A DNA stretch of 64,000 nt from Spirochaetia bacterium (GTDB taxonomy: Bacteria > Spirochaetota > Spirochaetia > SZUA-6 > Bin103). Within the stretch, counting starts at the first letter, position 1. The number at the start of each line of letters is the position of its first letter. The notes under the pieces were generated by a model. That model was given only the letters and a program-made list of their open reading frames with translations, was not told the DNA's origin and did no database searches. The position numbers were made by a program, and so were the translations under genes. The DNA lies in NCBI GenBank assembly GCA_965203055.1, contig OZ241863.1:736001-800000 (forward strand), written 5' to 3'. Of the stretch, positions 1 through 64,000 are shown in pieces.

Positions 1-1
1 G

Positions 2-370
<369 letters not shown>

Positions 371-438
371 CGGCCGGCAGGCCGGCGGGCCGCCGGGTGG
401 CGTCCTTCCGGCGGCCAGAAATGGCGCCGGGGGAGGGG

Positions 439-467
439 TTGACCTTTGGGCCGCGCTCAACTAACTT
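439..467 (+). promoter_or_regulatory. Putative sigma70 promoter of the str/S10 operon
   Basis: TTGACC (439-444), 17 bp spacer, TAACTT (462-467) in the rpoC-rpsL intergenic region. Confidence 0.55.
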
Positions 468-639
468 GAGTGCCGCACTTTCGTCCCCGGGACTGTAGCG
501 GGCTTGGTGCGCCGTCACTACCTCCCATACCAGGGTTTACCAGTTTTAGGGGTTTACCAGTTCGTGAGTGAGCGCTCCCGTGACGCCGCGGGTGCGCCGG
601 TGCTTGTTGCCGTCGTGGGGCGGTCAGGAGAAAAAGAAT

Positions 640-1014
640 ATGCCGACCATCAACCAGCTTATCCGCAAGGGCCGCAAGCGGCCGCGCAACAAGGTCAAGT
701 CGCCGGCGCTGCAGGCCTGCCCGCAGAAGCGCGGGGTCTGTACCCAGGTGCGCACCATCACGCCGCGCAAGCCCAACTCGGCGCTGCGCAAGGTGGCGCG
801 CGTGCGGCTGTCCAACAACGTGGAGGTCAATGCCTACATCCCGGGCATCGGGCACACCTTGCAGGAACACTCGGTGGTGCTGATTCGCGGGGGGCGGGTG
901 AAGGACCTGGCCGGGGTGCGCTATCACGTGGTGCGCGGCACCAAGGACACGCTGGGAGTCGAGGAGCGCCGCAAGGGGCGTTCCAAGTACGGCACCAAGC
1001 GCCCGAAGGTCTAG
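640..1014 (+). CDS. rpsL: 30S ribosomal protein S12
   Basis: MPTINQL...[25 protein letters not shown] upstream of ATG 640. Confidence 0.99.
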
Positions 1015-1028
1015 CGGAGGGAGATGCG

Positions 1029-1499
1029 ATGCCGCGCCGCGGTAATACCAGGAAGCGTCCCGAGCCGGTGGATCCGAAGTATCGCAACGTGACCGCCGGC
1101 AAGTTCATCAACGCGATGATGAGCCGCGGCAAGCGTTCTACCGCGACCCGCGCGCTGTATCGATCGTTCGACCTCATCGAGAAGCGGCTGGGCCGCGATC
1201 CCCTGGAGGTGTTCCTGAAGGCGGTGGACAACGTCAAGCCGTTGCTGGAGGTCAAGTCGCGCCGCGTCGGCGGGTCCACCTATCAGGTGCCGGTCGAGGT
1301 GCGTGAGGGGCGCCGCGACGCGCTCGCGATCCGCTGGTTGATCCAATACGCCAAGCAGCGGCGCGGGCGCGCCATGACGGCCGGCTTGAGCGCCGAGCTG
1401 ATGGACGCCTTCAACGAGACCGGAGCCGCGGTCAAGAAGAAAGAGGACACCCACCGTATGGCGGAGGCGAACAAGGCCTTCGCCCACTACCGCTGGTAG
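1029..1499 (+). CDS. rpsG: 30S ribosomal protein S7
   Basis: MPRR...[14 protein letters not shown]...[20 protein letters not shown]. Confidence 0.99.
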
Positions 1500-1529
1500 C
1501 CTGCAGGCTGAAAGAGCGTAGCGCGAGCA

Positions 1530-3629
1530 ATGGAATCACACGGCCGGCTGAGCCGTACCCGCAACCTCGGGATCATGGCCCACATCGACGCCGGCAAGAC
1601 CACCACCACCGAGCGGATCCTGTACTACACCGGACGCAAGCACAAGCTGGGCGAGGTGCACGACGGTCAGGCCGAGATGGACTGGATGGATCTCGAGAAG
1701 GAGCGCGGCATCACCATTACCGCGGCCGCCACCTATTGCGGCTGGCGCGACCATGACGTCAACATCATCGACACCCCCGGCCACGTCGACTTTACCGTGG
1801 AGGTGGAGCGGTCGCTGCGGGTGCTCGACGGCGCCGTGGGGGTGTTCTGCGCGGTCGCCGGGGTGGAGCCGCAGAGCGAGACGGTGTGGAAGCAGGCGAA
1901 CACCTACGGCGTGCCGCGGCTGGTGTTCATCAACAAGATGGACCGCACCGGCGCGGACTTCGCGGCGTGCGTCGAGCAACTCCACGCCAAGCTCGGCGCC
2001 AACGCGGTTCCGGTGCAGCTTCCGACCGCCGGCGGGCCGGCATTCAACAGCGTGATCGATCTGGTGGCGTTGCGCCGCATCACCTGGGAGGAGGCCGACT
2101 TCGGCACCAGCTACCGGGTGGAGGAGATTCCGCCCGAGTGGCGCGCGCCGGCGGAAGCGGCGCACGTCGAGCTGCTGGAGCGGCTGGCGGATCTGGATGA
2201 CGAATTCATGGAGCGCTATCTCGCCGGCGAGCAGATCGGCCCCGCCGCGGTGCGCGCCGCGCTGCGCCGGCACACGGTGACCGGGGAGATATTTCCGGTG
2301 CTCTGCGGCAGCGCGTTCAAGAACAAGGGTATTCAGCTCCTGCTGGACGCGGTCGTCGACTATCTGCCGGCGCCGGCCGAAAAGCCGCCCGTCACCGGCA
2401 TCGTGCCCAGCACCGGCGAGTACATCGAGCGTCCGCCGCGCGATGACGAGAGTCTCTCGGCGCTGGCGTTCAAGGTGGTGACCGACCCCTACGTCGGCCG
2501 CCTTACCTACTTTCGCATCTATTCCGGGGTGCTGAAGGCGGGCTCCTATCTCTACAATTCATCGGCCGACGGGCGCGAACGCGTCACGCGGCTGCTGCGG
2601 ATGCACGCCAACCGGCGCGAGGAGATCGCCGCCGCGCGCACCGGCGACATCGTGGCCGCGGTCGGCCTGCGCCGCACCACCACCGGCGACACCCTGTGCG
2701 CGCCCGATGATCCGGTGATTCTGGAGTCGATGGTGTTTCCCGAGCCGGTGGTGTCGATTGCCATCGAACCCAAGTCGAAGCAGGATTCCGACCGGCTCGG
2801 AGCCGCCCTTGGCAAGCTCGCCGATGAGGACCCTACCTTCAAGGTGCGCGTCGACCACGAAACCGGCCAGACCATCATGGCCGGCATGGGCGAGCTGCAC
2901 CTGGAGGTGTTGACCGCGCGCCTGTTCCGGGAATTCAACGTCGCGGCCAACGTCGGGATGCCGGAAGTGGCGTACCGCGAGACGATCAGCCGCAGCGCCG
3001 AGGTGGTGACCCGCTTCGTCCGCCAGACCGGCGGGCATGGCCAGTACGCCCACGTGGAGATGCGGTTCGAGCCGCTGCCGCCGGGCGCCGGGTTCCTGTT
3101 CGAGAGCAAGGTGACCGGCGGGCGGGTGCCGAAGGAGTATATTCCGGCGGTGCAGCGCGGGGTCGAAGAGGCCATGGAGGTGGGCATTCTCGCCGGCTAT
3201 CCGATGGTCGACTTCCGCGCCATCCTGCTCGACGGCGGCTATCACGAAGTGGATTCCAGCGACCAGGCATTTCGCATCGCCGGCAGCATGGCCTACCGCC
3301 AGGCGCTGGCGCGGGCCGCGGCGCGCTTGTTGGAACCGATCATGGAGGTGGAGGTGCACTGCCCCGAGGAGTATCTCGGCGACGTCATCTCCAACCTCAG
3401 CGCCCGCACCGGCCACGTGCAGGGCATCGAAGACGTGTTTGGTGGCCGCACGGTAAAGGCCCGGGTACCGTTGCGCAAGATGTTCGGATATGTTACCGAT
3501 CTGCGCTCCATGACCCGTGGCCGCGCCACCCATACGATGCAGTTCGGCGCCTATGAACCGGCTCCGAAGGCGGTGCAGACCGAGATCGTCGCCCGCACCT
3601 CGGGGCGTCTCGCTACCGCGCAATCATGA
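1530..3629 (+). CDS. fusA: Elongation factor G
   Basis: [21 protein letters not shown] and GMGELHL motifs; 699 aa; str operon position. Confidence 0.99.
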
Positions 3630-3668
3630 AACGACAACGGCCAGACCGACAGCAGGAGGATTAGCAGA

Positions 3669-4859
3669 ATGGCCAAGCAGAAATTCGAGCGTACCAAGCC
3701 GCACGTCAACGTGGGCACCATCGGCCACGTCGATCACGGCAAGACCACGCTCACCGCAGCAATTACCCAGTACTGCAACGCCAGGTACGGGGACAAGCTG
3801 ATGAGGTACGAGGATATCGACAACGCTCCCGAGGAGAAGGCGCGCGGCATCACCATCAATACGCGCCACGTCGAATACCAGACCGACAACCGTCACTACG
3901 CTCACGTCGACTGTCCCGGCCACGCCGACTACATCAAGAACATGATTACCGGCGCGGCGCAGATGGATGGGGCGGTGCTGGTGGTGTCCGCTCCTGATTC
4001 GGTCATGCCTCAGACCCGCGAGCACATTCTGCTGGCGCGCCAGGTGCAGGTGCCGTCGATCGTCGTCTACATCAACAAGACCGATCAGGTCGACGACGAG
4101 GAACTGCTGGAGCTGGTCGAGGAAGAGGTCAAGGATGCCCTCAATGAGTACGACTTCCCCGGCGACGAGATACCGATCATCAAGGGTACGGCGCTGCGCG
4201 CGTTGGAGAACCCCGGCGACGAGGAGGCCAACGCCACCGTGGTGGAACTGCTCGAGGCGATGGACTCCTACATCCCGCTGCCGGAGCGGCAGGTCGATCT
4301 GCCGTTCCTGATGCCGATCGAGGACGTGTTCTCGATTCAGGGGCGCGGTACGGTGGTGACCGGACGGATCGACCGCGGCACCATCAAGACCGGTGAGAAC
4401 GTGGAGATCGTGGGCATCCGCGATACGCGGCGGACGGTGGTGACCGGCGTCGAGATGTTCAACAAGATCCTCGATTCCGGCGAGGCCGGCGACAACGTCG
4501 GCGCGTTGCTGCGGGGCGTGGACCGCAAGGAAGTGGAGCGCGGCCAGGTGCTGGCCAAGCCCGGTTCCATCAACCCGCACCGGAAGATGAGGGCAACGGT
4601 ATACGCCTTGACCAAGGATGAGGGCGGGCGGCATTCTCCGTTCTTCTCCGGCTACCGGCCGCAGTTCTACTTCCGCACCACTGACATTACCGGTACCGTG
4701 TCGCTGCCCGACGGTAAGGAGATGGTGATGCCGGGAGATACGGCTGATCTCACCATCGAGTTGATCAACACCATAGCGGTGGAGCAGGGCGTGCGCTTTG
4801 CCATCCGCGAGGGTGGGCGTACGGTCGGCGCCGGTACGGTCACCGAGATCATCGAGTAG
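3669..4859 (+). CDS. tuf: Elongation factor Tu
   Basis: [30 protein letters not shown]. Confidence 0.99.
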
Positions 4860-4879
4860 GATCGGGGCCGGGCGCCGTC

Positions 4880-5184
4880 ATGGCAGTTGACCGTATCCGC
4901 GTGCGTCTACGCGGCTTCGACGTGGAACTGATAGATCAGAGTTCCAAGGCGATCGTGCAGACGGTGCAGAAGGCAGGTTCGCAGGTGTCCGGCCCGATCC
5001 CGCTGCCGACGCGGACCAACCGGTATACCGTGTTGCGCTCGCCGCACGTCAACAAGAAGTCTCGCGAGCAGTTCGAAATGCGCACTCACAAACGACTGAT
5101 CGACATTCTCGAACCGACCCCGGCAGTGATGGATGCGCTGATGAAGCTGGAGCTGCCCGCCGGGGTGGACGTGGAGATCAAGCA

Positions 5185-5188
<4 letters not shown>
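4880..5188 (+). CDS. rpsJ: 30S ribosomal protein S10
   Basis: GPIPLPT...[21 protein letters not shown]. Confidence 0.99.
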
Positions 5189-5855
<667 letters not shown>

Positions 5856-5859
<4 letters not shown>

Positions 5860-6536
5860 AGGCGCCGGTGATCGGGGCCGACGGCCAGCCGCGGGGCGAA
5901 GCGGAGCTCGCGGACGATGTCTTCGGCGTGGAGGTGAGTGAGGGCGCCATCTACCACGCCATTCGCAACGAACTGGCCAACCGGCGGGTCGGCACCGCGG
6001 CCACCAAGCGGCGCGGCCAGGTGCGCGGCAGCACCCGCAAGCCGTGGCGCCAGAAGGGTACCGGCCGGGCCCGCGCCGGCGACCGCAAATCGCCGTTGTG
6101 GACCGGCGGCGGGGTGATCTTCGGCCCGCAGCCGCGCAGTTACCGCTATCGGATTCCGCGCAAGGCCAAGCGCAAGGCGATCTGCTCGATCCTCACCCAG
6201 AAGGCGCGCGCGGCGCGCATCACGGTGGTGGAAGGCATTACCGTCGAGGAGGGCAAGACCAGGGAGCTGGTACGGCAACTGGAGCCCATTGCCGGCGGCG
6301 CGCGCTGCGTGTGGCTGCTGAGCGGCGCGGACCGGTTGCTGCTGCGGGCAGGCCGCAACATCGCCTGGCTGCGGATGCGCGCCTGCCAGACGGCGACGGC
6401 GCACGATCTGTACTACAGCGAGCGTATCCTGCTGTCGCCCCAGGTGGCCGCCGAGCTCGCCTCGCTGTGGGGCGGCGGCGAGCCTGGCGGCGCGCCCGCG
6501 CCGCCGGCCGCAGCTGCGGCCGAGGGGGAAGGATGA
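5856..6536 (+). CDS. rplD: 50S ribosomal protein L4
   Basis: [15 protein letters not shown]...[11 protein letters not shown] overlaps the rplC stop (ATGA). Confidence 0.97.
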
Positions 6537-6814
6537 GATCCGATATCTTGCTTGCGCCGGTGGTCACTGAGAAGACCAATGAACAGCGCGCGGCTCGCAA
6601 GTATGCGTTCCGCGTGGACGCCCGCGCCAACAAGCTGCAGATCGTGGCCGCGGTGCGCGCGGCCTTCGACGTCCACCCGGTGAAGTGCAACGTGATCAAC
6701 GTAGCTCGCAAGCCGAAGCGCCTGCGCTACCGCGCCGGGCATCGTTCGAGTTGGAAGAAGGCGGTCGTCACGCTCCCCCCGGGCGAGAGTATTCAGATCT
6801 TCGAGGGAGCGTAG
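6533..6814 (+). CDS. rplW: 50S ribosomal protein L23
   Basis: PVVTEK...YAFRVDARANK...WKKAVVTL; ATGA overlap with rplD. Confidence 0.97.
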   Translation: MRSDILLAPVVTEKTNEQRAARKYAFRVDARANKLQIVAAVRAAFDVHPVKCNVINVARKPKRLRYRAGHRSSWKKAVVTLPPGESIQIFEGA

Positions 6815-6840
6815 GGACGCGAAGTGTTGGTGAATGAGAA

Positions 6841-7674
6841 ATGCCGCTGAAGAAGAGTAAGCCGATTACCCCGGGCCGGCGCTTCGCCACCGGTTCCGAC
6901 TTCGGCGAATTGCAGGGAGACGCCGCCGTCAAGGCCTTGCTGAAGCCGATGGCCAATCGAGCGGGCCGCGGCGCCGGAGGGCGCATCAGCGTGCGCCGGC
7001 GCGGCGGGCGCCACAAGCGGCGCTACCGGGTGGTGGATTTCCGGCGCGACAAGCTGGGTGTTCCCGGCAGGGTGGTGGCGGTGGGCTACGACCCCAATCG
7101 CTCCGCCAATCTGGCGCTGGTGGTCTACGCCGACGGTGACAAGCGTTACATGTTGGCGCCGCGCGGCATCACGGTGGGGCGTTCGGTGATGAGCGGCTCC
7201 AAGGCTCCCATCGAGGTCGGCAACGCGTTGCCTCTGCGCGACATTCCGCTCGGCATCACGGTTCACAACGTGGAGCTCGCGCGGGGCCGCGGCGGCCAGC
7301 TTGCCCGCGCCGCCGGCGGCCGGGCGACGCTGGTGGCCAAGGAGGGCGATTACGTTACCCTGCGGCTGCCGTCGGGGGAAGTGCGCATGGTGTTCCACGA
7401 ATGTATGGCCTCCATTGGCGAGGTGGGCAATCAGGACCATATGAACGTTTCACTCGGCAAGGCCGGGCGGGCGCGTTGGCTCGGGCGGCGCCCCAAGGTG
7501 CGCGGCGTGGCGATGAATCCTCATGATCACCCGCACGGCGGCGGCGAGGGCAAGAGTTCCGGGGGGCGCCATCCGGTGTCGGCCTGGGGCAAGCCGACCA
7601 AGGGCGCGAAGACCCGCCGCCGGCGCAAGGCTTCGAGCACGTTCATCGTGACGCGCCGCAAGGGAAGGAAGTAG
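6841..7674 (+). CDS. rplB: 50S ribosomal protein L2
   Basis: [25 protein letters not shown]. Confidence 0.99.
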
Positions 7675-7680
7675 TCCCGT

Positions 7681-7962
7681 ATGGCACGATCGATAAAGAA
7701 GGGGCCGTTCATCGCGCGCAAGCTCTACCAGCGGATCCTGGAGCTGAACCGGACCGGCGAGAAGCGCATGATCCGCACCTATTCCCGTACTTCGACGATC
7801 ATTCCGGAGATGGTGGGGCTGACTATTTCGGTCTACAATGGCAAGACCTGGATACCGGTCTACGTGACGGAAAACCTGGTAGGGCACAAGCTGGGCGAGT
7901 TTGCTCCGACGCGCGTGTTTCGCGGCCATGCCGGGTCCGATCGCAAGGCGGTGCGCCGGTGA
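7681..7962 (+). CDS. rpsS: 30S ribosomal protein S19
   Basis: [10 protein letters not shown]...[11 protein letters not shown]. Confidence 0.99.
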
Positions 7963-8324
7963 TCGACGCCGCCAAGGGCCATACGGCCAGCGCCCGCTAC
8001 CTTCGCATCTCTCCCCGCAAGGTGCGTCCGCTGGCCAATTCCGTCCGCCGCAAACCCTACGTCGAGGCGCTGGCCCTGCTCGATGCCCTGCCCCACAAGG
8101 GGGCGAAGGCGCTGCGCAAGGTGGTCAAGTCGGCGGCTGACAACGCCTTGGTCCATAACGAGCAGCTGGATGAGGAGGCGCTCTACGTGAGCCACGTCGA
8201 AGTCAGCGACGCGCCGCGCATGAAGCGGGTGTGGGTGCGCGGCCGCGGCCGCGCCGACCGGCTGCTCAAGCGCATGTGCCACATCGTGGTGGCGGTGGCG
8301 GAAGTGGAAGGGAGCGGGGAGTGA
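7959..8324 (+). CDS. rplV: 50S ribosomal protein L22
   Basis: RISPRKVR...RGRGRA..KRMCHI; operon order. Confidence 0.97.
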
Positions 8325-8373
8325 GCAGCGCAACGCGCACCGCCATGGCGCGCAATGACATGAGGAGATTGCC

Positions 8374-9075
8374 GTGGGCCAGAAGATAAACCCGATCGGC
8401 ATGCGCTTGGGGATCAACCGTACCTGGAAGTCGAAGTGGTACGTGGATCCGCGAGACTACGCCAAGACGCTACATGAGGACCTGGCCCTGCGCCGGGTGA
8501 TCGAGCGCTCGCCGGACACGCGCGGGGCGGACATCTCCGACGTGGAGATCATTCGTCACCCGCAGCGAATTACGATCATCATCCACACGGGACGGCCCGG
8601 CGTGGTGATCGGCGCCAAGGGCGCCAACATCGAGCGCCTCGGCGGCAGGCTGCAGAGACTGGTCGGCAAGAAGATCCAGATCAAGATCAAGGAGATCCAC
8701 CGCCCGGAGTTGAACGCGCAGCTCATCGCCATGAACGTGGCGCGGCAGCTCCGAACCAAGGCCTCGTTTCGACGCTCCCTCAACATGGCGGTTCAGAATG
8801 CGATGCGCGCCGGGGTCCAGGGCGTCAAGATCAAGATTGGCGGCCGGCTCGGCGGTTCCGAGATGTCGCGCAGCGAGCAGCGCAAGGAGGGCCGTATCCC
8901 GCTGCATACCTTCCGCGCCGACATCGACTACGGGTTCGCCGAGTCGCTCACCGCGATGGGCACGATCGGGGTCAAGGTATGGGTATTCAACGGTGAGCTG
9001 TTCGGGCGGGACACCAAGGAAGATGCCGGCCAGTTGTTGCGCCGCCAGCGTGGGCGCAACCAGGGGCGGTTGTAG
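8374..9075 (+). CDS. rpsC: 30S ribosomal protein S3
   Basis: [33 protein letters not shown]. Confidence 0.99.
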
Positions 9076-9080
9076 CGATC

Positions 9081-9500
9081 ATGCTTAGTCCGAAGCGAGA
9101 GAAGTATCGTAAACGGCAGCGGGGGCGCATCAGCGGCACTGCCACGCGCAAGAACGAGGTGGCGTTCGGCGACTACGGACTGATGGCGTTGGAACCGAAG
9201 CTGATTACCAACCGCCAGATCGAGGCCGCGCGGATTGCCATGACGCGCCACATCCGGCGCGGCGGCAAGGTGTGGATCCGCATCTTCCCCGACAAGCCCT
9301 ACACCAAGAAGCCGGCGGAGACCCGGATGGGCAAGGGCAAGGGGTCCCCGGAGTATTGGGTTGCGCCGGTAAAGCCGGGCACGGTGTTGTTCGAGCTGGC
9401 CGGCGTGCCGCGCCAGGCGGCCAGCGAGGCCATTGCCCTGGCCGGCAGCAAGTTGCCGATCAAGACCCGGTTGCTGGTACGGCGCAACCTGGAAGAGTAG
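9081..9500 (+). CDS. rplP: 50S ribosomal protein L16
   Basis: [13 protein letters not shown]...RMGKGKG. Confidence 0.99.
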
Positions 9501-9512
9501 ACGGCGGCGGAG

Positions 9513-9758
9513 ATGAAAGATTCGTTCAACGATCTCGCCTACGGCGAGCTGCTGCTCCGGCGGGAGGAGCTGCGCAAGCAATTTCGCGACGTGCGCTTCA
9601 ACTTGGTGGTCGGACACGTGGACAACCCGTTGCAGTTGCGCACTCTGCGGCGTAAGCTGGCGCGTTTGAATACCATCGTGCACGAGTATGACCTGCAGAT
9701 CCGGCGGCCGCAGGCAGCGGCGGCTACCGGCGGCGGCCCGGCGGAGGCTGAGGAGTAA
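9513..9758 (+). CDS. rpmC: 50S ribosomal protein L29
   Basis: Lies between rplP and rps[17 protein letters not shown] motif. Confidence 0.93.
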
Positions 9759-9759
9759 C

Positions 9760-10281
9760 ATGGAGAGAGAGGTAGACACCTCGGAACGTTCTCAGGGTGA
9801 CGCGGCCGAGGGCGCGCAGCCCGCGGCGGCCAGTCCCGGCGAGGTGGACGACCGGCCCGCGGCAACGCCGGCGGCCGCAGCGGATGACGCCCCCGCAGCC
9901 GACGCCGGCGTTGCCGCCGCAGCCGGGCCGGCGGCCGCGGCCGCCGGCGGCGCGGAGGCCGGGACTGCGGAGGCCGGGACGGACCAGGGGGCCGCTCCGG
10001 GCGGGGACCCGGCGGCCGTTCCGGCCTCCGGCGCGCGGCGCAAGCGAGTGCTTACGGGCAGCGTAGTCAGCGACAAGGGCGACCGCACGATCGTGGTGAG
10101 CATAGCGCGCCGCAAGAAACACCGGCTCTACAAGAAGTACGTCACTCTGACCAGGAAGTTGAAGGCCCACGACGCGGACAACGAGTGTCGGGTCGGCGAT
10201 CTGGTGCGGGTGGTCGAGAGCCGTCCCCTGAGCAGGGAGAAGCGTTGGCGGCTGGCCGAGATCGTGAAGCGGGCCGGCTAG
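9760..10281 (+). CDS. rpsQ: 30S ribosomal protein S17 with a long acidic Ala-rich N-terminal extension
   Basis: C-terminal GSVVSDK..TIVV...AHD...GDLVRVVESRPLS.EKRW; GAGGAG RBS before ATG 9760. Confidence 0.95.
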   Translation: MEREVDTSERSQGDAAEGAQPAAASPGEVDDRPAATPAAAADDAPAADAGVAAAAGPAAAAAGGAEAGTAEAGTDQGAAPGGDPAAVPASGARRKRVLTGSVVSDKGDRTIVVSIARRKKHRLYKKYVTLTRKLKAHDADNECRVGDLVRVVESRPLSREKRWRLAEIVKRAG

Positions 10282-10302
10282 GATTCTGCGGGACGGACGA
10301 GC

Positions 10303-10671
10303 ATGATTCAGATGATGAGCTACCTCAACGTGGCCGACAACAGCGGAGCCAAGCGCGTGCAGTGCATCAAGATCCTGGGCGGATCGCGGCGCCGCTCCGC
10401 TTCGGTCGGCGACACGGTGGTGGTGGCGGTGAAGGTTGCGCTGCCCGGCGGCGCGATCAAGAAGGGCTCCATGACGCGCGCGGTCGTGGTACGTACCAGA
10501 AAGGAGTTGAAGCGGGCTGACGGCACCTATATCCGGTTCGACGACAACGCCTGCGTCTTGGTGGACCCGGCCGGCAACCCGGCCGGGAAGCGTATCTTTG
10601 GTCCCGTCGCGCGCGAGCTGCGCGAGCGCGACTACATGAAGATCGTGTCGCTCGCGCCGGAGGTGTTGTAG
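10303..10671 (+). CDS. rplN: 50S ribosomal protein L14
   Basis: VADNSGAK...RFDDNA...[10 protein letters not shown]. Confidence 0.99.
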
Positions 10672-10672
10672 T

Positions 10673-10993
10673 ATGGGAGTACGCAGCAAGCTGAAGATCG
10701 GCGACCAGGTGCGCATCGTGAGCGGGCGTTCGCGCGGGCGCGAGGGCCGCGTGCTGCGGCTGGACCGCGGGCGCCAGCGGGTATGGGTGGAAGGCGCCAA
10801 CATGGTAAAGAAGGCGGTGCGCTCCAAGAACCCGAACCAGCCGCAACAAGGCGGTCTGACCGACGTGGAGGCGAGTGTGAACTGGGCCAGCGTCATGCTG
10901 ATATGCCGCCGTTGCGGCATTACTCGTATCGGCTATGGGGTGCGCGACGCGGACAAGGTGCGGATCTGCCGGAAGTGCGGAGAGCCGCTGTGA
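10673..10993 (+). CDS. rplX: 50S ribosomal protein L24
   Basis: KIGDQV.IVSG KOW motif; two CxxC pairs at the C-terminus. Confidence 0.96.
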
Positions 10994-11586
10994 GCAAGCG
11001 ACGTGCGGCGGCCGACCGCGTACCGGCCGGCTATACCCCGCGCTTGAAGGCGCGTTATCGGGCGCAGGTGGCGCAGGAGTTGCGCGAGGAGTTCAATTAC
11101 CGGTCGCCGATGCAGACCCCAAGGCTGGAAAAGATCGTGCTGAGCGTCGGCGTCGGTGAGGCGGTGAACAACAAGAAGCTGCTGGACACCGCGGTTGTCG
11201 AGCTGACGCAGATATCCGGCCTGCGGGCGGTGCGCACCAAGGCGCGGAAGTCGATAGCAGCGTTCAAGATCCGCCAGGGTATGGAGATCGGGGCCATGGT
11301 AACGCTGCGCGGCAACCACATGTACGAGTTTCTGGACCGCCTGGTGAACGTGGCCATTCCCCGCATCAAGGACTTCCGCGGCTGCAGCGCCAACTCCTTC
11401 GATGGCCGCGGCAACTACGCCATGGGGGTAGACGACCAGACGATCTTTCCGGAGATCGACTACGACAAGGTGGAGCGTATTTCGGGCCTCAACATCGCCA
11501 TCGTCACGAGCGCCTCTACCGATCGGGAGGCGCGCAGCCTGCTGGCCGCGCTGGGCATGCCGTTTCAACGGCCGGAGGCAAACTGA
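10990..11586 (+). CDS. rplE: 50S ribosomal protein L5
   Basis: [33 protein letters not shown] start overlapping the rplX stop. Confidence 0.97.
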
Positions 11587-11771
11587 TGGCGCGCAAGTCT
11601 CTCATCGTCAAGGCGCAGCGCAAGCCGAAGTACAAGGTGCGCGCGGTAAATCGTTGTCGGCTTTGTGGCCGGGCGCGTGGCTATATGCGTAAGTTCGAGC
11701 TCTGCCGGATCTGCTTTCGAGATCTGGCGAGCACCGGCAAGATTCCGGGCGTGACGAAGTCGAGTTGGTAG
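11586..11771 (+). CDS. rpsN: 30S ribosomal protein S14 (zinc-binding type Z)
   Basis: 61 aa; CRLC...[14 protein letters not shown]. Confidence 0.98.
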
Positions 11772-11783
11772 AGAAGGAAACTG

Positions 11784-12182
11784 ATGGCTGTTAGCGATCC
11801 GATTGCCGATATGCTCGCGAAGATCAAGAATGCCAGCGCCGCCGGTCACGAGAGTGTCAATATCCGGCCCTCTCAGATCAAGTTGGAGATCATCAAGATC
11901 CTCAAGATCGAGGGCTATATCAGGAACTTCAAGAAGGTCAAGGTGGACGGGCACACGAATATCTGTGTGTTTCTCAAGTACGATGGACAACTGAAGCCGA
12001 TCATTCAGGGGATCGACCGGATTTCCAAGCCGGGCCGGCGCGTCTACTCCGGGTACCGCACCATGCCGCGCGTGCTGAACGGCTACGGCACCCTGGTAGT
12101 GTCCACCTCTTCCGGCGTGACCACCGGCCGCAAGGCGCGCGAGCGCAAGGCGGGCGGCGAGTTGATCTGCACGGTGTGGTAG
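11784..12182 (+). CDS. rpsH: 30S ribosomal protein S8
   Basis: DPIADML...ISKPGRRVY...GGELICTVW. Confidence 0.98.
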
Positions 12183-12186
12183 GCGT

Positions 12187-12732
12187 ATGTCTCGGATAGG
12201 AGTCATTCCGGTGACCGTGCCGCAGGGCGTGGCGGTCACCATCGCCGGCAACGACGTCTCTGCCGAGGGGCCGAACGGAGCCCTCAGCGTACGGACCAGC
12301 GGCAATATCGCCGTCAGTCTGGAGCAGGGCCGAATTACGGTTACCCGGGGGGACGAGGCAAAGCGCACCAAGGCGTTGCACGGCCTGTATCGCAAGCTGA
12401 TCTGGAACATGGTGACCGGGGTCTCCACCGGGTTTCGCAAGCTGTTGGTGATCAACGGGGTAGGCTATCGGGCCGAGGTCCAGGGCAAGACGCTGGTGCT
12501 CAATCTCGGTTACTCGAACCCGGTCAGCTACGCGTTTCGGGAGGGCATTGCCATCGAGGTGCAGGGTGGCAATCGGATCGTGGTTTCCGGCGCCGACCGC
12601 CAGGCCGTGGGCCAGGCGGCGGCGGAGATCCGCGCCTTCCGGCCGCCTGAGCCCTATAAGGGAAAGGGTGTGAGGTACGAGAACGAACAGGTACGCCGCA
12701 AGGCCGGCAAGGCGATGGTGGCCAGCGGATGA
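12187..12732 (+). CDS. rplF: 50S ribosomal protein L6
   Basis: MSRIG...GVGYRA...PEPYKGKG. Confidence 0.98.
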   Translation: MSRIGVIPVTVPQGVAVTIAGNDVSAEGPNGALSVRTSGNIAVSLEQGRITVTRGDEAKRTKALHGLYRKLIWNMVTGVSTGFRKLLVINGVGYRAEVQGKTLVLNLGYSNPVSYAFREGIAIEVQGGNRIVVSGADRQAVGQAAAEIRAFRPPEPYKGKGVRYENEQVRRKAGKAMVASG

Positions 12733-13112
12733 GCCGCGGCAGACCGGAGAGCCGCAGCGCTGCGCCTGCCAAGCGCCGGCGTTGGCTGCGGCGCAAGCAG
12801 CGCATACGCCGGCGGGTAAGCGGCACCGCGGAGCGGCCGCGGCTTACCGTGTACAAGAGCAACCACTGCATTTACGTGCAGGTGGTGGACGATCGGCGCG
12901 GTCATACGTTGCTGGCCGCTTCCAGCCGCGAACCGGCATTGCGCGCCGCCGGCAACACGGTTGCCGGCGCGGCCCAACTAGGAGCGGCGGTAGGGGAGCG
13001 GCTGCGCGAGCAGAGGATCAGCGAGGTGGTGTTCGATCGTAATGGATATGCCTACCACGGCGTCGTCGGCTCGTTGGCCGACGCGGTACGCGAGGCTGGT
13101 ATCAAGGTATGA
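12729..13112 (+). CDS. rplR: 50S ribosomal protein L18
   Basis: GTAERPRL.VYKSN...VVFDRNGYAYHG. Confidence 0.97.
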   Translation: MSRGRPESRSAAPAKRRRWLRRKQRIRRRVSGTAERPRLTVYKSNHCIYVQVVDDRRGHTLLAASSREPALRAAGNTVAGAAQLGAAVGERLREQRISEVVFDRNGYAYHGVVGSLADAVREAGIKV

Positions 13113-13149
13113 TGCCAAGCTGCGATATGCTTTGTGAGTACGACAGACG

Positions 13150-13692
13150 ATGAGTAGCCGGATGAGTGGCCGGATGGGTGGCCGGATGGGCGGGCGCGGC
13201 TTCAACGAGCGCCGCGACGACATGTTCGAGAAGCTGGTGCGTCTGAACCGCATCGCCAAGGTGGTGAAGGGCGGACGCCGCTTCTCATTCTCGGCGTTGG
13301 TGGTAGTGGGCGACCGCAAGGGCCGGGTCGGCTACGGGTTCGGCAAGGCCAACTACGTGGCGGACGCCATCCGCAAGAGCAGCGACCGGGCGCGGCGCAA
13401 CCTGGTGCAGGTGCCGCGCCGCCGCTCGACGCTGCCGCACCCCGTCAACGGAATGTTCAAGGGGTCCAACGTACTCCTCCGGCCGGCCGCGCCCGGTACC
13501 GGGATCATTGCGGGCGGGCCGGTGCGCGCGGTGATGGAGGCGGCCGGCATCACCGACGTACTGAGCAAGTCGCTCGGTTCGCAGAACCCCATGAACATCG
13601 TCAAGGCGGTGTTCGCCGGCTTCGAACGGCTCATGGATGCCCGCACCGTGGCCGCCAACCGCGGCAAGACGGTGCGCGAACTGTGGGGGTAG
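13150..13692 (+). CDS. rpsE: 30S ribosomal protein S5
   Basis: [31 protein letters not shown]; start ambiguous among four repeated ATGs. Confidence 0.97.
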
Positions 13693-13694
13693 AC

Positions 13695-13904
13695 GTGGGT
13701 GAACCGGCGCCCGGCGCGCTGCGCATCCGCTTGGTGCGGAGTCCGGCGGGACGCAAGCCGCGCCATCGACGCACCCTGGAGGCATTGGGCCTGCGCCGGG
13801 TGGGTCAGACCGTGCGCCACGCGGCGCGGCCGGAGATTCTGAAGATGGTGGCGCAGGTGTCCTATCTGTTGGCCGTGGAACCTGCCGCGGGAGAGGAGTC
13901 GTGA
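13695..13904 (+). CDS. rpmD: 50S ribosomal protein L30
   Basis: IRLVRS.AG...TLEALGLRR; between rpsE and rplO; GTG start inferred. Confidence 0.9.
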   Translation: MGEPAPGALRIRLVRSPAGRKPRHRRTLEALGLRRVGQTVRHAARPEILKMVAQVSYLLAVEPAAGEES

Positions 13905-14368
13905 GCGACCGGGCGGCAAGGTATCTTTCCATCGATGGTCCCCGCAAGCCGCGCGGCGCCACGCGCCCGCGCCGCGTCGTCGGACGGGGCGCCGGGAGCG
14001 GCCGCGGCAGCACCGCCGGGCGCGGTACCAAGGGCCAGAACGCGCGCTCGGGCGGCGGCGTGCGGCCCGGGTTCGAGGGCGGCCAGATGCCCCTCTACCG
14101 GCGAATCGCGCGGCGCGGGTTTTCCAACGCCCTGTTTCGCGCGGAATACACGGTGATCAATCTGGACGCGCTGGCGCGGTTCGAGGCAGGCGCCGTCGTG
14201 ACGGCGCAATCGCTGGCCGAGCGCGGCGTCATCAAGAAGCCGGGCGCCGCGGTCAAGATTCTCGGTAACGGCAATGTCGCGGTCAGTCTGGACGTGCGGG
14301 TGGCGCAGGTGTCGAGCGGCGCCCGCGCCAAGATCGAGGCCGCCGGCGGCAGCGTGACGTTGGTGTAG
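13901..14368 (+). CDS. rplO: 50S ribosomal protein L15
   Basis: GRGAGSG.G.TAGRG.KGQ.ARSG...GFEGGQMPL. Confidence 0.98.
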   Translation: MSDRAARYLSIDGPRKPRGATRPRRVVGRGAGSGRGSTAGRGTKGQNARSGGGVRPGFEGGQMPLYRRIARRGFSNALFRAEYTVINLDALARFEAGAVVTAQSLAERGVIKKPGAAVKILGNGNVAVSLDVRVAQVSSGARAKIEAAGGSVTLV

Positions 14369-14372
14369 CGGC

Positions 14373-15695
14373 GTGGCTTCCAATCCCCTGGTCGACATCT
14401 TCCGAATCAAGGACTTGCGCGACCGCATCCTGTTCACCGTCGCCATGCTGCTGGTGTTCCGACTCGGCGCCGTGCTCCCCATTCCGGGGGTCAACGTCAC
14501 CGCCCTGAATGATTTCTTCACCGCCCAACAGAGCTCCGGAACGGTTGGAATAACTGACTATTTCGACTTCTTTTCCGGCGGCGCGTTTACCAATTTTTCG
14601 GTGTTCATGCTGGGCATCGTACCCTACATCACTACCTCCATCATCATGCAACTCATGCTGATGGTATTCCCGAAGCTGAAGAAGATCTCGGAGGAGGAAG
14701 GGGGCCGGCAACGCATCCAGCGCTACACCCGCTACGGTACCGTGCTGGTGTGTCTGGTACAATCCTTCACGGTGACCGAGTTTGCCAATTCGATTCCCGA
14801 CGCCATCACCATGGCGCGCGTGCCGTACACCATAATCGCGATGATTACGGTTACCGCCGGCACCGTGTTCCTGATGTGGATCGGAGAACAGATTACGCAG
14901 CGGGGCATTGGCAACGGCATCTCGCTGCTTATCTTTGCGGGCATCGTGGCGCGGGTTCCCAACGCGATCTGGATCATCATTACCCAGATCCAGAGACAGG
15001 ACCTGAATCCGGTGTACGCCATCGTGGTATTCGGCGTGTTCGTCGGCGTCATCGCGCTGATCGTGTACGAGCAGCAGGGCCAGCGCAGGATCCCGGTCAA
15101 CTACGCCAAGCGGGTGGTGGGACGCCGCGTATACGGCGCGCAGAATGCCTATCTGCCGTTCAAGATCAATCCTTCCGGGGTCATTCCCGTAATCTTCGCG
15201 TCGTCGGCGTTGATCTTCCCGTTGCAGATCGCGCAGAACCTCGGCAGCAGTCAGGCGTGGTTGTCGCGCTTCGCCTCGTGGCTCCGCCCGGACGGGCTGC
15301 CGTACGTGATCGTGTACGCCTTGCTGATCATCTTCTTCGCCTATTTCTATACGCAGGTGACGCTGAATCCGGTCGAGATCGCGCGTCAGATTCGCGAGAA
15401 CGGCGGTTCCATCCGCGGTATCAGTTCGGAGAACATGCGGGAGTATTTGACGCGCATCCTGAACCGCATCATTCTGCCGGGGGCGCTGTTCCTGGCATTC
15501 ATCGCAATCATACCATCCATCATCCAGGCGTTGTTCGCGTTCCCGTCCTCGGTCGCGTTCTTGATGGGCGGCACCTCGCTGCTGATCATGGTGGGAGTGG
15601 ACCTCGACACCATGAGCCAGATAGAAGGGCACCTGAGGATGCATCACCACGAGGGACTGACCAAGAAGGGCCGCATCCGGTCCCGCAACCTGTGA
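14373..15695 (+). CDS. secY: Preprotein translocase subunit SecY
   Basis: LGIVPYIT.SII.QL, GIGNGISLLIFAGI, GGTSLLIMVGV; multiple hydrophobic segments. Confidence 0.99.
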   Translation: MASNPLVDIFRIKDLRDRILFTVAMLLVFRLGAVLPIPGVNVTALNDFFTAQQSSGTVGITDYFDFFSGGAFTNFSVFMLGIVPYITTSIIMQLMLMVFPKLKKISEEEGGRQRIQRYTRYGTVLVCLVQSFTVTEFANSIPDAITMARVPYTIIAMITVTAGTVFLMWIGEQITQRGIGNGISLLIFAGIVARVPNAIWIIITQIQRQDLNPVYAIVVFGVFVGVIALIVYEQQGQRRIPVNYAKRVVGRRVYGAQNAYLPFKINPSGVIPVIFASSALIFPLQIAQNLGSSQAWLSRFASWLRPDGLPYVIVYALLIIFFAYFYTQVTLNPVEIARQIRENGGSIRGISSENMREYLTRILNRIILPGALFLAFIAIIPSIIQALFAFPSSVAFLMGGTSLLIMVGVDLDTMSQIEGHLRMHHHEGLTKKGRIRSRNL

Positions 15696-15723
15696 TCCAC
15701 GGATACCTTAGGAGAGTGACCGC

Positions 15724-15840
15724 ATGAAGGTACGCGTCAGTGTCAAGAAGATGTGCAACAAGTGCAAGGTGATCCGCCGCCGCGGGGTGGTGCGCGTGAT
15801 CTGCGACAACCCCAAGCACAAGCAGCGGCAACGCGGGTGA
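15724..15840 (+). CDS. rpmJ: 50S ribosomal protein L36 (below the ORF-track cutoff)
   Basis: Manual translation [46 protein letters not shown]. Confidence 0.97.
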
Positions 15841-15862
15841 TGCCGCGCTTCATGGAGGCAGC

Positions 15863-16243
15863 ATGGCACGAATAGCGGGTATCGACCTGCCCAACAAGCA
15901 CGTAGATATCGCTCTGACCTATATCTTCGGCATTGGACGTTCGGCGGCGAGCGCCATCTGTCACACCGTCGGAGTGGATCCCGAGGCGCGGATGAGCGAT
16001 CTCACCGCCGATCAGGTGACTCGCCTGCGGCAGGTGATCGAGTCCGACTACCAGGTAGAGGGGCGGCTGCGCAGCGAGGTGTCGATGCACATCAAGCGGT
16101 TGATGGACATCGGCTGCTACCGCGGCATCCGGCATCGCCGCGGCCTCCCGGTTCGGGGGCAGCGTACCCGTACCAACGCCCGCATTCGCAAGGGCAAGCG
16201 CAAGACGGTGGCCGGCAAGCGCAAGGCGCCGTCCGCCAAGTAG
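15863..16243 (+). CDS. rpsM: 30S ribosomal protein S13
   Basis: MARIAG...[10 protein letters not shown]...[14 protein letters not shown]. Confidence 0.99.
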
Positions 16244-16256
16244 CAACGGAGAAGCA

Positions 16257-16628
16257 GTGGCTAAACGAGCAGCGAGAAGACAGGTAAGCCAGGGCAACGT
16301 CTACATTCAGGCTACCTTCAACAACACGATCGTCACGATTACCGACCTCATGGGCAACGCGGTGGCTTGGGCATCCGCCGGTTCGCTCGGCTTCCGGGGC
16401 GCGAAGAAGTCGACCCCGTTCGCCGCTCAGACCACGGCGGAGACCGCGGCGCGCAGGGCGATGGAGTACGGCCTGCAGGAAGTGAGCGTCTACGTCAAAG
16501 GGCCGGGCGGCGGCGGCGAGTCCGCGATTCGTTCGCTGGGGGCGTTGGGGTTGCGAGTGCGGGCGATCCGCAACGTCACTCCGATACCGCACAACGGCTG
16601 CCGCCCGCAGAAGAAGCGGCGGGTGTGA
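16257..16628 (+). CDS. rpsK: 30S ribosomal protein S11
   Basis: [11 protein letters not shown]...KSTPFAAQ...[10 protein letters not shown]. Confidence 0.99.
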
Positions 16629-16640
16629 GAGGAGCCGATC

Positions 16641-17276
16641 ATGGGTAGGTACCTGGGACCGGCGTGTCGGCTGTGCCGGACCGAGAACGTGAAGCTGTTT
16701 CTCAAGGGAGACCGCTGCCACAGCCCCAAGTGTCAGATCACCAAGCGCAAGGGCAAACCGGGAAAGAGCCCGCGCGCGCGTCCCCAGAAGGTGTCTGATT
16801 TCGGCGTGCAGATGCGCGAAAAGCAGAAGGTAAAGCGCATGTATGGCATGTTCGAGCGCCAGTTTCGGAACTTCTTTCAGAAGGCGGCGCGAGAACGCGG
16901 CGTGACCGGCGAGAACCTGATCAGGCTGCTGGAAAAGAGGCTCGACAACATCGTATACCGGCTCCATTTCGCATCTTCGCGGAAGCAGGCCCGGCAGCTC
17001 GTCGCGCACGGCCATATTCTGGTGAACGGCCGGAGGGTCACCATTCCGTCGTATCTGGTGCGCGAAAACGATTCCATCGAGGTGCACGAACGCGCCAAGC
17101 GGCTGACCATAATAAAGGACGGTCTCAAGGAGTTTTCCCGGGCCGGAGTGGTGCCGTGGCTGCAGGTCGATCCTGACGCTCTTAGCGGGCTGGTACGGGC
17201 CATTCCGCAGCGCAGCGAGGTCACCGATCTGGCTGACGTGAACGAGCAGCTCATCGTCGAGCTGTACTCGAAGTGA
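16641..17276 (+). CDS. rpsD: 30S ribosomal protein S4
   Basis: CRLCR, LEKRLDNIVYR, ARQLVAHGH, IVELYSK. Confidence 0.99.
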   Translation: MGRYLGPACRLCRTENVKLFLKGDRCHSPKCQITKRKGKPGKSPRARPQKVSDFGVQMREKQKVKRMYGMFERQFRNFFQKAARERGVTGENLIRLLEKRLDNIVYRLHFASSRKQARQLVAHGHILVNGRRVTIPSYLVRENDSIEVHERAKRLTIIKDGLKEFSRAGVVPWLQVDPDALSGLVRAIPQRSEVTDLADVNEQLIVELYSK

Positions 17277-17282
17277 GTCGCC

Positions 17283-18434
17283 ATGCCGCGTAAGAGTCTG
17301 CTGACGGGACTGATGCGTCCCAAGAACATCCAGTTCGAGCACGATGAAGTGGGCGACCGGTTCGGCCGCTTCATCGCCTACCCGTTCGAGCGTGGCTACG
17401 GGGTAACCGTGGGCAATACGCTGCGGCGCATCCTGCTTTCCTCGATCCAGGGATACGCCGTGTCGGCGATTCACGTGACCAGCTTCGACGCCGAGGGAGT
17501 TCCCAGCGTCCTGTCCAGCGAATTCGATTCGATTCCCAACGTAGTCGAAGACACGCCCGACGTCATCAACGCTCTGAAGCAGCTCAAGATCGCGCTTGCG
17601 GACGAGCTGGACCAGAAGACCATTGTGATCGAGACCAAGGGTCCCGCCGAGCTTACCGGCGCCGATCTTGGCGCCGACCGGCAGGTGCGGATGCTCAATC
17701 CGGAGCTGAAGCTGGCCACGCTCATGGAAGGCGCCAACCTGCTGCTTGAGATTCAGATCGAGCTGGGGCGCGGCTACGTTCCGGCCGAGCGTCACAAACA
17801 GTACATACAGGTGGCGGGAACCGTCGCCGTGGATGCCATCTTCTCGCCTATCCTGAAGGTGAAGTACACGGTCGAGAACACCCGTGTCGGACAACGCACC
17901 GATTACGACAAGTTGGTCCTCGAGATTACCACCGACGGCACCGTGTCACCGGAAGATGCATTGGCTGAGGCCGCCAAGATAGCCAAGGAACAGTTCACCA
18001 TATTCATCAACTTCGACGAGGAAGAGGGAGCCGAAGACGATGTCTATGATGAAGAGGATGAACGCGCCAGGGCACTGCTCAATACCCCGGTCAAGGAGCT
18101 GGAGTTGTCCGTGCGGTCCAGCAATTGTCTACAGCACGCGCAGATCTATACGATCTGGGACTTGGTGACCAAGACCGAGGAAGAGATCAAGAAGACGCGC
18201 AACTTCGGCACCAAGTCGCTGGACGAGATCAAGTCCCGACTGGCGGCTTTGAATCTGCGTCTCGGAATCAGCGACTACGACGAATTCAAGACCGAGCTGA
18301 GAGGGGAGGACGCGGCGGATGCGGCAGTCGCCGGCGTCGACTCCTACGCGGTCGAGCCGGAGCAGGCGCCGGCGGGTGAGGTTGGCGCCGGCGGCGCCCC
18401 GGCCGCGGCCCCGGTGGAGGGGCAACAGGCATGA
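17283..18434 (+). CDS. rpoA: RNA polymerase alpha subunit
   Basis: [43 protein letters not shown]. Confidence 0.99.
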
Positions 18435-18808
18435 AGCACAGAGTCGGCGTGAACCGTCTGGATCGCAAGGCGAGTCATCGCCGGGCGTTGCACCGGAACA
18501 TGGTTACGGCGTTGTTCCGGTACGAGCGGATTCGTACCACCAAGGCCAAGGCGCGGGAGATCACGCGTACTGCGGAGCGTTTGATTACGCGGGCGCGGGT
18601 GGACAACGTGCACAACCGGCGGCAGGCGGCGCGGCGCATCCGGGACAAAGAGGTCCTGCGGAAGCTGTTCGAAGATATTGCGGGACGGTTTGCGGGCCGT
18701 CCCGGCGGCTATACGCGGCGCACCAAACTGGGTAGACGGTACGGTGACGCGGCGGAGATGGTGCTGCTGGAACTGGTCGTGCTCAAGGACGCTGCTGCCG
18801 GATCGTGA
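18431..18808 (+). CDS. rplQ: 50S ribosomal protein L17
   Basis: MKHR...[10 protein letters not shown]...RPGGYTR...GDAAEM. Confidence 0.98.
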
Positions 18809-18850
18809 CCGGCCGCGCCGCGGGCCGGATTCCCGGGGCGGCGCGCGCAG

Positions 18851-19441
18851 GTGACCGGTTGGCTCGACCGGCGCCTGTCGGCCCGCGCGCTGCTGCTGGG
18901 CTCCGGTATCGCGGCGCCGTCGATGCTGCTTCCGGCGCATCCGGTCGTCCGCTCCCTGCTGTTGCTGCTGCTGATCCTGCTGGTGCTCGGCATGCGCCGG
19001 CGGGTGCGCTGGGGCCGCACGGCGATGTTCTTCGTTGCCGTGGTGGGTTTCAATCTTGCCGCTCCCGGGGGCCGGGTGCTGCTGGAGGCGGGAGGCTTTC
19101 CGGTGACCGAAGGGGCGCTTGGCGCCGGGCTGGCGAAAGCGTTCAGCCTTACCAGTCTGCTGTTGCTGTCGAAACTGGGGATCAGGCGCGATCTGGAGTT
19201 GCCCGGCAGGGTCGGCGGACTGCTGTCTCTCACTCTGGCCTACGTGCGCTATCTGCTCGACGCCGACGTGAAGCTGCTGGCGCGCGACCCCATCGGCCGC
19301 CTCGATGGATTGCTCCTGGAAGCGCAGGCAGGCGTCGGCGCGCTGCCCGCGGCGGCGCCCGGGCGGTCGACCGCGGCCGGTATCGGCATCCTCGCCGCGC
19401 TGGTAGCGCTGCTCTGGACGGCGGCCATTGTCGGCTCGTAG
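18851..19441 (+). CDS. Hypothetical integral membrane protein
   Basis: About four hydrophobic segments; follows rplQ in the same direction; no family recognised with confidence. Confidence 0.6.
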   Translation: MTGWLDRRLSARALLLGSGIAAPSMLLPAHPVVRSLLLLLLILLVLGMRRRVRWGRTAMFFVAVVGFNLAAPGGRVLLEAGGFPVTEGALGAGLAKAFSLTSLLLLSKLGIRRDLELPGRVGGLLSLTLAYVRYLLDADVKLLARDPIGRLDGLLLEAQAGVGALPAAAPGRSTAAGIGILAALVALLWTAAIVGS

Positions 19442-20135
19442 GAGCACGGTGGCGGCGTACGAGGCCGCGGCAGTTGCCGAGGCGGTGGCGGCGGCCCGCC
19501 GCAGCGTGGCGCTGGAGGGAGGCGTCTATCGAATCCGCCAGGAACTGTACGGCCCCCCCGCGCGCCGGTCGCTGCGCCGGACGGCGGAGGCGGCGATCAC
19601 CGACGCAAAGCTGCAGCGACTGGCCGCCGCCGGGCGCCGGCAGGAGTGGCGGATTCCGGTTACGGCGCAGGGGTTGCGCTACGATGCGCTGCTTGCGCGG
19701 TATCCCGATTCGGGTGCGCCGGCGGTCCGCGCGCGCGCGTTGGAGGAGCTGCGCCGGACGCTCGGCGCCGGCGGAGCGGCGCAGTTGACGTGGCGGGATG
19801 CCGCCTGCCGCATGACGCTCGCAGTCGGCTCCCTGGCGCCCCTCGCCGGTGCCTACGGGCTGGCTCCGGGCAGCGCCCTCTACGACCACTGCCTGGCGCC
19901 GCGGCGCTACCTGGTGGTGGATGCCGAGACCTCGGGCCGGGCGTGGCAGCGGTACGCCGCCGGCCTGGAGACGGCGCTGGCGGGCGGCGGCGGGCGGCTC
20001 GCGCTGCTGCCGGCCGTCATCGACGCGGCGCCGGCGTACCTGCTGTTCGCCGGCGCCGCGCCGGCCAACGATCGCCCGCCCGCCGGCGGCTGGGATCTGA
20101 CCACCCTCATCACCCGGCTCAACCTGCATCCGTGA
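19428..20135 (+). CDS. Hypothetical protein (start uncertain, GTG 19448 possible)
   Basis: 235-aa ORF filling the gap before rny with plausible composition. Confidence 0.5.
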   Translation: MSARRSTVAAYEAAAVAEAVAAARRSVALEGGVYRIRQELYGPPARRSLRRTAEAAITDAKLQRLAAAGRRQEWRIPVTAQGLRYDALLARYPDSGAPAVRARALEELRRTLGAGGAAQLTWRDAACRMTLAVGSLAPLAGAYGLAPGSALYDHCLAPRRYLVVDAETSGRAWQRYAAGLETALAGGGGRLALLPAVIDAAPAYLLFAGAAPANDRPPAGGWDLTTLITRLNLHP

Positions 20136-20179
20136 CGGCCCGCGCGGCGGGCCGGCGGCGCGCCGCGGCGGGGTTCAGC

Positions 20180-20209
20180 TTGACACCGGTCCAGGGGCAA
20201 CAGTACGTT
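20180..20209 (+). promoter_or_regulatory. Putative sigma70 promoter of the rny operon
   Basis: TTGACA (20180-85), 18 bp spacer, TACGTT (20204-09). Confidence 0.5.
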
Positions 20210-20243
20210 GGTGAATGCTCAATTAACTTGATGGAGGAAGGAT

Positions 20244-21776
20244 ATGCAAGCCGTGCTACGGGTTGTGCTTCCTCTCGTTGCTGGAATTGGACTAGGGTGG
20301 CTCATCCGCTGGCTGTACGCCAGGCTGGAGTTGGCGTCTTCCGAACAGAAGGCGCGACGGATCATAAAGGACGCCACGCAAGACGCAGAAGCCAAGAAGC
20401 GCGAGGCGCTCTTGGAGGCCAAAGATGAGATACTGCAGGAACGGAATCAACTGGAACGGGATACGCGGACACGCCGGACCGAGGTCCAGCGTCTCGAACA
20501 ACGGTTGTTGCGCAAGGAAGAGAACCTAGAGAAGCGACGGGAGGCGGTTGAGCGCCAGGAACAGTCATTTATCGCTCGTGAGGAAGCTCTGGCGGCGCGC
20601 GAGGTCGACGTCAGCCGCGCGCACGAGGAGTGGACCGCGAAGCTGGAACGGGTTTCGCAACTGAGCAGGGAGGATGCCAAGAAGATCCTCGTCGGCAGCA
20701 TCGAGGACGAAGCGCGTCTGGAAGCGCAGGCGCTGGTCCTCAATGTCGAGAACGAGGCACGACAGACCGCGGAACGCAAGGCGCGCGCGGTGGTGGTGAC
20801 CACCATGCAACGGCTGGCTTCGGAAACCACCTCCGAAGTAAGCGTCGCGTCGGTGAATCTGCCCAGCGACGACATGAAGGGACGGATCATCGGCCGTGAA
20901 GGGCGCAACATCCGTACCCTGGAGAACCTCACCGGCGTGGATATCATCATCGACGATACCCCGGAGGCGGTGGTGCTCTCCTGCTTCGACCCGTTGCGCA
21001 AGGAGACCGCGCGTCTCGCCCTGGAGCGGCTGATCGCGGATGGACGGATCCATCCGGCGCGGATCGAAGAGATCGTGCGCAAGGTGCACCGCGATCTGGA
21101 GAAGTCGATCGAAGAGGACGCCGAGCGGGTGCTGCTCGAGTTGGAGATCCCCAGCATGCACCATGACTTGGTGATGACGTTGGGCCGCCTCAGGTACCGC
21201 ACCAGCTACGGTCAGAATCAGCTCGCGCACGCGCGGGAAACTGCGCTTCTGGGGGCGATGATCGCGGCCGAGACCGGCAGCAACATCCAGTTCAGCAAGC
21301 GCGCGTCGCTGCTGCACGACATCGGCAAGGCGATCGATGCCGACGAAGACCTCGGACACGCGGTTACCGGGATGGAGCTGGCGCGCCGTTGCGGCGAGGA
21401 CGAGATCGTGTGCAACGCGATCGGCGCCCACCACTACGACGTCGAGCCGCAGGGGGTCGAGGCGATCATCGTCCAGATCGCCGACACCATATCGGCATCG
21501 CGGCCCGGCGCGCGGCGCGAGTCGCTGGACAACTACCTCAAGCGCCTGGAGAACCTGGAGCGAATCGCCGACAGCTACCCGGGAGTGGAGCGCACCTACG
21601 CCATTCAGGCCGGCCGCGAGCTGCGGGTCATGGTGAGCAACGACCGGGTGTCGGATGACGGAGCGCGCGAACTGGGCCGGCAGATCGCCAAGCAGATCGA
21701 GGCCGAGTTGAAGTATCCGGGCCGCATCAAGGTTACCGTGATCCGCGAGACGCGGGTAGTGGAATATGCGCGCTGA
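20244..21776 (+). CDS. rny: Ribonuclease Y
   Basis: N-terminal TM, coiled coil, KH domain (MKGRIIGREGRNIR), HD domain (LLHDIGK). Confidence 0.98.
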   Translation: MQAVLRVVLPLVAGIGLGWLIRWLYARLELASSEQKARRIIKDATQDAEAKKREALLEAKDEILQERNQLERDTRTRRTEVQRLEQRLLRKEENLEKRREAVERQEQSFIAREEALAAREVDVSRAHEEWTAKLERVSQLSREDAKKILVGSIEDEARLEAQALVLNVENEARQTAERKARAVVVTTMQRLASETTSEVSVASVNLPSDDMKGRIIGREGRNIRTLENLTGVDIIIDDTPEAVVLSCFDPLRKETARLALERLIADGRIHPARIEEIVRKVHRDLEKSIEEDAERVLLELEIPSMHHDLVMTLGRLRYRTSYGQNQLAHARETALLGAMIAAETGSNIQFSKRASLLHDIGKAIDADEDLGHAVTGMELARRCGEDEIVCNAIGAHHYDVEPQGVEAIIVQIADTISASRPGARRESLDNYLKRLENLERIADSYPGVERTYAIQAGRELRVMVSNDRVSDDGARELGRQIAKQIEAELKYPGRIKVTVIRETRVVEYAR

Positions 21777-21809
21777 CCCGCGCCCCGCGCCGGGCGCGGG
21801 CGTCTGAAC

Positions 21810-22643
21810 TTGGAGCAGTACCTCAGGGCGGGCTCCGGGCCGCCCCCGGCGCCGGAGCCGTTGCGGATCCTCCTGATCGGCGACGTGGTCGGCCCGTCCG
21901 GCATGCGGGCGTTGTTTCTGCATCTCGCCCGGATCAGAAAGCGGCGGCGTTGCGACCTGGTCATTGCCAACGTCGAGAACGCCGCCGCGGGATTTGGCTT
22001 GACCCTTGCCCAGGCGGACGAACTGGCCGGATACGGCATCGACGTGATGACCTCCGGGAACCATATCTGGCAGCAGCATGAGATCTGGCGGCGGCTGGAG
22101 TCGGATACCCGCCTGCTGCGGCCGCACAACTATCCGCCGGGGGTACCCGGCACCGGGGTGTGTCTGTGCGAGGCGGGCGGCGTCACGGTCGGCGTGTTGA
22201 ATCTGGAGGGGCGCGCCGGCATGGGCAACCTGCGCTGTCCGCTGCAGGTCGCGCAGGCGGAGGTGGCCAAGTTGCGGAAGGTCACGCCGCTGGTGGTGGT
22301 GGACATGCACGCCGAGAGCCTCGAAGAGAAGGAGGCCTTGGCGCTGCTGCTCGACGGCACCGTGTCGGCGGTGGTGGGTACCCACACCCACGTGCAGACC
22401 GCCGACGAACGCATTCTTCCGGGCGGCACCGCCTACCTGACCGATCTCGGCATGACCGGGCCGCGCGGCAGCGTGATCGGCATGAAGGCCGAGGTGGTGC
22501 TGCGCCGTTCCCTGACGCAGATGCCCCTGAAGCTGGAGGTGGACGAAGGCCCGGCCGACATCTGCGGCGCCCTGCTGACGGTGGACCGCGCCAGCGGCAA
22601 GGCTACCGCCATCGAACGGGTGCATGAGCGCTCCGAGCTGTAG
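21810..22643 (+). CDS. ymdB: YmdB/TIGR00282-family metallophosphoesterase
   Basis: IGDVVG, NVENAAAGFG, TSGNH, HAE, GTHTHVQTAD, TDLGMTG; follows rny. Confidence 0.93.
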   Translation: MEQYLRAGSGPPPAPEPLRILLIGDVVGPSGMRALFLHLARIRKRRRCDLVIANVENAAAGFGLTLAQADELAGYGIDVMTSGNHIWQQHEIWRRLESDTRLLRPHNYPPGVPGTGVCLCEAGGVTVGVLNLEGRAGMGNLRCPLQVAQAEVAKLRKVTPLVVVDMHAESLEEKEALALLLDGTVSAVVGTHTHVQTADERILPGGTAYLTDLGMTGPRGSVIGMKAEVVLRRSLTQMPLKLEVDEGPADICGALLTVDRASGKATAIERVHERSEL

Positions 22644-23535
22644 TCGGCGCCGGCGCGCGCCGCGCGGCGCGCGCCATACCCTCCTCGACCGCCTGTGCGA
22701 GCTGTACCCTGAGCATGGCCGCAAGCATTGGTACGCCGCGGTGGCCTGCGGCGAGGTGCTGGTGGACGGCGAGCGGGTGCGGGATCCGCAGCGTCCGATT
22801 GCGCCGGCGGCAGCCGTCGGCCCGGTTGCGGAGCCGCCGCTGGCCTCCCGCGCCGGCTACAAGCTGCGCCACGCCCTGACCCGGTTCGGGGCGGAGGTGG
22901 CGGGCAAGGTGATGCTCGACGCCGGAGCCGCCGCCGGAGGCTTCACCGACTGTCTGCTGCGCCATGGGGCGCGTCACGTGCATTGCGTCGACGTGGCGCA
23001 CGGAGCGTTGGCCTATCGGCTGCGCCGGGATCGGCGTACCAGCGTCCACGAACGCACCAACGTGATGCACCTCGCCGGCGGCAGCCTGCAGCCGCCGCCC
23101 GACGGTGCGGTGTGCGATCTTTCGTTCCGTTCGCTGCGCGGGGCCGCGGCGCGCCTGCTGGGACTGACCCGCGAGAACTGGCTGATCGCCTTGATCAAGC
23201 CCCAGTTCGAGTTGGCGCCGCAGGCGGAGCAGGGAGGCCGGGCGCGGTTCGACGGCCGGGTAGTCGGGGCGGACGCCATCGCCGCCGCGGTGGCGGCATT
23301 GCTGCGCGACCTGGCGGCCGAAGGGGTCGCGGTGCGGCGCTGCGCTCCGGCGCCGGTGCGCGGCCGGCGCGGCAACCGCGAGGTGCTGGCGTTACTGGCC
23401 GGCGGGGGCGCCGCGCCGGGCGCGGCGTGGCCGGCCGCGGTCGCGGCGCTGCGCCGGGAACTGCGGCAGGTTGCCGACTACGGCGCCGGCGGGCCGGCAG
23501 CGACGGCGGCGCGGCTGAGCGGGTCTCCGATGTAG
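22624..23535 (+). CDS. tlyA: TlyA-family rRNA 2'-O-methyltransferase
   Basis: S4-like N-terminus, SRAGYKL, DAGAAAGGFTDCLL, DLSFRSL, LIKPQFE, GNRE. Confidence 0.9.
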   Translation: MSAPSCSRRRRAPRGARHTLLDRLCELYPEHGRKHWYAAVACGEVLVDGERVRDPQRPIAPAAAVGPVAEPPLASRAGYKLRHALTRFGAEVAGKVMLDAGAAAGGFTDCLLRHGARHVHCVDVAHGALAYRLRRDRRTSVHERTNVMHLAGGSLQPPPDGAVCDLSFRSLRGAAARLLGLTRENWLIALIKPQFELAPQAEQGGRARFDGRVVGADAIAAAVAALLRDLAAEGVAVRRCAPAPVRGRRGNREVLALLAGGGAAPGAAWPAAVAALRRELRQVADYGAGGPAATAARLSGSPM

Positions 23536-24338
23536 GCCCCCTCGGGGCCGAGGAAGTCGACGCGGCGCCCGTCGATGAGGATCTGCACCAGCTCCACGCC
23601 GGGGAATTCGGTGGCCGAGAACACGAGCTGCTGGAGTTGCGCGGCGCTGCCCTCGCGGCCGAGAGGATTGAAGCGGAAGCTCTCGCTGACGTCGACGTAG
23701 GCGATCCGTTCGTCCACGTAGACCCGATGCAAGGTCACGGCCGGAGGGATCATCGTGATCAGGCCCTGGTCCAGTTCGCTCGGGTCGGGGCCGGCAAAGA
23801 GAGTCCTCAAGGTTTCGGTCAGGGGCGACGAGGAAGCGTCGATGATGCGGGTCACGCCGGTGATCTTGATTGCGCCGGCGTCATTCACCGCGGCGAAGAA
23901 CAGCCGCCGCTGCCTGGCGTCGGGCGCGCGCCGCGCGGGCGCGTCCGGCGCTGCCGGCGCGCTTGGCGGCGCCGGGTCGGCCGCGGGCCGCGGCGGGGCC
24001 GCTACCTGCGGCGCGGGGGCGCGCCGGGTGGTGGCCGGCGCCCCGGTAGCGCTCACTGCCGGAGGCGCCGGAGGCGCCGGCGCCTCCGGCGTCTGCGGGG
24101 CGCGTCCCACCGCGTGGTCGACGCTGCGCTGCAGGATCGCCGGCAACTCGGTGCGGTCGATCACCGCGTGCATGCCGGCGCGGTTGAAGAGGAACACCAC
24201 CAGGATGAACAGGATCAGGGTGGTCCAGATCATGACGCCGAGCGGCGCCTTCCGTTGGGAAGCGGTGCGACGGGCAGGGCCGCGGGCGTTCTTGCGGGTC
24301 TTCTTGCGCGCCATTCCGACATCTTCATAGATCGGCAT
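23478..24338 (-). CDS. GerMN-domain membrane protein (start possibly ATG 24314)
   Basis: N-terminal TM, Pro-rich linker, L.AGP...IP...AYVD.SESF...QLVFSATEFPGV..VQILIDG pattern. Confidence 0.8.
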   Translation of the reverse strand: MPIYEDVGMARKKTRKNARGPARRTASQRKAPLGVMIWTTLILFILVVFLFNRAGMHAVIDRTELPAILQRSVDHAVGRAPQTPEAPAPPAPPAVSATGAPATTRRAPAPQVAAPPRPAADPAPPSAPAAPDAPARRAPDARQRRLFFAAVNDAGAIKITGVTRIIDASSSPLTETLRTLFAGPDPSELDQGLITMIPPAVTLHRVYVDERIAYVDVSESFRFNPLGREGSAAQLQQLVFSATEFPGVELVQILIDGRRVDFLGPEGAYIGDPLSRAAVAAGPPAP

Positions 24339-24413
24339 TGCGGCATCCGGCGTTGAACGAGCGCCACGCCGTTGACCTGCCGGCGGCGTGTGTGATGGGC
24401 TGCAGGCAGCACT

Positions 24414-25751
24414 ATGTCAGCTACCCAGCCGCGCCCGCTGGTGGTCATCCTGGGCCGCCCGAACGTGGGAAAATCGACCCTCTTCAACCGCTTGCTGGCG
24501 CGCCGTCGAGCCATTACCGCCGCTGCCCCGGGGGTGACCCGCGACGTGGTGGAGGAGCATGCGGCGCTCGGCGGGATTGCGGCGCGGCTGGTAGACACCG
24601 GCGGTATCGCAGCCGCGCCCGACCGCCTCGGGCGCACGGTGGGGGAGCGCGCCGCGGAGGCTGCGCAGAGCGCGGCCGCGGTGCTGCTGGTGGTGGATGC
24701 CGGCGGCCTGACGCCCGAGGATGAGCAGCTTGCGGAGCGGTTGCGGGCGCTGAGCGACCGGGTGATCCTGGTAGTGAACAAGGTGGACCACGCCGCGCGG
24801 GACCCCGCGGTGTGGGATTGCTACCGGCTGGGCTACCAGCCGGTAGTCGGCGTGTCGGCCGCGCACGGGCGCAACATGGCCAATCTTCACGCGGCGCTGG
24901 CGGACCTCCTGCGCCGGTATCGGGGCGAGCCGGCGCCGCCCGCGGCTTCCCCGGCGCTGCGCCTGGCGCTTGCCGGCAAGCCCAACACGGGCAAGTCCAC
25001 GCTGCTCAATCGACTGCTCGGCGAGGAGCGGGCCCTGGTCGACGCCGCGCCCGGCACCACCCGCGATCCGCTGGCCGGGCGCATCACCCATGCCGGCGCC
25101 GCGCTCGAAGTGATCGACACCGCGGGGATGCGGCGCCGTTCCAAGGTAGCCAGCGACGTGGAGTACTATGCGGTAAACCGCACGGCCGCGCTGCTGGGGC
25201 AGGTGGACGTCGCCGTGCTGCTGGTGGATGCGAGCACCGGTCTGGCGGAGCAGGACAAGCGCATCGCCGCAGTTGCGATCCGCCGCGGCGTGGCGGTGCT
25301 GGTGGCGCTGGGCAAGTGGGACTTGCTGGCCGAGCAGCCGAACCTCCTGCAGGCGATGATCGATCGGATCCGGTTCCAGTTTCCGGTCATGCGCTTTGCC
25401 CCGGTGCTGCCGGTGTCGGGCCGCACCGGGTACGGCGTGCAACCGCTGCTCACCAAAGTGGTGGCGCTGCAGCGCCAGCTCCGGCGCACCGTGCCCACGG
25501 CGAAGCTCAACCAGGCGCTGGCGCGCTGGGCTCAGGAGTACGTGCCGACGGTGCGCGGGCGCGAGGTCCGCGTGCGCTACGCAACCCAGACCGGCAGCAA
25601 TCCGGTACGCTTCGTGTGCTTTCTCAACCAGATACGGGGGGTAGGCGCAAGCTATCGTCGATTTCTGGAGAACCGCATTCGCAGCGAGTTCGGTTTCCCC
25701 GAGGTGCCGCTGAGCGTGGAACTGCGCCCCAGTTCCGGGCGGGCGCGGTGA
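24414..25751 (+). CDS. der: Ribosome biogenesis GTPase Der (EngA)
   Basis: Two GTPase domains (GRPNVGKS/DTGG/NKVD and GKPNTGKS/DTAG) and a KH-like tail. Confidence 0.96.
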   Translation: MSATQPRPLVVILGRPNVGKSTLFNRLLARRRAITAAAPGVTRDVVEEHAALGGIAARLVDTGGIAAAPDRLGRTVGERAAEAAQSAAAVLLVVDAGGLTPEDEQLAERLRALSDRVILVVNKVDHAARDPAVWDCYRLGYQPVVGVSAAHGRNMANLHAALADLLRRYRGEPAPPAASPALRLALAGKPNTGKSTLLNRLLGEERALVDAAPGTTRDPLAGRITHAGAALEVIDTAGMRRRSKVASDVEYYAVNRTAALLGQVDVAVLLVDASTGLAEQDKRIAAVAIRRGVAVLVALGKWDLLAEQPNLLQAMIDRIRFQFPVMRFAPVLPVSGRTGYGVQPLLTKVVALQRQLRRTVPTAKLNQALARWAQEYVPTVRGREVRVRYATQTGSNPVRFVCFLNQIRGVGASYRRFLENRIRSEFGFPEVPLSVELRPSSGRAR

Positions 25752-27157
25752 GCGGTCCCGTTGCCGCGCTGCGCGCCACCCTCGAGCAGCACGGCCAGGG
25801 CCATCTGTTCGCCGGCTGGGAGCAGCGTTCGCCGGCCCGGCGGCAGCGTCTGATCGAGTCGCTGGCCGAGCTGGACGTGGCGCGCGTGCGGCGCCTGCAG
25901 GAGCTGCTGCGGCAGGGAACGGGCGCTGCCGCGACCGGCCGCGCCGCGCCCGCGGAGCTGGAGCCGGCCCCGGTGCAGGTTCCGTCCGCGGCGGCCGCGC
26001 GGCGCCTGGCCGCGCGCGGCCGGGAGCAGCTCGCGCGCGGTTCCTGCGCCTTGCTTACCGTTGCCGGCGGCCAGGGCACGCGCCTCGGATTCGACGCCCC
26101 CAAGGGATTGTTCCCGGTCACCCCGATTCGCCGCGCAACGCTGTTCCAGGTGTTCGCGGAGCAGCTGCTGGCGGCGCGCGCGGCCAGCGGCGCCGCCATT
26201 CCCTGGTTCATCATGACCAGTCCGCTCAATCACGCCGCCACCGCGCGGTACTTCGCGGAGCAGCGTTACTTTGGACTGCCGGAAGCTGAGGTGCGGCTGT
26301 TCCCGCAGGGGGCCAATCCGGTGCTCTCCGCCGCCGGCGACCTGCTGCTCGCTCCCGCCGGCGGGCTGCTGCTGAGCCCGGACGGCGCCGGCGGCGTGCT
26401 CGCCGCATTGCAGCGCGCCGGGTTGATCGATGAGGCGCGCCGCCGCGGCGTCGCCCATCTGTTCTACTTCCAGGTGGACAACCCGCTGGTGACGGCGCCC
26501 GACGCCGCCTTCCTCGGCGCCCACCTGGAGGCCGGTTCCCGGTTTTCCACCAAGGTGGTAGCCAAGCTCCACGCCGGCGAGCGAGTGGGCGTGGCGGCGT
26601 TGGCGGGGGGGCGGCCGAGCATCGTGGAGTACTCGGACATCGATCCGGCGCTGGCCGCCCAACGCACCCCGCAGGGCGAGCTGCGATTCCGTTACGGGTC
26701 GATCGCCATTCACCTCATCGACGTGGAGTTCGCCGCGGCCCAGGCCGCCGCCCTGCCGATTCATCTGGCGCGCAAGAAGCAGCCGGTCCTGCTCCCGCAG
26801 GCCGCGCCCGGCGCGGCCGCGGCGGAGCTTGAGGTGGTCAAGTTCGAGCAGTTCGTATTCGACGTCATACCGCGCGCCGAACGCGCCCTGTTCTATGCCG
26901 TCGAACGGGCCGAGGAGTTCGCGCCGCTGAAGAACCGCCGCGGCGCCGATTCGATCGCCACCTGCAGGGCCGGGCAGATTGCGCGCGCCCGCCGCTGGCT
27001 GCAGCGCTGCGGCGTGGAAGTCGCCGAGCGCGCCCGCGACGGGACGCCGCTGGCGGTGGAGATCACTGCGCGGTACGCCCCCGACGTAACGACCCTGCAG
27101 CAATGCCTCCCGGCTGCCGTTACTAGGATCGACGACCACACCCTGCTGGACCGCTGA
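25748..27157 (+). CDS. UDP-N-acetylglucosamine/UDP-sugar pyrophosphorylase (UAP1-like UDPGP family)
   Basis: AGGQGTRLG..PKG, SPDGAGG, QVDNPL, VEYSD, KFEQFVFD, EEFAPLKN; GTG overlaps the der stop. Confidence 0.9.
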   Translation: MSGPVAALRATLEQHGQGHLFAGWEQRSPARRQRLIESLAELDVARVRRLQELLRQGTGAAATGRAAPAELEPAPVQVPSAAAARRLAARGREQLARGSCALLTVAGGQGTRLGFDAPKGLFPVTPIRRATLFQVFAEQLLAARAASGAAIPWFIMTSPLNHAATARYFAEQRYFGLPEAEVRLFPQGANPVLSAAGDLLLAPAGGLLLSPDGAGGVLAALQRAGLIDEARRRGVAHLFYFQVDNPLVTAPDAAFLGAHLEAGSRFSTKVVAKLHAGERVGVAALAGGRPSIVEYSDIDPALAAQRTPQGELRFRYGSIAIHLIDVEFAAAQAAALPIHLARKKQPVLLPQAAPGAAAAELEVVKFEQFVFDVIPRAERALFYAVERAEEFAPLKNRRGADSIATCRAGQIARARRWLQRCGVEVAERARDGTPLAVEITARYAPDVTTLQQCLPAAVTRIDDHTLLDR

Positions 27158-27275
27158 GCCACGCCCCCGACGGGAGCGGCTCAGGCGGGCGCCCGTCAGG
27201 GGTGGATTACTGGGGAGGGCAAGTCTGCGTTCGCGTGCCGCGCTCCGCGTTACCGCGCCCGCAGCGACTACTATC

Positions 27276-30257
27276 GTGCAGTCATCACCCGCCGGTTCCG
27301 CCGTCCGCCGAGTCAGCCCGCGCGGCGCAGACCGTACTGTCTTCCGCTGGCTGACCGCCATCTTTGCCGCCGTTGCCTTGCAGGCCGGCGCCGCCAGCGC
27401 CGAGCGCGACCTGTTCAATGAGGCCGAGCAGCGGTTCCGCGGCGGCAATTACGCGTTTGCCCTGGAGGCGTACCAGGACTTCCTCGAGCGCTACCCGCTC
27501 TCGGAACTGAACGCCGACGCTACCTACCGGGTCGGCGTGACGCAGACGCAGCTCGGCCGCTATCACGACGCGCTCGCCACCTTCGAGGAGGTGCAGGTGC
27601 GCCACCGCGGCACCCGCTACCTGCCGTTCGTGAACTTCTGGGCCGGGGTTTCGCTGTACGAACTGGAACAGTTCGATCGTGCGTCGGCCAGCCTGGGGGC
27701 GTTCGTCGCCGAGTCAGATGACCCCGACCTGGTTCCCCGGGCGCTGCTCTATCTTGCCCTGGCGGACGTCGCGATCGGCGATCTGAACGGCGCGGCGGAG
27801 GCTCTGGAACGGCTGCAGGAACCGGCGGGGGCTGCCGGTTCGAGCGAGTTCGGCACCGTGCTGCTCGGCTACGTGTACGCGGTGCAGGGGCGCCACGACG
27901 AGCTGCTGCGGCTGATCGAGCAGCGCCCGCCGGAAGCGATCGACCTGCGCTGGCGGTTCCAGTACCTGGCCTACCGCGCGGAGGCGTATTGGCAGCAGGA
28001 ACGGTACCCCGAGGCGGAAGCCGACTACCTCGCCATCGTGGAGGCCGAGGAAGTGGATGACGGCATCGCTGCCGTCGCCCTGCGCAGGTTGTTCATCGTC
28101 GCCGAGCGGCGCGGCGACTTCGATCAGATGGACTCGGCGACGCTGCGCGCCGAGTGGCGCTTTCGCGAGTCGCCGCAGCAACTCGCCAACTTCTGGCTGC
28201 GCCTCGGCATCGAGAACCACCGGCGCGGCAGTCATGAGCTGGCGCGCTTCTTCCTGAAGCGCGCCGCCGAGCTGGGCGTCAACAGCGAGGTGGGCGATGC
28301 CGCGGTCCTGTATCTGGCCGAGACCTACTTGAGCGAATCTGACGCGGACAGCCTGCAGGAAGCGGCGCAGGTGCTGGCTGCGAACCAGGAGCGCGGCGGC
28401 GACCGCTGGCCGGTGGTGCTGCGTCTCGGCGACGTGCTGCTGCGCCAGGAAGATTATGCCGGGGCCGCGCAGCAGTACGAGAGCTTCGTCACCACCGCGG
28501 CCGCCGACCCCGACAGCGACCCCGCGGAAGTGGCGCACGCGCGCTACCTGCTGGCCTACGCCCAGTACCGGCAGGGGAGCTACCACCAGGCGCTGCGGCA
28601 GGTGCGTGCGATCACCGCGCAGTCTGACGGCGGCCCGCGCATGGGCGATCTGCGGCGGCTGGAAACGGTGCTGCTGTGGCGCACCGGCGACACCGCGGAG
28701 GCGGAGCGCAGCGCCCGCGATTACGTGGATCGGTTCCCCGATGACATTCCGGCGCGGGTGGACCACATGCGCCTGTTGTACCGTCTGGAGCAGTGGCAGG
28801 ATCTGCTGGCCGCGGCCGGCGCGCTCGCCGAGCGCGTGCCGGCGCTGCGCTCGCGCGCGCCGCGCGCCTTCGTACTGACCTCCTATCTCAGGGGGTTGGC
28901 CTACGTGGCGCGCGGCGAGCACGCCGCGGCCGCCGACGCCCTGGCCGCGGTGACGCGCGACGTGGCGGAACGCCAGGGGCTCGGCAACATCGTGCCCTAC
29001 GCGCAGTACTACCGCGCCGCGGCGCACTTTCGCCAAGGGGCGTACGCGGTGGCCGGCGACCTGCTGGAAGAACTGGACCGGCAGTATCCGGGCCATGACC
29101 TGCAATACCACACCGCGTTCCTCGCCGGTCAGGCGGCCTTCAGTACCGCCAACTACGTGGCCGCGGCGGTGGCGTTTACCCGCGCGGCCGGCGATGACCA
29201 ACCGCGCGCCGCGCGGGCCGGGCTGTTCGCCGGCCGCAGCCGGGCCAATGCCGGCGACCTGGGCGGCGCGGAGCGGCAGTACCGCGAGGTGGCGGCGCGC
29301 TTTCCCGACTCCGAGGCGGCGGCCGACGCGACCTTCGAGCTGGCCGGGGTGCTGGCATTGGATGGACGCCTGCAGGCCGCCGAACGCGCTTACGGCGACG
29401 TGGCGTCCCAGTATCCGGCCAGTCCGCTGGCGGAGGACGCCGCGTTCCGCCGGGCGGAGCTGTTGTTGGAGCAGGATTCGGCGGCCGCGGCGCGAGATGC
29501 GTTCGCCCGCTACCGCAACGACCATCCGGATGGCCGCTTCCGCGACGGCGCGCTGTACTGGGGCGGGGTGGCGAGCAGCCGCGCCGGCGAGCCGCTGCGC
29601 GCCATCCTGTTGTGGGAGCTGCTGATCGACGAGTTTCCCGACAGCACGTTCCGCCCCAACGCGCTGCTGCAGGCCGCGGAAGGCTACGCGGCTCAGGATG
29701 ACCATCAGCCGGCCATCGCCTACCTCGGCGAGCTGGCCGGGCGGTACGGCGATGAGCCGGTGGGCCGACTCGGCGAGGCGCGGCTGCGGGAACTGCGGCT
29801 GGTGGCGTCCGGCGCGTCCGAGGAGGAAGCGTCGCTGATGGCGGCTATCGGCGCCGGCGGCGTGGATACCCGCAGCGGCCGGGAAGCGATGTTGGAACTG
29901 GCCAGAATCTACGTGTCCGACGTGGATCAGCCGAAGGCGTTGGCGCTGGCGATGTTGATCGACGTGGCCGAGCACGAAGCCGACCCCGAGACCGCGGCGC
30001 AGGCTGAGTTTCTGGCCGGCGAGTATCACCGCCGCATCGGCGATCCGGTGTCGGCCACCGATCACTATCTGGAAGCGGCGCTGCTGGCCGACGGCAATCG
30101 CGAGTTGATGGCCCGGTCGATGGTGCGCGCCGCCGAGGTGCTGCTGGTGATCGGGCGGCGCGCCGAAGCCGCCGGTCTGGTGGAGCGCCTGGAAGATTCG
30201 TTTCCCGGCAGCGACTGGGCGCGGCAGGCGGCAGACCTGCTGCGGGAGGATAGCTGA
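27276..30257 (+). CDS. Large secreted tetratricopeptide-repeat protein
   Basis: Signal-peptide-like segment followed by many TPR-like units of the YP.S..A..A.Y..G type; 993 aa. Confidence 0.85.
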   Translation: MQSSPAGSAVRRVSPRGADRTVFRWLTAIFAAVALQAGAASAERDLFNEAEQRFRGGNYAFALEAYQDFLERYPLSELNADATYRVGVTQTQLGRYHDALATFEEVQVRHRGTRYLPFVNFWAGVSLYELEQFDRASASLGAFVAESDDPDLVPRALLYLALADVAIGDLNGAAEALERLQEPAGAAGSSEFGTVLLGYVYAVQGRHDELLRLIEQRPPEAIDLRWRFQYLAYRAEAYWQQERYPEAEADYLAIVEAEEVDDGIAAVALRRLFIVAERRGDFDQMDSATLRAEWRFRESPQQLANFWLRLGIENHRRGSHELARFFLKRAAELGVNSEVGDAAVLYLAETYLSESDADSLQEAAQVLAANQERGGDRWPVVLRLGDVLLRQEDYAGAAQQYESFVTTAAADPDSDPAEVAHARYLLAYAQYRQGSYHQALRQVRAITAQSDGGPRMGDLRRLETVLLWRTGDTAEAERSARDYVDRFPDDIPARVDHMRLLYRLEQWQDLLAAAGALAERVPALRSRAPRAFVLTSYLRGLAYVARGEHAAAADALAAVTRDVAERQGLGNIVPYAQYYRAAAHFRQGAYAVAGDLLEELDRQYPGHDLQYHTAFLAGQAAFSTANYVAAAVAFTRAAGDDQPRAARAGLFAGRSRANAGDLGGAERQYREVAARFPDSEAAADATFELAGVLALDGRLQAAERAYGDVASQYPASPLAEDAAFRRAELLLEQDSAAAARDAFARYRNDHPDGRFRDGALYWGGVASSRAGEPLRAILLWELLIDEFPDSTFRPNALLQAAEGYAAQDDHQPAIAYLGELAGRYGDEPVGRLGEARLRELRLVASGASEEEASLMAAIGAGGVDTRSGREAMLELARIYVSDVDQPKALALAMLIDVAEHEADPETAAQAEFLAGEYHRRIGDPVSATDHYLEAALLADGNRELMARSMVRAAEVLLVIGRRAEAAGLVERLEDSFPGSDWARQAADLLREDS

Positions 30258-30259
30258 GC

Positions 30260-32044
30260 ATGACGCGGCGACGATGGCACCGCGCCGGCAGCCGGGTAGT
30301 CGGCGGCAGTCTGGCGTGGATCATGTTGCTCGCCGCCCCGGCGAGCCGGGTGGCAAGCCAGCAGGACGTGAGCCAGGTGGAGGACGAGGACATCGTCCTG
30401 CCGACGGTGGTCCTGGAGTTGGACGAGCCGACCTCGGGCGGCCTGGAGGTGGCGCTGCCGGTCGACATCCAGGTAGGGACGCCGGAGCTCTGGCCGCCGC
30501 TGCCGGAGGCGAGCGAGCTGGACATCGACCTGCGCACCGCGGTGGCCGCGCCGGCCATGGAGTTCGCGCGCGGCGGCGGCGAGGGGCTGGCGGACACGCT
30601 GGCGGCGGAGACCTACGTCAGAATCGGTACCACCATCGGCGACACCACCACCGGCGCGCTGAATCAATTGGACAGCGGCCTGTCGGTACTCGGGACCGGA
30701 GCGGACAGCGACTTCTCGCTGGCGTTCACCCACAGTCTGCGGGATGGGGTGCGCAATCACCGGCGTCCCGGCGAGGGCGCCAACGCCCAGCGCTACGCCG
30801 TTTCAGGTTCGGTGGCGCTCGGCGGCCAGTTCGAAGCCGAGGCCAGCATGGTCAACTCCGAACAGGGATTCGGGGCGCTGTGCAAGAAAGGCGAATACGA
30901 AAGCACCGACGTCTGCGGCATGGACGGGTATCAGCCGAAGGAGATCGCCGAGTCGGAGCGCCGCAACTCGGCCGAGTCGCAGGCGGTGGCGGTTGCGGCC
31001 AGCTATCGCATTCCGCTCGGCGACCGGTTGCAACTCACCCCCGCGGTGGACGCGCAGGCCGCGTCGACCACCTTGACCGGGCGCGACGCCGAGACCCACT
31101 CCGAGCTGTCGGCGGCGCCGGAGCTGGTGCTCGACTGGGACCTGGAGCCGGTCGACTTGCAGATCAGAGGCCGCTATCTGGTGCGGCGCTACGAGGAGTT
31201 GGGACGCGCCCAAGAGGAGGCCACCACCCGGCACCGGGGGCAGGCGGACGTTACCGGCAGCGTCGACCTGGGCGGTCAGATGGGGTTGGAACTGTCGCTC
31301 GGTTGGTCCTACAGCACCGATGAGAACGCGCAAGAGAAGTTCGGCGGCAACCGCTTCGTGCCGCAGGCTGCGGTCAGCGGGACTCCGGCCTCCTGGTTCA
31401 CCTTCCGGCTGGCGGGCGGCTTGGAGGTGCGCGAGCTCGGAGTGGCGTCGATCACCGAACGCTACCGCTACGTGGAACCGGACCGGGTTCTCGACGACGA
31501 AGGCTGGTTCGCGTTCGGCCGCGCCCAGTTCGGACTGGGCGAGCTGGTCGGGCTGAGCGAGTTGGCGGTGGTGGCCACCACCCGGCTGGCCACCCACTCG
31601 TTCGCCCTGACGCCGGCCGCGAAGTCGAACACGCGGAACCTGTACGACCTGCAGCAAGACGAGGTTAAGCTGAGCGTGGTGCCGGGCCTGGGTCTGAGCC
31701 TGGGATTCGGCGAAGTCCTGGAGATCCGCGCCAACGTCAGCGGCGAATTGATGGAAGACGCCCCCCAATTTGCGCCCAATTTGCGCTCGGAATTGGAGGT
31801 GGAGGCGTATACCGCGGACGGCGGGCTGGGGGTGCGGCTCAACGCCGCCCTGGACAGCGTGCCGGCCCTCGGTGGGCTGCAGGTGCCGGAGGTGGATATC
31901 GAGGGCCTCTGGCGGCAGGGTCCGGCGACGATAACCCTGGGCCTGACCGACATCATCGAGATCGCAAATTCGCCGCGCAAGGATTGGGCGCCCTATCTGC
32001 GGCCCGGATTCGGCGCTGCGGTATCGGTGCAGTTGGCGTTGTAG
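30260..32044 (+). CDS. Secreted protein, possibly an outer-membrane beta-barrel or TonB-system receptor
   Basis: Signal peptide, many alternating beta-strand-like segments; directly precedes exbB-exbD-tonB. Confidence 0.55.
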   Translation: MTRRRWHRAGSRVVGGSLAWIMLLAAPASRVASQQDVSQVEDEDIVLPTVVLELDEPTSGGLEVALPVDIQVGTPELWPPLPEASELDIDLRTAVAAPAMEFARGGGEGLADTLAAETYVRIGTTIGDTTTGALNQLDSGLSVLGTGADSDFSLAFTHSLRDGVRNHRRPGEGANAQRYAVSGSVALGGQFEAEASMVNSEQGFGALCKKGEYESTDVCGMDGYQPKEIAESERRNSAESQAVAVAASYRIPLGDRLQLTPAVDAQAASTTLTGRDAETHSELSAAPELVLDWDLEPVDLQIRGRYLVRRYEELGRAQEEATTRHRGQADVTGSVDLGGQMGLELSLGWSYSTDENAQEKFGGNRFVPQAAVSGTPASWFTFRLAGGLEVRELGVASITERYRYVEPDRVLDDEGWFAFGRAQFGLGELVGLSELAVVATTRLATHSFALTPAAKSNTRNLYDLQQDEVKLSVVPGLGLSLGFGEVLEIRANVSGELMEDAPQFAPNLRSELEVEAYTADGGLGVRLNAALDSVPALGGLQVPEVDIEGLWRQGPATITLGLTDIIEIANSPRKDWAPYLRPGFGAAVSVQLAL

Positions 32045-32074
32045 AGCGCGCGCCAAGCAACCGAGCATAAGAAG

Positions 32075-33211
32075 GTGGAGACGACCGCTATGGAGTTCAT
32101 TTCGCTGGAGTTCATCCAGCTACAGCTGATCCAGAAGGGCGGCGTGGTGATGATGTTGATCGTCCTGCTGTCAATCATCGCCGCCGTAATCGTGATCGAA
32201 CGCCTGCTCTACTTCCGCAGCCGGCGCGCCGACGAGCAGAAGCTGCTGCAGCGCCTCACGGCGACGCTCCGCAAGGGGCACTACGAGGAGGCGCTCGCGA
32301 TCTGCGAAGATCATCCCTCGGCCCTCGCGTCGATGATGCAGGTGGGGGTCAACCATCGCCACGCCTCCACGAGCGAGCTGCGGGAGGTGATCCTGGATGC
32401 CGCCAACATGGAGATCCCCAAAGAGGAGCGGTTTCTCTCGGCGCTCGGCACCATCGCCCACATCGCGCCGCTGCTGGGTCTGCTCGGCACCGTCACCGGT
32501 AACATCCAGGCCTTCGGGGTACTGGGAGACATGGGATCGGTTGCCGACGCCTCGCTGCTGTCGCGCGGCATCTCCGAGGCGCTGCTGACCACCGCGGCCG
32601 GCATCATCGTCTCGATGCCGGCGATCATCTTCTACAACTTCCTGGTCAGCAAGGTGAGTCACCGCATGATCCGCCTGGAGCATCGCGTCAGCGAGCTGGT
32701 GGCGATGCTGGTGGCGGCCGAGCAGGCTGCCGAGGCGGCGCCGGGCGCGGCCGAGAGCGGGCAACCCGCCGCCGCGCCGGCGGCGGCCGCCCGGGCGGCG
32801 GGCGCGGAAGCCGACGCGCAGCAACCCGCCCCGGCGCCCGCGCGGCCGGAGCCGGCGGGCGCGCAACCGGGCCCCGCGGCGCCCCATCCGGCGCCCCAAC
32901 CCGCGGCGCCGCAGCCGGGCGTGACGATTCCGCAACCGCAACCGCAACCGGGCTACGCGCTGCCGCAGCCGGGCTACGCGGCCCCGCAACCGGGAGTGGC
33001 GGCTCCGCCTCCGGGTATGGCGCCGCAACCGGGCGTCGTACCGCAGCCGGGCTACGCGATCCCGAACCCCGGAGTGGCGCTGGCCCAATCCGCGGCCGCG
33101 GCGCCGCAGCCCGGGGTGGCGGCCCAACCCGGAATGCCGGCGGCCCATCCGGGTATTGCCGCGGCCCCGAACGGCGCCGCGGCGCCCCGCCAGCCGGCGG
33201 CGGTCAGGTGA
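32075..33211 (+). CDS. exbB: MotA/TolQ/ExbB proton-channel protein with a Pro/Gln/Ala-rich C-terminal tail
   Basis: IAPLLGLLGTVTG.I..F...GISEAL.TTAAG motif. Confidence 0.88.
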   Translation: METTAMEFISLEFIQLQLIQKGGVVMMLIVLLSIIAAVIVIERLLYFRSRRADEQKLLQRLTATLRKGHYEEALAICEDHPSALASMMQVGVNHRHASTSELREVILDAANMEIPKEERFLSALGTIAHIAPLLGLLGTVTGNIQAFGVLGDMGSVADASLLSRGISEALLTTAAGIIVSMPAIIFYNFLVSKVSHRMIRLEHRVSELVAMLVAAEQAAEAAPGAAESGQPAAAPAAAARAAGAEADAQQPAPAPARPEPAGAQPGPAAPHPAPQPAAPQPGVTIPQPQPQPGYALPQPGYAAPQPGVAAPPPGMAPQPGVVPQPGYAIPNPGVALAQSAAAAPQPGVAAQPGMPAAHPGIAAAPNGAAAPRQPAAVR

Positions 33212-33636
33212 AGGCGCGCCGCGGCCTGAAGCCGCAGACCAGCGTCAACCTGGTGCCGATGATCGACGTGGTGTTCCAGCTCGTCATCTTCTTCATGGTT
33301 TCCACCACCTTCAAGGTGGTGCCCGGCATCGAGCTGGATCTGCCCGCTTCGAAGACCGCCGAGCCGGTCGCCTTGACGCCGCTGGTGCTCTCCATCGGCG
33401 ACCGCGACGAGATCTACGTGAATGAACGCCAGGTGACCATCGGCAACCTGGACGCCGCCGTGCGCGAAAATATCGGCGGCGAACCGCCGGATGAGCATCC
33501 GGTGGTAATCGAGGGCGATGCTTCGGTGCCCTACGACCTGATGATAGACGTACTTGACGTGCTGCGGGTACTCGGCTTCCAGAACATGAGCCTGCGCACC
33601 CGGGATCGGAACGCGCCGCTTCCCGGGAGGTCATGA
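33208..33636 (+). CDS. exbD: ExbD/TolR biopolymer transport protein
   Basis: NLVPMIDVVFQLVIFFMV...LDLP...IEGD. Confidence 0.92.
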   Translation: MKARRGLKPQTSVNLVPMIDVVFQLVIFFMVSTTFKVVPGIELDLPASKTAEPVALTPLVLSIGDRDEIYVNERQVTIGNLDAAVRENIGGEPPDEHPVVIEGDASVPYDLMIDVLDVLRVLGFQNMSLRTRDRNAPLPGRS

Positions 33637-34727
33637 GCACCGCCGCGGTCGAATGGCGCGACGCGCGCCTGAACGCGCGGCTCAAGGTTGCCCTGCTGGC
33701 GGCCCTGATCCTGCACGTCGTGGTGCTCATCGCGGTGCAGCTTCGCGCCGCGCTGGAAGCGGAGCAGCCGCGCGGCCCGATCACGATCCAGTTGCAGCCG
33801 ATCGCGCCGCCGGAGCCGGAGCCGATTGCGCCGCCGGAGCCGATCGCGCCGCCGGAGCCCGCGCCCAAGAGCGCCCCGGAGCCGCGCGAGGAGACTCCGG
33901 CGCCCACGCCGACGCCCGCGCCGGCCGCCGAGGCGCCGGCGCCGACTCCCGAACCGCCGGTCGCGCAACCGCGGTCGCAGCCGCTGCCGACGCCGCCGGC
34001 GCCGGCGGAGACGCCCACCGCCCCGCTGCCGGCGGCGCCCCAGCCGGCCGCGGCGCCGCAGCCGGCCCCGGCGCCGGTGGTGGCCAACCGGCCGCCGCCG
34101 CCGCCCGCGGTATCGCGCGCCGAAGCCGCGGCCGCGGCGCAGCAACTCGCCCGCGCGGCGCTGCAGACGTTGGCGCCGACTCCCGACGCCGGTGACGAGC
34201 CTACCAACTTCGGCGCCCCGGTAGCGGCCCTGGCCGACGCGCCGCCGGCGCCGGTCGTATCGGAGACCCAACGCCCGTCGGTGGGAACCCCCTCCGCGAC
34301 CTACGACCAGGCATCCAATGCGCAGCGGGTGGCCGGTATCGACAAGAATCTTGCCGCGGGCAGCCCGCCGGCGGGGGGGAGCGCCCCGGCCGACGGAGTG
34401 CTGGCGGCCGGTACGGCGCGGGGCAGCGCCGTCGGCGGCGGCCCCTCGGGAGTGCTGTGGGACGGCGACGGCGCAGGCTGCGGCGAACCGGTGGTTGATC
34501 CGCCGCCGGCTACCGGAGGGATCGACGGCGGCGGCATGACCTACCACATCGAGGTGCAGTTCCGGCTGGACGGTACCGGCCTGGTGCTCAGTCCGCGGAT
34601 CACCACCGGCAGCGGCAACAGCCAGCTCGACAACGCGGTGCTCAGCGCCGCGCGCGGCATGCGATTCGACTGCTCCTCCGAAGCGCGCGGGCGCCGAATC
34701 TACCAAGTCAAACCGGGCGGCAGATAG
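33633..34727 (+). CDS. tonB: TonB/TolA-family energy transducer
   Basis: N-terminal TM with His (ALILH), EP/AP-rich linker, C-terminal G...SGN.QLDNAVL.AAR..RF domain. Confidence 0.8.
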   Translation: MSTAAVEWRDARLNARLKVALLAALILHVVVLIAVQLRAALEAEQPRGPITIQLQPIAPPEPEPIAPPEPIAPPEPAPKSAPEPREETPAPTPTPAPAAEAPAPTPEPPVAQPRSQPLPTPPAPAETPTAPLPAAPQPAAAPQPAPAPVVANRPPPPPAVSRAEAAAAAQQLARAALQTLAPTPDAGDEPTNFGAPVAALADAPPAPVVSETQRPSVGTPSATYDQASNAQRVAGIDKNLAAGSPPAGGSAPADGVLAAGTARGSAVGGGPSGVLWDGDGAGCGEPVVDPPPATGGIDGGGMTYHIEVQFRLDGTGLVLSPRITTGSGNSQLDNAVLSAARGMRFDCSSEARGRRIYQVKPGGR

Positions 34728-34736
34728 GAGTTCTTC

Positions 34737-34773
34737 GCGGCCCGGCGCGGGCGGAGCGCCGGGCCGCCCTTTT
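34737..34773 (+). terminator. Putative intrinsic terminator after tonB
   Basis: Perfect 12-bp stem GCGGCCCGGCGC/GCGCCGGGCCGC, 7-nt loop, then CCTTTT. Confidence 0.55.
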
Positions 34774-34836
34774 GGGGAGCCCGGCGCGCGGCCCGCGCCG
34801 GCTGCTCAATCGGCGCCGGCTCATGGTACGGTCCTG

Positions 34837-35556
34837 GTGAACCACCTCATGGCAGCTTTCCGTAGCCCTCCGTTGCGCGCCGTGGTCTTCGACGTCGACG
34901 GCACGCTGTATCCCATCCGCCAGATCGTGCGCCGCTCCTGGCCGCTGGTGTGCCGCCACGCGCGTCTGTTCCGCGCCTTCGGCCGCGCCCGGCGCGCGTT
35001 GCGCGGCGAGCGGCCCGGCGCCCGGCTGCGCCAGCGGCAGGCGGAGCTGGTGGCCGGCTTCCTCGGCATCGACGCCGAGTCGGCGGCCGAGGCGGTGGAG
35101 CGGGTGGTGTACCGGCAGTGGCCGCGCACCTTCCGGCGGCTGCGGCCCTATGCGCAGGTGGCCGCCACGCTGGCCCGGCTGCGGGCGGACGGCCTGCGGC
35201 TGGGAGTGGTCTCCGATTCCCCGTTCATCCGCCAGAAGTTGTCGGCGTTGGGTCTGGCCGCGGGCTGGCGCGGGGTGGTCAGCGCCGACGAGGCGGGAGC
35301 GTTGAAGCCCAATCCGGAACCGTTCCTGCTGGTGTTGCGCCGGCTGCAGGTGGCACCGGAGGAAGTGCTGTTCGTGGGCAACAGCTACGCGCTCGACGTG
35401 GTCGGCGCGCACCGCGTCGGCATGCGCGCCGCGCACCTGACGCGCCGTCCGGTGGCCTCGGGGGTGGCCGCGGTATCGTTTCCCAACTACCGCTCCTTCC
35501 CGGAGATTGCGCCGCCTGCCGGAGTACGCGCGGCCGGAAGCCGGCGCCAGGTTTGA
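34837..35556 (+). CDS. HAD-superfamily hydrolase
   Basis: FDVDGTL motif I, VVSD, KPNP, VGNS..DV. Confidence 0.88.
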   Translation: MNHLMAAFRSPPLRAVVFDVDGTLYPIRQIVRRSWPLVCRHARLFRAFGRARRALRGERPGARLRQRQAELVAGFLGIDAESAAEAVERVVYRQWPRTFRRLRPYAQVAATLARLRADGLRLGVVSDSPFIRQKLSALGLAAGWRGVVSADEAGALKPNPEPFLLVLRRLQVAPEEVLFVGNSYALDVVGAHRVGMRAAHLTRRPVASGVAAVSFPNYRSFPEIAPPAGVRAAGSRRQV

Positions 35557-35637
35557 CAGTCCCCGCTGCCGGCGGCTAACATGGCGGCGCTGCGTGCCAC
35601 GAGTCCCGGGCGCGGCATTGGGGAGGGGGACGCACCA

Positions 35638-36798
35638 ATGTTCTCAGTCGGCAACCTCATCACCCTGCTGGTGGTGGTGGCCATACTGTTCGCCTACCGC
35701 TACTTCGATGCAAGGCGCGGCGCGCTGGACAAGGTGAAGCGCTACGCCGACCGCGTGGCCAAGGGCGTCGCGCAGTCGGTCGATCAGAAGGCGGCGGAGG
35801 TCCGGGACCTGGCGATCGAGTTGCAGGTCAACCTCAAGACCGGAGCGGAGTTGCTGAAGCGGGTGCGCGCCATCGCGGGCGGATTGACCGACCGGGTCGG
35901 CGAAGTGGAGCGCCTCGGGGAGCGGCTGCGGGCCCACGACGCGACCGTCACCGAGCTGGCGCGCGGGACCAGGGCGGCGCAGGAGGAGTTGCGTCAGGTA
36001 GCGGCGGAGTGCGCGGCGATTCCCGCTCTCAAGGAGCGCCTCGGCGGGGTTCGCGGGGAGACCGCCGGTCTGGAACTGCGGGTCCGCGGCGCGGCCGCGG
36101 CGGTGACGGAGCTCGATCAGCGCATCGCCGGGTTGCTGGCCCAGCGGGAGGAGCTGCACGGGGTGCGGCGGGATCTGGCGCAGGCGCGCGAACTGGGCAA
36201 CGAGGTGCTGCTGAAGGCGGGCCAGTTGCAGGCGCAGCACCGGCAAGTCGAAACCCTGCACGGCGCGGTTCACGCGCTGGAGCAGGACGTGGAGCGGCTG
36301 CATCCCGGAGTCGGCGAAGCGCGCGCCACGCTGGCGCGGCTGCAGGACCAGATTCAGAGCCTGGCGGCCGGTTCGGACCGCGCCGCCGAGGCGCTCGCGG
36401 CCCTGGGCCGGATCGATGCGGCGATGGCCGAGGCGGAACAGCGCGCGGCCCGGTTGCAAGTGGCCCGAGAGTGGCTCGCGCGCACCGAGACCCGGCTCGC
36501 CGAGGTGGGCGCCGGCGCGCAGGAACAGGTGCGCCTGCTGGAGGCGCTGCTCCGCGAGGAGCGCTCCTCCGCCGCGGCCGAGAACGGTTCCGCGGCGCTC
36601 GGCAAGCGCGAAACGGTGCTCAAGTTGGCCGCTCAGGGCTGGTCGGTGCCCGAGATCGCCCGCGCGGCCCGGCTCAGCCGCGGCGAGGTGGAGCTTACCC
36701 TGGAGGTCGGCGCCAGCTCGGCCCGGAGCCTGCCCGAATACCAGCCGGCCGCCGCGCGAGCCGGCGGAGCGCCGCCGCCGGCGGCGCCGGTAGAGTAG
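35638..36798 (+). CDS. Membrane-anchored coiled-coil protein with a C-terminal HTH-like segment
   Basis: N-terminal TM, heptad-rich body, KLAAQGWSVPEIARAARLSRGEVELTLE; GGAGGGG RBS before ATG 35638. Confidence 0.75.
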   Translation: MFSVGNLITLLVVVAILFAYRYFDARRGALDKVKRYADRVAKGVAQSVDQKAAEVRDLAIELQVNLKTGAELLKRVRAIAGGLTDRVGEVERLGERLRAHDATVTELARGTRAAQEELRQVAAECAAIPALKERLGGVRGETAGLELRVRGAAAAVTELDQRIAGLLAQREELHGVRRDLAQARELGNEVLLKAGQLQAQHRQVETLHGAVHALEQDVERLHPGVGEARATLARLQDQIQSLAAGSDRAAEALAALGRIDAAMAEAEQRAARLQVAREWLARTETRLAEVGAGAQEQVRLLEALLREERSSAAAENGSAALGKRETVLKLAAQGWSVPEIARAARLSRGEVELTLEVGASSARSLPEYQPAAARAGGAPPPAAPVE

Positions 36799-36820
36799 CC
36801 CGCCCCCGAGGAACCGCACC

Positions 36821-37846
36821 GTGCAACTGCTGCCTGACAATCTCGCCGTCAACCTGGCGGTCATCGTCGTGGCCTTCGGCGTGCTCGCCTACTGCGCCGA
36901 CTTTCTGGTCGATGGCGCGGTCGGCATCGCTCAGCGGCTGCGCGTTCCGAAGATCGTCATCGGCATCGTGCTGGTGGGATTCGCCACCACCTCGCCGGAG
37001 CTTACCGTGTCCCTCCTGGCGGCGCTGCGCGGGCACCCGGAGCTGGCGCTGGGCAACGCCATCGGGTCGGTCATCGTCGACGACGCGGTAGCGCTGGGGC
37101 TGGGCATCCTGGTGGCGCCGGTGGCCATTGCGGTCGATTCCAAGGTGCTCAAGACCACCGGCCTGTTCCTCGCCGCGGTGGCGGTGGTCAGTTTCGCGCT
37201 GGCGGCGAACGGCACCGTCTCGCGGCTGGAAGGGGCCGCGCTGCTGGCCATTCACGTGGCCTATCTGACCGCGGTGCTGGTGGTCGAGGGCCGGCGGCGG
37301 CGGGCGCGGGCGCAGGATGCGGATGCGGATGCCGGCGGCGAGGACGCCGGCGGCGAAGCGGAGGAGCAGGGCAAGCCGGGCGGGCTCGGAGCGCAGTTGC
37401 TGCGCCTGCTCGGCGGGGTTGCCGGTATCGTGGTGGCCAGCGAGCTGCTGGTGGAGTCGGCCACCTTCGTAGCCCGCGTCGTGGGCGCCTCCGAGGCGAT
37501 AATCGGGCTGACCATCATCGCCGTCGGCACCTCGCTGCCGGAGATCGCGACCAACATCTCCGCCGGTCGCCGGGGGCACGGCGATCTGGCCCTGGGCAAT
37601 ATCCTCGGCGCCGACATCCTCAACCTGCTGTGGATCATCGGCGCGTCGGCGCTGGCCAACCCGATCCGGGTAGATCGCTCGGTGGTGTTCTACTCGTTCC
37701 CCTGGATGCTGGTGATCGTCGGCACCATGTTGCTGCTGTGCCGCATCGGCTACCGGCTGCCGCGCTGGAAGGGCGTGGTCCTGGTCGGCCTCTACCTGAT
37801 CTATCTGGTCATGACGATCGTGGTCTTCTACCTGAACGGCGCCTGA
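36821..37846 (+). CDS. Calcium/sodium antiporter (CaCA, YrbG-like)
   Basis: Two alpha repeats ATTSPE...GNAIGS and GTSLPE...GNILGAD; about 10 TM. Confidence 0.93.
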   Translation: MQLLPDNLAVNLAVIVVAFGVLAYCADFLVDGAVGIAQRLRVPKIVIGIVLVGFATTSPELTVSLLAALRGHPELALGNAIGSVIVDDAVALGLGILVAPVAIAVDSKVLKTTGLFLAAVAVVSFALAANGTVSRLEGAALLAIHVAYLTAVLVVEGRRRRARAQDADADAGGEDAGGEAEEQGKPGGLGAQLLRLLGGVAGIVVASELLVESATFVARVVGASEAIIGLTIIAVGTSLPEIATNISAGRRGHGDLALGNILGADILNLLWIIGASALANPIRVDRSVVFYSFPWMLVIVGTMLLLCRIGYRLPRWKGVVLVGLYLIYLVMTIVVFYLNGA

Positions 37847-37859
37847 CTCCCGCCTGCCG

Positions 37860-37890
37860 CCGCGCCGCCGCCCCGGCGGCGGCGGCGCGG
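37860..37890. terminator. GC-rich hairpin between the antiporter and grpE
   Basis: Perfect inverted repeat CCGCGCCGCCGCC/GGCGGCGGCGCGG; no U-tract. Confidence 0.35.
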
Positions 37891-37900
37891 CGGGAACTCC

Positions 37901-37930
37901 TTGACCGCGATGAAAGGCGGTTATTACCTT
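37901..37930 (+). promoter_or_regulatory. Putative promoter of grpE-dnaK-dnaJ
   Basis: TTGACC at 37901 with AT-rich TTATTACCTT at 37921-37930. Confidence 0.4.
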
Positions 37931-38009
37931 ACCGTTGCGCTTCAGCCGTCGGTCAGGGCGGCGAGTGATGGGGCCGCCCCGGCCTCACCTCGGTAGCGCG
38001 CTACGCAGT

Positions 38010-38834
38010 ATGACGAAGAAACGTTTCGGCAACGGTGGTTCGCGGGGTGGCCGCTCCGGCCGGGGAAGACGGCGCGCCGAGACCGAGCACCCCGCCGCAC
38101 CGGCCAGCGGCGCTGCCGCAGCGGCGGAGCGCGCGGCTCAGCCGGAGGAGGCGGCCGGCGCGGATGCGGCCGACGGCAGCGGCGCCGGGAGCGACCCGCG
38201 CGGCCCGGACGGCGGAGCGCCGGTCAGCGAAGCGCCCGGCGGCGAAGCGGCGGGCGCCGCCGGCGCCAGGGACACGGCGCCTGACGCGGCCGCCGAGAGC
38301 GCCGCGGACGCGGCGCCGTGCGAAGTCGCGCAGGCCGAACAGTTGGACCAGCTTCGCGGCCAGATTGCAACGCTGCAGGACGAGTTGTTGCGCAAGCAGG
38401 CCGACTTCGAGAACTTCCGCAAGCGCATCAATCGGGACAAGGAAGAGGCCATCAAGTTCGCCAACAAAGGTCTCCTGCTCGATCTCACCGCGGTGCTCGA
38501 CGACTTCGAACGGGCCAGCTCGGCAGCCGCTCAGAGCGAGGACTTCGCTACCTTGCGCAGCGGCATCGAGTTGATCGAGAAGCAGCTCTTGAGCACCTTG
38601 CAGCGCAAGTGGGGGCTTACCCGGTTCGAATCGGCGGGCCAGCCGTTCGATCCGGAGCGCCACGAAGCGCTGACCTCCGCGCCGTCAGCCGACCACACCG
38701 AGACCACGGTGATCGAGGATTACCAGAAGGGTTACACGCTGCACGGGCGCGTCATCCGCGCGGCGCGGGTACGCGTCGTAACGCCGCTGGAGCGAGCTGC
38801 CGGCGATCGCGAGTCCGCCGCGAAAGGAGTATAG
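38010..38834 (+). CDS. grpE: Nucleotide exchange factor GrpE (long disordered N-terminus; start uncertain)
   Basis: [44 protein letters not shown]. Confidence 0.95.
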
Positions 38835-38839
38835 CAGGC

Positions 38840-40834
<1,995 letters not shown>

Positions 40835-40865
40835 CCGGGACTCACCTGATTAGGATCGCGAGCGG

Positions 40866-41993
40866 TTGGCCAAGCGGGATTATTACGACGTACTGGGGGT
40901 CGACAAGAGCGCGGCCCTCGATGACATAAAGAAGGCGTACCGCAAGCTCGCGATTCGCTATCACCCCGACAAGAATCCCGGCGACCAGGCGGCCGAGGAG
41001 AAGTTCAAGGAGGCCACCGAAGCCTACGACGTACTCTCCGATACCCGCAAGCGAGAGGCCTACGATCAGTTCGGCTTCGCCGGCGTCGACGGCATGCGCG
41101 GCGGCGGAACGCAGGACTTCTCGCACGTGTTCCGCGACTTCGAGGACATCTTCGGCGACTTCGGGGGCATCTTCGACTCGCTGTTCGGCGGTGGCCGGCG
41201 GCGCGCTCCCGGGGCGCGCGCCGGTGTCGTACGCGGCGACGATCTACGCTACGACTTGAAGGTGCCGTTCGCCGACGCGGTGTTCGGCAGCGACGTGGAG
41301 ATCGCCTTCACCCGCCGCGAGGCATGCGATCCGTGCCGCGGCACCGGCGTGGCCGGCGGGGCGGGCCGCGCCATCTGTCCGAGCTGCGGCGGCAGCGGTC
41401 AAGTGCGGCGCAGCTCGGGGTTCTTCTCGATTGCGTCCACCTGCCCCCAATGCGAGGGCGCCGGGGACGTCGTCGAGCATCCGTGCCAGCATTGCCGCGG
41501 CAGCGGCCGGCAACGCCGCAACCGGCGCATCAAGATCACCATTCCGCAGGGCATCGAGCCGGGAAAGCGCATCCAGATTCCGGGCGAAGGCGACGGCGCG
41601 AGCGGCAACCGGCCGCCCGGCGACCTGTACGTCTACATCCACATCCAGCCGCATGAACTGTTCGAGCGGCACGGCAACGACCTGTACTGCGTAATCCGGG
41701 TGGGGGTCGTGCAGGCCGCGCTGGGTGCGGACATCGTGGTCCCGACCCTGGACCAGCGGCGGGTCAAGGTCAGGATTCCGGCCGGCACCCAGAACGGCAA
41801 GATGCTGCGGTTGCGCAACGAGGGCGTCCCGTACCGGGGCGAGCGTCACCGGCGCGGCAATCTCTACATCCGCGTGCTGATCAAGATCCCGGAGAAGGTG
41901 CCGGCGCGCGCGCGCCATCTGCTGGAAGAGTTCTCCCGCATCGTGCCGGACGACGACACCCCGCAACCCGTACCCCTGGCCGAGCTAGAGTAG
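40866..41993 (+). CDS. dnaJ: Chaperone DnaJ
   Basis: J domain with HPD, G/F region, four CxxCxGxG repeats; TTG start. Confidence 0.98.
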
Positions 41994-41998
41994 TCCAG

Positions 41999-43342
41999 AT
42001 GCCCGGCGGCGCGGCGCTGGTGGTGGGCACGGCCGTGGCCGCCCTGCTCGGCGCCCAGATTGTGGTAGCCGCCCTGCGTACCCCGGCCGCGCCGCGGCGC
42101 GCCGAGGCGGTCTGGTTCATGCTGTTCCTTGGCGCGATGCTGGTGATGGCGCTGACCCCGGCCACCGGTCCGGCCGGTCTGGCGGCCACCGCGGTGTTGT
42201 TGTGGGTGGCGGGCGCCTACCTCACCGCGCGCGACGGCGAGCGCGTGCCGCGGCGCTGGCACGCGCTGGCGGGCGCGGCGACCGGCGTGGTCGTGGGGTG
42301 CCTGCTGGCCGGCTGGTGGGGCAGCGCCCGCTGGCTGTTGCCGATGGCAGCCACCGCGGCGCTCGCGGTCTACCCGTGGCGGCGCCTGTGCGGGCGGCGC
42401 CACCTGCGCAAGGGAGCCGCGGACTGGTATCTCTGCAGCACCGGCCTGCTGCCGGTCGCGGGGGCGCTGGGAGATCAGGTGGTACAGCTCCTGGGCGCCC
42501 CGGCGCCGTCGTTGGCGGTCGCCGGCGTCGGCGTGCTGACGCTGGGCTCCGGCTACTTTCTGACCGAGTTGAACTACCTGCGCGGGACGCCGGGCGGCGG
42601 TCTCGCCGGCCAGATGCGCCGCCTGCAGCGTCTGCGCCGCCGGCTGGAGCACGCTGAAGAGAGCCTGTTGCTGCAGAACCGCCTGGAGACCGTGGGTTAC
42701 CTCACGGCCGGCGTCTCCCACGAGTTCAAGAATATCCTGGCTCACATCAAGACCACCGCGGAATGGGGTATGAAAGCCGCGATCCTGTCCGACGCGGCCC
42801 GCGCCCTGCGTCTCATTCGCCGTCACGTGGGCGCCGGGGTAGCCGGAGTCAACGAGATGCTCACTACCGTGCTGCGCGGCGGACCGGAGCAGCGCACCGA
42901 GGTACGGGTGCGCGAGGAACTGGGGCAGATGTTGGGAATGGTGACGGCCTCCTACCAGGCCGAGCAGGTGACCGTGGACCTGCAGGTGCCGCCGGCCTTC
43001 ACGGTAGTCACCCGCAAGCGGGAACTGCTGCTGGCGCTGCTGAACCTCCTGCAGAACGGGGCGCAGATCACGGCCGAGCGCGTAGCCGGCGGCGGCTCGG
43101 TGACGGTGGCCGGCCGCGCCACCGCCGAGCAGCGCATCCTGGAGGTGACCGATGCCGCGGGCGGAGTAGAACCGGAAGCGGCCGCCCGCCTGTTCGACTG
43201 GGGATACACCACCGGTTCGGGCACCGGTCTCGGCCTGCACCTCGCGCGGCGCCTGGTGGAACGCAACGGCGGCACGCTGACCTATCACGCCCGGCCCGAC
43301 GGAAGCTGCTTTCGCATCGTCTTGCCGCGGGAGCCGGCGTGA
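41999..43342 (+). CDS. Membrane sensor histidine kinase (no adjacent response regulator)
   Basis: Hydrophobic N-half; H-box AGVSHEFKN, N-box NLLQN, G2 GTGLGL. Confidence 0.85.
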   Translation: MPGGAALVVGTAVAALLGAQIVVAALRTPAAPRRAEAVWFMLFLGAMLVMALTPATGPAGLAATAVLLWVAGAYLTARDGERVPRRWHALAGAATGVVVGCLLAGWWGSARWLLPMAATAALAVYPWRRLCGRRHLRKGAADWYLCSTGLLPVAGALGDQVVQLLGAPAPSLAVAGVGVLTLGSGYFLTELNYLRGTPGGGLAGQMRRLQRLRRRLEHAEESLLLQNRLETVGYLTAGVSHEFKNILAHIKTTAEWGMKAAILSDAARALRLIRRHVGAGVAGVNEMLTTVLRGGPEQRTEVRVREELGQMLGMVTASYQAEQVTVDLQVPPAFTVVTRKRELLLALLNLLQNGAQITAERVAGGGSVTVAGRATAEQRILEVTDAAGGVEPEAAARLFDWGYTTGSGTGLGLHLARRLVERNGGTLTYHARPDGSCFRIVLPREPA

Positions 43343-44247
43343 CGCCCTCCGGCGCCCGCCGCGGCGCCGCGCCGCAGGAGTTGTTCGACGACCAGGGACG
43401 CAGCCGCGGCTACTATGCGGCGGACAACCGGCTCAACGACCTGACCGGCCGGGAGTGGCTGTACTGGACGCGATCGGTAGTCAACCGGCCCTATCCGGCG
43501 AACTGCCAGCATGCCCTGCGCCGCGCCCATGGCGGGCAGAAGCCGCCCGACTTGTGCGCCGACCTGATTTGCGTCTTCAGCAAGCGCGGGCAGCGCGTGC
43601 TCGATCCGTTCATGGGGGTCGGCGGCGTGCTGCTGGGGGCGGCGCTGGCGGAACGCCGCGCAGTCGGGGTGGAGATCAACCCGCGCTGGATCGAGATCTA
43701 CCGCGAGGTGTGCCGCCGGGAGGGGCTGCCGGAGATGCCGGCCTGGGCCGGCGACGCCGGCAGCGTGCTGCCGCGGGTGGCGGGTCCCTTCGACCTGGTG
43801 TTCACCGACGTTCCCTACTGGAACATGGACGTGGCGCGGCGTTCCAAGGGCAGCTACAAGCGGGTGGAGGAGCGCGCGCGGCCGACCCCCGCGACCCGGT
43901 TGACCGAGTTCGGCAGCGCCTCCGGCTATCCCGACAAGGCGAGCTGGCTGGCCGCCATGGAGCGGGTGTTCCGCCTTGCCGCAGCCCGCCTCAAGAGCGG
44001 CGGCTACCTGCTTTCCTTCATCGGCGACATGTACACCGCCGGCGCCTACCATGCATTGTCGAACGACCTGGCGGCGATGCTCAGCGGCATCGAGCCGCTG
44101 GTGTGGCAGGCCAATCTGATCTGGTACGACGTGTCCAAGAAGCTGCACATCTACGGCTATCGCTATCGCTTCATTCCTTCGCTGGTGCACCAGAACATCC
44201 TGGTGTTTCGCAAGCAGGAGCCGGGCCCGGCGCCCGGCCGCGGGTGA
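43339..44247 (+). CDS. Orphan N4/N6-type DNA methyltransferase-like protein
   Basis: HGGQKP, VLDPFMGVGG (motif I), GVEIN, FTDVPYW (DPPY-like motif IV), LKSGG; GTGA overlap with the kinase. Confidence 0.75.
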   Translation: MTPSGARRGAAPQELFDDQGRSRGYYAADNRLNDLTGREWLYWTRSVVNRPYPANCQHALRRAHGGQKPPDLCADLICVFSKRGQRVLDPFMGVGGVLLGAALAERRAVGVEINPRWIEIYREVCRREGLPEMPAWAGDAGSVLPRVAGPFDLVFTDVPYWNMDVARRSKGSYKRVEERARPTPATRLTEFGSASGYPDKASWLAAMERVFRLAAARLKSGGYLLSFIGDMYTAGAYHALSNDLAAMLSGIEPLVWQANLIWYDVSKKLHIYGYRYRFIPSLVHQNILVFRKQEPGPAPGRG

Positions 44248-44257
44248 CCGCGGAAAG

Positions 44258-45076
44258 ATGGTGCTGTACGGCGTGCATCCGGTGGCCGAGCTGCTGCGCC
44301 GGCTGGCGGCGGAGGGCGGCGCCGCGCCGCGCCTGGAGCTGCTGCTGGCGCGCGACAACGCCGCCCTGCGCCAACTCCGGCGCCAGGCCGAGGCGCTGGC
44401 CATCCCGGTACGGGCCGTCTCGCCCGCGGAGCTGAGCGCGCGTTGCGGAAGCCGCGCCCACCGCGGGGCGGCGCTGGTGAGCGCCGGCCGCATACCGCCG
44501 GAGGGGCCGCGCTCGGAGCCGCCGCCGGCGCGGCGCCGCGCCGGCGGCGCCCCGGCAGGCGAACTCCGCGCGCAACTGGCGGAGCTGAGGCGGCGGCCCA
44601 CCGCCCTGGTGGTAGTGGCGGACGGCGTCAGCGACCCGGTGAATCTGGGCGCCATCACCCGCTGCGCGGACCAGTTCGCGGCTGATCTGCTGCTGATTCC
44701 GCGGCGCCGGGCGGCGCGCGTCAACGACACGGTCATGCGCGTGTCAGCCGGCGCCGCGGCGCACCTCACCACGGTCACGGTGGCCAACATCGCAGCCGCC
44801 CTGCAGCAGCTCAAGGCGATCGGCTGCTGGATCTACGGCGCCGACCTGCGCGGCGAGGCAGTCGATCAGGTACGGTTTCCGGCGCGCGTGGCGCTGGTGG
44901 TGGGGGCGGAAGGCGGCGGCCTGCACGGGCTGGTGCGCAGCCGCTGCGATCACCTGGTACGGATACCCACCGCCGGGCAGGTCGACTCCCTCAACGTCGG
45001 CGTTGCCGCCGGAATTGCGCTGTACGAGATCAGCCGCCAGCGGCGGCGCGCGGCCGCGGCCGGCGGGCGCGGTTGA
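44258..45076 (+). CDS. rlmB: TrmH/SpoU-family rRNA methyltransferase (RlmB-like)
   Basis: YGVHPV.E, DPVNLGAI.R, VGAEG.GL, SLNVGVAAGI.LYE. Confidence 0.85.
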   Translation: MVLYGVHPVAELLRRLAAEGGAAPRLELLLARDNAALRQLRRQAEALAIPVRAVSPAELSARCGSRAHRGAALVSAGRIPPEGPRSEPPPARRRAGGAPAGELRAQLAELRRRPTALVVVADGVSDPVNLGAITRCADQFAADLLLIPRRRAARVNDTVMRVSAGAAAHLTTVTVANIAAALQQLKAIGCWIYGADLRGEAVDQVRFPARVALVVGAEGGGLHGLVRSRCDHLVRIPTAGQVDSLNVGVAAGIALYEISRQRRRAAAAGGRG

Positions 45077-45115
45077 GGTTGCGCAGGGTCCGCCGGTGCG
45101 CCGGCGGCGCAGCGT

Positions 45116-45892
45116 TCAGGTGGCGTCCAGGGCGAAGAAGTCCAAGCTGTTCTGGTACAGCACTTCGGCCAGATCTTCTACTTCCATGCTGCGCTGCTGG
45201 GCTATGAAGTGCGCCGTGTCCGCAATGTAGGCCGGGCGGTTGCGCTTGCCGCGGTGGGCGGAGGGGACCATGAACGGTGACTCGGTCTCGATCAGCATGC
45301 GCTCCAGGGGGATCTGCTTCATGGTGTCGTGCAGGTTGCGGGAGTTGCGGTAGGTGACGTTGCCGGCGAAGGAAATGAACAGGTTGAGTTCCAGCGCTCG
45401 GCGCGCGTAGTTGCTGTCCTCCGAGTAGCAGTGCAGCACCCCGCCGCGGGACGGCAGCTTGTCGCGCAGTATTTGCAGCGTATCGGCGCCGGCGTCGCGG
45501 TTGTGGATGACCACCGGCAGGCGCAGGCGCTCGGCCATTTCCAGTTGCCGGACGAACAACTCCACCTGCGAGTCGCGATCGCCGTACTTGCGGAAGTAGT
45601 CGAGCCCGATCTCGCCGATCGCCACCACCCGCTCGCGCCCGGCGCAATCCTCCACCAGCGCCTCCCAGTCGCCGCTGAGAGAACCCACCTCGGACGGGGC
45701 GATACCGACGCCGTAGTGGATGTGAGACAGACTCCGCAGGTTGTCGTGAGTAATCGAGAAGTCGCGTAAGTTGCTGGATATGCTCAAGATGCCGCGGACT
45801 CCGGCTTGTTTCGCTTCCTCGCAGATGATAAGCTGTTCAACCGGATCATCGTGGATCAGGCCGATATGTGCATGGGTGTCGAAGAATCGCAT
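45116..45892 (-). CDS. tatD: TatD-family nuclease
   Basis: FDTHAH, AIGEIGLDY, IHNRDA, LHCYS, ETESPF. Confidence 0.93.
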   Translation of the reverse strand: MRFFDTHAHIGLIHDDPVEQLIICEEAKQAGVRGILSISSNLRDFSITHDNLRSLSHIHYGVGIAPSEVGSLSGDWEALVEDCAGRERVVAIGEIGLDYFRKYGDRDSQVELFVRQLEMAERLRLPVVIHNRDAGADTLQILRDKLPSRGGVLHCYSEDSNYARRALELNLFISFAGNVTYRNSRNLHDTMKQIPLERMLIETESPFMVPSAHRGKRNRPAYIADTAHFIAQQRSMEVEDLAEVLYQNSLDFFALDAT

Positions 45893-45958
45893 GTGGCTCA
45901 ATCGGATGAGGAACGAACCAAGCGTACCCCCCTGGCGAAGCATCGTCAACGTGACGCG

Positions 45959-47011
45959 GTGAGCGGCCGCGCCGCGGCGGGGCGCTACAAGGCCGCCGAG
46001 GTATGCGCGGTGAACGCGGCGCGGCGGCGGGCGGCGGGCGCTGCGAGCCTGGTCATGCGCCCGTGGCGCGCGCTGCGCCGCTTCGGCTTCCAGCAGGTCA
46101 CGGTGATGTTCATTCCGCATTCGGAGCGGCGGGTCGCCAGCCTGCAGCTTTCCATGTTCGGGCTGCTGTTCATGGGGGTGCTGCTGGCCGCGGTGCTGGC
46201 GGTGTTCGTCTCCCTGTCCACCGACTTCACGCGCACCCACGAGCGGTTTCTCGCCGCCAGCCGCTCACTGGCCGCCAGCGAGACTACGGTCGAAGGCATC
46301 GATGACGAGGTGAAGGAACTGCAGCGGGCGGCAACGGAGTTCCGCCGGTCGCTCGAGAGCGTGCTCAACGTGGTCGGCGCCGATGCCGCGCGCGGCGACC
46401 GGACCGGCGGCGCGGGCGCCGACTTGGCCGCGTTCGTAAGCGAGGCGCCGGTGATCCCCGGCGAGGTGCGCAGCCTCACCGAGCTGCGCAGCCTGCGGCG
46501 CTACCTGGAGGGCGCCGGCGGTCCCCTGCGCGAGATCGAGAGCGCGCTGCTGGCGCAGCGGGAGTTGCTGGTGGACATTCCCAGCCGGTGGCCGGTGCAG
46601 GACGGCAAGGGCTACATCACCGCCGACTTCGGCCCCGGCATCCACCCGTTTACCGGGCGCTGGTACATCCACAAGGGGGTAGACATCGCCTGGATGCGCG
46701 GCACCGAGGTGGTCGCGACCGCCAACGGCAAGGTGCAGCGCGTGGCATACGAACCCTACAACCTCGGCCACTTCGTGGTCATCAAGCACAAGTATGGGTT
46801 CGTCACGGTATATGGCCACTTGAACCAGAAGCCGCTGGTTGCGCCGGGCCAGCAGGTGGGACGGGGCACCGTGGTGGGCTACCTGGGGAGCACCGGGTTT
46901 TCGACCGGCCCGCATCTGCACTACGAGGTGCGCATCGCCGAGCAGGTGGTGAACCCGCGCCAGTTCCTGTCGATCGTCGCCAGTTCGCGCGGCGCCGCGG
47001 CGGCGCGTTAG
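45959..47011 (+). CDS. M23-family metallopeptidase (start uncertain)
   Basis: TM segment, coiled coil, HKGVD, YGHL, GSTGFSTGPHLHYEV. Confidence 0.9.
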   Translation: MSGRAAAGRYKAAEVCAVNAARRRAAGAASLVMRPWRALRRFGFQQVTVMFIPHSERRVASLQLSMFGLLFMGVLLAAVLAVFVSLSTDFTRTHERFLAASRSLAASETTVEGIDDEVKELQRAATEFRRSLESVLNVVGADAARGDRTGGAGADLAAFVSEAPVIPGEVRSLTELRSLRRYLEGAGGPLREIESALLAQRELLVDIPSRWPVQDGKGYITADFGPGIHPFTGRWYIHKGVDIAWMRGTEVVATANGKVQRVAYEPYNLGHFVVIKHKYGFVTVYGHLNQKPLVAPGQQVGRGTVVGYLGSTGFSTGPHLHYEVRIAEQVVNPRQFLSIVASSRGAAAAR

Positions 47012-47012
47012 G

Positions 47013-47849
47013 TCAGGAGGTCAGGTCAGGCGCGCCGGCCGCGGAGGCTGGCGGGCTCACGGCCGCCCGGCGCCAGGCCGCCACCTGGACCGCAATTGCC
47101 TGCCGGGCCTGCGCCAGCGCCTCCGCCGCGGCGCGCCGGTCCGGCGCCGGCGGGTGGACCTGCAGCACCTTGATCCGGTAGTGGACCCGGGCGAGGTTGC
47201 GCAAGGCGCGCAGGCGCGAGATGCCGGTGCCGCCATCCAGCGCCGCCACCACGATCGGCAGCCGCGCCTGCTCGGCGAGGAGCCGCAGGCCGGCGCGATG
47301 GAACCGCCCCAGGCGGCCGTCGCGGGAGCGCGTCCCCTCGGGAAACAACGCCAGGCTGCAGGGAGGAAACCGGGAGTCGGAGCGCGGCCGCCGGTCGAGC
47401 CGGGCCAGCCTGAGCAGGGCGCGCCGCGTACGCTGCTGCGCGCCGCGGCGGTCGATGAGCGCGTGACAGCCGTAGCGCAGGCACTTGGAGAGCGTCGGAA
47501 TGCCGCGCTGCAGCGAGCGCTTGGCCACGAACTTCAGCGGATGGCGGGGGAACGCGGCCACCAGCATGAGGATGTCGGCCAGGCTCTGATGGTTGGTCAC
47601 GAGAATGAAACGCCGCGGCAGGGCCGCGGCGTTGGTGTGGAATGAGTATTGCAGGCCGCTCAGGCGCTGCACCGTGGCCAGCATGCGGCGCGCCTGATTC
47701 GCCATGAAGCGCTCCACCCGCTGGCGGCGCTGCGGCATCCAGCGCAACACCAGGGCGAGGCGCAATTCGTTGAACAGGAAGATGACGGCAACGTAGACCA
47801 GCGCCGCGGCGGCGCCCCCGGGCGGCGACCGCCGGGCGGGCTCCGCCAT
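47013..47849 (-). CDS. Lysophospholipid/1-acylglycerol-3-phosphate acyltransferase (PlsC-like)
   Basis: NHQSLAD, FVAK, FPEGTRS motifs. Confidence 0.9.
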   Translation of the reverse strand: MAEPARRSPPGGAAAALVYVAVIFLFNELRLALVLRWMPQRRQRVERFMANQARRMLATVQRLSGLQYSFHTNAAALPRRFILVTNHQSLADILMLVAAFPRHPLKFVAKRSLQRGIPTLSKCLRYGCHALIDRRGAQQRTRRALLRLARLDRRPRSDSRFPPCSLALFPEGTRSRDGRLGRFHRAGLRLLAEQARLPIVVAALDGGTGISRLRALRNLARVHYRIKVLQVHPPAPDRRAAAEALAQARQAIAVQVAAWRRAAVSPPASAAGAPDLTS

Positions 47850-48694
47850 CAGCCGGCGGACCGGGCGGCGCGGCCGAACAGACCGGCCATCTGCGCGGCG
47901 CCGATCACCCGGACGCCGCGGCGCCGCAGGCGGCCGGCCTGCGCCAACCATTGCGGCAGCACGTAACCCCAATCGGCGAGATAGGCGGCGATGCGCGAGT
48001 CGCCGTTGTCGAGCAGGTGATCGAGCTGGTCCTCGACGAACAGGGCGCGCCCGCCGGGGAGCGCATCGAGCTGCGCGGCGATCAGGTCCAGCTTGCGGGC
48101 GTCGGCGCCGGCCGGGTTGCTGGCGGCGTGGAACACGGCCGCGGCGGGCAGCGGGATGGCGTGGGCGCGCAGGATCTCGCGCACCAGCTCCGCCGCCTTG
48201 GTGGAGATGATGCGCACGTTGGCGAGGTCGTACCCGGTCAGCAGCGCGCGCATGTGGGGATAGATGCGGTTGAGAGCCAACCAGCCGCCGCGGTCGCGCT
48301 GCAGGAAGCGGGCGCGGGTCGCGGCCATGGCGCGCTTCCAGGCGGCGATGCGCGCGGCGCCGAGGGCGCTGCGGCAGGCATCGAACTCCTCCTGCGTGGC
48401 CGGGCCGCGGTACTCCGGCTGCGCCTCCTCGCGCGCCAGGAGGTGCTGAATGACCACGTAGTCCTCGCCGGAGCGGATCAGGGGGCGCAGTTCGCGGAAT
48501 CGGCGCCGGGCGCGCAGCGTGATCTGCGGCGGACCGCGGTCCGCGGCGGCCAGCTCGCGCCACGTGAGCCAGCTACTGGCAAAGCATTCCCGCTCCGAAT
48601 CGCACACCACGCCGTCGAAGTCCAGGAACAGGAGGCAGCGTCCGGCCGCGGCGCCGGCCTCAGCCGCCGGCCAGATGCAGCGTCTCGCCGGCAT
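47849..48694 (-). CDS. HAD-like hydrolase
   Basis: LDFDGVVCDS, ISTK, FVED, LADWGY. Confidence 0.8.
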   Translation of the reverse strand: MPARRCIWPAAEAGAAAGRCLLFLDFDGVVCDSERECFASSWLTWRELAAADRGPPQITLRARRRFRELRPLIRSGEDYVVIQHLLAREEAQPEYRGPATQEEFDACRSALGAARIAAWKRAMAATRARFLQRDRGGWLALNRIYPHMRALLTGYDLANVRIISTKAAELVREILRAHAIPLPAAAVFHAASNPAGADARKLDLIAAQLDALPGGRALFVEDQLDHLLDNGDSRIAAYLADWGYVLPQWLAQAGRLRRRGVRVIGAAQMAGLFGRAARSAG

Positions 48695-49925
48695 GATCCA
48701 CGTACAGGACCCCCTCGGCTTCGCGTCCGCGGTAGTCCTGCGGGTCGATGGCGGCGGGGTCGAGGTAGCCGAGATTGACGCGCTCGCAGACCTCCGCGCT
48801 CAGCCCGGTGGCGAGGGTGACGTTGATGCGCGGCCGCTCCACGCCGTCCCGATAGCTGCCCTCGCCCTTTACCAGCGCGGAGTGGGCCAGCACCCCGCGC
48901 GGAACGTGGCTGAACTGCTGCATGCGGGTCCGGTAGTAGTCGGCGACGTGATACCCCACCTGTTCCAGGTAGCGGCCCCAGGTGCGCGACAGCTCGCGGA
49001 TGTGCGGGCCGTACACGATCAGGGTGCCGCCGTCGGCCACCACCGGCTCCAGCTTGTACATCACCTTGCCGCCGACCCACATCTCGTCGTACATCGCCGG
49101 CGCGTGTCCGAACACGGTGTGGAAGGGCCGCGGCTTGCGCACCACGTGCACCCGCGCCGAATGCGCCGCCGCCGCGGGCCAGGCCGCCTCCGGGGCGCCG
49201 ACGTACAGACCCTCCAGGCCGCCGCCGGAGGTCACTACCATGGCGATCAGGTGGCGCGGCACGTCCACCATCCCGGCGGCGCGTTCCACTACGGCGCGGG
49301 CCGGCGTGTCGCGCCGGCCGATGGTCTTGCGGCAGGTGATCACCGCCGACAGCCAGTGGAAGAAGTCGAGGAACTCCCCGCCCGAGATGCCGGGGAACAG
49401 GTACTTGTGGCCGCCGGAGAAGCCCACGATCTCGTGCGGAAACACCGGTCCCACGATCACGATCAGGTCGTATTCGAAGATCGCGCGGTTGATGGTGACG
49501 TCGATCGCCTCCGCGAACAGGCCGCCGGTAAGGCCGGCGATTTCGCGCTCTTCGAAGCGCCCGATCCGGACCAGCGAGTCGGCCCGGTCCCAGCGGTGGT
49601 TCATGAACCGGGAGTCGGGAAAGTCGCGCTCCCTGGCGGCGGCGGACACGCCGTACAGGTCGAGAATGCCCTGCTCGCTCATCACCGGGTGCGTTCCCAG
49701 GGCGACCATGTAGTCCAGCCGCGCCGCGCGCGATCCGATCACCTCCCGCACCGCGCGCACCAGGAGCGGCAGCGGCGCGCTGCGGGTGGCGTCGGGCGTC
49801 AGCGCGAGCACGCGCCGGTTCTCCACCAAGTGCGCGGGCGTGCCGGCCTCGAGGCGCGCGCACACCGCGGGAAAGTCCCACGTTGCGCCGGTGCCGCGCG
49901 GCTTTGCCGCGGCGAGCTGCGCCAT
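48660..49925 (-). CDS. Lactate racemase (LarA)-family nickel-pincer isomerase
   Basis: PDATR, VALGTH, NH, FPHE.VGFSGGHKYLFPG, DGG motifs; GGGAGGAG RBS before ATG 49925. Confidence 0.85.
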   Translation of the reverse strand: MAQLAAAKPRGTGATWDFPAVCARLEAGTPAHLVENRRVLALTPDATRSAPLPLLVRAVREVIGSRAARLDYMVALGTHPVMSEQGILDLYGVSAAARERDFPDSRFMNHRWDRADSLVRIGRFEEREIAGLTGGLFAEAIDVTINRAIFEYDLIVIVGPVFPHEIVGFSGGHKYLFPGISGGEFLDFFHWLSAVITCRKTIGRRDTPARAVVERAAGMVDVPRHLIAMVVTSGGGLEGLYVGAPEAAWPAAAAHSARVHVVRKPRPFHTVFGHAPAMYDEMWVGGKVMYKLEPVVADGGTLIVYGPHIRELSRTWGRYLEQVGYHVADYYRTRMQQFSHVPRGVLAHSALVKGEGSYRDGVERPRINVTLATGLSAEVCERVNLGYLDPAAIDPQDYRGREAEGVLYVDHAGETLHLAGG

Positions 49926-49942
49926 CGCTCCTCCCGCCTCGC

Positions 49943-50857
49943 TCAGCCGGTCCGGGCGCCGGCCGGCGCGGTCCACGGCGGCTCTTCCGGCAGCAGCCGC
50001 TCGAACTCCCGCACCCGCTCGGCCTGGTACGCGCCGGCGTAGGCGCCGGCGAAGAACCGCTCCAACGCCTCGTCCTGCAGCCGCTGCCACGACTCCTCTT
50101 CCGCGCCCGGCGCGATGGGAAAGAACAGCGCCGCCACCGCCTGCGCCGCGCGCCGGTCGCCGGGCGCGTCGCCCACCATCAGGAGGTGGCCGGGGGGGTA
50201 CTTGGCGGCGGCCGCCAGCTTCAGGTGTTCGCTCTTGCTGCCCAGCTCCTGCCCGGCTATTGCGCGCACGTAGCGGTCGAGGCGGTGTTCCTCCCACTCC
50301 CGCTGCAGCGCGTCGCCCGGCGTCGCCGATACCACCACCACGTCCGCCCGTTCCTGCAGCCGCCGGAGGACCTGTTCGACCCCAGGGAACGGCGGCACCC
50401 CCTGCACCATGCGCGCAATGGCGGAGTTCACGGCATTGGACCAGTCGAGCACCCGGCGCAGCTCGGCGTCGTTGCTCTCCCGCACCGCCACCACCAGCTC
50501 CGGGTTGGCCAGACTGGAGGCGCGCTCGGTCCACGCCCGCAGGCGGGCCAGGCGCGGCACCTCCACCGCGGCGCGCCGCACCTCGCGGCGTTCCGCCAGC
50601 AGCTCCATCACCTTGAGCAGCGCCGGGAACCGGTTCGCGCCGCGCCACTGGGAGTACAGGTTGACGAACTCGGCGGCTTCGCGCACGTACTTCGAGATCG
50701 GCTGCAGCGCGAAGTGGCGCACGATCTCGGGGATGAAGCACTCCTTGTGCTTCAGCTCCATGCTGGGGAAGGCGCAGCCGTCGGAATCGATGCCCACGAA
50801 GAAGGAATGGTTCGGCTGCAGGTCACGCAGCGCTCTGTCATCGGTGCCGTTACTCAT
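49943..50857 (-). CDS. HAD-family hydrolase
   Basis: GIDSDGC motif I, VVSAT, GQE.GSK, MVGDAPGD. Confidence 0.85.
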   Translation of the reverse strand: MSNGTDDRALRDLQPNHSFFVGIDSDGCAFPSMELKHKECFIPEIVRHFALQPISKYVREAAEFVNLYSQWRGANRFPALLKVMELLAERREVRRAAVEVPRLARLRAWTERASSLANPELVVAVRESNDAELRRVLDWSNAVNSAIARMVQGVPPFPGVEQVLRRLQERADVVVVSATPGDALQREWEEHRLDRYVRAIAGQELGSKSEHLKLAAAAKYPPGHLLMVGDAPGDRRAAQAVAALFFPIAPGAEEESWQRLQDEALERFFAGAYAGAYQAERVREFERLLPEEPPWTAPAGARTG

Positions 50858-50876
50858 GGTCCGCTCGCAGAGTAGC

Positions 50877-51695
50877 TCATACGTTGTGGATCAGGTAGCC
50901 GCCGTCGATCGGAATGGTGACGCCGGTGATGAAGCCGGCCGCCTGCGCGCTGGCCAGGAACAGGGCGGCGCCGGTCATCTCGCCGGCGGCGGCGAAGCGC
51001 CCGAACGGGGTGTGGTCGATGATCTGCCGCCCGCGCTCGGTGAGCTCGCCGGTGGCGTCGTCCTCGATCAGCAGGCGGCGGTTCTGGTTGGCGACGATGA
51101 AGCCGGGCGCAATGGCGTTGACGCGGATGCCGTGCGGAGCGTACTCCTTGGCGCAGGCCATGGTCAGGTTGACCACGCCGGCCTTGGCCGCGCCATAGGC
51201 CCATACCCCCGACAGCGGCACGTACGAGGCCATGGAAGCGACGTTGATGATGCAGCCGCCGCCGCCGCGCGCGATCCAGAACGCCGCGGTGCGCTTGGTA
51301 GGCACCACCAGGCCGGCGACCAGATTGAGGCGCAGCACCTCCTCGAACAGGGCCACGTCCAGGTCGTTGAACGGCCCCTTGCCGCGGTTGCCGCCGACCC
51401 CGTTGACCAGCACCGTGGGCGCGCCGAGCGCCGCCGCGGTGGCCTCCAGGGCCGCGTCCACCGCGGCTTCGTCGCCGGCGTCGGCCTGCACCCCGCACAG
51501 CCGCTGCCGCCGTTCGGGCACCGCGCCAAGCTGCTCCAGGGCCGCGTCCACCGTCTCCTGCCGGCGGCTCCAGACCGCCACCTTGGCGCCGGCCGCGAGA
51601 AACGCCTCCGCCAGGGCCAGGGCGATGGTGCCGCCGCCGCCGGCCAGCGCCACCACCTGGCCGCGCAGCCCGAAGGTGCGCTCGACGTAGCTCAC
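50877..51695 (-). CDS. Short-chain dehydrogenase, D-mannonate oxidoreductase (UxuB)-like
   Basis: GGGGTI, YGAAK, GIRVNAIAPGF..NQNR.LL...LTERG..IIDHTPFGRF; GTG start. Confidence 0.8.
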   Translation of the reverse strand: MSYVERTFGLRGQVVALAGGGGTIALALAEAFLAAGAKVAVWSRRQETVDAALEQLGAVPERRQRLCGVQADAGDEAAVDAALEATAAALGAPTVLVNGVGGNRGKGPFNDLDVALFEEVLRLNLVAGLVVPTKRTAAFWIARGGGGCIINVASMASYVPLSGVWAYGAAKAGVVNLTMACAKEYAPHGIRVNAIAPGFIVANQNRRLLIEDDATGELTERGRQIIDHTPFGRFAAAGEMTGAALFLASAQAAGFITGVTIPIDGGYLIHNV

Positions 51696-51703
51696 GGCGC
51701 GAC

Positions 51704-53152
51704 TCACTTCAGTTGGCGCGCGGGGGCCTGCGCGCCGGCCAGCCAGTCGGTGTGGAACACCCCCGGGCGGTCCACCCGGCGGTAGGTATGAGCGCCGAAG
51801 TAGTCGCGCTGCGCCTGGATCAGGTTGGCCGGCAGGGTCGCCGAGCGGTAGCTGTCGTAGTAGCTCAACGCCGAGGCGAAGGCCGGCACCGGGATGCCGA
51901 TGGTGGCCGCGGTGGCCACCACCTCGCGCCACTCCCGCTGGCCGTCGTGGACGATCGCCGCGAAGTAGGGGTCCAGCAGCAGGTTGGCCAGCGCCGGGTC
52001 ACGGTCGTAGGCGTCCTTGATCTTGCCGAGAAACTTGGCGCGGATGATGCATCCGCCGCGCCAGATCATGGCGATGGCGCCGTAATCGAGCGCCCAGCCG
52101 TGCTCCTGCGCCGCGGCCCGCATCAGTCCGAAGCCTTGGGCGTAGGAGCAGATCTTCGAGGCGTAGAGCGCTTTGCGCAGCGCTTCCAGGAACTGCTTGG
52201 GGTCGCCGGAGAAGGCGGCCGCGGGACCGCGCAACTGCGCCGCGGCCGCGGTCCGCTCCTGCTTGAGGGCGGAGACGAAGCGCGCGAACACCGCCTCGGC
52301 GATGGTCGGCGCCGGCACCCCCAGGTCCAGAGCGGACTGACTGGTCCACTTGCCGGTGCCCTTCTGGCCCGCCTGGTCGAGAATCACCTCCACCAGCGGC
52401 GCCCCGCTCTCGGGGTCGATCTTGGTGAGGATGTCGGCGGTGATCTCGATCAGGTAGGAGTCGAGCTCGCCGCGGTTCCACTCGGCGAAGGTTGCCTGCA
52501 TTTCGCCGTGGCTCATGCCGAGCGCGAGCTTCATGCAGGCGTACGCTTCGCTGATGAGCTGCATGTCGCCGTACTCGATGCCGTTGTGGATCATCTTCAC
52601 GTAGTGGCCGGCGCCGTCGGCGCCGATATAGGCGCAGCAGGGCTCCTCTTCCACCTTGGCGGCGATGGCGCTGAGGATCGGCGCCACGGCCGCGTAGGCG
52701 CCGCGGTCGCCGCCGGGCATGATGCTCGGCCCGCGCAGCGCGCCCTCTTCCCCGCCGGACACGCCGGTGCCGATATAGCGCAACTGCGCCGCGGCGGCGC
52801 GCTGCGCGCGGCGGATGGTGTCGACGAAGTAGGAGTTGCCGCCGTCGATCAGAATGTCGCCCGGCTCCAGGTGCGGCTCCAGGTCGGCGATGACCTGGTC
52901 CACCGCGCTGCCGGCCTGCACCATCAGCAGGATCTTGCGGGGCCGGACGAGGGACGCCGCCAGCTCCGCCAGCGAAGCCGCCGGCAGCAGCCGCCGTTCG
53001 GCGCCGGCGCCCCGGACGAATTCGTCGAGGGTGCTCCGGGTACGATTGTAGACGGCCACGGTATAACCGCGGCTTTCGATGTTGAGGGCCAGATTCTGAC
53101 CCATCACCGCCATGCCGATGACGCCGATGTCTGCCTGCGAGGGTGTGCTCAT
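51704..53152 (-). CDS. gnd: NADP-dependent 6-phosphogluconate dehydrogenase
   Basis: [48 protein letters not shown]. Confidence 0.98.
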
Positions 53153-53300
53153 GTTTTTCAAAGGATGGGCGGCGGGCGCGCGCGCCGGGCCGGACCCGCC
53201 GCCATTCTGGCCTGATCGCGCCGCGCGCGCAACCCAACGTGCGCCGCCGGGCGGCGGACGCGCTGCGCGACTCCATCGACGCCGGCGCGTGGCGCTTTCG

Positions 53301-53955
53301 TGGGGAGACGGAGTTGCGCCCGATCGTGCCGATGGTGTTCTATCTGGGAAGCGGACGCTGGCGCTACGCGACCGAGTTCTCGGAGTTGTTCCCGCGTGAG
53401 GTGCGCGGGTGGCGGTGGCTGCCGAGCTTCGAGCACGTGCTGATCGACCATTCGGAGACGGAGCCGGAAGGGGTGCGGGGCAAGTTGAAGGGGAGGCTGG
53501 CGCAGCTGATGATGCTGGCGGTATACCGGGCGGCGGTGGCGTGGCCGGCGCTGGAGCGAGCGTTGCCGCTGCTGGCGAAACTGGCGCGCCGCGGGGGTGG
53601 GGAGCAGAGCATGTTCGTGTGGTACGTGCTGGCGACGCAAAGGGAACCGTTGCGGGGGCGATTTGCCAAGGAACTGCAGCGGCAGATACCGGGACCGGAG
53701 GGAGACATCATGAATTACGTGGAGGAGATCAAGCAACAAGGCCGCCTGGAAGGCCGGCAGGAGGGGCGCCTGGAAGGCCGGCAGGAGGGTGAGCTTAAGG
53801 GCCGGCAGGAGGGCCGGCTGGAGACCATCGAAGAGTTCCTGCGGGCGGGAATCGGGTGGCCGGTGATCCTATCCGCCACCGGCATCGACGAGCACACCTA
53901 CCGGACCCTCAAACGCGACTCCGCCAACGGCGCGGAGCAGGCCGCGCCCCGCTAG
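53301..53955 (+). pseudogene. Rpn-family nuclease copy A1, 5'-truncated (nuclease domain absent)
   Basis: Near-identical to 57707-58433; homology starts abruptly at about 53293-53301; HD, ESDLL and EHQ motifs missing. Confidence 0.85.
53710..53955 (+). CDS. Internal-start small protein (RpnS-like), 81 aa, 7 GRxE-type repeats
   Basis: GGAGGGAG at 53697-53704 followed by in-frame ATG 53710. Confidence 0.65.
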   Translation: MNYVEEIKQQGRLEGRQEGRLEGRQEGELKGRQEGRLETIEEFLRAGIGWPVILSATGIDEHTYRTLKRDSANGAEQAAPR

Positions 53956-53959
53956 CTTC

Positions 53960-54094
53960 CTGCCATCCGGACGCGCGTAGTTGGCGGAGGACGTTGGCGC
54001 TGCCGAGCGACGTGCTGAGAGGCATACAACTGGTTTGTGACGACAATTCGAGCCTGGTCTGATGGGCGGCCACTGCATCGGCGTCGATCCGTAC
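53960..54094 (+). repeat. Decayed, internally deleted duplicate of the 5' part of the nucleotide-sugar dehydrogenase region
   Basis: About 53960-54050 matches 58437-58536; 54047-54094 matches 59288-59335; joined at a shared TCGA. Confidence 0.85.
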
Positions 54095-54131
54095 CAGGCA
54101 GGCCGGTTTCGAACCGCGGCGGCGTTGCGAG

Positions 54132-54315
54132 TTAGCGGGTTGTGATCTGGGCTAGTTCGGTGGCGAGTTTGTCGTACCAGGTTGCGCTTCGGAAGGACTC
54201 GCCGCGTTGCCGCGCTCCGGTACACAGCGCGCGGTAGAGCTGCGGGTCGCCGATCACGCGCCGTATCGCCTCCCGAACCGCGGCCGCACCTGCCGGATTT
54301 CGGCGCTGGCGCCAT
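54132..54315 (-). pseudogene. Glycosyltransferase (GT-B/GT4-like) C-terminal remnant
   Basis: AAVREAIRRVIGDPQLYRALCTGARQRGESF resembles a GT4 C-terminal helix; the rest of the gene is absent. Confidence 0.5.
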
Positions 54316-54325
54316 CTGGCGTCCG

Positions 54326-56257
54326 TCAGCTTACGCGGTGCTCGTCCAGCCATGCCTGAAACATCAGTATGTCCCATATGCAGGCGTCCCACCGGCGGAT
54401 TCCAGCGAGGTGTTCCATCCACCGCATTCTGATCGGTTCCGGCTCAAAGTACCCTTCATCGCGCAGCCGGCTTTCGGCCAACAGCGATTCCGCCCACTCT
54501 CTGAGCGGTCCTCTCAGCCACGACTCCAGCGGAACTCCGAACCCCATCTTGGGCCGCTCGACGAGCCTCCTGGGTACATGCCGATCGAGCACCTGCCGCA
54601 ATATCCACTTGCTCTCGGCCCCTCGAATCTTCATCGCCAACGGCAACCGCCAGGCGAACTCCACCACTCGATGATCGAGAAACGGCGCGCGCGTTTCCAG
54701 GCTCACCCCCATTGCCGCCCGATCCACCTTGACCAGAATGTCATCCGGCAGGTACGTCAACGCGTCGATCCCCATCAGCCGACTCTGGAGGTCAGGAGCG
54801 TCAGGCCATGCCCGATGATCCGACAGGCAGGTTCGAGGCTCTGACGTATGCCGTACGATGGAAGCAGGAGACTTCCAGTGCGACACCAACTGAACGTAGA
54901 GCTGCTCCGGCTCCCGAAAGTCCAGCAGATCAGACACCTTGCAAGCCCGGTCATAAGTCCGCCCCCTTCCCCAATGCGATGGAACCGCGGCAATGGCACC
55001 CCGGTATAATCGCCTCATCCAGTTCGGGACCGGACCCAGGATCCGCCAAAGGGTACGGGTTCTGAAGTATCGTGTATAGCCGCCGAACAGCTCGTCACCG
55101 CCGTCTCCCGACAGAGCGACGGTCACGTGCCGGCGGGTCATGGCGGAGACCAATGAAGTGGGAATCTGCGAAGGGTCCGAAAACGGTTCGTCGTACAGTA
55201 CCGGCAATCCGGGAATGACATCCAACGCATCCTGCGGGGTAACGTACAACTCCGTATGTTCGGTTCCGAGATGCTCCGCGACTTCCTTGGCATGCGCTGC
55301 CTCGTCGTAGCGCGGATCGTCAAATCCGATGGCGAACGTCCGCACCGGTCGCGACGAGCAGGCCTGCATCAACGCTACGATCGTCGATGAATCGATGCCC
55401 CCCGAAAGAAACGCTCCCAAAGGGACATCAGCTACGACCTGAGACGCCACCGCCTGCCGCAACACCTCGTGCAGCGCCTCCACGGCCTCGCCGGCGTCGC
55501 CCTCGAACGGTCGCTCCCGTCCTTCTTCGACAATCTCCCGCAACGACCAGTAGCGTTCTTCTTCCGGCAATTCGCCTGCCGGTGAAGACCCGTTTCCGAA
55601 CGCGAGCTTGACAAACGCGCCCGGCGCCAGTTTTCGAATGCCCCGATAGATGGACCAAGGACCCGGAATGTAGTTGTGCCGCAGGTACAACGCCAGCGCT
55701 TCCCGGTCGATCACCCCGGCAAATGAAGGATGACATGCCAGGGCCTTGAGCTCGGAGGCGAACATGAACACGCCATTCTGCCACCCGAAGTACAGCGGCT
55801 TCTCACCGAGCCGATCCCGCGCCAGGTAGAGCGCCCGTTCCTGCCGGTCCCACACTGCGAACGCGAACATGCCTGTCGCATACCGCAGCGCCGCCGCCAA
55901 TCCGAAGTGCTCGATCGCCGCCAACAGAGACTCCGTATCGGATGCGCCCTGCCAGGCAACCATCGGACCGGATCGAGAATCCAACCGGTGTCTCAGCTCC
56001 TGGTGATTGTATATTTCCCCGTTGAACGAAATGACGTAGCGGCCCGAGTGGGAACACATCGGCTGGTGCCCGGCGGCAGACAGATCGATCACCGCCAGAC
56101 GCCGATGGGCCAACGCGACGCCGGCGGTTCCGTCGAGCCATACGTCCGCGTCGTCCGGTCCGCGATGCGCCAGCACCTCCGCCATCTTCGACGCTATCGG
56201 CCTCGCCAGCGCTCCCGGAAAGCCGCCGCGCTGAACGAACCCTGCTACTCCGCACAT
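54326..56257 (-). CDS. asnB: Asparagine synthase (glutamine-hydrolysing)-like amidotransferase of a polysaccharide locus
   Basis: N-terminal MCG, HRGPD, FNGEIYN, RDRLGEKPLY, LSGGIDSS, LSGDGGDELFGGY, KVDRA. Confidence 0.93.
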   Translation of the reverse strand: MCGVAGFVQRGGFPGALARPIASKMAEVLAHRGPDDADVWLDGTAGVALAHRRLAVIDLSAAGHQPMCSHSGRYVISFNGEIYNHQELRHRLDSRSGPMVAWQGASDTESLLAAIEHFGLAAALRYATGMFAFAVWDRQERALYLARDRLGEKPLYFGWQNGVFMFASELKALACHPSFAGVIDREALALYLRHNYIPGPWSIYRGIRKLAPGAFVKLAFGNGSSPAGELPEEERYWSLREIVEEGRERPFEGDAGEAVEALHEVLRQAVASQVVADVPLGAFLSGGIDSSTIVALMQACSSRPVRTFAIGFDDPRYDEAAHAKEVAEHLGTEHTELYVTPQDALDVIPGLPVLYDEPFSDPSQIPTSLVSAMTRRHVTVALSGDGGDELFGGYTRYFRTRTLWRILGPVPNWMRRLYRGAIAAVPSHWGRGRTYDRACKVSDLLDFREPEQLYVQLVSHWKSPASIVRHTSEPRTCLSDHRAWPDAPDLQSRLMGIDALTYLPDDILVKVDRAAMGVSLETRAPFLDHRVVEFAWRLPLAMKIRGAESKWILRQVLDRHVPRRLVERPKMGFGVPLESWLRGPLREWAESLLAESRLRDEGYFEPEPIRMRWMEHLAGIRRWDACIWDILMFQAWLDEHRVS

Positions 56258-56339
56258 TCTGGCAAATATGCTAACAGTCGAGTCGCGCAATCACGATATG
56301 AACACCGCAGCGGCAACGAGCCGACGCGCAGAGCGACGC

Positions 56340-57145
56340 TCATTGGACGCCGGCATTGCGTACAAAAACGAATTGATGATTCCCGGTACCCGCAGTGGGA
56401 TTCACCGTTCGTGCGATGAAACCTCTCTCGTAAAAGAACTGAACTACTTCGTCCGACTTTGCATACTCATACGGATAGCCGCCGATCCAGTCCAGTATGT
56501 CGGTCACTACGTGCATTCCTCTCTTGCGCTGGTATGCGGCAAACAAGTTGGTCCGTTGCCGAATGGAAGAGATTGCTCTTCTCCCCATATAATACGGAAC
56601 CAGTACCATGGACGTGGCCACTCTCGTAGCGACGTTGAAGTTGTAAAATCTCTTGATCTTTGCCCAGATTCTTGACCGCAATCCGCAATCGTTGTAGATT
56701 GCAAGGCACAAGTGTCCTCCACCTTTCGTCAACTTCGCTACATTGTCCATTGCGTTCCACATGGCGCCGGTGTGATGCAGAACTCCCCATGCGTATACGA
56801 TGTCGTAAGTGTTCAATGACTTCAAAAACTCCTTGTCCAACACAGAACCCTGTAGAACGGCCCAGTTCGAATCGCCGGGGTAATACCGATCCCTAAGTTC
56901 CTTGGCGCATGAAACGGCGTCCGGATCGTAGTCGAATGAGGTCACTTCGCACCCGGCTGAACGCGCGCATAATGAAAGAGTCCACTGCCGCAGCCGACGT
57001 CAAGAAAGCGCGTGCCGGCACTGATGGCGCCATCAGCTTCGGAGATCATGGCAAGCAGTGATTGCTTGGCAATCTTGATGTCCGTATCGGACATGGTGGA
57101 CAAGTACTTCTTCCAGTTTCTTCCGAATCCGAACCGTGACTTCAT
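56340..57145 (-). pseudogene. Class I SAM-dependent methyltransferase split by a 1-nt frameshift at about 56975
   Basis: MKSRFGFGRNW...FLDVGCGSGLF in one frame continues as SLCARSAGCEVTSFDYD...WGVLHHTG in another; adding one T to the T3 run joins them. Confidence 0.8.
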
Positions 57146-57359
57146 TCTCTGCAGGCTGAGGCAGCCCGGACGGCAGTTTAAGGGTAATCGTTTCGTTGAT
57201 CTACCCCTTCTTGTCGCTCGTCGCTCGTTCTGCCAAAATGGGCGGCGTAACGGGGTGGGGATGCGGAGTATTACCGTTAACTTGTTATATTCAATAGAAG
57301 TACGCCAAAGCTTGGCAGATGCGCCGCGGCCCGCGGGCAGCCGGGAACTGGTCTGAAGC

Positions 57360-58433
<1,074 letters not shown>

Positions 58434-58459
58434 CCGCCTGCCATCCGGGACGCGCGTAG

Positions 58460-59839
58460 TTGGCGGAGGACGTTGGCGCTGACGAGCGAGGTGCCGGGAG
58501 GCATGCAACTACAACTGGTTTTGTGACGACAATCGAATCACTTCGAAGCAGGGAGGCGCACGTCGGCGTAGTTGGGCTTGGCTACGTCGGCAGACCGCTG
58601 GCGGCGGCGTTGCATCGTCACTTCTCGGTCTACGGCTTCGACACGGACGAACGCCTCATCCGGGCGCTTCGAGCGGGAGCGGGCGGAACTCACGCGGACG
58701 AGACCCGCCCGCTGCGTGAGATGAGGAATTGTCTCACTTCCGACCCCGCGGTACTCAGACGGTGCTCCTTCATCGTCATAACCGTACCGACTCCGATTAC
58801 CGCCGACCGAGTCCCCGATCTGGAGCCCTTGAGAGGCGCTGCCCGGACCATCGGACGGAATCTCAGGACCGGCTGCGTGGTGGTGGTGGAATCGACTGTC
58901 TATCCGGGCGTGACCGAGGAGGTGGTCGGCCCGGTCATTGCTCGCGAAAGCGGTCTCAAGGCCGGTACGGGGTTTCATCTTGGTTACTCGCCGGAGCGCA
59001 TCAACCCCGGAGACGACACACACACGCTGGAGCAGTTGGTGAAGGTGATCGCAAGTAACGAGCGGCCGGTGTCAGAGCTCATGCGCGCCGTCTACGGAGC
59101 GGTTACCGATGCCGGGGTGTACCAGGCGGCGAGTATCCGGACGGCCGAACTTGCCAAGGTACTCGAGAATACTCAGCGCGATCTCAACATTGCATTGATG
59201 AACGAGCTGGCCATGATCTGTGATCGGCTGGCAGTCGACACCAGGGATGTCATCAGGACAGCGGCCACGAAATGGAACTTTGCCCGCTTCGAGCCGGGTC
59301 TGGTGGGCGGCCACTGCATCGGCGTCGATCCGTACTACCTTACCCACGTAGCCGAGCAGGCGGGGCATACGCCGCAGGTCATACTTGCCGGGAGGCAGGT
59401 CAACGATGCAATGGGACAATACGTGGCCGAACGTACCATTGCCTTGATTCGGTCAGCCCGCGGAAGCGTCGAGCGCGCGAACATTCTGGTATTGGGCTTT
59501 ACCTTCAAGGAGAATGTTCCGGACGTGCGCAATACTCGGGTGGCCGACATCATCCACGCTCTGAGGGAGCATGGAGCGCAGTGTTCGATCTTCGACCCCA
59601 AGGTCGACCCTGATGAGATCGGCGGCAATTACGGGTTCCGGGTAGTGGACGACGTGACCCGAAAGGCGCCATATGATGCCGTAATAGTTGCGGTACGGCA
59701 TGACGTGTTCAGGTCGATGTTTTCGCTGGACGCAATCAAGTCGATGTTGGTTCCCGATCATCCGGTTCTCATTGACGTGAAGGCATTCTACGACAAAGAG
59801 TCCGCGCATACCGCAGGGTTACTATATTGGCGACTATAA
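58460..59839 (+). CDS. UDP-N-acetylhexosamine/nucleotide-sugar dehydrogenase (WbpO/TviB/WecC family); true start may be GTG 58523
   Basis: GLGYVG, VPTP, ESTVYPG, YSPERINPG, GGHCIGVDPYYL, GFTFKEN.PD.RN. Confidence 0.93.
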   Translation: MAEDVGADERGAGRHATTTGFVTTIESLRSREAHVGVVGLGYVGRPLAAALHRHFSVYGFDTDERLIRALRAGAGGTHADETRPLREMRNCLTSDPAVLRRCSFIVITVPTPITADRVPDLEPLRGAARTIGRNLRTGCVVVVESTVYPGVTEEVVGPVIARESGLKAGTGFHLGYSPERINPGDDTHTLEQLVKVIASNERPVSELMRAVYGAVTDAGVYQAASIRTAELAKVLENTQRDLNIALMNELAMICDRLAVDTRDVIRTAATKWNFARFEPGLVGGHCIGVDPYYLTHVAEQAGHTPQVILAGRQVNDAMGQYVAERTIALIRSARGSVERANILVLGFTFKENVPDVRNTRVADIIHALREHGAQCSIFDPKVDPDEIGGNYGFRVVDDVTRKAPYDAVIVAVRHDVFRSMFSLDAIKSMLVPDHPVLIDVKAFYDKESAHTAGLLYWRL

Positions 59840-59845
59840 TGTTGA

Positions 59846-60367
59846 CGCCACGCCCCCGAGTTTGTGCTGCTGGTGGACCAGTCGGAGACGGGGGTGGAAG
59901 CGGTGCCGGGCGAAACGCTGGGGCGGGCAGCGCAGCTGGCGCTGATGGCGGCGGCGCGCCGCGAGGTGAGGGAGGCGCTGGCACGGGCGGTGCGGCTGAT
60001 GGGAGAGTTGCACCGTGCGGGACAGGGCGAACGGTTCGGGCCGGTAGTGTTGTACGTGACCCGCACGCAGGATAACGAGACGTTGCGGGAGTTCTTCGCG
60101 GCGCTGCGGAGGGAAGTACCGGGACCAGGAGGGGATATGAGAACGTATGGGGAGCAGTTGATCCAGGAGGGCCGGCAGGAAGGCCTCCAGGAAGGCGTGC
60201 TGAAGGGCCGGCAGGAAGGCCGGCAGGAGGGCCAAGTGGCCACGATCGAGAGCTTTCTGCGCGCCGGCGTCGGGTGGTCGACTATCAAGCAGGCTACCGG
60301 CATCGACCAGGAGGCGTTCGAGTTGCTCCGCCGACAGACCCACCCGGCAGATCGGGAACTGACTTAG
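59846..60367 (+). pseudogene. Rpn copy B1: upstream flank fused to the C-terminal half by an internal deletion
   Basis: 59846-59870 matches the 5' flank of the B copies (61812-61842); from about 59867 it matches 62353 onward. Confidence 0.85.
60137..60367 (+). CDS. Internal-start small protein (RpnS-like), 76 aa, 5 repeats
   Basis: AGGAGGGG at 60127-60134, ATG 60137. Confidence 0.6.
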   Translation: MRTYGEQLIQEGRQEGLQEGVLKGRQEGRQEGQVATIESFLRAGVGWSTIKQATGIDQEAFELLRRQTHPADRELT

Positions 60368-60529
60368 TTCAGCCGCACCGGTCGTTCAGCAACGGGCCGG
60401 TGGCCCTGCGGGGTAGCTCAAGCAACCAACGCCGCCGACGGCCAGCGTTGCCCGGAGGCACGCAGGTGCTTCGCCTGCACGGTATGGCGCCACGCCACCG
60501 AGTTTATGTTATGCTGCGCGGCGCCACGC
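60368..60529 (+). repeat. Conserved ~160-bp spacer of the Rpn B tandem unit, with an extended -10-like TGnTATGCT
   Basis: Recurs at 61688-61854 and partially at 62910-63010; TGTTATGCT at 60507-60515. Confidence 0.8.
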
Positions 60530-61687
60530 ATGACGCGCGACCTGCACCAGCCGCATGACCGCCTGTTTCGCAAGGTGTTCTCCGAGCCGGCCGAAGCGGC
60601 CGGCTTGTTGCGCGTCTACGTGCCGGGGTGGCTCGCCGAAACGCTGGACTGGTCCAGCTTGACGCTGGTGCCCGCCAGCTACGTGGACGACGAACTGCAG
60701 GCCAGCGAGTCCGACCTGCTGTTCGCGGTGGAGCAGCGTCCGGGCGGGGCGGAGTCGGGAGAGGAGCGGCGTTCGCTGCGGCTCTATCTGCTGTTCGAGC
60801 ACCAATCGACGCCGGACCGGATGATGAGCTTCCGGCTGCTGAAGTACTGCTGCCGCATCTGGGATGATTTCTTGCGCTCTGACGAAGGGAAGGAGACGCC
60901 GGAGTTGCCGCCGATCGTGCCGCTGGTGTTCTATCAGGGCGAGTCGAGCTGGCGCCACGCGACCGAGTTCAGCGAGTTGTTTGCGGAATCGGTCAGGGGG
61001 TGGCCGTGGACGCCGAAGTTCAAGCACCTGTTGGTGGACCAGTCGGAGACGAGGGTGGAAGCGGTGCCGGGCGAAACGCTGGGCCGGGCAGCGCAGCTTG
61101 CGCTGATGGCGGCGGCGCGCCGCGAGGTGCGTGCGGCGCTGGCGCGGGAGGCGCTGGCGCGGACGGTGCGGCTGATGGGAGAGTTGCACCGTGCGGGACA
61201 GGGAGAACGGATCGGGCCGGTGGTGTTGTACGTGATCGGCACGCAGGATAATGAGACGTTGCGGGAGTTTGACGCGGCACTGCGGCGGGAAGTACCGGGA
61301 CCAGGAGGGGATATGATGACGTATGGGGAGCAGCTGATCCAGGAGGGCCGGCAGGAAGGTCTCCAGGAAGGCCTCCAGGAAGGCCGGCAGCAAGGCGTGC
61401 TGAAGGGCCTCCGGGAGGGCGTGCTGAAGGGCCGGCAGGAAGGCCGAGTGGAAGGCCGGCAGGAGGGCCGAGTGGAAGGCCGGCAGGAGGGCCGAGTGGA
61501 GGGCCGGCACGAGGGTCGGCACGAGGGCCGGCAGGAAGGCCGGCAGGAAGGCCAGATAGCCACGATCGAGAGCTTTCTGCGCGCCGGCGTCGGGTGGGCG
61601 ACTATCAAGCAGGCTACCGGCATCGACCAGGAGGCGTTCGAGTTGCTTCGCCGGCAGACCCACCCGGCAGATCGGGAACTGACTTAG
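60530..61687 (+). CDS. Rpn/YhgA-family nuclease, copy B2 (intact)
   Basis: QPHDRLFR, ESDLLF, YLLFEHQSTPD, PPIVPLVFY.G; 17 tetrapeptide repeats. Confidence 0.92.
   Translation: MTRDLHQPHDRLFRKVFSEPAEAAGLLRVYVPGWLAETLDWSSLTLVPASYVDDELQASESDLLFAVEQRPGGAESGEERRSLRLYLLFEHQSTPDRMMSFRLLKYCCRIWDDFLRSDEGKETPELPPIVPLVFYQGESSWRHATEFSELFAESVRGWPWTPKFKHLLVDQSETRVEAVPGETLGRAAQLALMAAARREVRAALAREALARTVRLMGELHRAGQGERIGPVVLYVIGTQDNETLREFDAALRREVPGPGGDMMTYGEQLIQEGRQEGLQEGLQEGRQQGVLKGLREGVLKGRQEGRVEGRQEGRVEGRQEGRVEGRHEGRHEGRQEGRQEGQIATIESFLRAGVGWATIKQATGIDQEAFELLRRQTHPADRELT
61313..61687 (+). CDS. Nested internal-start small protein (RpnS-like), 124 aa, 17 repeats
   Basis: AGGAGGGG at 61303-61310, then ATG ATG at 61313/61316, in frame. 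Confidence 0.65.
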   Translation: MMTYGEQLIQEGRQEGLQEGLQEGRQQGVLKGLREGVLKGRQEGRVEGRQEGRVEGRQEGRVEGRHEGRHEGRQEGRQEGQIATIESFLRAGVGWATIKQATGIDQEAFELLRRQTHPADRELT

Positions 61688-61854
61688 TTCAGCCGCACCG
61701 GTCATTCAGCATGGGCCTGTAGGCTTCGCGGGGTAGCTCAAGCAACCAACGCCGCCGGCGGGCCAAGCGTTGCCCGGGAGGCACAGCAGGTGCTTCGCCT
61801 GCACGGTATGGCGCCACGCCCCCGAGTTTTATGCTATGCTGCGCGGCGCCACGC

Positions 61855-62622
61855 ATGACGCGCGACCTGCACCAGCCGCATGACCGTCTGTTTCGCAAGG
61901 TGTTCTCCGAGCCGGCCGAAGCGGCCGGCTTGTTGCGCGTCTACGTGCCGGGGTGGCTCGCCGAAACGCTGGACTGGTCCAGCCTGACGCTGATGCCCGC
62001 CAGCTACGTGGACGACGAACTGCGGGCCAGCGAGTCCGACCTGCTGTTCGCGGTGGAGCAGCGTCCGGGGGCGGCGGAGCCGGGGGAGGAGCGGCGTTCG
62101 TTGCGGCTCTACCTGCTGTTTGAGCACCAATCGACGCCGGACCGGATGATGAGCTTCCGGCTGCTGAAGTACTGCTGCGGCATCTGGGATGATTTCTTGC
62201 GCTCTGACGAAGGGAAGGAGACGCCGGACTTGCCGCCGATCGTGCCGCTGGTGTTCTATCAAGGTGAGTCGAGCTGGCGCCATGCGACGGAGTTCAGCGA
62301 GTTGTTTGCGGAATCGGTCAGGCGGTGGCCGTGGACGCCGCAGTTCAAGCACCTGCTGGTGGACCAGTCGGAGACGGGGGTGGAAGCGGTGCCGGGCGAA
62401 ACGCTGGGCCGGGCAGCGCAGCTGGCGCTGATGGCGGCGGCGCGCCGCGAGGTGAGGGAGGCGCTGGCACGGGCGGTGCGGCTGATGGGAGAGTTGCACC
62501 GTGCGGGACAGGGCGAACGGTTCGGGCCGGTAGTGTTGTACGTGACACGCAGGATAACGAGACGTTGCGGGAGTTCTTCGCGGCGCTGCGGAGGGAAGTA
62601 CCGGGACCAGGAGGGGATATGA
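61855..62622 (+). CDS. Rpn copy B3 N-terminal nuclease ORF (4-bp deletion at about 62546 shifts the frame; stop overlaps the small-ORF start)
   Basis: All catalytic-type motifs present; TACGTGACACGCAG here versus TACGTGACCCGCACGCAG in B1. Confidence 0.75.
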   Translation: MTRDLHQPHDRLFRKVFSEPAEAAGLLRVYVPGWLAETLDWSSLTLMPASYVDDELRASESDLLFAVEQRPGAAEPGEERRSLRLYLLFEHQSTPDRMMSFRLLKYCCGIWDDFLRSDEGKETPDLPPIVPLVFYQGESSWRHATEFSELFAESVRRWPWTPQFKHLLVDQSETGVEAVPGETLGRAAQLALMAAARREVREALARAVRLMGELHRAGQGERFGPVVLYVTRRITRRCGSSSRRCGGKYRDQEGI

Positions 62623-62909
62623 AAACGTATGGGGAGCAGCTGATCCAGGAGGGCCGGCAGGAAGGCCTGCAGGAAGGCCTGCTGAAGGGCCTCCACGAAG
62701 GCGTGCTGAAAGGCCGGCAGGAGGGCCGAGTGGAGGGCCGAGTGGAAGGCCGGCACGAGGGCCGGCAGGAAGGCCAGGTAGCCACGATCGAGAGCTTTCT
62801 GCGCGCCGGCGTCGGGTGGGCGACTATCAAGCAGGCTACCGGCATCGACCAGGAGGCGTTCGAGTTGCTTCGCCGGCAGACCCACCCGGCAGATCGGGAA
62901 CTGACTTAG
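62619..62909 (+). CDS. Small protein (RpnS-like), 96 aa, 10 repeats, now a separate ORF
   Basis: AGGAGGGG RBS; ATG 62619 overlaps TGA 62620-62622. Confidence 0.7.
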   Translation: MKTYGEQLIQEGRQEGLQEGLLKGLHEGVLKGRQEGRVEGRVEGRHEGRQEGQVATIESFLRAGVGWATIKQATGIDQEAFELLRRQTHPADRELT

Positions 62910-63173
62910 TTCCAGCCGCACCGATCGTCAGCACGGGCCTGTAGCCCGGCGGGGTAGCTCAAGCAACCCACGCCGCCGGCGGCCAGCGTTGCCCGGGAGG
63001 CACTGCCTGCACGGGGTTGGCGTCCGGCTTCGCGGCGCGGCGCGTGACCGCCGAGTGGATGGAGTTCTACAAGGAGAGGTATGCCCCACTCGGCGTTGGG
63101 TCGGCGGGCGCCTGCGGAGGCCTGCTGCAACGTGGCGGGTTACCGCCACTTGATTTGCAGAGGGAGGGATGGG

Positions 63174-63201
63174 TTGACAACCGGCGGATACCCCTTAACC
63201 T
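63174..63201 (+). promoter_or_regulatory. Possible promoter upstream of the flippase
   Basis: TTGACA (63174-79), 16 bp spacer, TAACCT (63196-63201); preceded by the GTGGCGG-GTTA-CCGCCAC hairpin. Confidence 0.35.
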
Positions 63202-63237
63202 ACCCCTTGTACCGTCTGACCGACCGGGACCACCTCA

Positions 63238-63405
63238 GACGACGTGACCCGAAAGGCGCCACATGGCGCCGTTGGACGTTTCCGCTGGACGCAAGCAAGT
63301 CGATTCCGGTTCCCGATCATCCGGTTCTCATCTGACGTGAAAGCACTCTACGACAAAGAGTTCGCGCGTGCCGCAGGGCTACGATATTGGCGACGGTAAT
63401 GTTGA
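63238..63405 (+). repeat. Decayed duplicate of the 3' end of the nucleotide-sugar dehydrogenase
   Basis: Matches 59648-59845 with substitutions and a ~30-bp deletion; both copies end in TAATGTTGA. Confidence 0.9.
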
Positions 63406-64000
63406 GCCGCATCGCCGGCGCTATCCGAGGATCACATATATCTTCTTCCGAACGGTCCGTCGGATCCAGGATTTCCGCGGCGGCGCTTGCCATTGGTGGG
63501 TTCACTGTTGGCGTCAAGGTGGTGGCCCTGGGCTCGACGTTACTCATTGCCTCCTTCTTTGGTACCGGAGACGATCTGGAGGCATTTCTCATTGCGTTCC
63601 TGTTGCCGTCGATGGGAATGTCCGTGATATGCGGCGCGTTCCGGTCAGCTTTGATACCAACATACGTCCAGGTGCGAGAGCAGTACGGAAGTCTCCGCGC
63701 TCAGTCTCTGTTCTCGAGAATCATGTTCGTTGCCAGTGGCATACTCCTGCTTTCCGTGGGATGCTTCGCAGTTCTGGTACCGTACCTGTTGCCGCTACTC
63801 GCATCCGGCTTCCCGCCAACCAAGTTGGCACTGGCAATACAACTTTCCTACTTATTGTTACCGGTGATCGTGGTCAAGGGTATCGCGACGATATATGGCG
63901 CGGCGCTCAACGCCGAGGAACGTTTCTCCCTGGTCGCTGCGGCGCCGGCGCTGATACCAGCCTCCACCATTCTATTCATGCTGTTGTGGCCGGTGCCTGC
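63399..64000 (+). CDS. MurJ/MviN-type (MOP) lipid-linked oligosaccharide flippase, partial (runs off the window)
   Basis: Manual translation from ATG 63399: ...IASFFGTGDDLEAFLIAFLLP...SALIPTY...LASGF...AALNAEERF; open to the window end. Confidence 0.85.
   Translation, partial: MLSRIAGAIRGSHISSSERSVGSRISAAALAIGGFTVGVKVVALGSTLLIASFFGTGDDLEAFLIAFLLPSMGMSVICGAFRSALIPTYVQVREQYGSLRAQSLFSRIMFVASGILLLSVGCFAVLVPYLLPLLASGFPPTKLALAIQLSYLLLPVIVVKGIATIYGAALNAEERFSLVAAAPALIPASTILFMLLWPVP

Follow-up and report, generated by a model that had tools for sequence, protein, structure and literature searches.

The Rpn proteins have been described as gene-within-gene systems of a long RpnL and a small RpnS protein, in a study that also covers RpnSs genes standing on their own (ypaA of E. 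coli being one), arrays in tandem and hypervariable 4-aa repeats (Zhong et al. 2023, PNAS, PMC10400941). The stand-alone genes sit downstream of rpnE and rpnC (rpnCSs occurring in some strains), a tagged ypaA product has been detected, and the repeat tracts start 8-20 residues into the small protein. Moreover, one extra 4-aa repeat abolishes the neutralisation of RpnC in E. coli, and RpnA-S and RpnB-S give no cross-protection (Zhong et al. 2023, PMC10400941). Tandem rpn arrays are ascribed there to direct duplication, in the main text and in the legend of SI Fig. S1B, which concerns Parabacteroides. According to Koonin's commentary, a second RpnS copy may give regulatory flexibility. We verified the rpnE-ypaA locus in E. 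coli K-12, where ypaA lies 12 nt after the rpnE stop, begins 14 nt 5' of the internal ATG, has one extra repeat and is annotated as a pseudogene in RefSeq. Classical type II systems include orphan antitoxins and anti-addiction modules, where a cognate-type antitoxin gene outlasts a toxin gene that has been lost or inactivated.

The region studied here is a further example of the published gene-within-gene arrangement and not a new system. The combination of toxin and antitoxin cassettes put forward in the first-pass annotation is not novel as an arrangement, stand-alone RpnSs genes (ypaA verified) and tandem rpn arrays being already described (Zhong et al. 2023, PMC10400941). The locus shares with E. 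coli RpnA-E and plasmid RpnP2 an N-terminal PF04754 PD-(D/E)XK nuclease domain with D, D and E-x-Q motifs, an in-frame internal Shine-Dalgarno sequence and ATG for a small C-terminal protein, hypervariable 4-aa (12-nt) repeats from ∼11 residues past the internal Met, a first helix predicted to be long, with short ones after it, and several paralogues per genome with differing repeat numbers. However, the host is an uncultured, high-GC (∼0.68) Spirochaetia-type genome, the repeats, of G-R-Q-E type, make far longer tracts (as many as ∼18 units), the small proteins have 76-124 aa as against 56 aa for RpnE-S and 46 residues for the deposited RpnA-S chain, and the C domain has no detectable sequence match to RpnA-S or DUF4351.

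The window, that is, the whole 64-kb stretch of DNA analysed, contains five Rpn-related copies at 53282-62909, all on the + strand, and searches with tblastn and our own N- and C-terminal profile HMMs found no others in it. As previously annotated, they belong to two subtypes, A (A1, A2) and B (B1, B2, B3), of which A2 and B2 are intact; the HMM search also upheld the proposed Rpn family membership. A2 (57360-58433, 357 aa) carries PHD, SD (Ser-Asp) and EHQ motifs and matches PF04754 (E = 9.9e-38) and TIGR01784. B2 (60506-61687, 393 aa from the first ATG) matches the same two models (PF04754, E = 9.3e-40); its database gene call, P0001, has 385 aa, and we take the start to be 60530. By alignment, B3 (61831-62909) has a 4-nt deletion after 62545 and still has the catalytic motifs, its N-terminal piece matching PF04754 with E = 5e-40. 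The three motifs are invariant or nearly so in the alignment of homologues and are the counterparts of RpnA D11, D63, E82 and Q84, reported as required for activity (Kingston 2017), with the numbering confirmed on E. coli RpnE. A1 (homology over 53282/53293-53955), identified by tblastn and profile HMMs, matches PF04754 at profile positions 104-178 only (E = 9.5e-07). B1 (59855-60367), identified by tblastn, alignment and profile HMMs, lacks the nuclease core and has no PF04754 match in the Pfam profile search, but matches TIGR01784 at positions 215-268 (E = 3.3e-05) and our own N-profile at positions 160-257 (E = 2.5e-36).

B1, B2 and B3 follow one another head to tail in units of ∼1.32 kb (gene plus 138-nt spacer), and no terminal inverted repeats were found in this array. 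This layout is that of the tandem rpn arrays as far as they are presented by Zhong et al. 2023, but the array is here mosaic, with truncated and frameshifted members; the main text of that paper makes no mention of truncated copies or pseudogenes, nor do the accessible parts of its supplementary text mention truncated or partial ones. A1 is 4.4 kb upstream of A2, and two unrelated genes separate them. Between A2 and B1 there is a TviB-like nucleotide-sugar dehydrogenase gene (58460-59839, + strand), and B1 starts 24 nt past its stop on the same strand, with no terminator-like site found in the interval. A remnant of this same dehydrogenase gene, made of the 5' end and a 48-nt internal piece, follows A1 (53969-54094, + strand), which shows that an A-plus-dehydrogenase module was duplicated; a 3'-end remnant, ∼88% identical, lies after the B array (63238-63405, + strand). 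The surface-glycan setting proposed earlier agrees with the presence of the TviB-like dehydrogenase, an XrtA/PEP-CTERM-type amidotransferase and a MurJ-like flippase. Likewise, the proposed spirochaete-type genome is in accordance with relatives labelled 'Spirochaetia bacterium' MAGs and with a SpiroCoCo-family protein at 35581-36798.

Alignments confirmed that A1 and B1 are without the nuclease half, that B3 is frameshifted and that all three lesions lie 5' of the internal start. A1 begins at about A2 residue 111-114, so that residues ∼1-110, including the PHD, SD and EHQ motifs, are gone and the helical middle region and small-ORF region are retained. In B1, ∼19 nt of the B-type 5' leader are fused to about B2 codon 176. 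The B3 deletion sits 74 nt 5' of the internal ATG, and the long frame terminates at a TGA (62620-62622) that overlaps the small-ORF ATG at 62619 (ATGA). The residual middle region is open in frame over 139 codons in A1 and 91 in B1. As in type II orphan antitoxins, the toxin gene is lost or inactivated and the cognate-type antitoxin gene persists; unlike there, the antitoxin lies within the toxin's own reading frame, so that only lesions 5' of the internal start separate the two. The part of the gene 5' of that start amounts to 0.70 (A) and 0.68 (B), and the chance that three randomly placed lesions would all land there is, by arithmetic from the coordinates, ∼0.33. Taken by themselves, the three lesions in the window are thus compatible with chance, and it is the related loci alone that lend weight to the pattern.

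All five small ORFs in the window are open and start at an ATG preceded by a GGAGG-type Shine-Dalgarno sequence, as annotated before: 81 aa in A1 (53710-53955, Shine-Dalgarno GGAGGGAG), 105 aa in A2 (58116-58433), 76 aa in B1 (60137-60367), 124 aa in B2 (61313-61687) and 96 aa in B3 (62619-62909), all RpnS-like and on the + strand, the last of which the source annotation lists as a gene of its own (P0184, 96 aa). The sequence 5' of the internal ATG is GGAGGGAGACATC in the A type and AGGAGGGGAT in the B type. Consistent with the earlier description, nothing comparable to the internal Shine-Dalgarno motif precedes the long-form starts of A2, B2 and B3, and the likeness to the published RpnS start also holds (Zhong et al. 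2023, PMC10400941). By eye, a GGAGG-type motif was seen ahead of the ATG in most of the 100 junction contexts taken from the window and from 77 related loci, in differing amino-acid contexts. In 62 of 66 unique contexts, drawn from 85 full-length copies in related loci, the motif was Shine-Dalgarno-like (53 GGAGG, 8 GGAG, 1 GAGG; none in 4); one further full-length copy has GTG in place of the internal ATG. GGA makes up 163/233 Gly codons (70%) within 18 nt upstream of the internal start as against 329/2039 (16%) elsewhere in the same 84 genes. The internal start is therefore conserved at the nucleotide level across the 77 related loci. GGAGG also stands at likely gene starts of this genome (e.g. 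3669, 20244), and 33 of 47 unique contexts of long-form starts are without a Shine-Dalgarno-like motif.

Each small ORF contains an array of 12-nt repeats that begins at residue 11-12, which fits the published range. The arrays (all + strand) count 7.0 copies in A1 (53740-53823), 13.1 in A2 (58144-58300), 5.8 in B1 (60164-60233), ∼18 (216 nt) in B2 (61338-61553) and 10.8 in B3 (62646-62775), so that every damaged copy differs from its intact same-subtype neighbour and all window copies differ in small-ORF length. The same is seen in relatives, where full-length copies differ from each other in small-ORF length in 8/8 related loci that have two (the L054 copy being nearly full). The small ORFs have no match to Pfam DUF4351 and no sequence match to RpnA-S in the PDB. 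In an AF2 model (pLDDT 75), the B1 small ORF would form a long helix (4-42) and shorter helices (47-54, 58-68, 70-75), and its top PDB match in Foldseek is E. coli RpnA-S (7th0; TM 0.67 on the target, rmsd 2.0 over 42 columns), with an E-value of 3.4 that is not statistically significant.

In eight related loci we found 11 nuclease-less copies, with breakpoints at query residues 120-222; hence the catalytic motifs are lost in all 11. In every one of them the Shine-Dalgarno sequence and the ATG are kept and the small ORF, of 68-88 aa, is open. All five frameshifts in partial or full copies (B3, two in L033, L038, L062) lie upstream of the internal start. Another 11 HSP-defined fragments are without a complete small ORF (L013, L023 (two), L030 (two), L033 (two), L034, L036, L038, L065), and two, L065 and L033 q214-271, are broken inside it. 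The earlier claim that every small ORF is preserved stands for the five in the window; as a rule it is weakened by the small number of lesions there and by the fragments in relatives. Among the best 120 of 254 short B2 homologues, 63 have a complete C domain but no nuclease, 37 have the N-terminal start only, 10 only an internal N part and 10 are of other types; a hand tally of the 56 proteins on contigs ≥10 kb gives 34, 9, 6 and 7 in the same order.

Pooled over 14 comparisons, pN/pS is 0.44 for the residual N part (134.25 nonsynonymous, 104.75 synonymous) and 0.26 for the small ORF (86, 106), a modest contrast (Fisher OR 1.57, p = 0.020) whose pairs are non-independent and include the intact partner's branch and whose values are affected by the alignment of the repeats. 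Among the window copies alone, the small ORFs are again lower, but the difference is slight (0.22-0.23 vs 0.32-0.34); this is the dN/dS comparison proposed with the annotation, run as pN/pS. Both subtypes are mosaics in which recombination switches at the internal start or at the repeat boundary, a feature new here. The small-ORF tails of A1 and A2 are 9.8% different and their residual N parts 2.8%. This latter value and a pS of 0.018 between B1 and B3 indicate that some events in the array are recent. B1 orthologues in two other assemblies (P0121, P0122) have an identical residual N part with other repeat numbers. P0002, a relative in another assembly, is intact and has a B3-type N-terminus, which suggests that the frameshift in B3 is peculiar to this strain.

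If A1, B1 and B3 were functionless debris, their small ORFs could be open simply by virtue of being short and the lesions young. The one-in-three chance of the window pattern, the recent events, the seemingly strain-specific B3 frameshift, the N-only and internally deleted fragments common among relatives and the RefSeq status of ypaA would all suit this, and repeat variation needs no selection, since 12-nt repeats alter length without breaking the frame. However, the start signals and open ORF persist in 11/11 truncated relatives, some just 64-73% identical to their neighbour (L030 13495-13980; L038 8932-9564 and 10996-11287). The consistent position of the frameshifts, the lower pN/pS of the small ORFs, the ratio of 34 C-retaining to 15 C-lacking short forms on contigs ≥10 kb (among the best 120 of 254) and the detection of the tagged ypaA product also argue against plain decay, which we regard as unlikely, if the most serious of the alternatives.

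A1 and B1 might instead be translated from upstream in-frame starts (e.g. GTG 59864 in B1) into nuclease-less proteins of middle region and C domain, which could be dominant-negative. Their residual N parts are in frame with a pN/pS that is not ∼1, B1 closely follows the dehydrogenase gene, the source gene caller predicts a 157-aa B1 protein (P0125), and none of the 11 truncated relatives has lost the whole helical region (profile positions 203/222-257 remain), which corresponds to helices 191-262 in the B2 model. But no Shine-Dalgarno-like motif precedes the upstream starts of A1 and B1, and 4/11 relatives (L030 13777, L033, L038 11066, L062) have an intact small ORF with a residual N part that is missing or in another frame, making this reading rather improbable. 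The antitoxin bank of the first-pass annotation, in which the orphan small ORFs of A1, B1 and B3 would neutralise A2 or B2 and so buffer or tune toxicity, is the least probable of all: the orphans adjoin an intact same-subtype copy, have intact start signals and small proteins of 92% (B) or 45-61% (A, with gaps) aligned identity, and might offer the flexibility suggested in Koonin's commentary, but their repeat numbers never match those of the intact copy, a single extra repeat abolishes neutralisation of RpnC in E. coli, RpnA-S and RpnB-S do not cross-protect there, the small-ORF lengths of 11/11 truncated relatives are unlike those of every full-length copy in their locus, and the tails of A1 and A2 have diverged more than their N parts.

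We consider it probable that the region is a rearranged rpn cluster of the RpnL/RpnS gene-within-gene toxin-antitoxin type, in which the damaged copies are RpnSs-like and each specific for its own partner. Like ypaA and rpnCSs, they are small-protein genes with their own Shine-Dalgarno sequence and no nuclease domain beside a full same-subtype rpn gene, with a repeat number unlike that of the neighbour's internal small ORF. Unlike ypaA, which starts just 5' of its ATG, A1 and B1 keep 139 and 91 non-catalytic middle-region codons; they lie upstream and not downstream of the full gene (B1 of B2; A1 of A2), and B3 reaches the same end state through a frameshift, not a deletion. The three presumably came about through duplication (segmental or in tandem), deletion and recombination inside the array. 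Since A1 and B1 remain open upstream, longer N-truncated proteins might be made besides the small ones.

Translation of the small proteins, toxicity, neutralisation and its dependence on repeat number, and phage defence are inferred from E. coli. By that analogy, the long PD-(D/E)XK nuclease of A2 and of B2, RpnL, would be initiated with a weak Shine-Dalgarno or none, and a small C-terminal RpnS at the strong internal one. RpnS would pair with the identical domain of its own RpnL via the long helix bearing the 4-aa repeats and hold the nuclease in check. With every small ORF having its own repeat number, each would most likely recognise its own, lost partner alone instead of serving as an additional antitoxin against A2 or B2, if the rule known from one E. 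coli protein, RpnC, applies. The apparent preservation of the small ORFs likely has two reasons: lesions confined to the toxin half would be harmless, while selection would act against those in the C-terminal part common to both products of a live copy, and the small ORF itself may be under purifying selection.

Five Rpn/YhgA-like copies, all on the + strand, occupy 53282-62909 of the window, and neither tblastn nor profile HMMs of the N and C parts, built from 22 relatives, found a sixth one in the 64 kb. They belong to two subtypes, A (A1, A2) and B (B1, B2, B3), which are 54% identical. A2 (57360-58433, 357 aa) and B2 (60506-61687, 393 aa) are full length and score above the cut-offs of both PF04754 (130.2 bits, E 9.9e-38, and 136.8 bits, E 9.3e-40, respectively; cut-off 21) and TIGR01784 (62.8 and 88.6 bits; cut-off 52.1). 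Judged by these profiles, the family assignment proposed in the first-pass annotation is sound. PADLOC v2.0 holds no matching model, and 0 of its families were matched by A2 and B2.

The three other copies are damaged in different ways. A1 starts at 53282 or 53293 and is homologous to A2 only from about A2 residue 111 on. B1 keeps ∼19 nt of B-type leader and continues from about codon 176 of B2, which indicates an internal deletion and not a simple 5' cut. The earlier description of A1 and B1 as lacking the N-terminal nuclease half holds in so far as the nuclease core is gone from both. B3 (61831-62909) carries a 4-nt deletion after 62545, so that its long frame stops at TGA 62620-62622, and its N-terminal piece, of 263 aa and lacking the C domain, still gives 137.7 bits with PF04754. 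A homopolymer sequencing error was rejected for this frameshift, since the 4 nt are missing from non-repetitive sequence; an assembly error could still account for it. As expected for copies without the corresponding part, the Pfam profile search gave only a partial PF04754 match for A1 (29 bits, profile positions 104-178) and none for B1. A2, B2 and B3 contain the PHD, SD and EHQ catalytic motifs, which A1 and B1 lack. Residues H17, D18, E98, H99 and Q100 are invariant among the 22 relatives, and D70 nearly so. These motifs are the equivalents of RpnA D11, D63, E82 and Q84 (numbering verified on E. coli RpnE), reported to be needed for activity (Kingston et al. 2017). We also considered the copies as insertion sequences and rejected this, as their ends show no terminal inverted repeats or target duplications, in agreement with Zhong et al.

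Known rpn genes form toxin-antitoxin systems, in which a small protein (RpnS) made from an internal start binds the long nuclease form (RpnL) and blocks it (Zhong et al. 2023, PMC10400941; Koonin commentary, PMC10400984). The internal start has so far been demonstrated by experiment only in E. coli and with one C. difficile gene. Our literature search found no later mechanistic paper on Rpn. In the window, every copy contains an in-frame ATG, at 53710 (A1), 58116 (A2), 60137 (B1), 61313 (B2) and 62619 (B3), preceded by GGAGGGAGACATC in the A copies and AGGAGGGGAT in the B copies. The ORFs opened there encode 81, 105, 76, 124 and 96 aa, respectively. This confirms the internal Shine-Dalgarno (SD) sequence plus ATG and the open small ORF described for all five copies, and, as also stated previously, nothing comparable precedes the long-form starts of A2, B2 and B3. 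GGAGG is likewise found at likely gene starts of this genome, e.g. at 3669 and 20244. In B3, the small-ORF ATG overlaps the stop of the broken long frame (ATGA). In the source annotation, the B3 ORF of 96 aa (P0184) and a B1 protein of 157 aa (P0125) already appear as genes.

To place this signal in a comparative frame, we used 77 related loci, obtained from the best 80 of 486 confirmed matches (595 pattern matches in all) in one scan of genome contigs. Their hosts are mostly metagenome-assembled genomes (MAGs) titled 'Spirochaetia bacterium', together with Binatia, Thermodesulfobacteriota, Vicinamibacterales and Entotheonella; the closest locus is only 72-75% identical, indicating that the window's own genome is absent from the scanned collection. 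The junctions of 100 copies were taken by profile-anchored extraction and, read by eye, most of them show a GGAGG-type motif before the ATG despite differing peptides (PGPGGD/M, GQGGE/IM, PGGGEL/M, AAGGELM). The 85 full-length copies provide 66 unique contexts, of which 53 contain GGAGG, 8 GGAG, 1 GAGG and 4 none of these, so that 62/66 are SD-like; one further full-length copy has GTG in place of the internal ATG. Codon choice agrees with this pattern: in the 18 nt upstream of the internal ATG, GGA makes up 163/233 Gly codons (70%), whereas it is the minor Gly codon elsewhere in the same genes (329/2039, 16%). At the long-form starts of the relatives, an SD-like motif is absent in 33/47 unique contexts. 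Taken together, these data are strong comparative evidence that an internal ribosome-binding site is maintained, short of proving translation itself. A sigma-70 scan of 53000-63500 returned 3 matches against 1.5 expected, none within an rpn copy; for this lineage, such a scan gives no information about an internal promoter.

The same scan gave a view of the abundance of the family. Rpn genes are highly expanded in high-GC Spirochaetia-type MAGs and in Binatia, with at least 6 loci in single genomes (for example contig OZ241907.1, with L001-L004, L013 and L070). Locus L042 contains, at 1135-9863 and upstream of the seeded copy, a five-copy array of a divergent Rpn subtype of ∼350-420 aa, matching N-profile positions 7-195, with a short C match in 4/5 copies and two shorter N-only fragments interspersed.

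The C domain that RpnL and RpnS have in common includes 4-aa repeats, which vary in number between strains and start 8-20 residues past the internal Met (PMC10400941, PMC10400984); Leptospira interrogans is among the species with repeat variation (PMC10400941). The five window copies likewise carry a variable tract of 12-nt units (4 aa, G-R-Q-E type) starting at residue 11-12 of the small ORF, with 7.0 units in A1, 13.1 in A2, 5.8 in B1, ∼18 in B2 and 10.8 in B3. B1 orthologues from two other assemblies (P0121, P0122) have a residual N part identical to that of B1 and different repeat numbers. The C part aligns with the C-terminal end of the TIGR01784 profile (for B1, positions 215-268, E 3.3e-05), and a sequence search of the PDB gave no match to it. 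None of the five small ORFs matched PF14261 (DUF4351) at E up to 10, a search in which Pfam returned only Yae1_N, an artefact of the G-x-x-x repeat, and noise; DUF4351 is not a strict requirement, as Zhong et al. apply this annotation only 'in some species'. The AlphaFold2 model of the B1 small ORF (29-sequence alignment, pLDDT 75) consists of a long helix (4-42) followed by shorter ones (47-54, 58-68 and 70-75). With Foldseek against the PDB, E. coli RpnA-S (7th0) was the first of 5 matches (probability 0.38; TM 0.67 on target, rmsd 2.0 over 42 columns), which at E = 3.4 is not significant. For B2, a PDB sequence search gave only low-complexity repeat matches (E >= 0.06), none of them usable, and its full-length model, a multi-domain one with a low-confidence repeat helix, had no Foldseek match in the PDB at E <= 0.001.

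Are small ORFs preferentially kept when the nuclease half decays? The part upstream of the internal start is 0.70 of the gene in A and 0.68 in B, and three random lesions would thus all fall there about one third of the time; the case for preferential retention is weak when judged within the window alone. We searched each related locus with its own full-length copy and retained the ORFs carrying a C-profile match. Eleven copies lack the nuclease core and reach the normal 3' end (two each in L005, L030 and L038, and one each in L033, L055, L062, L068 and L070). Their breakpoints lie at query residues 120-222, with the consequence that the catalytic motifs are lost in all, and all 11 have an SD and an ATG that opens an ORF of 68-88 aa. 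One more partial copy, in L054 (residues 23-327), misses only the first 22 residues and was left out of this count. Besides the one in B3, four frameshifts were found in related loci, all upstream of the internal start (L033 residues 41-46 and 208-210, L038 residues 235-239, L062 residues 246-248).

However, 11 fragments in the relatives have no complete small ORF. Of these, seven are of <=54 residues, five coming from the 5' end of the gene (residues 1-37, 1-38, 2-28, 11-37 and 1-54) and two from further inside (129-154 and 283-304). The others are an N-terminal half in L038 (residues 1-141), a fragment in L030 with an internal deletion that has also lost its C part, and two fragments broken within the small ORF itself (L065, also frameshifted, and L033 residues 214-271). 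These fragments speak against the claim that every small ORF is preserved. In L038, the N-terminal half (6451-6873) and a nuclease-less copy (8932-9564, residues 120-310) lie 2 kb apart and overlap by ∼20 residues; an insertion could have split a single copy, or both could be partial duplicates.

Database proteins offer a wider sample. The best 120 of 254 short database homologues of B2 (E <= 1e-8) comprise 63 that are nuclease-less with a complete C part, 37 that start at the N terminus and lack the C part, 10 internal N pieces and 10 others. When only contigs of 10 kb or more are considered, a hand tally of 56 proteins (two being the window's own) gives 34, 9, 6 and 7, respectively. Both classes include products of contig ends and of frameshift-split genes, so that these figures describe a tendency and not a clean count. 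The comparison of substitution rates suggested by the first-pass annotation was made on 14 copy pairs. Pooled pN/pS is 0.44 for the residual N parts (134.25 nonsynonymous, 104.75 synonymous) and 0.26 for the small ORFs (86 and 106), a difference (Fisher OR 1.57, p = 0.020) computed on non-independent pairs that include the branch of the intact partner. The contrast is small in the window's own pairs (N part vs small ORF: A1 0.34 vs 0.23, B1 0.32 vs 0.22, B3 0.21 vs 0.13). Altogether, these results show that rpn arrays repeatedly give rise to copies without the nuclease but with the small ORF intact, and they favour a real retention of the small ORF. Survivorship alone, with tolerance of copies whose only loss is the toxin half, would fit them as well.

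Separate RpnS genes have been described, namely ypaA (rpnESs) downstream of rpnE, and rpnCSs, and the tagged ypaA product was detected (PMC10400941). In E. coli K-12, ypaA (L078, 17817-18002) is a duplicated piece whose start is 14 nt upstream of the internal ATG; it lies 12 nt past the rpnE stop and has one repeat more than RpnE-S. RefSeq annotates it as a pseudogene; small rpn-derived genes of this kind are annotated inconsistently. Like ypaA, A1 and B1 have their own SD and ATG, lack the nuclease core and are located near a related full rpn gene, A1 grouping with A2, and B1 with B2 and B3. Unlike ypaA, they retain a long residual middle region. Zhong et al. do not mention truncated copies or pseudogenes in their main text, nor truncated or partial copies in the supplementary text, figures and datasets apart.

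Arrays of rpn genes arise through tandem direct duplication (PMC10400941), and the B array is arranged head to tail with a 1.32-kb unit. In a three-way alignment of the B segments (59867-60367, 61028-61687 and 62353-62909), we counted sites at which either B1 or B2 alone differs from the other two copies. B3 shares the B1 state at 17/18 such sites between the B1 junction and the internal ATG, and the B2 state at 8/10 between the repeat start and the stop (Fisher p = 1.2e-4 for the partner switch across the internal start). A1 and A2 diverge by 2.8% upstream of the internal ATG (12/428) vs 9.4% in the small-ORF tail and 3' flank (21/224; p = 5e-4). Moreover, P0002, an intact protein of 385 aa from a 65-kb contig of a related assembly and 97% identical to B2, is a chimera whose N part has B3-type residues and whose C part has B2-type ones; the contig also encodes the A-type P0056, and the array of this close strain seems to have recombined differently. 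These three observations indicate that the N and C modules have separate histories, with a switch at the internal start or repeat boundary.

Such module exchange may reflect ordinary concerted evolution, in which the repeats serve as a recombination hot spot. Alternatively, the nuclease-less copies could be silent donor cassettes that move the small-ORF module, i.e. repeat number and tail, into an expressed rpn gene by recombination at a 12-nt repeat or at the internal-start boundary. As the toxin C domain and the antitoxin are the same DNA, a single donor event would change both together, which, if true, would provide a matched switching of specificity with a logic comparable to silent-cassette antigenic variation. 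The B3 switch, the A1/A2 contrast and the P0002 chimera would mildly favour donor cassettes, which we nevertheless regard as improbable.

The repeat data give no support to the mechanism proposed initially, an antitoxin bank in which the orphan small ORFs (those of A1, B1 and B3) neutralise intact A2 or B2. In E. coli, one extra repeat abolishes neutralisation of RpnC, and there is no cross-protection between RpnA-S and RpnB-S (PMC10400941). The repeat number of each window orphan differs from that of its neighbour, and in all 11 truncated relatives the small-ORF length differs from that of every full copy of the locus. Full-length copies (nearly full in L054) also differ mutually in their small ORF in all 8 related loci holding two. 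Under the E. coli rule, established with one tested protein, mismatched partners do not neutralise, and by this analogy the orphans probably do not serve their intact neighbours.

The genes around the array form a polysaccharide locus, in line with the surface-glycan setting noted before. gnd (51704-53161, - strand) precedes A1. Behind A1 lies what is left of a second TviB-like dehydrogenase gene (53969-54094), consisting of the 5' end and an internal piece of 48 nt that is 96% identical. Between the direct repeats A1 and A2 lie an asparagine-synthase-type amidotransferase (XrtA/PEP-CTERM-like) and a methyltransferase (54326-56945, - strand), with a GC content of 0.60-0.62; the five 2-kb bins before them (44001-54000) have 0.69 to 0.72. 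A1 and A2 are 97% identical over ∼420 nt, and this cassette could be lost by recombination between the two. The intact dehydrogenase (58460-59839) separates A2 from B1, and a second remnant (63238-63405; the 3' end, ∼88% identical) follows the B array, before a MurJ-like flippase. The duplicated A-plus-dehydrogenase module and the remnants place rpn copies at the joints of past rearrangements, segmental duplications or replacements, in this locus. A tRNA scan found none in the window, and hence no signature of a tRNA-linked island. Elsewhere in the window, a coiled-coil protein of the SpiroCoCo / LA_3659 family (35581-36798, + strand; both NCBIfam domain models above cut-offs) is a lineage marker that supports the spirochaete origin of this high-GC genome. 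A type II DNA methyltransferase-like ORF (42763-44247, + strand; PADLOC MTase_II, E 1.6e-66) overlaps the 3' end of a histidine-kinase ORF (41999-43342), and no restriction partner was identified near it.

In conclusion, the five-copy array with damaged nuclease halves and open small ORFs is confirmed as an observation. With intact RpnL/RpnS genes, nuclease-less small-gene copies, a duplicated array and variable repeats, it is a new instance of a described type of arrangement and does not reveal a new kind of system; the modest additions are the longer residual middle regions of the orphans and a recombination switch mapped to the internal start. These data extend the RpnL/RpnS gene-within-gene design to uncultured high-GC Spirochaetia-type bacteria and to Binatia, Thermodesulfobacteriota, Vicinamibacterales and Entotheonella, with the codon-choice conservation of the internal start as good comparative support for this feature. 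Array members exchange C-terminal modules at the repeat boundary, which bears on two questions left by Zhong et al. and Koonin, how repeat numbers diversify and what purpose the extra small-protein genes serve.
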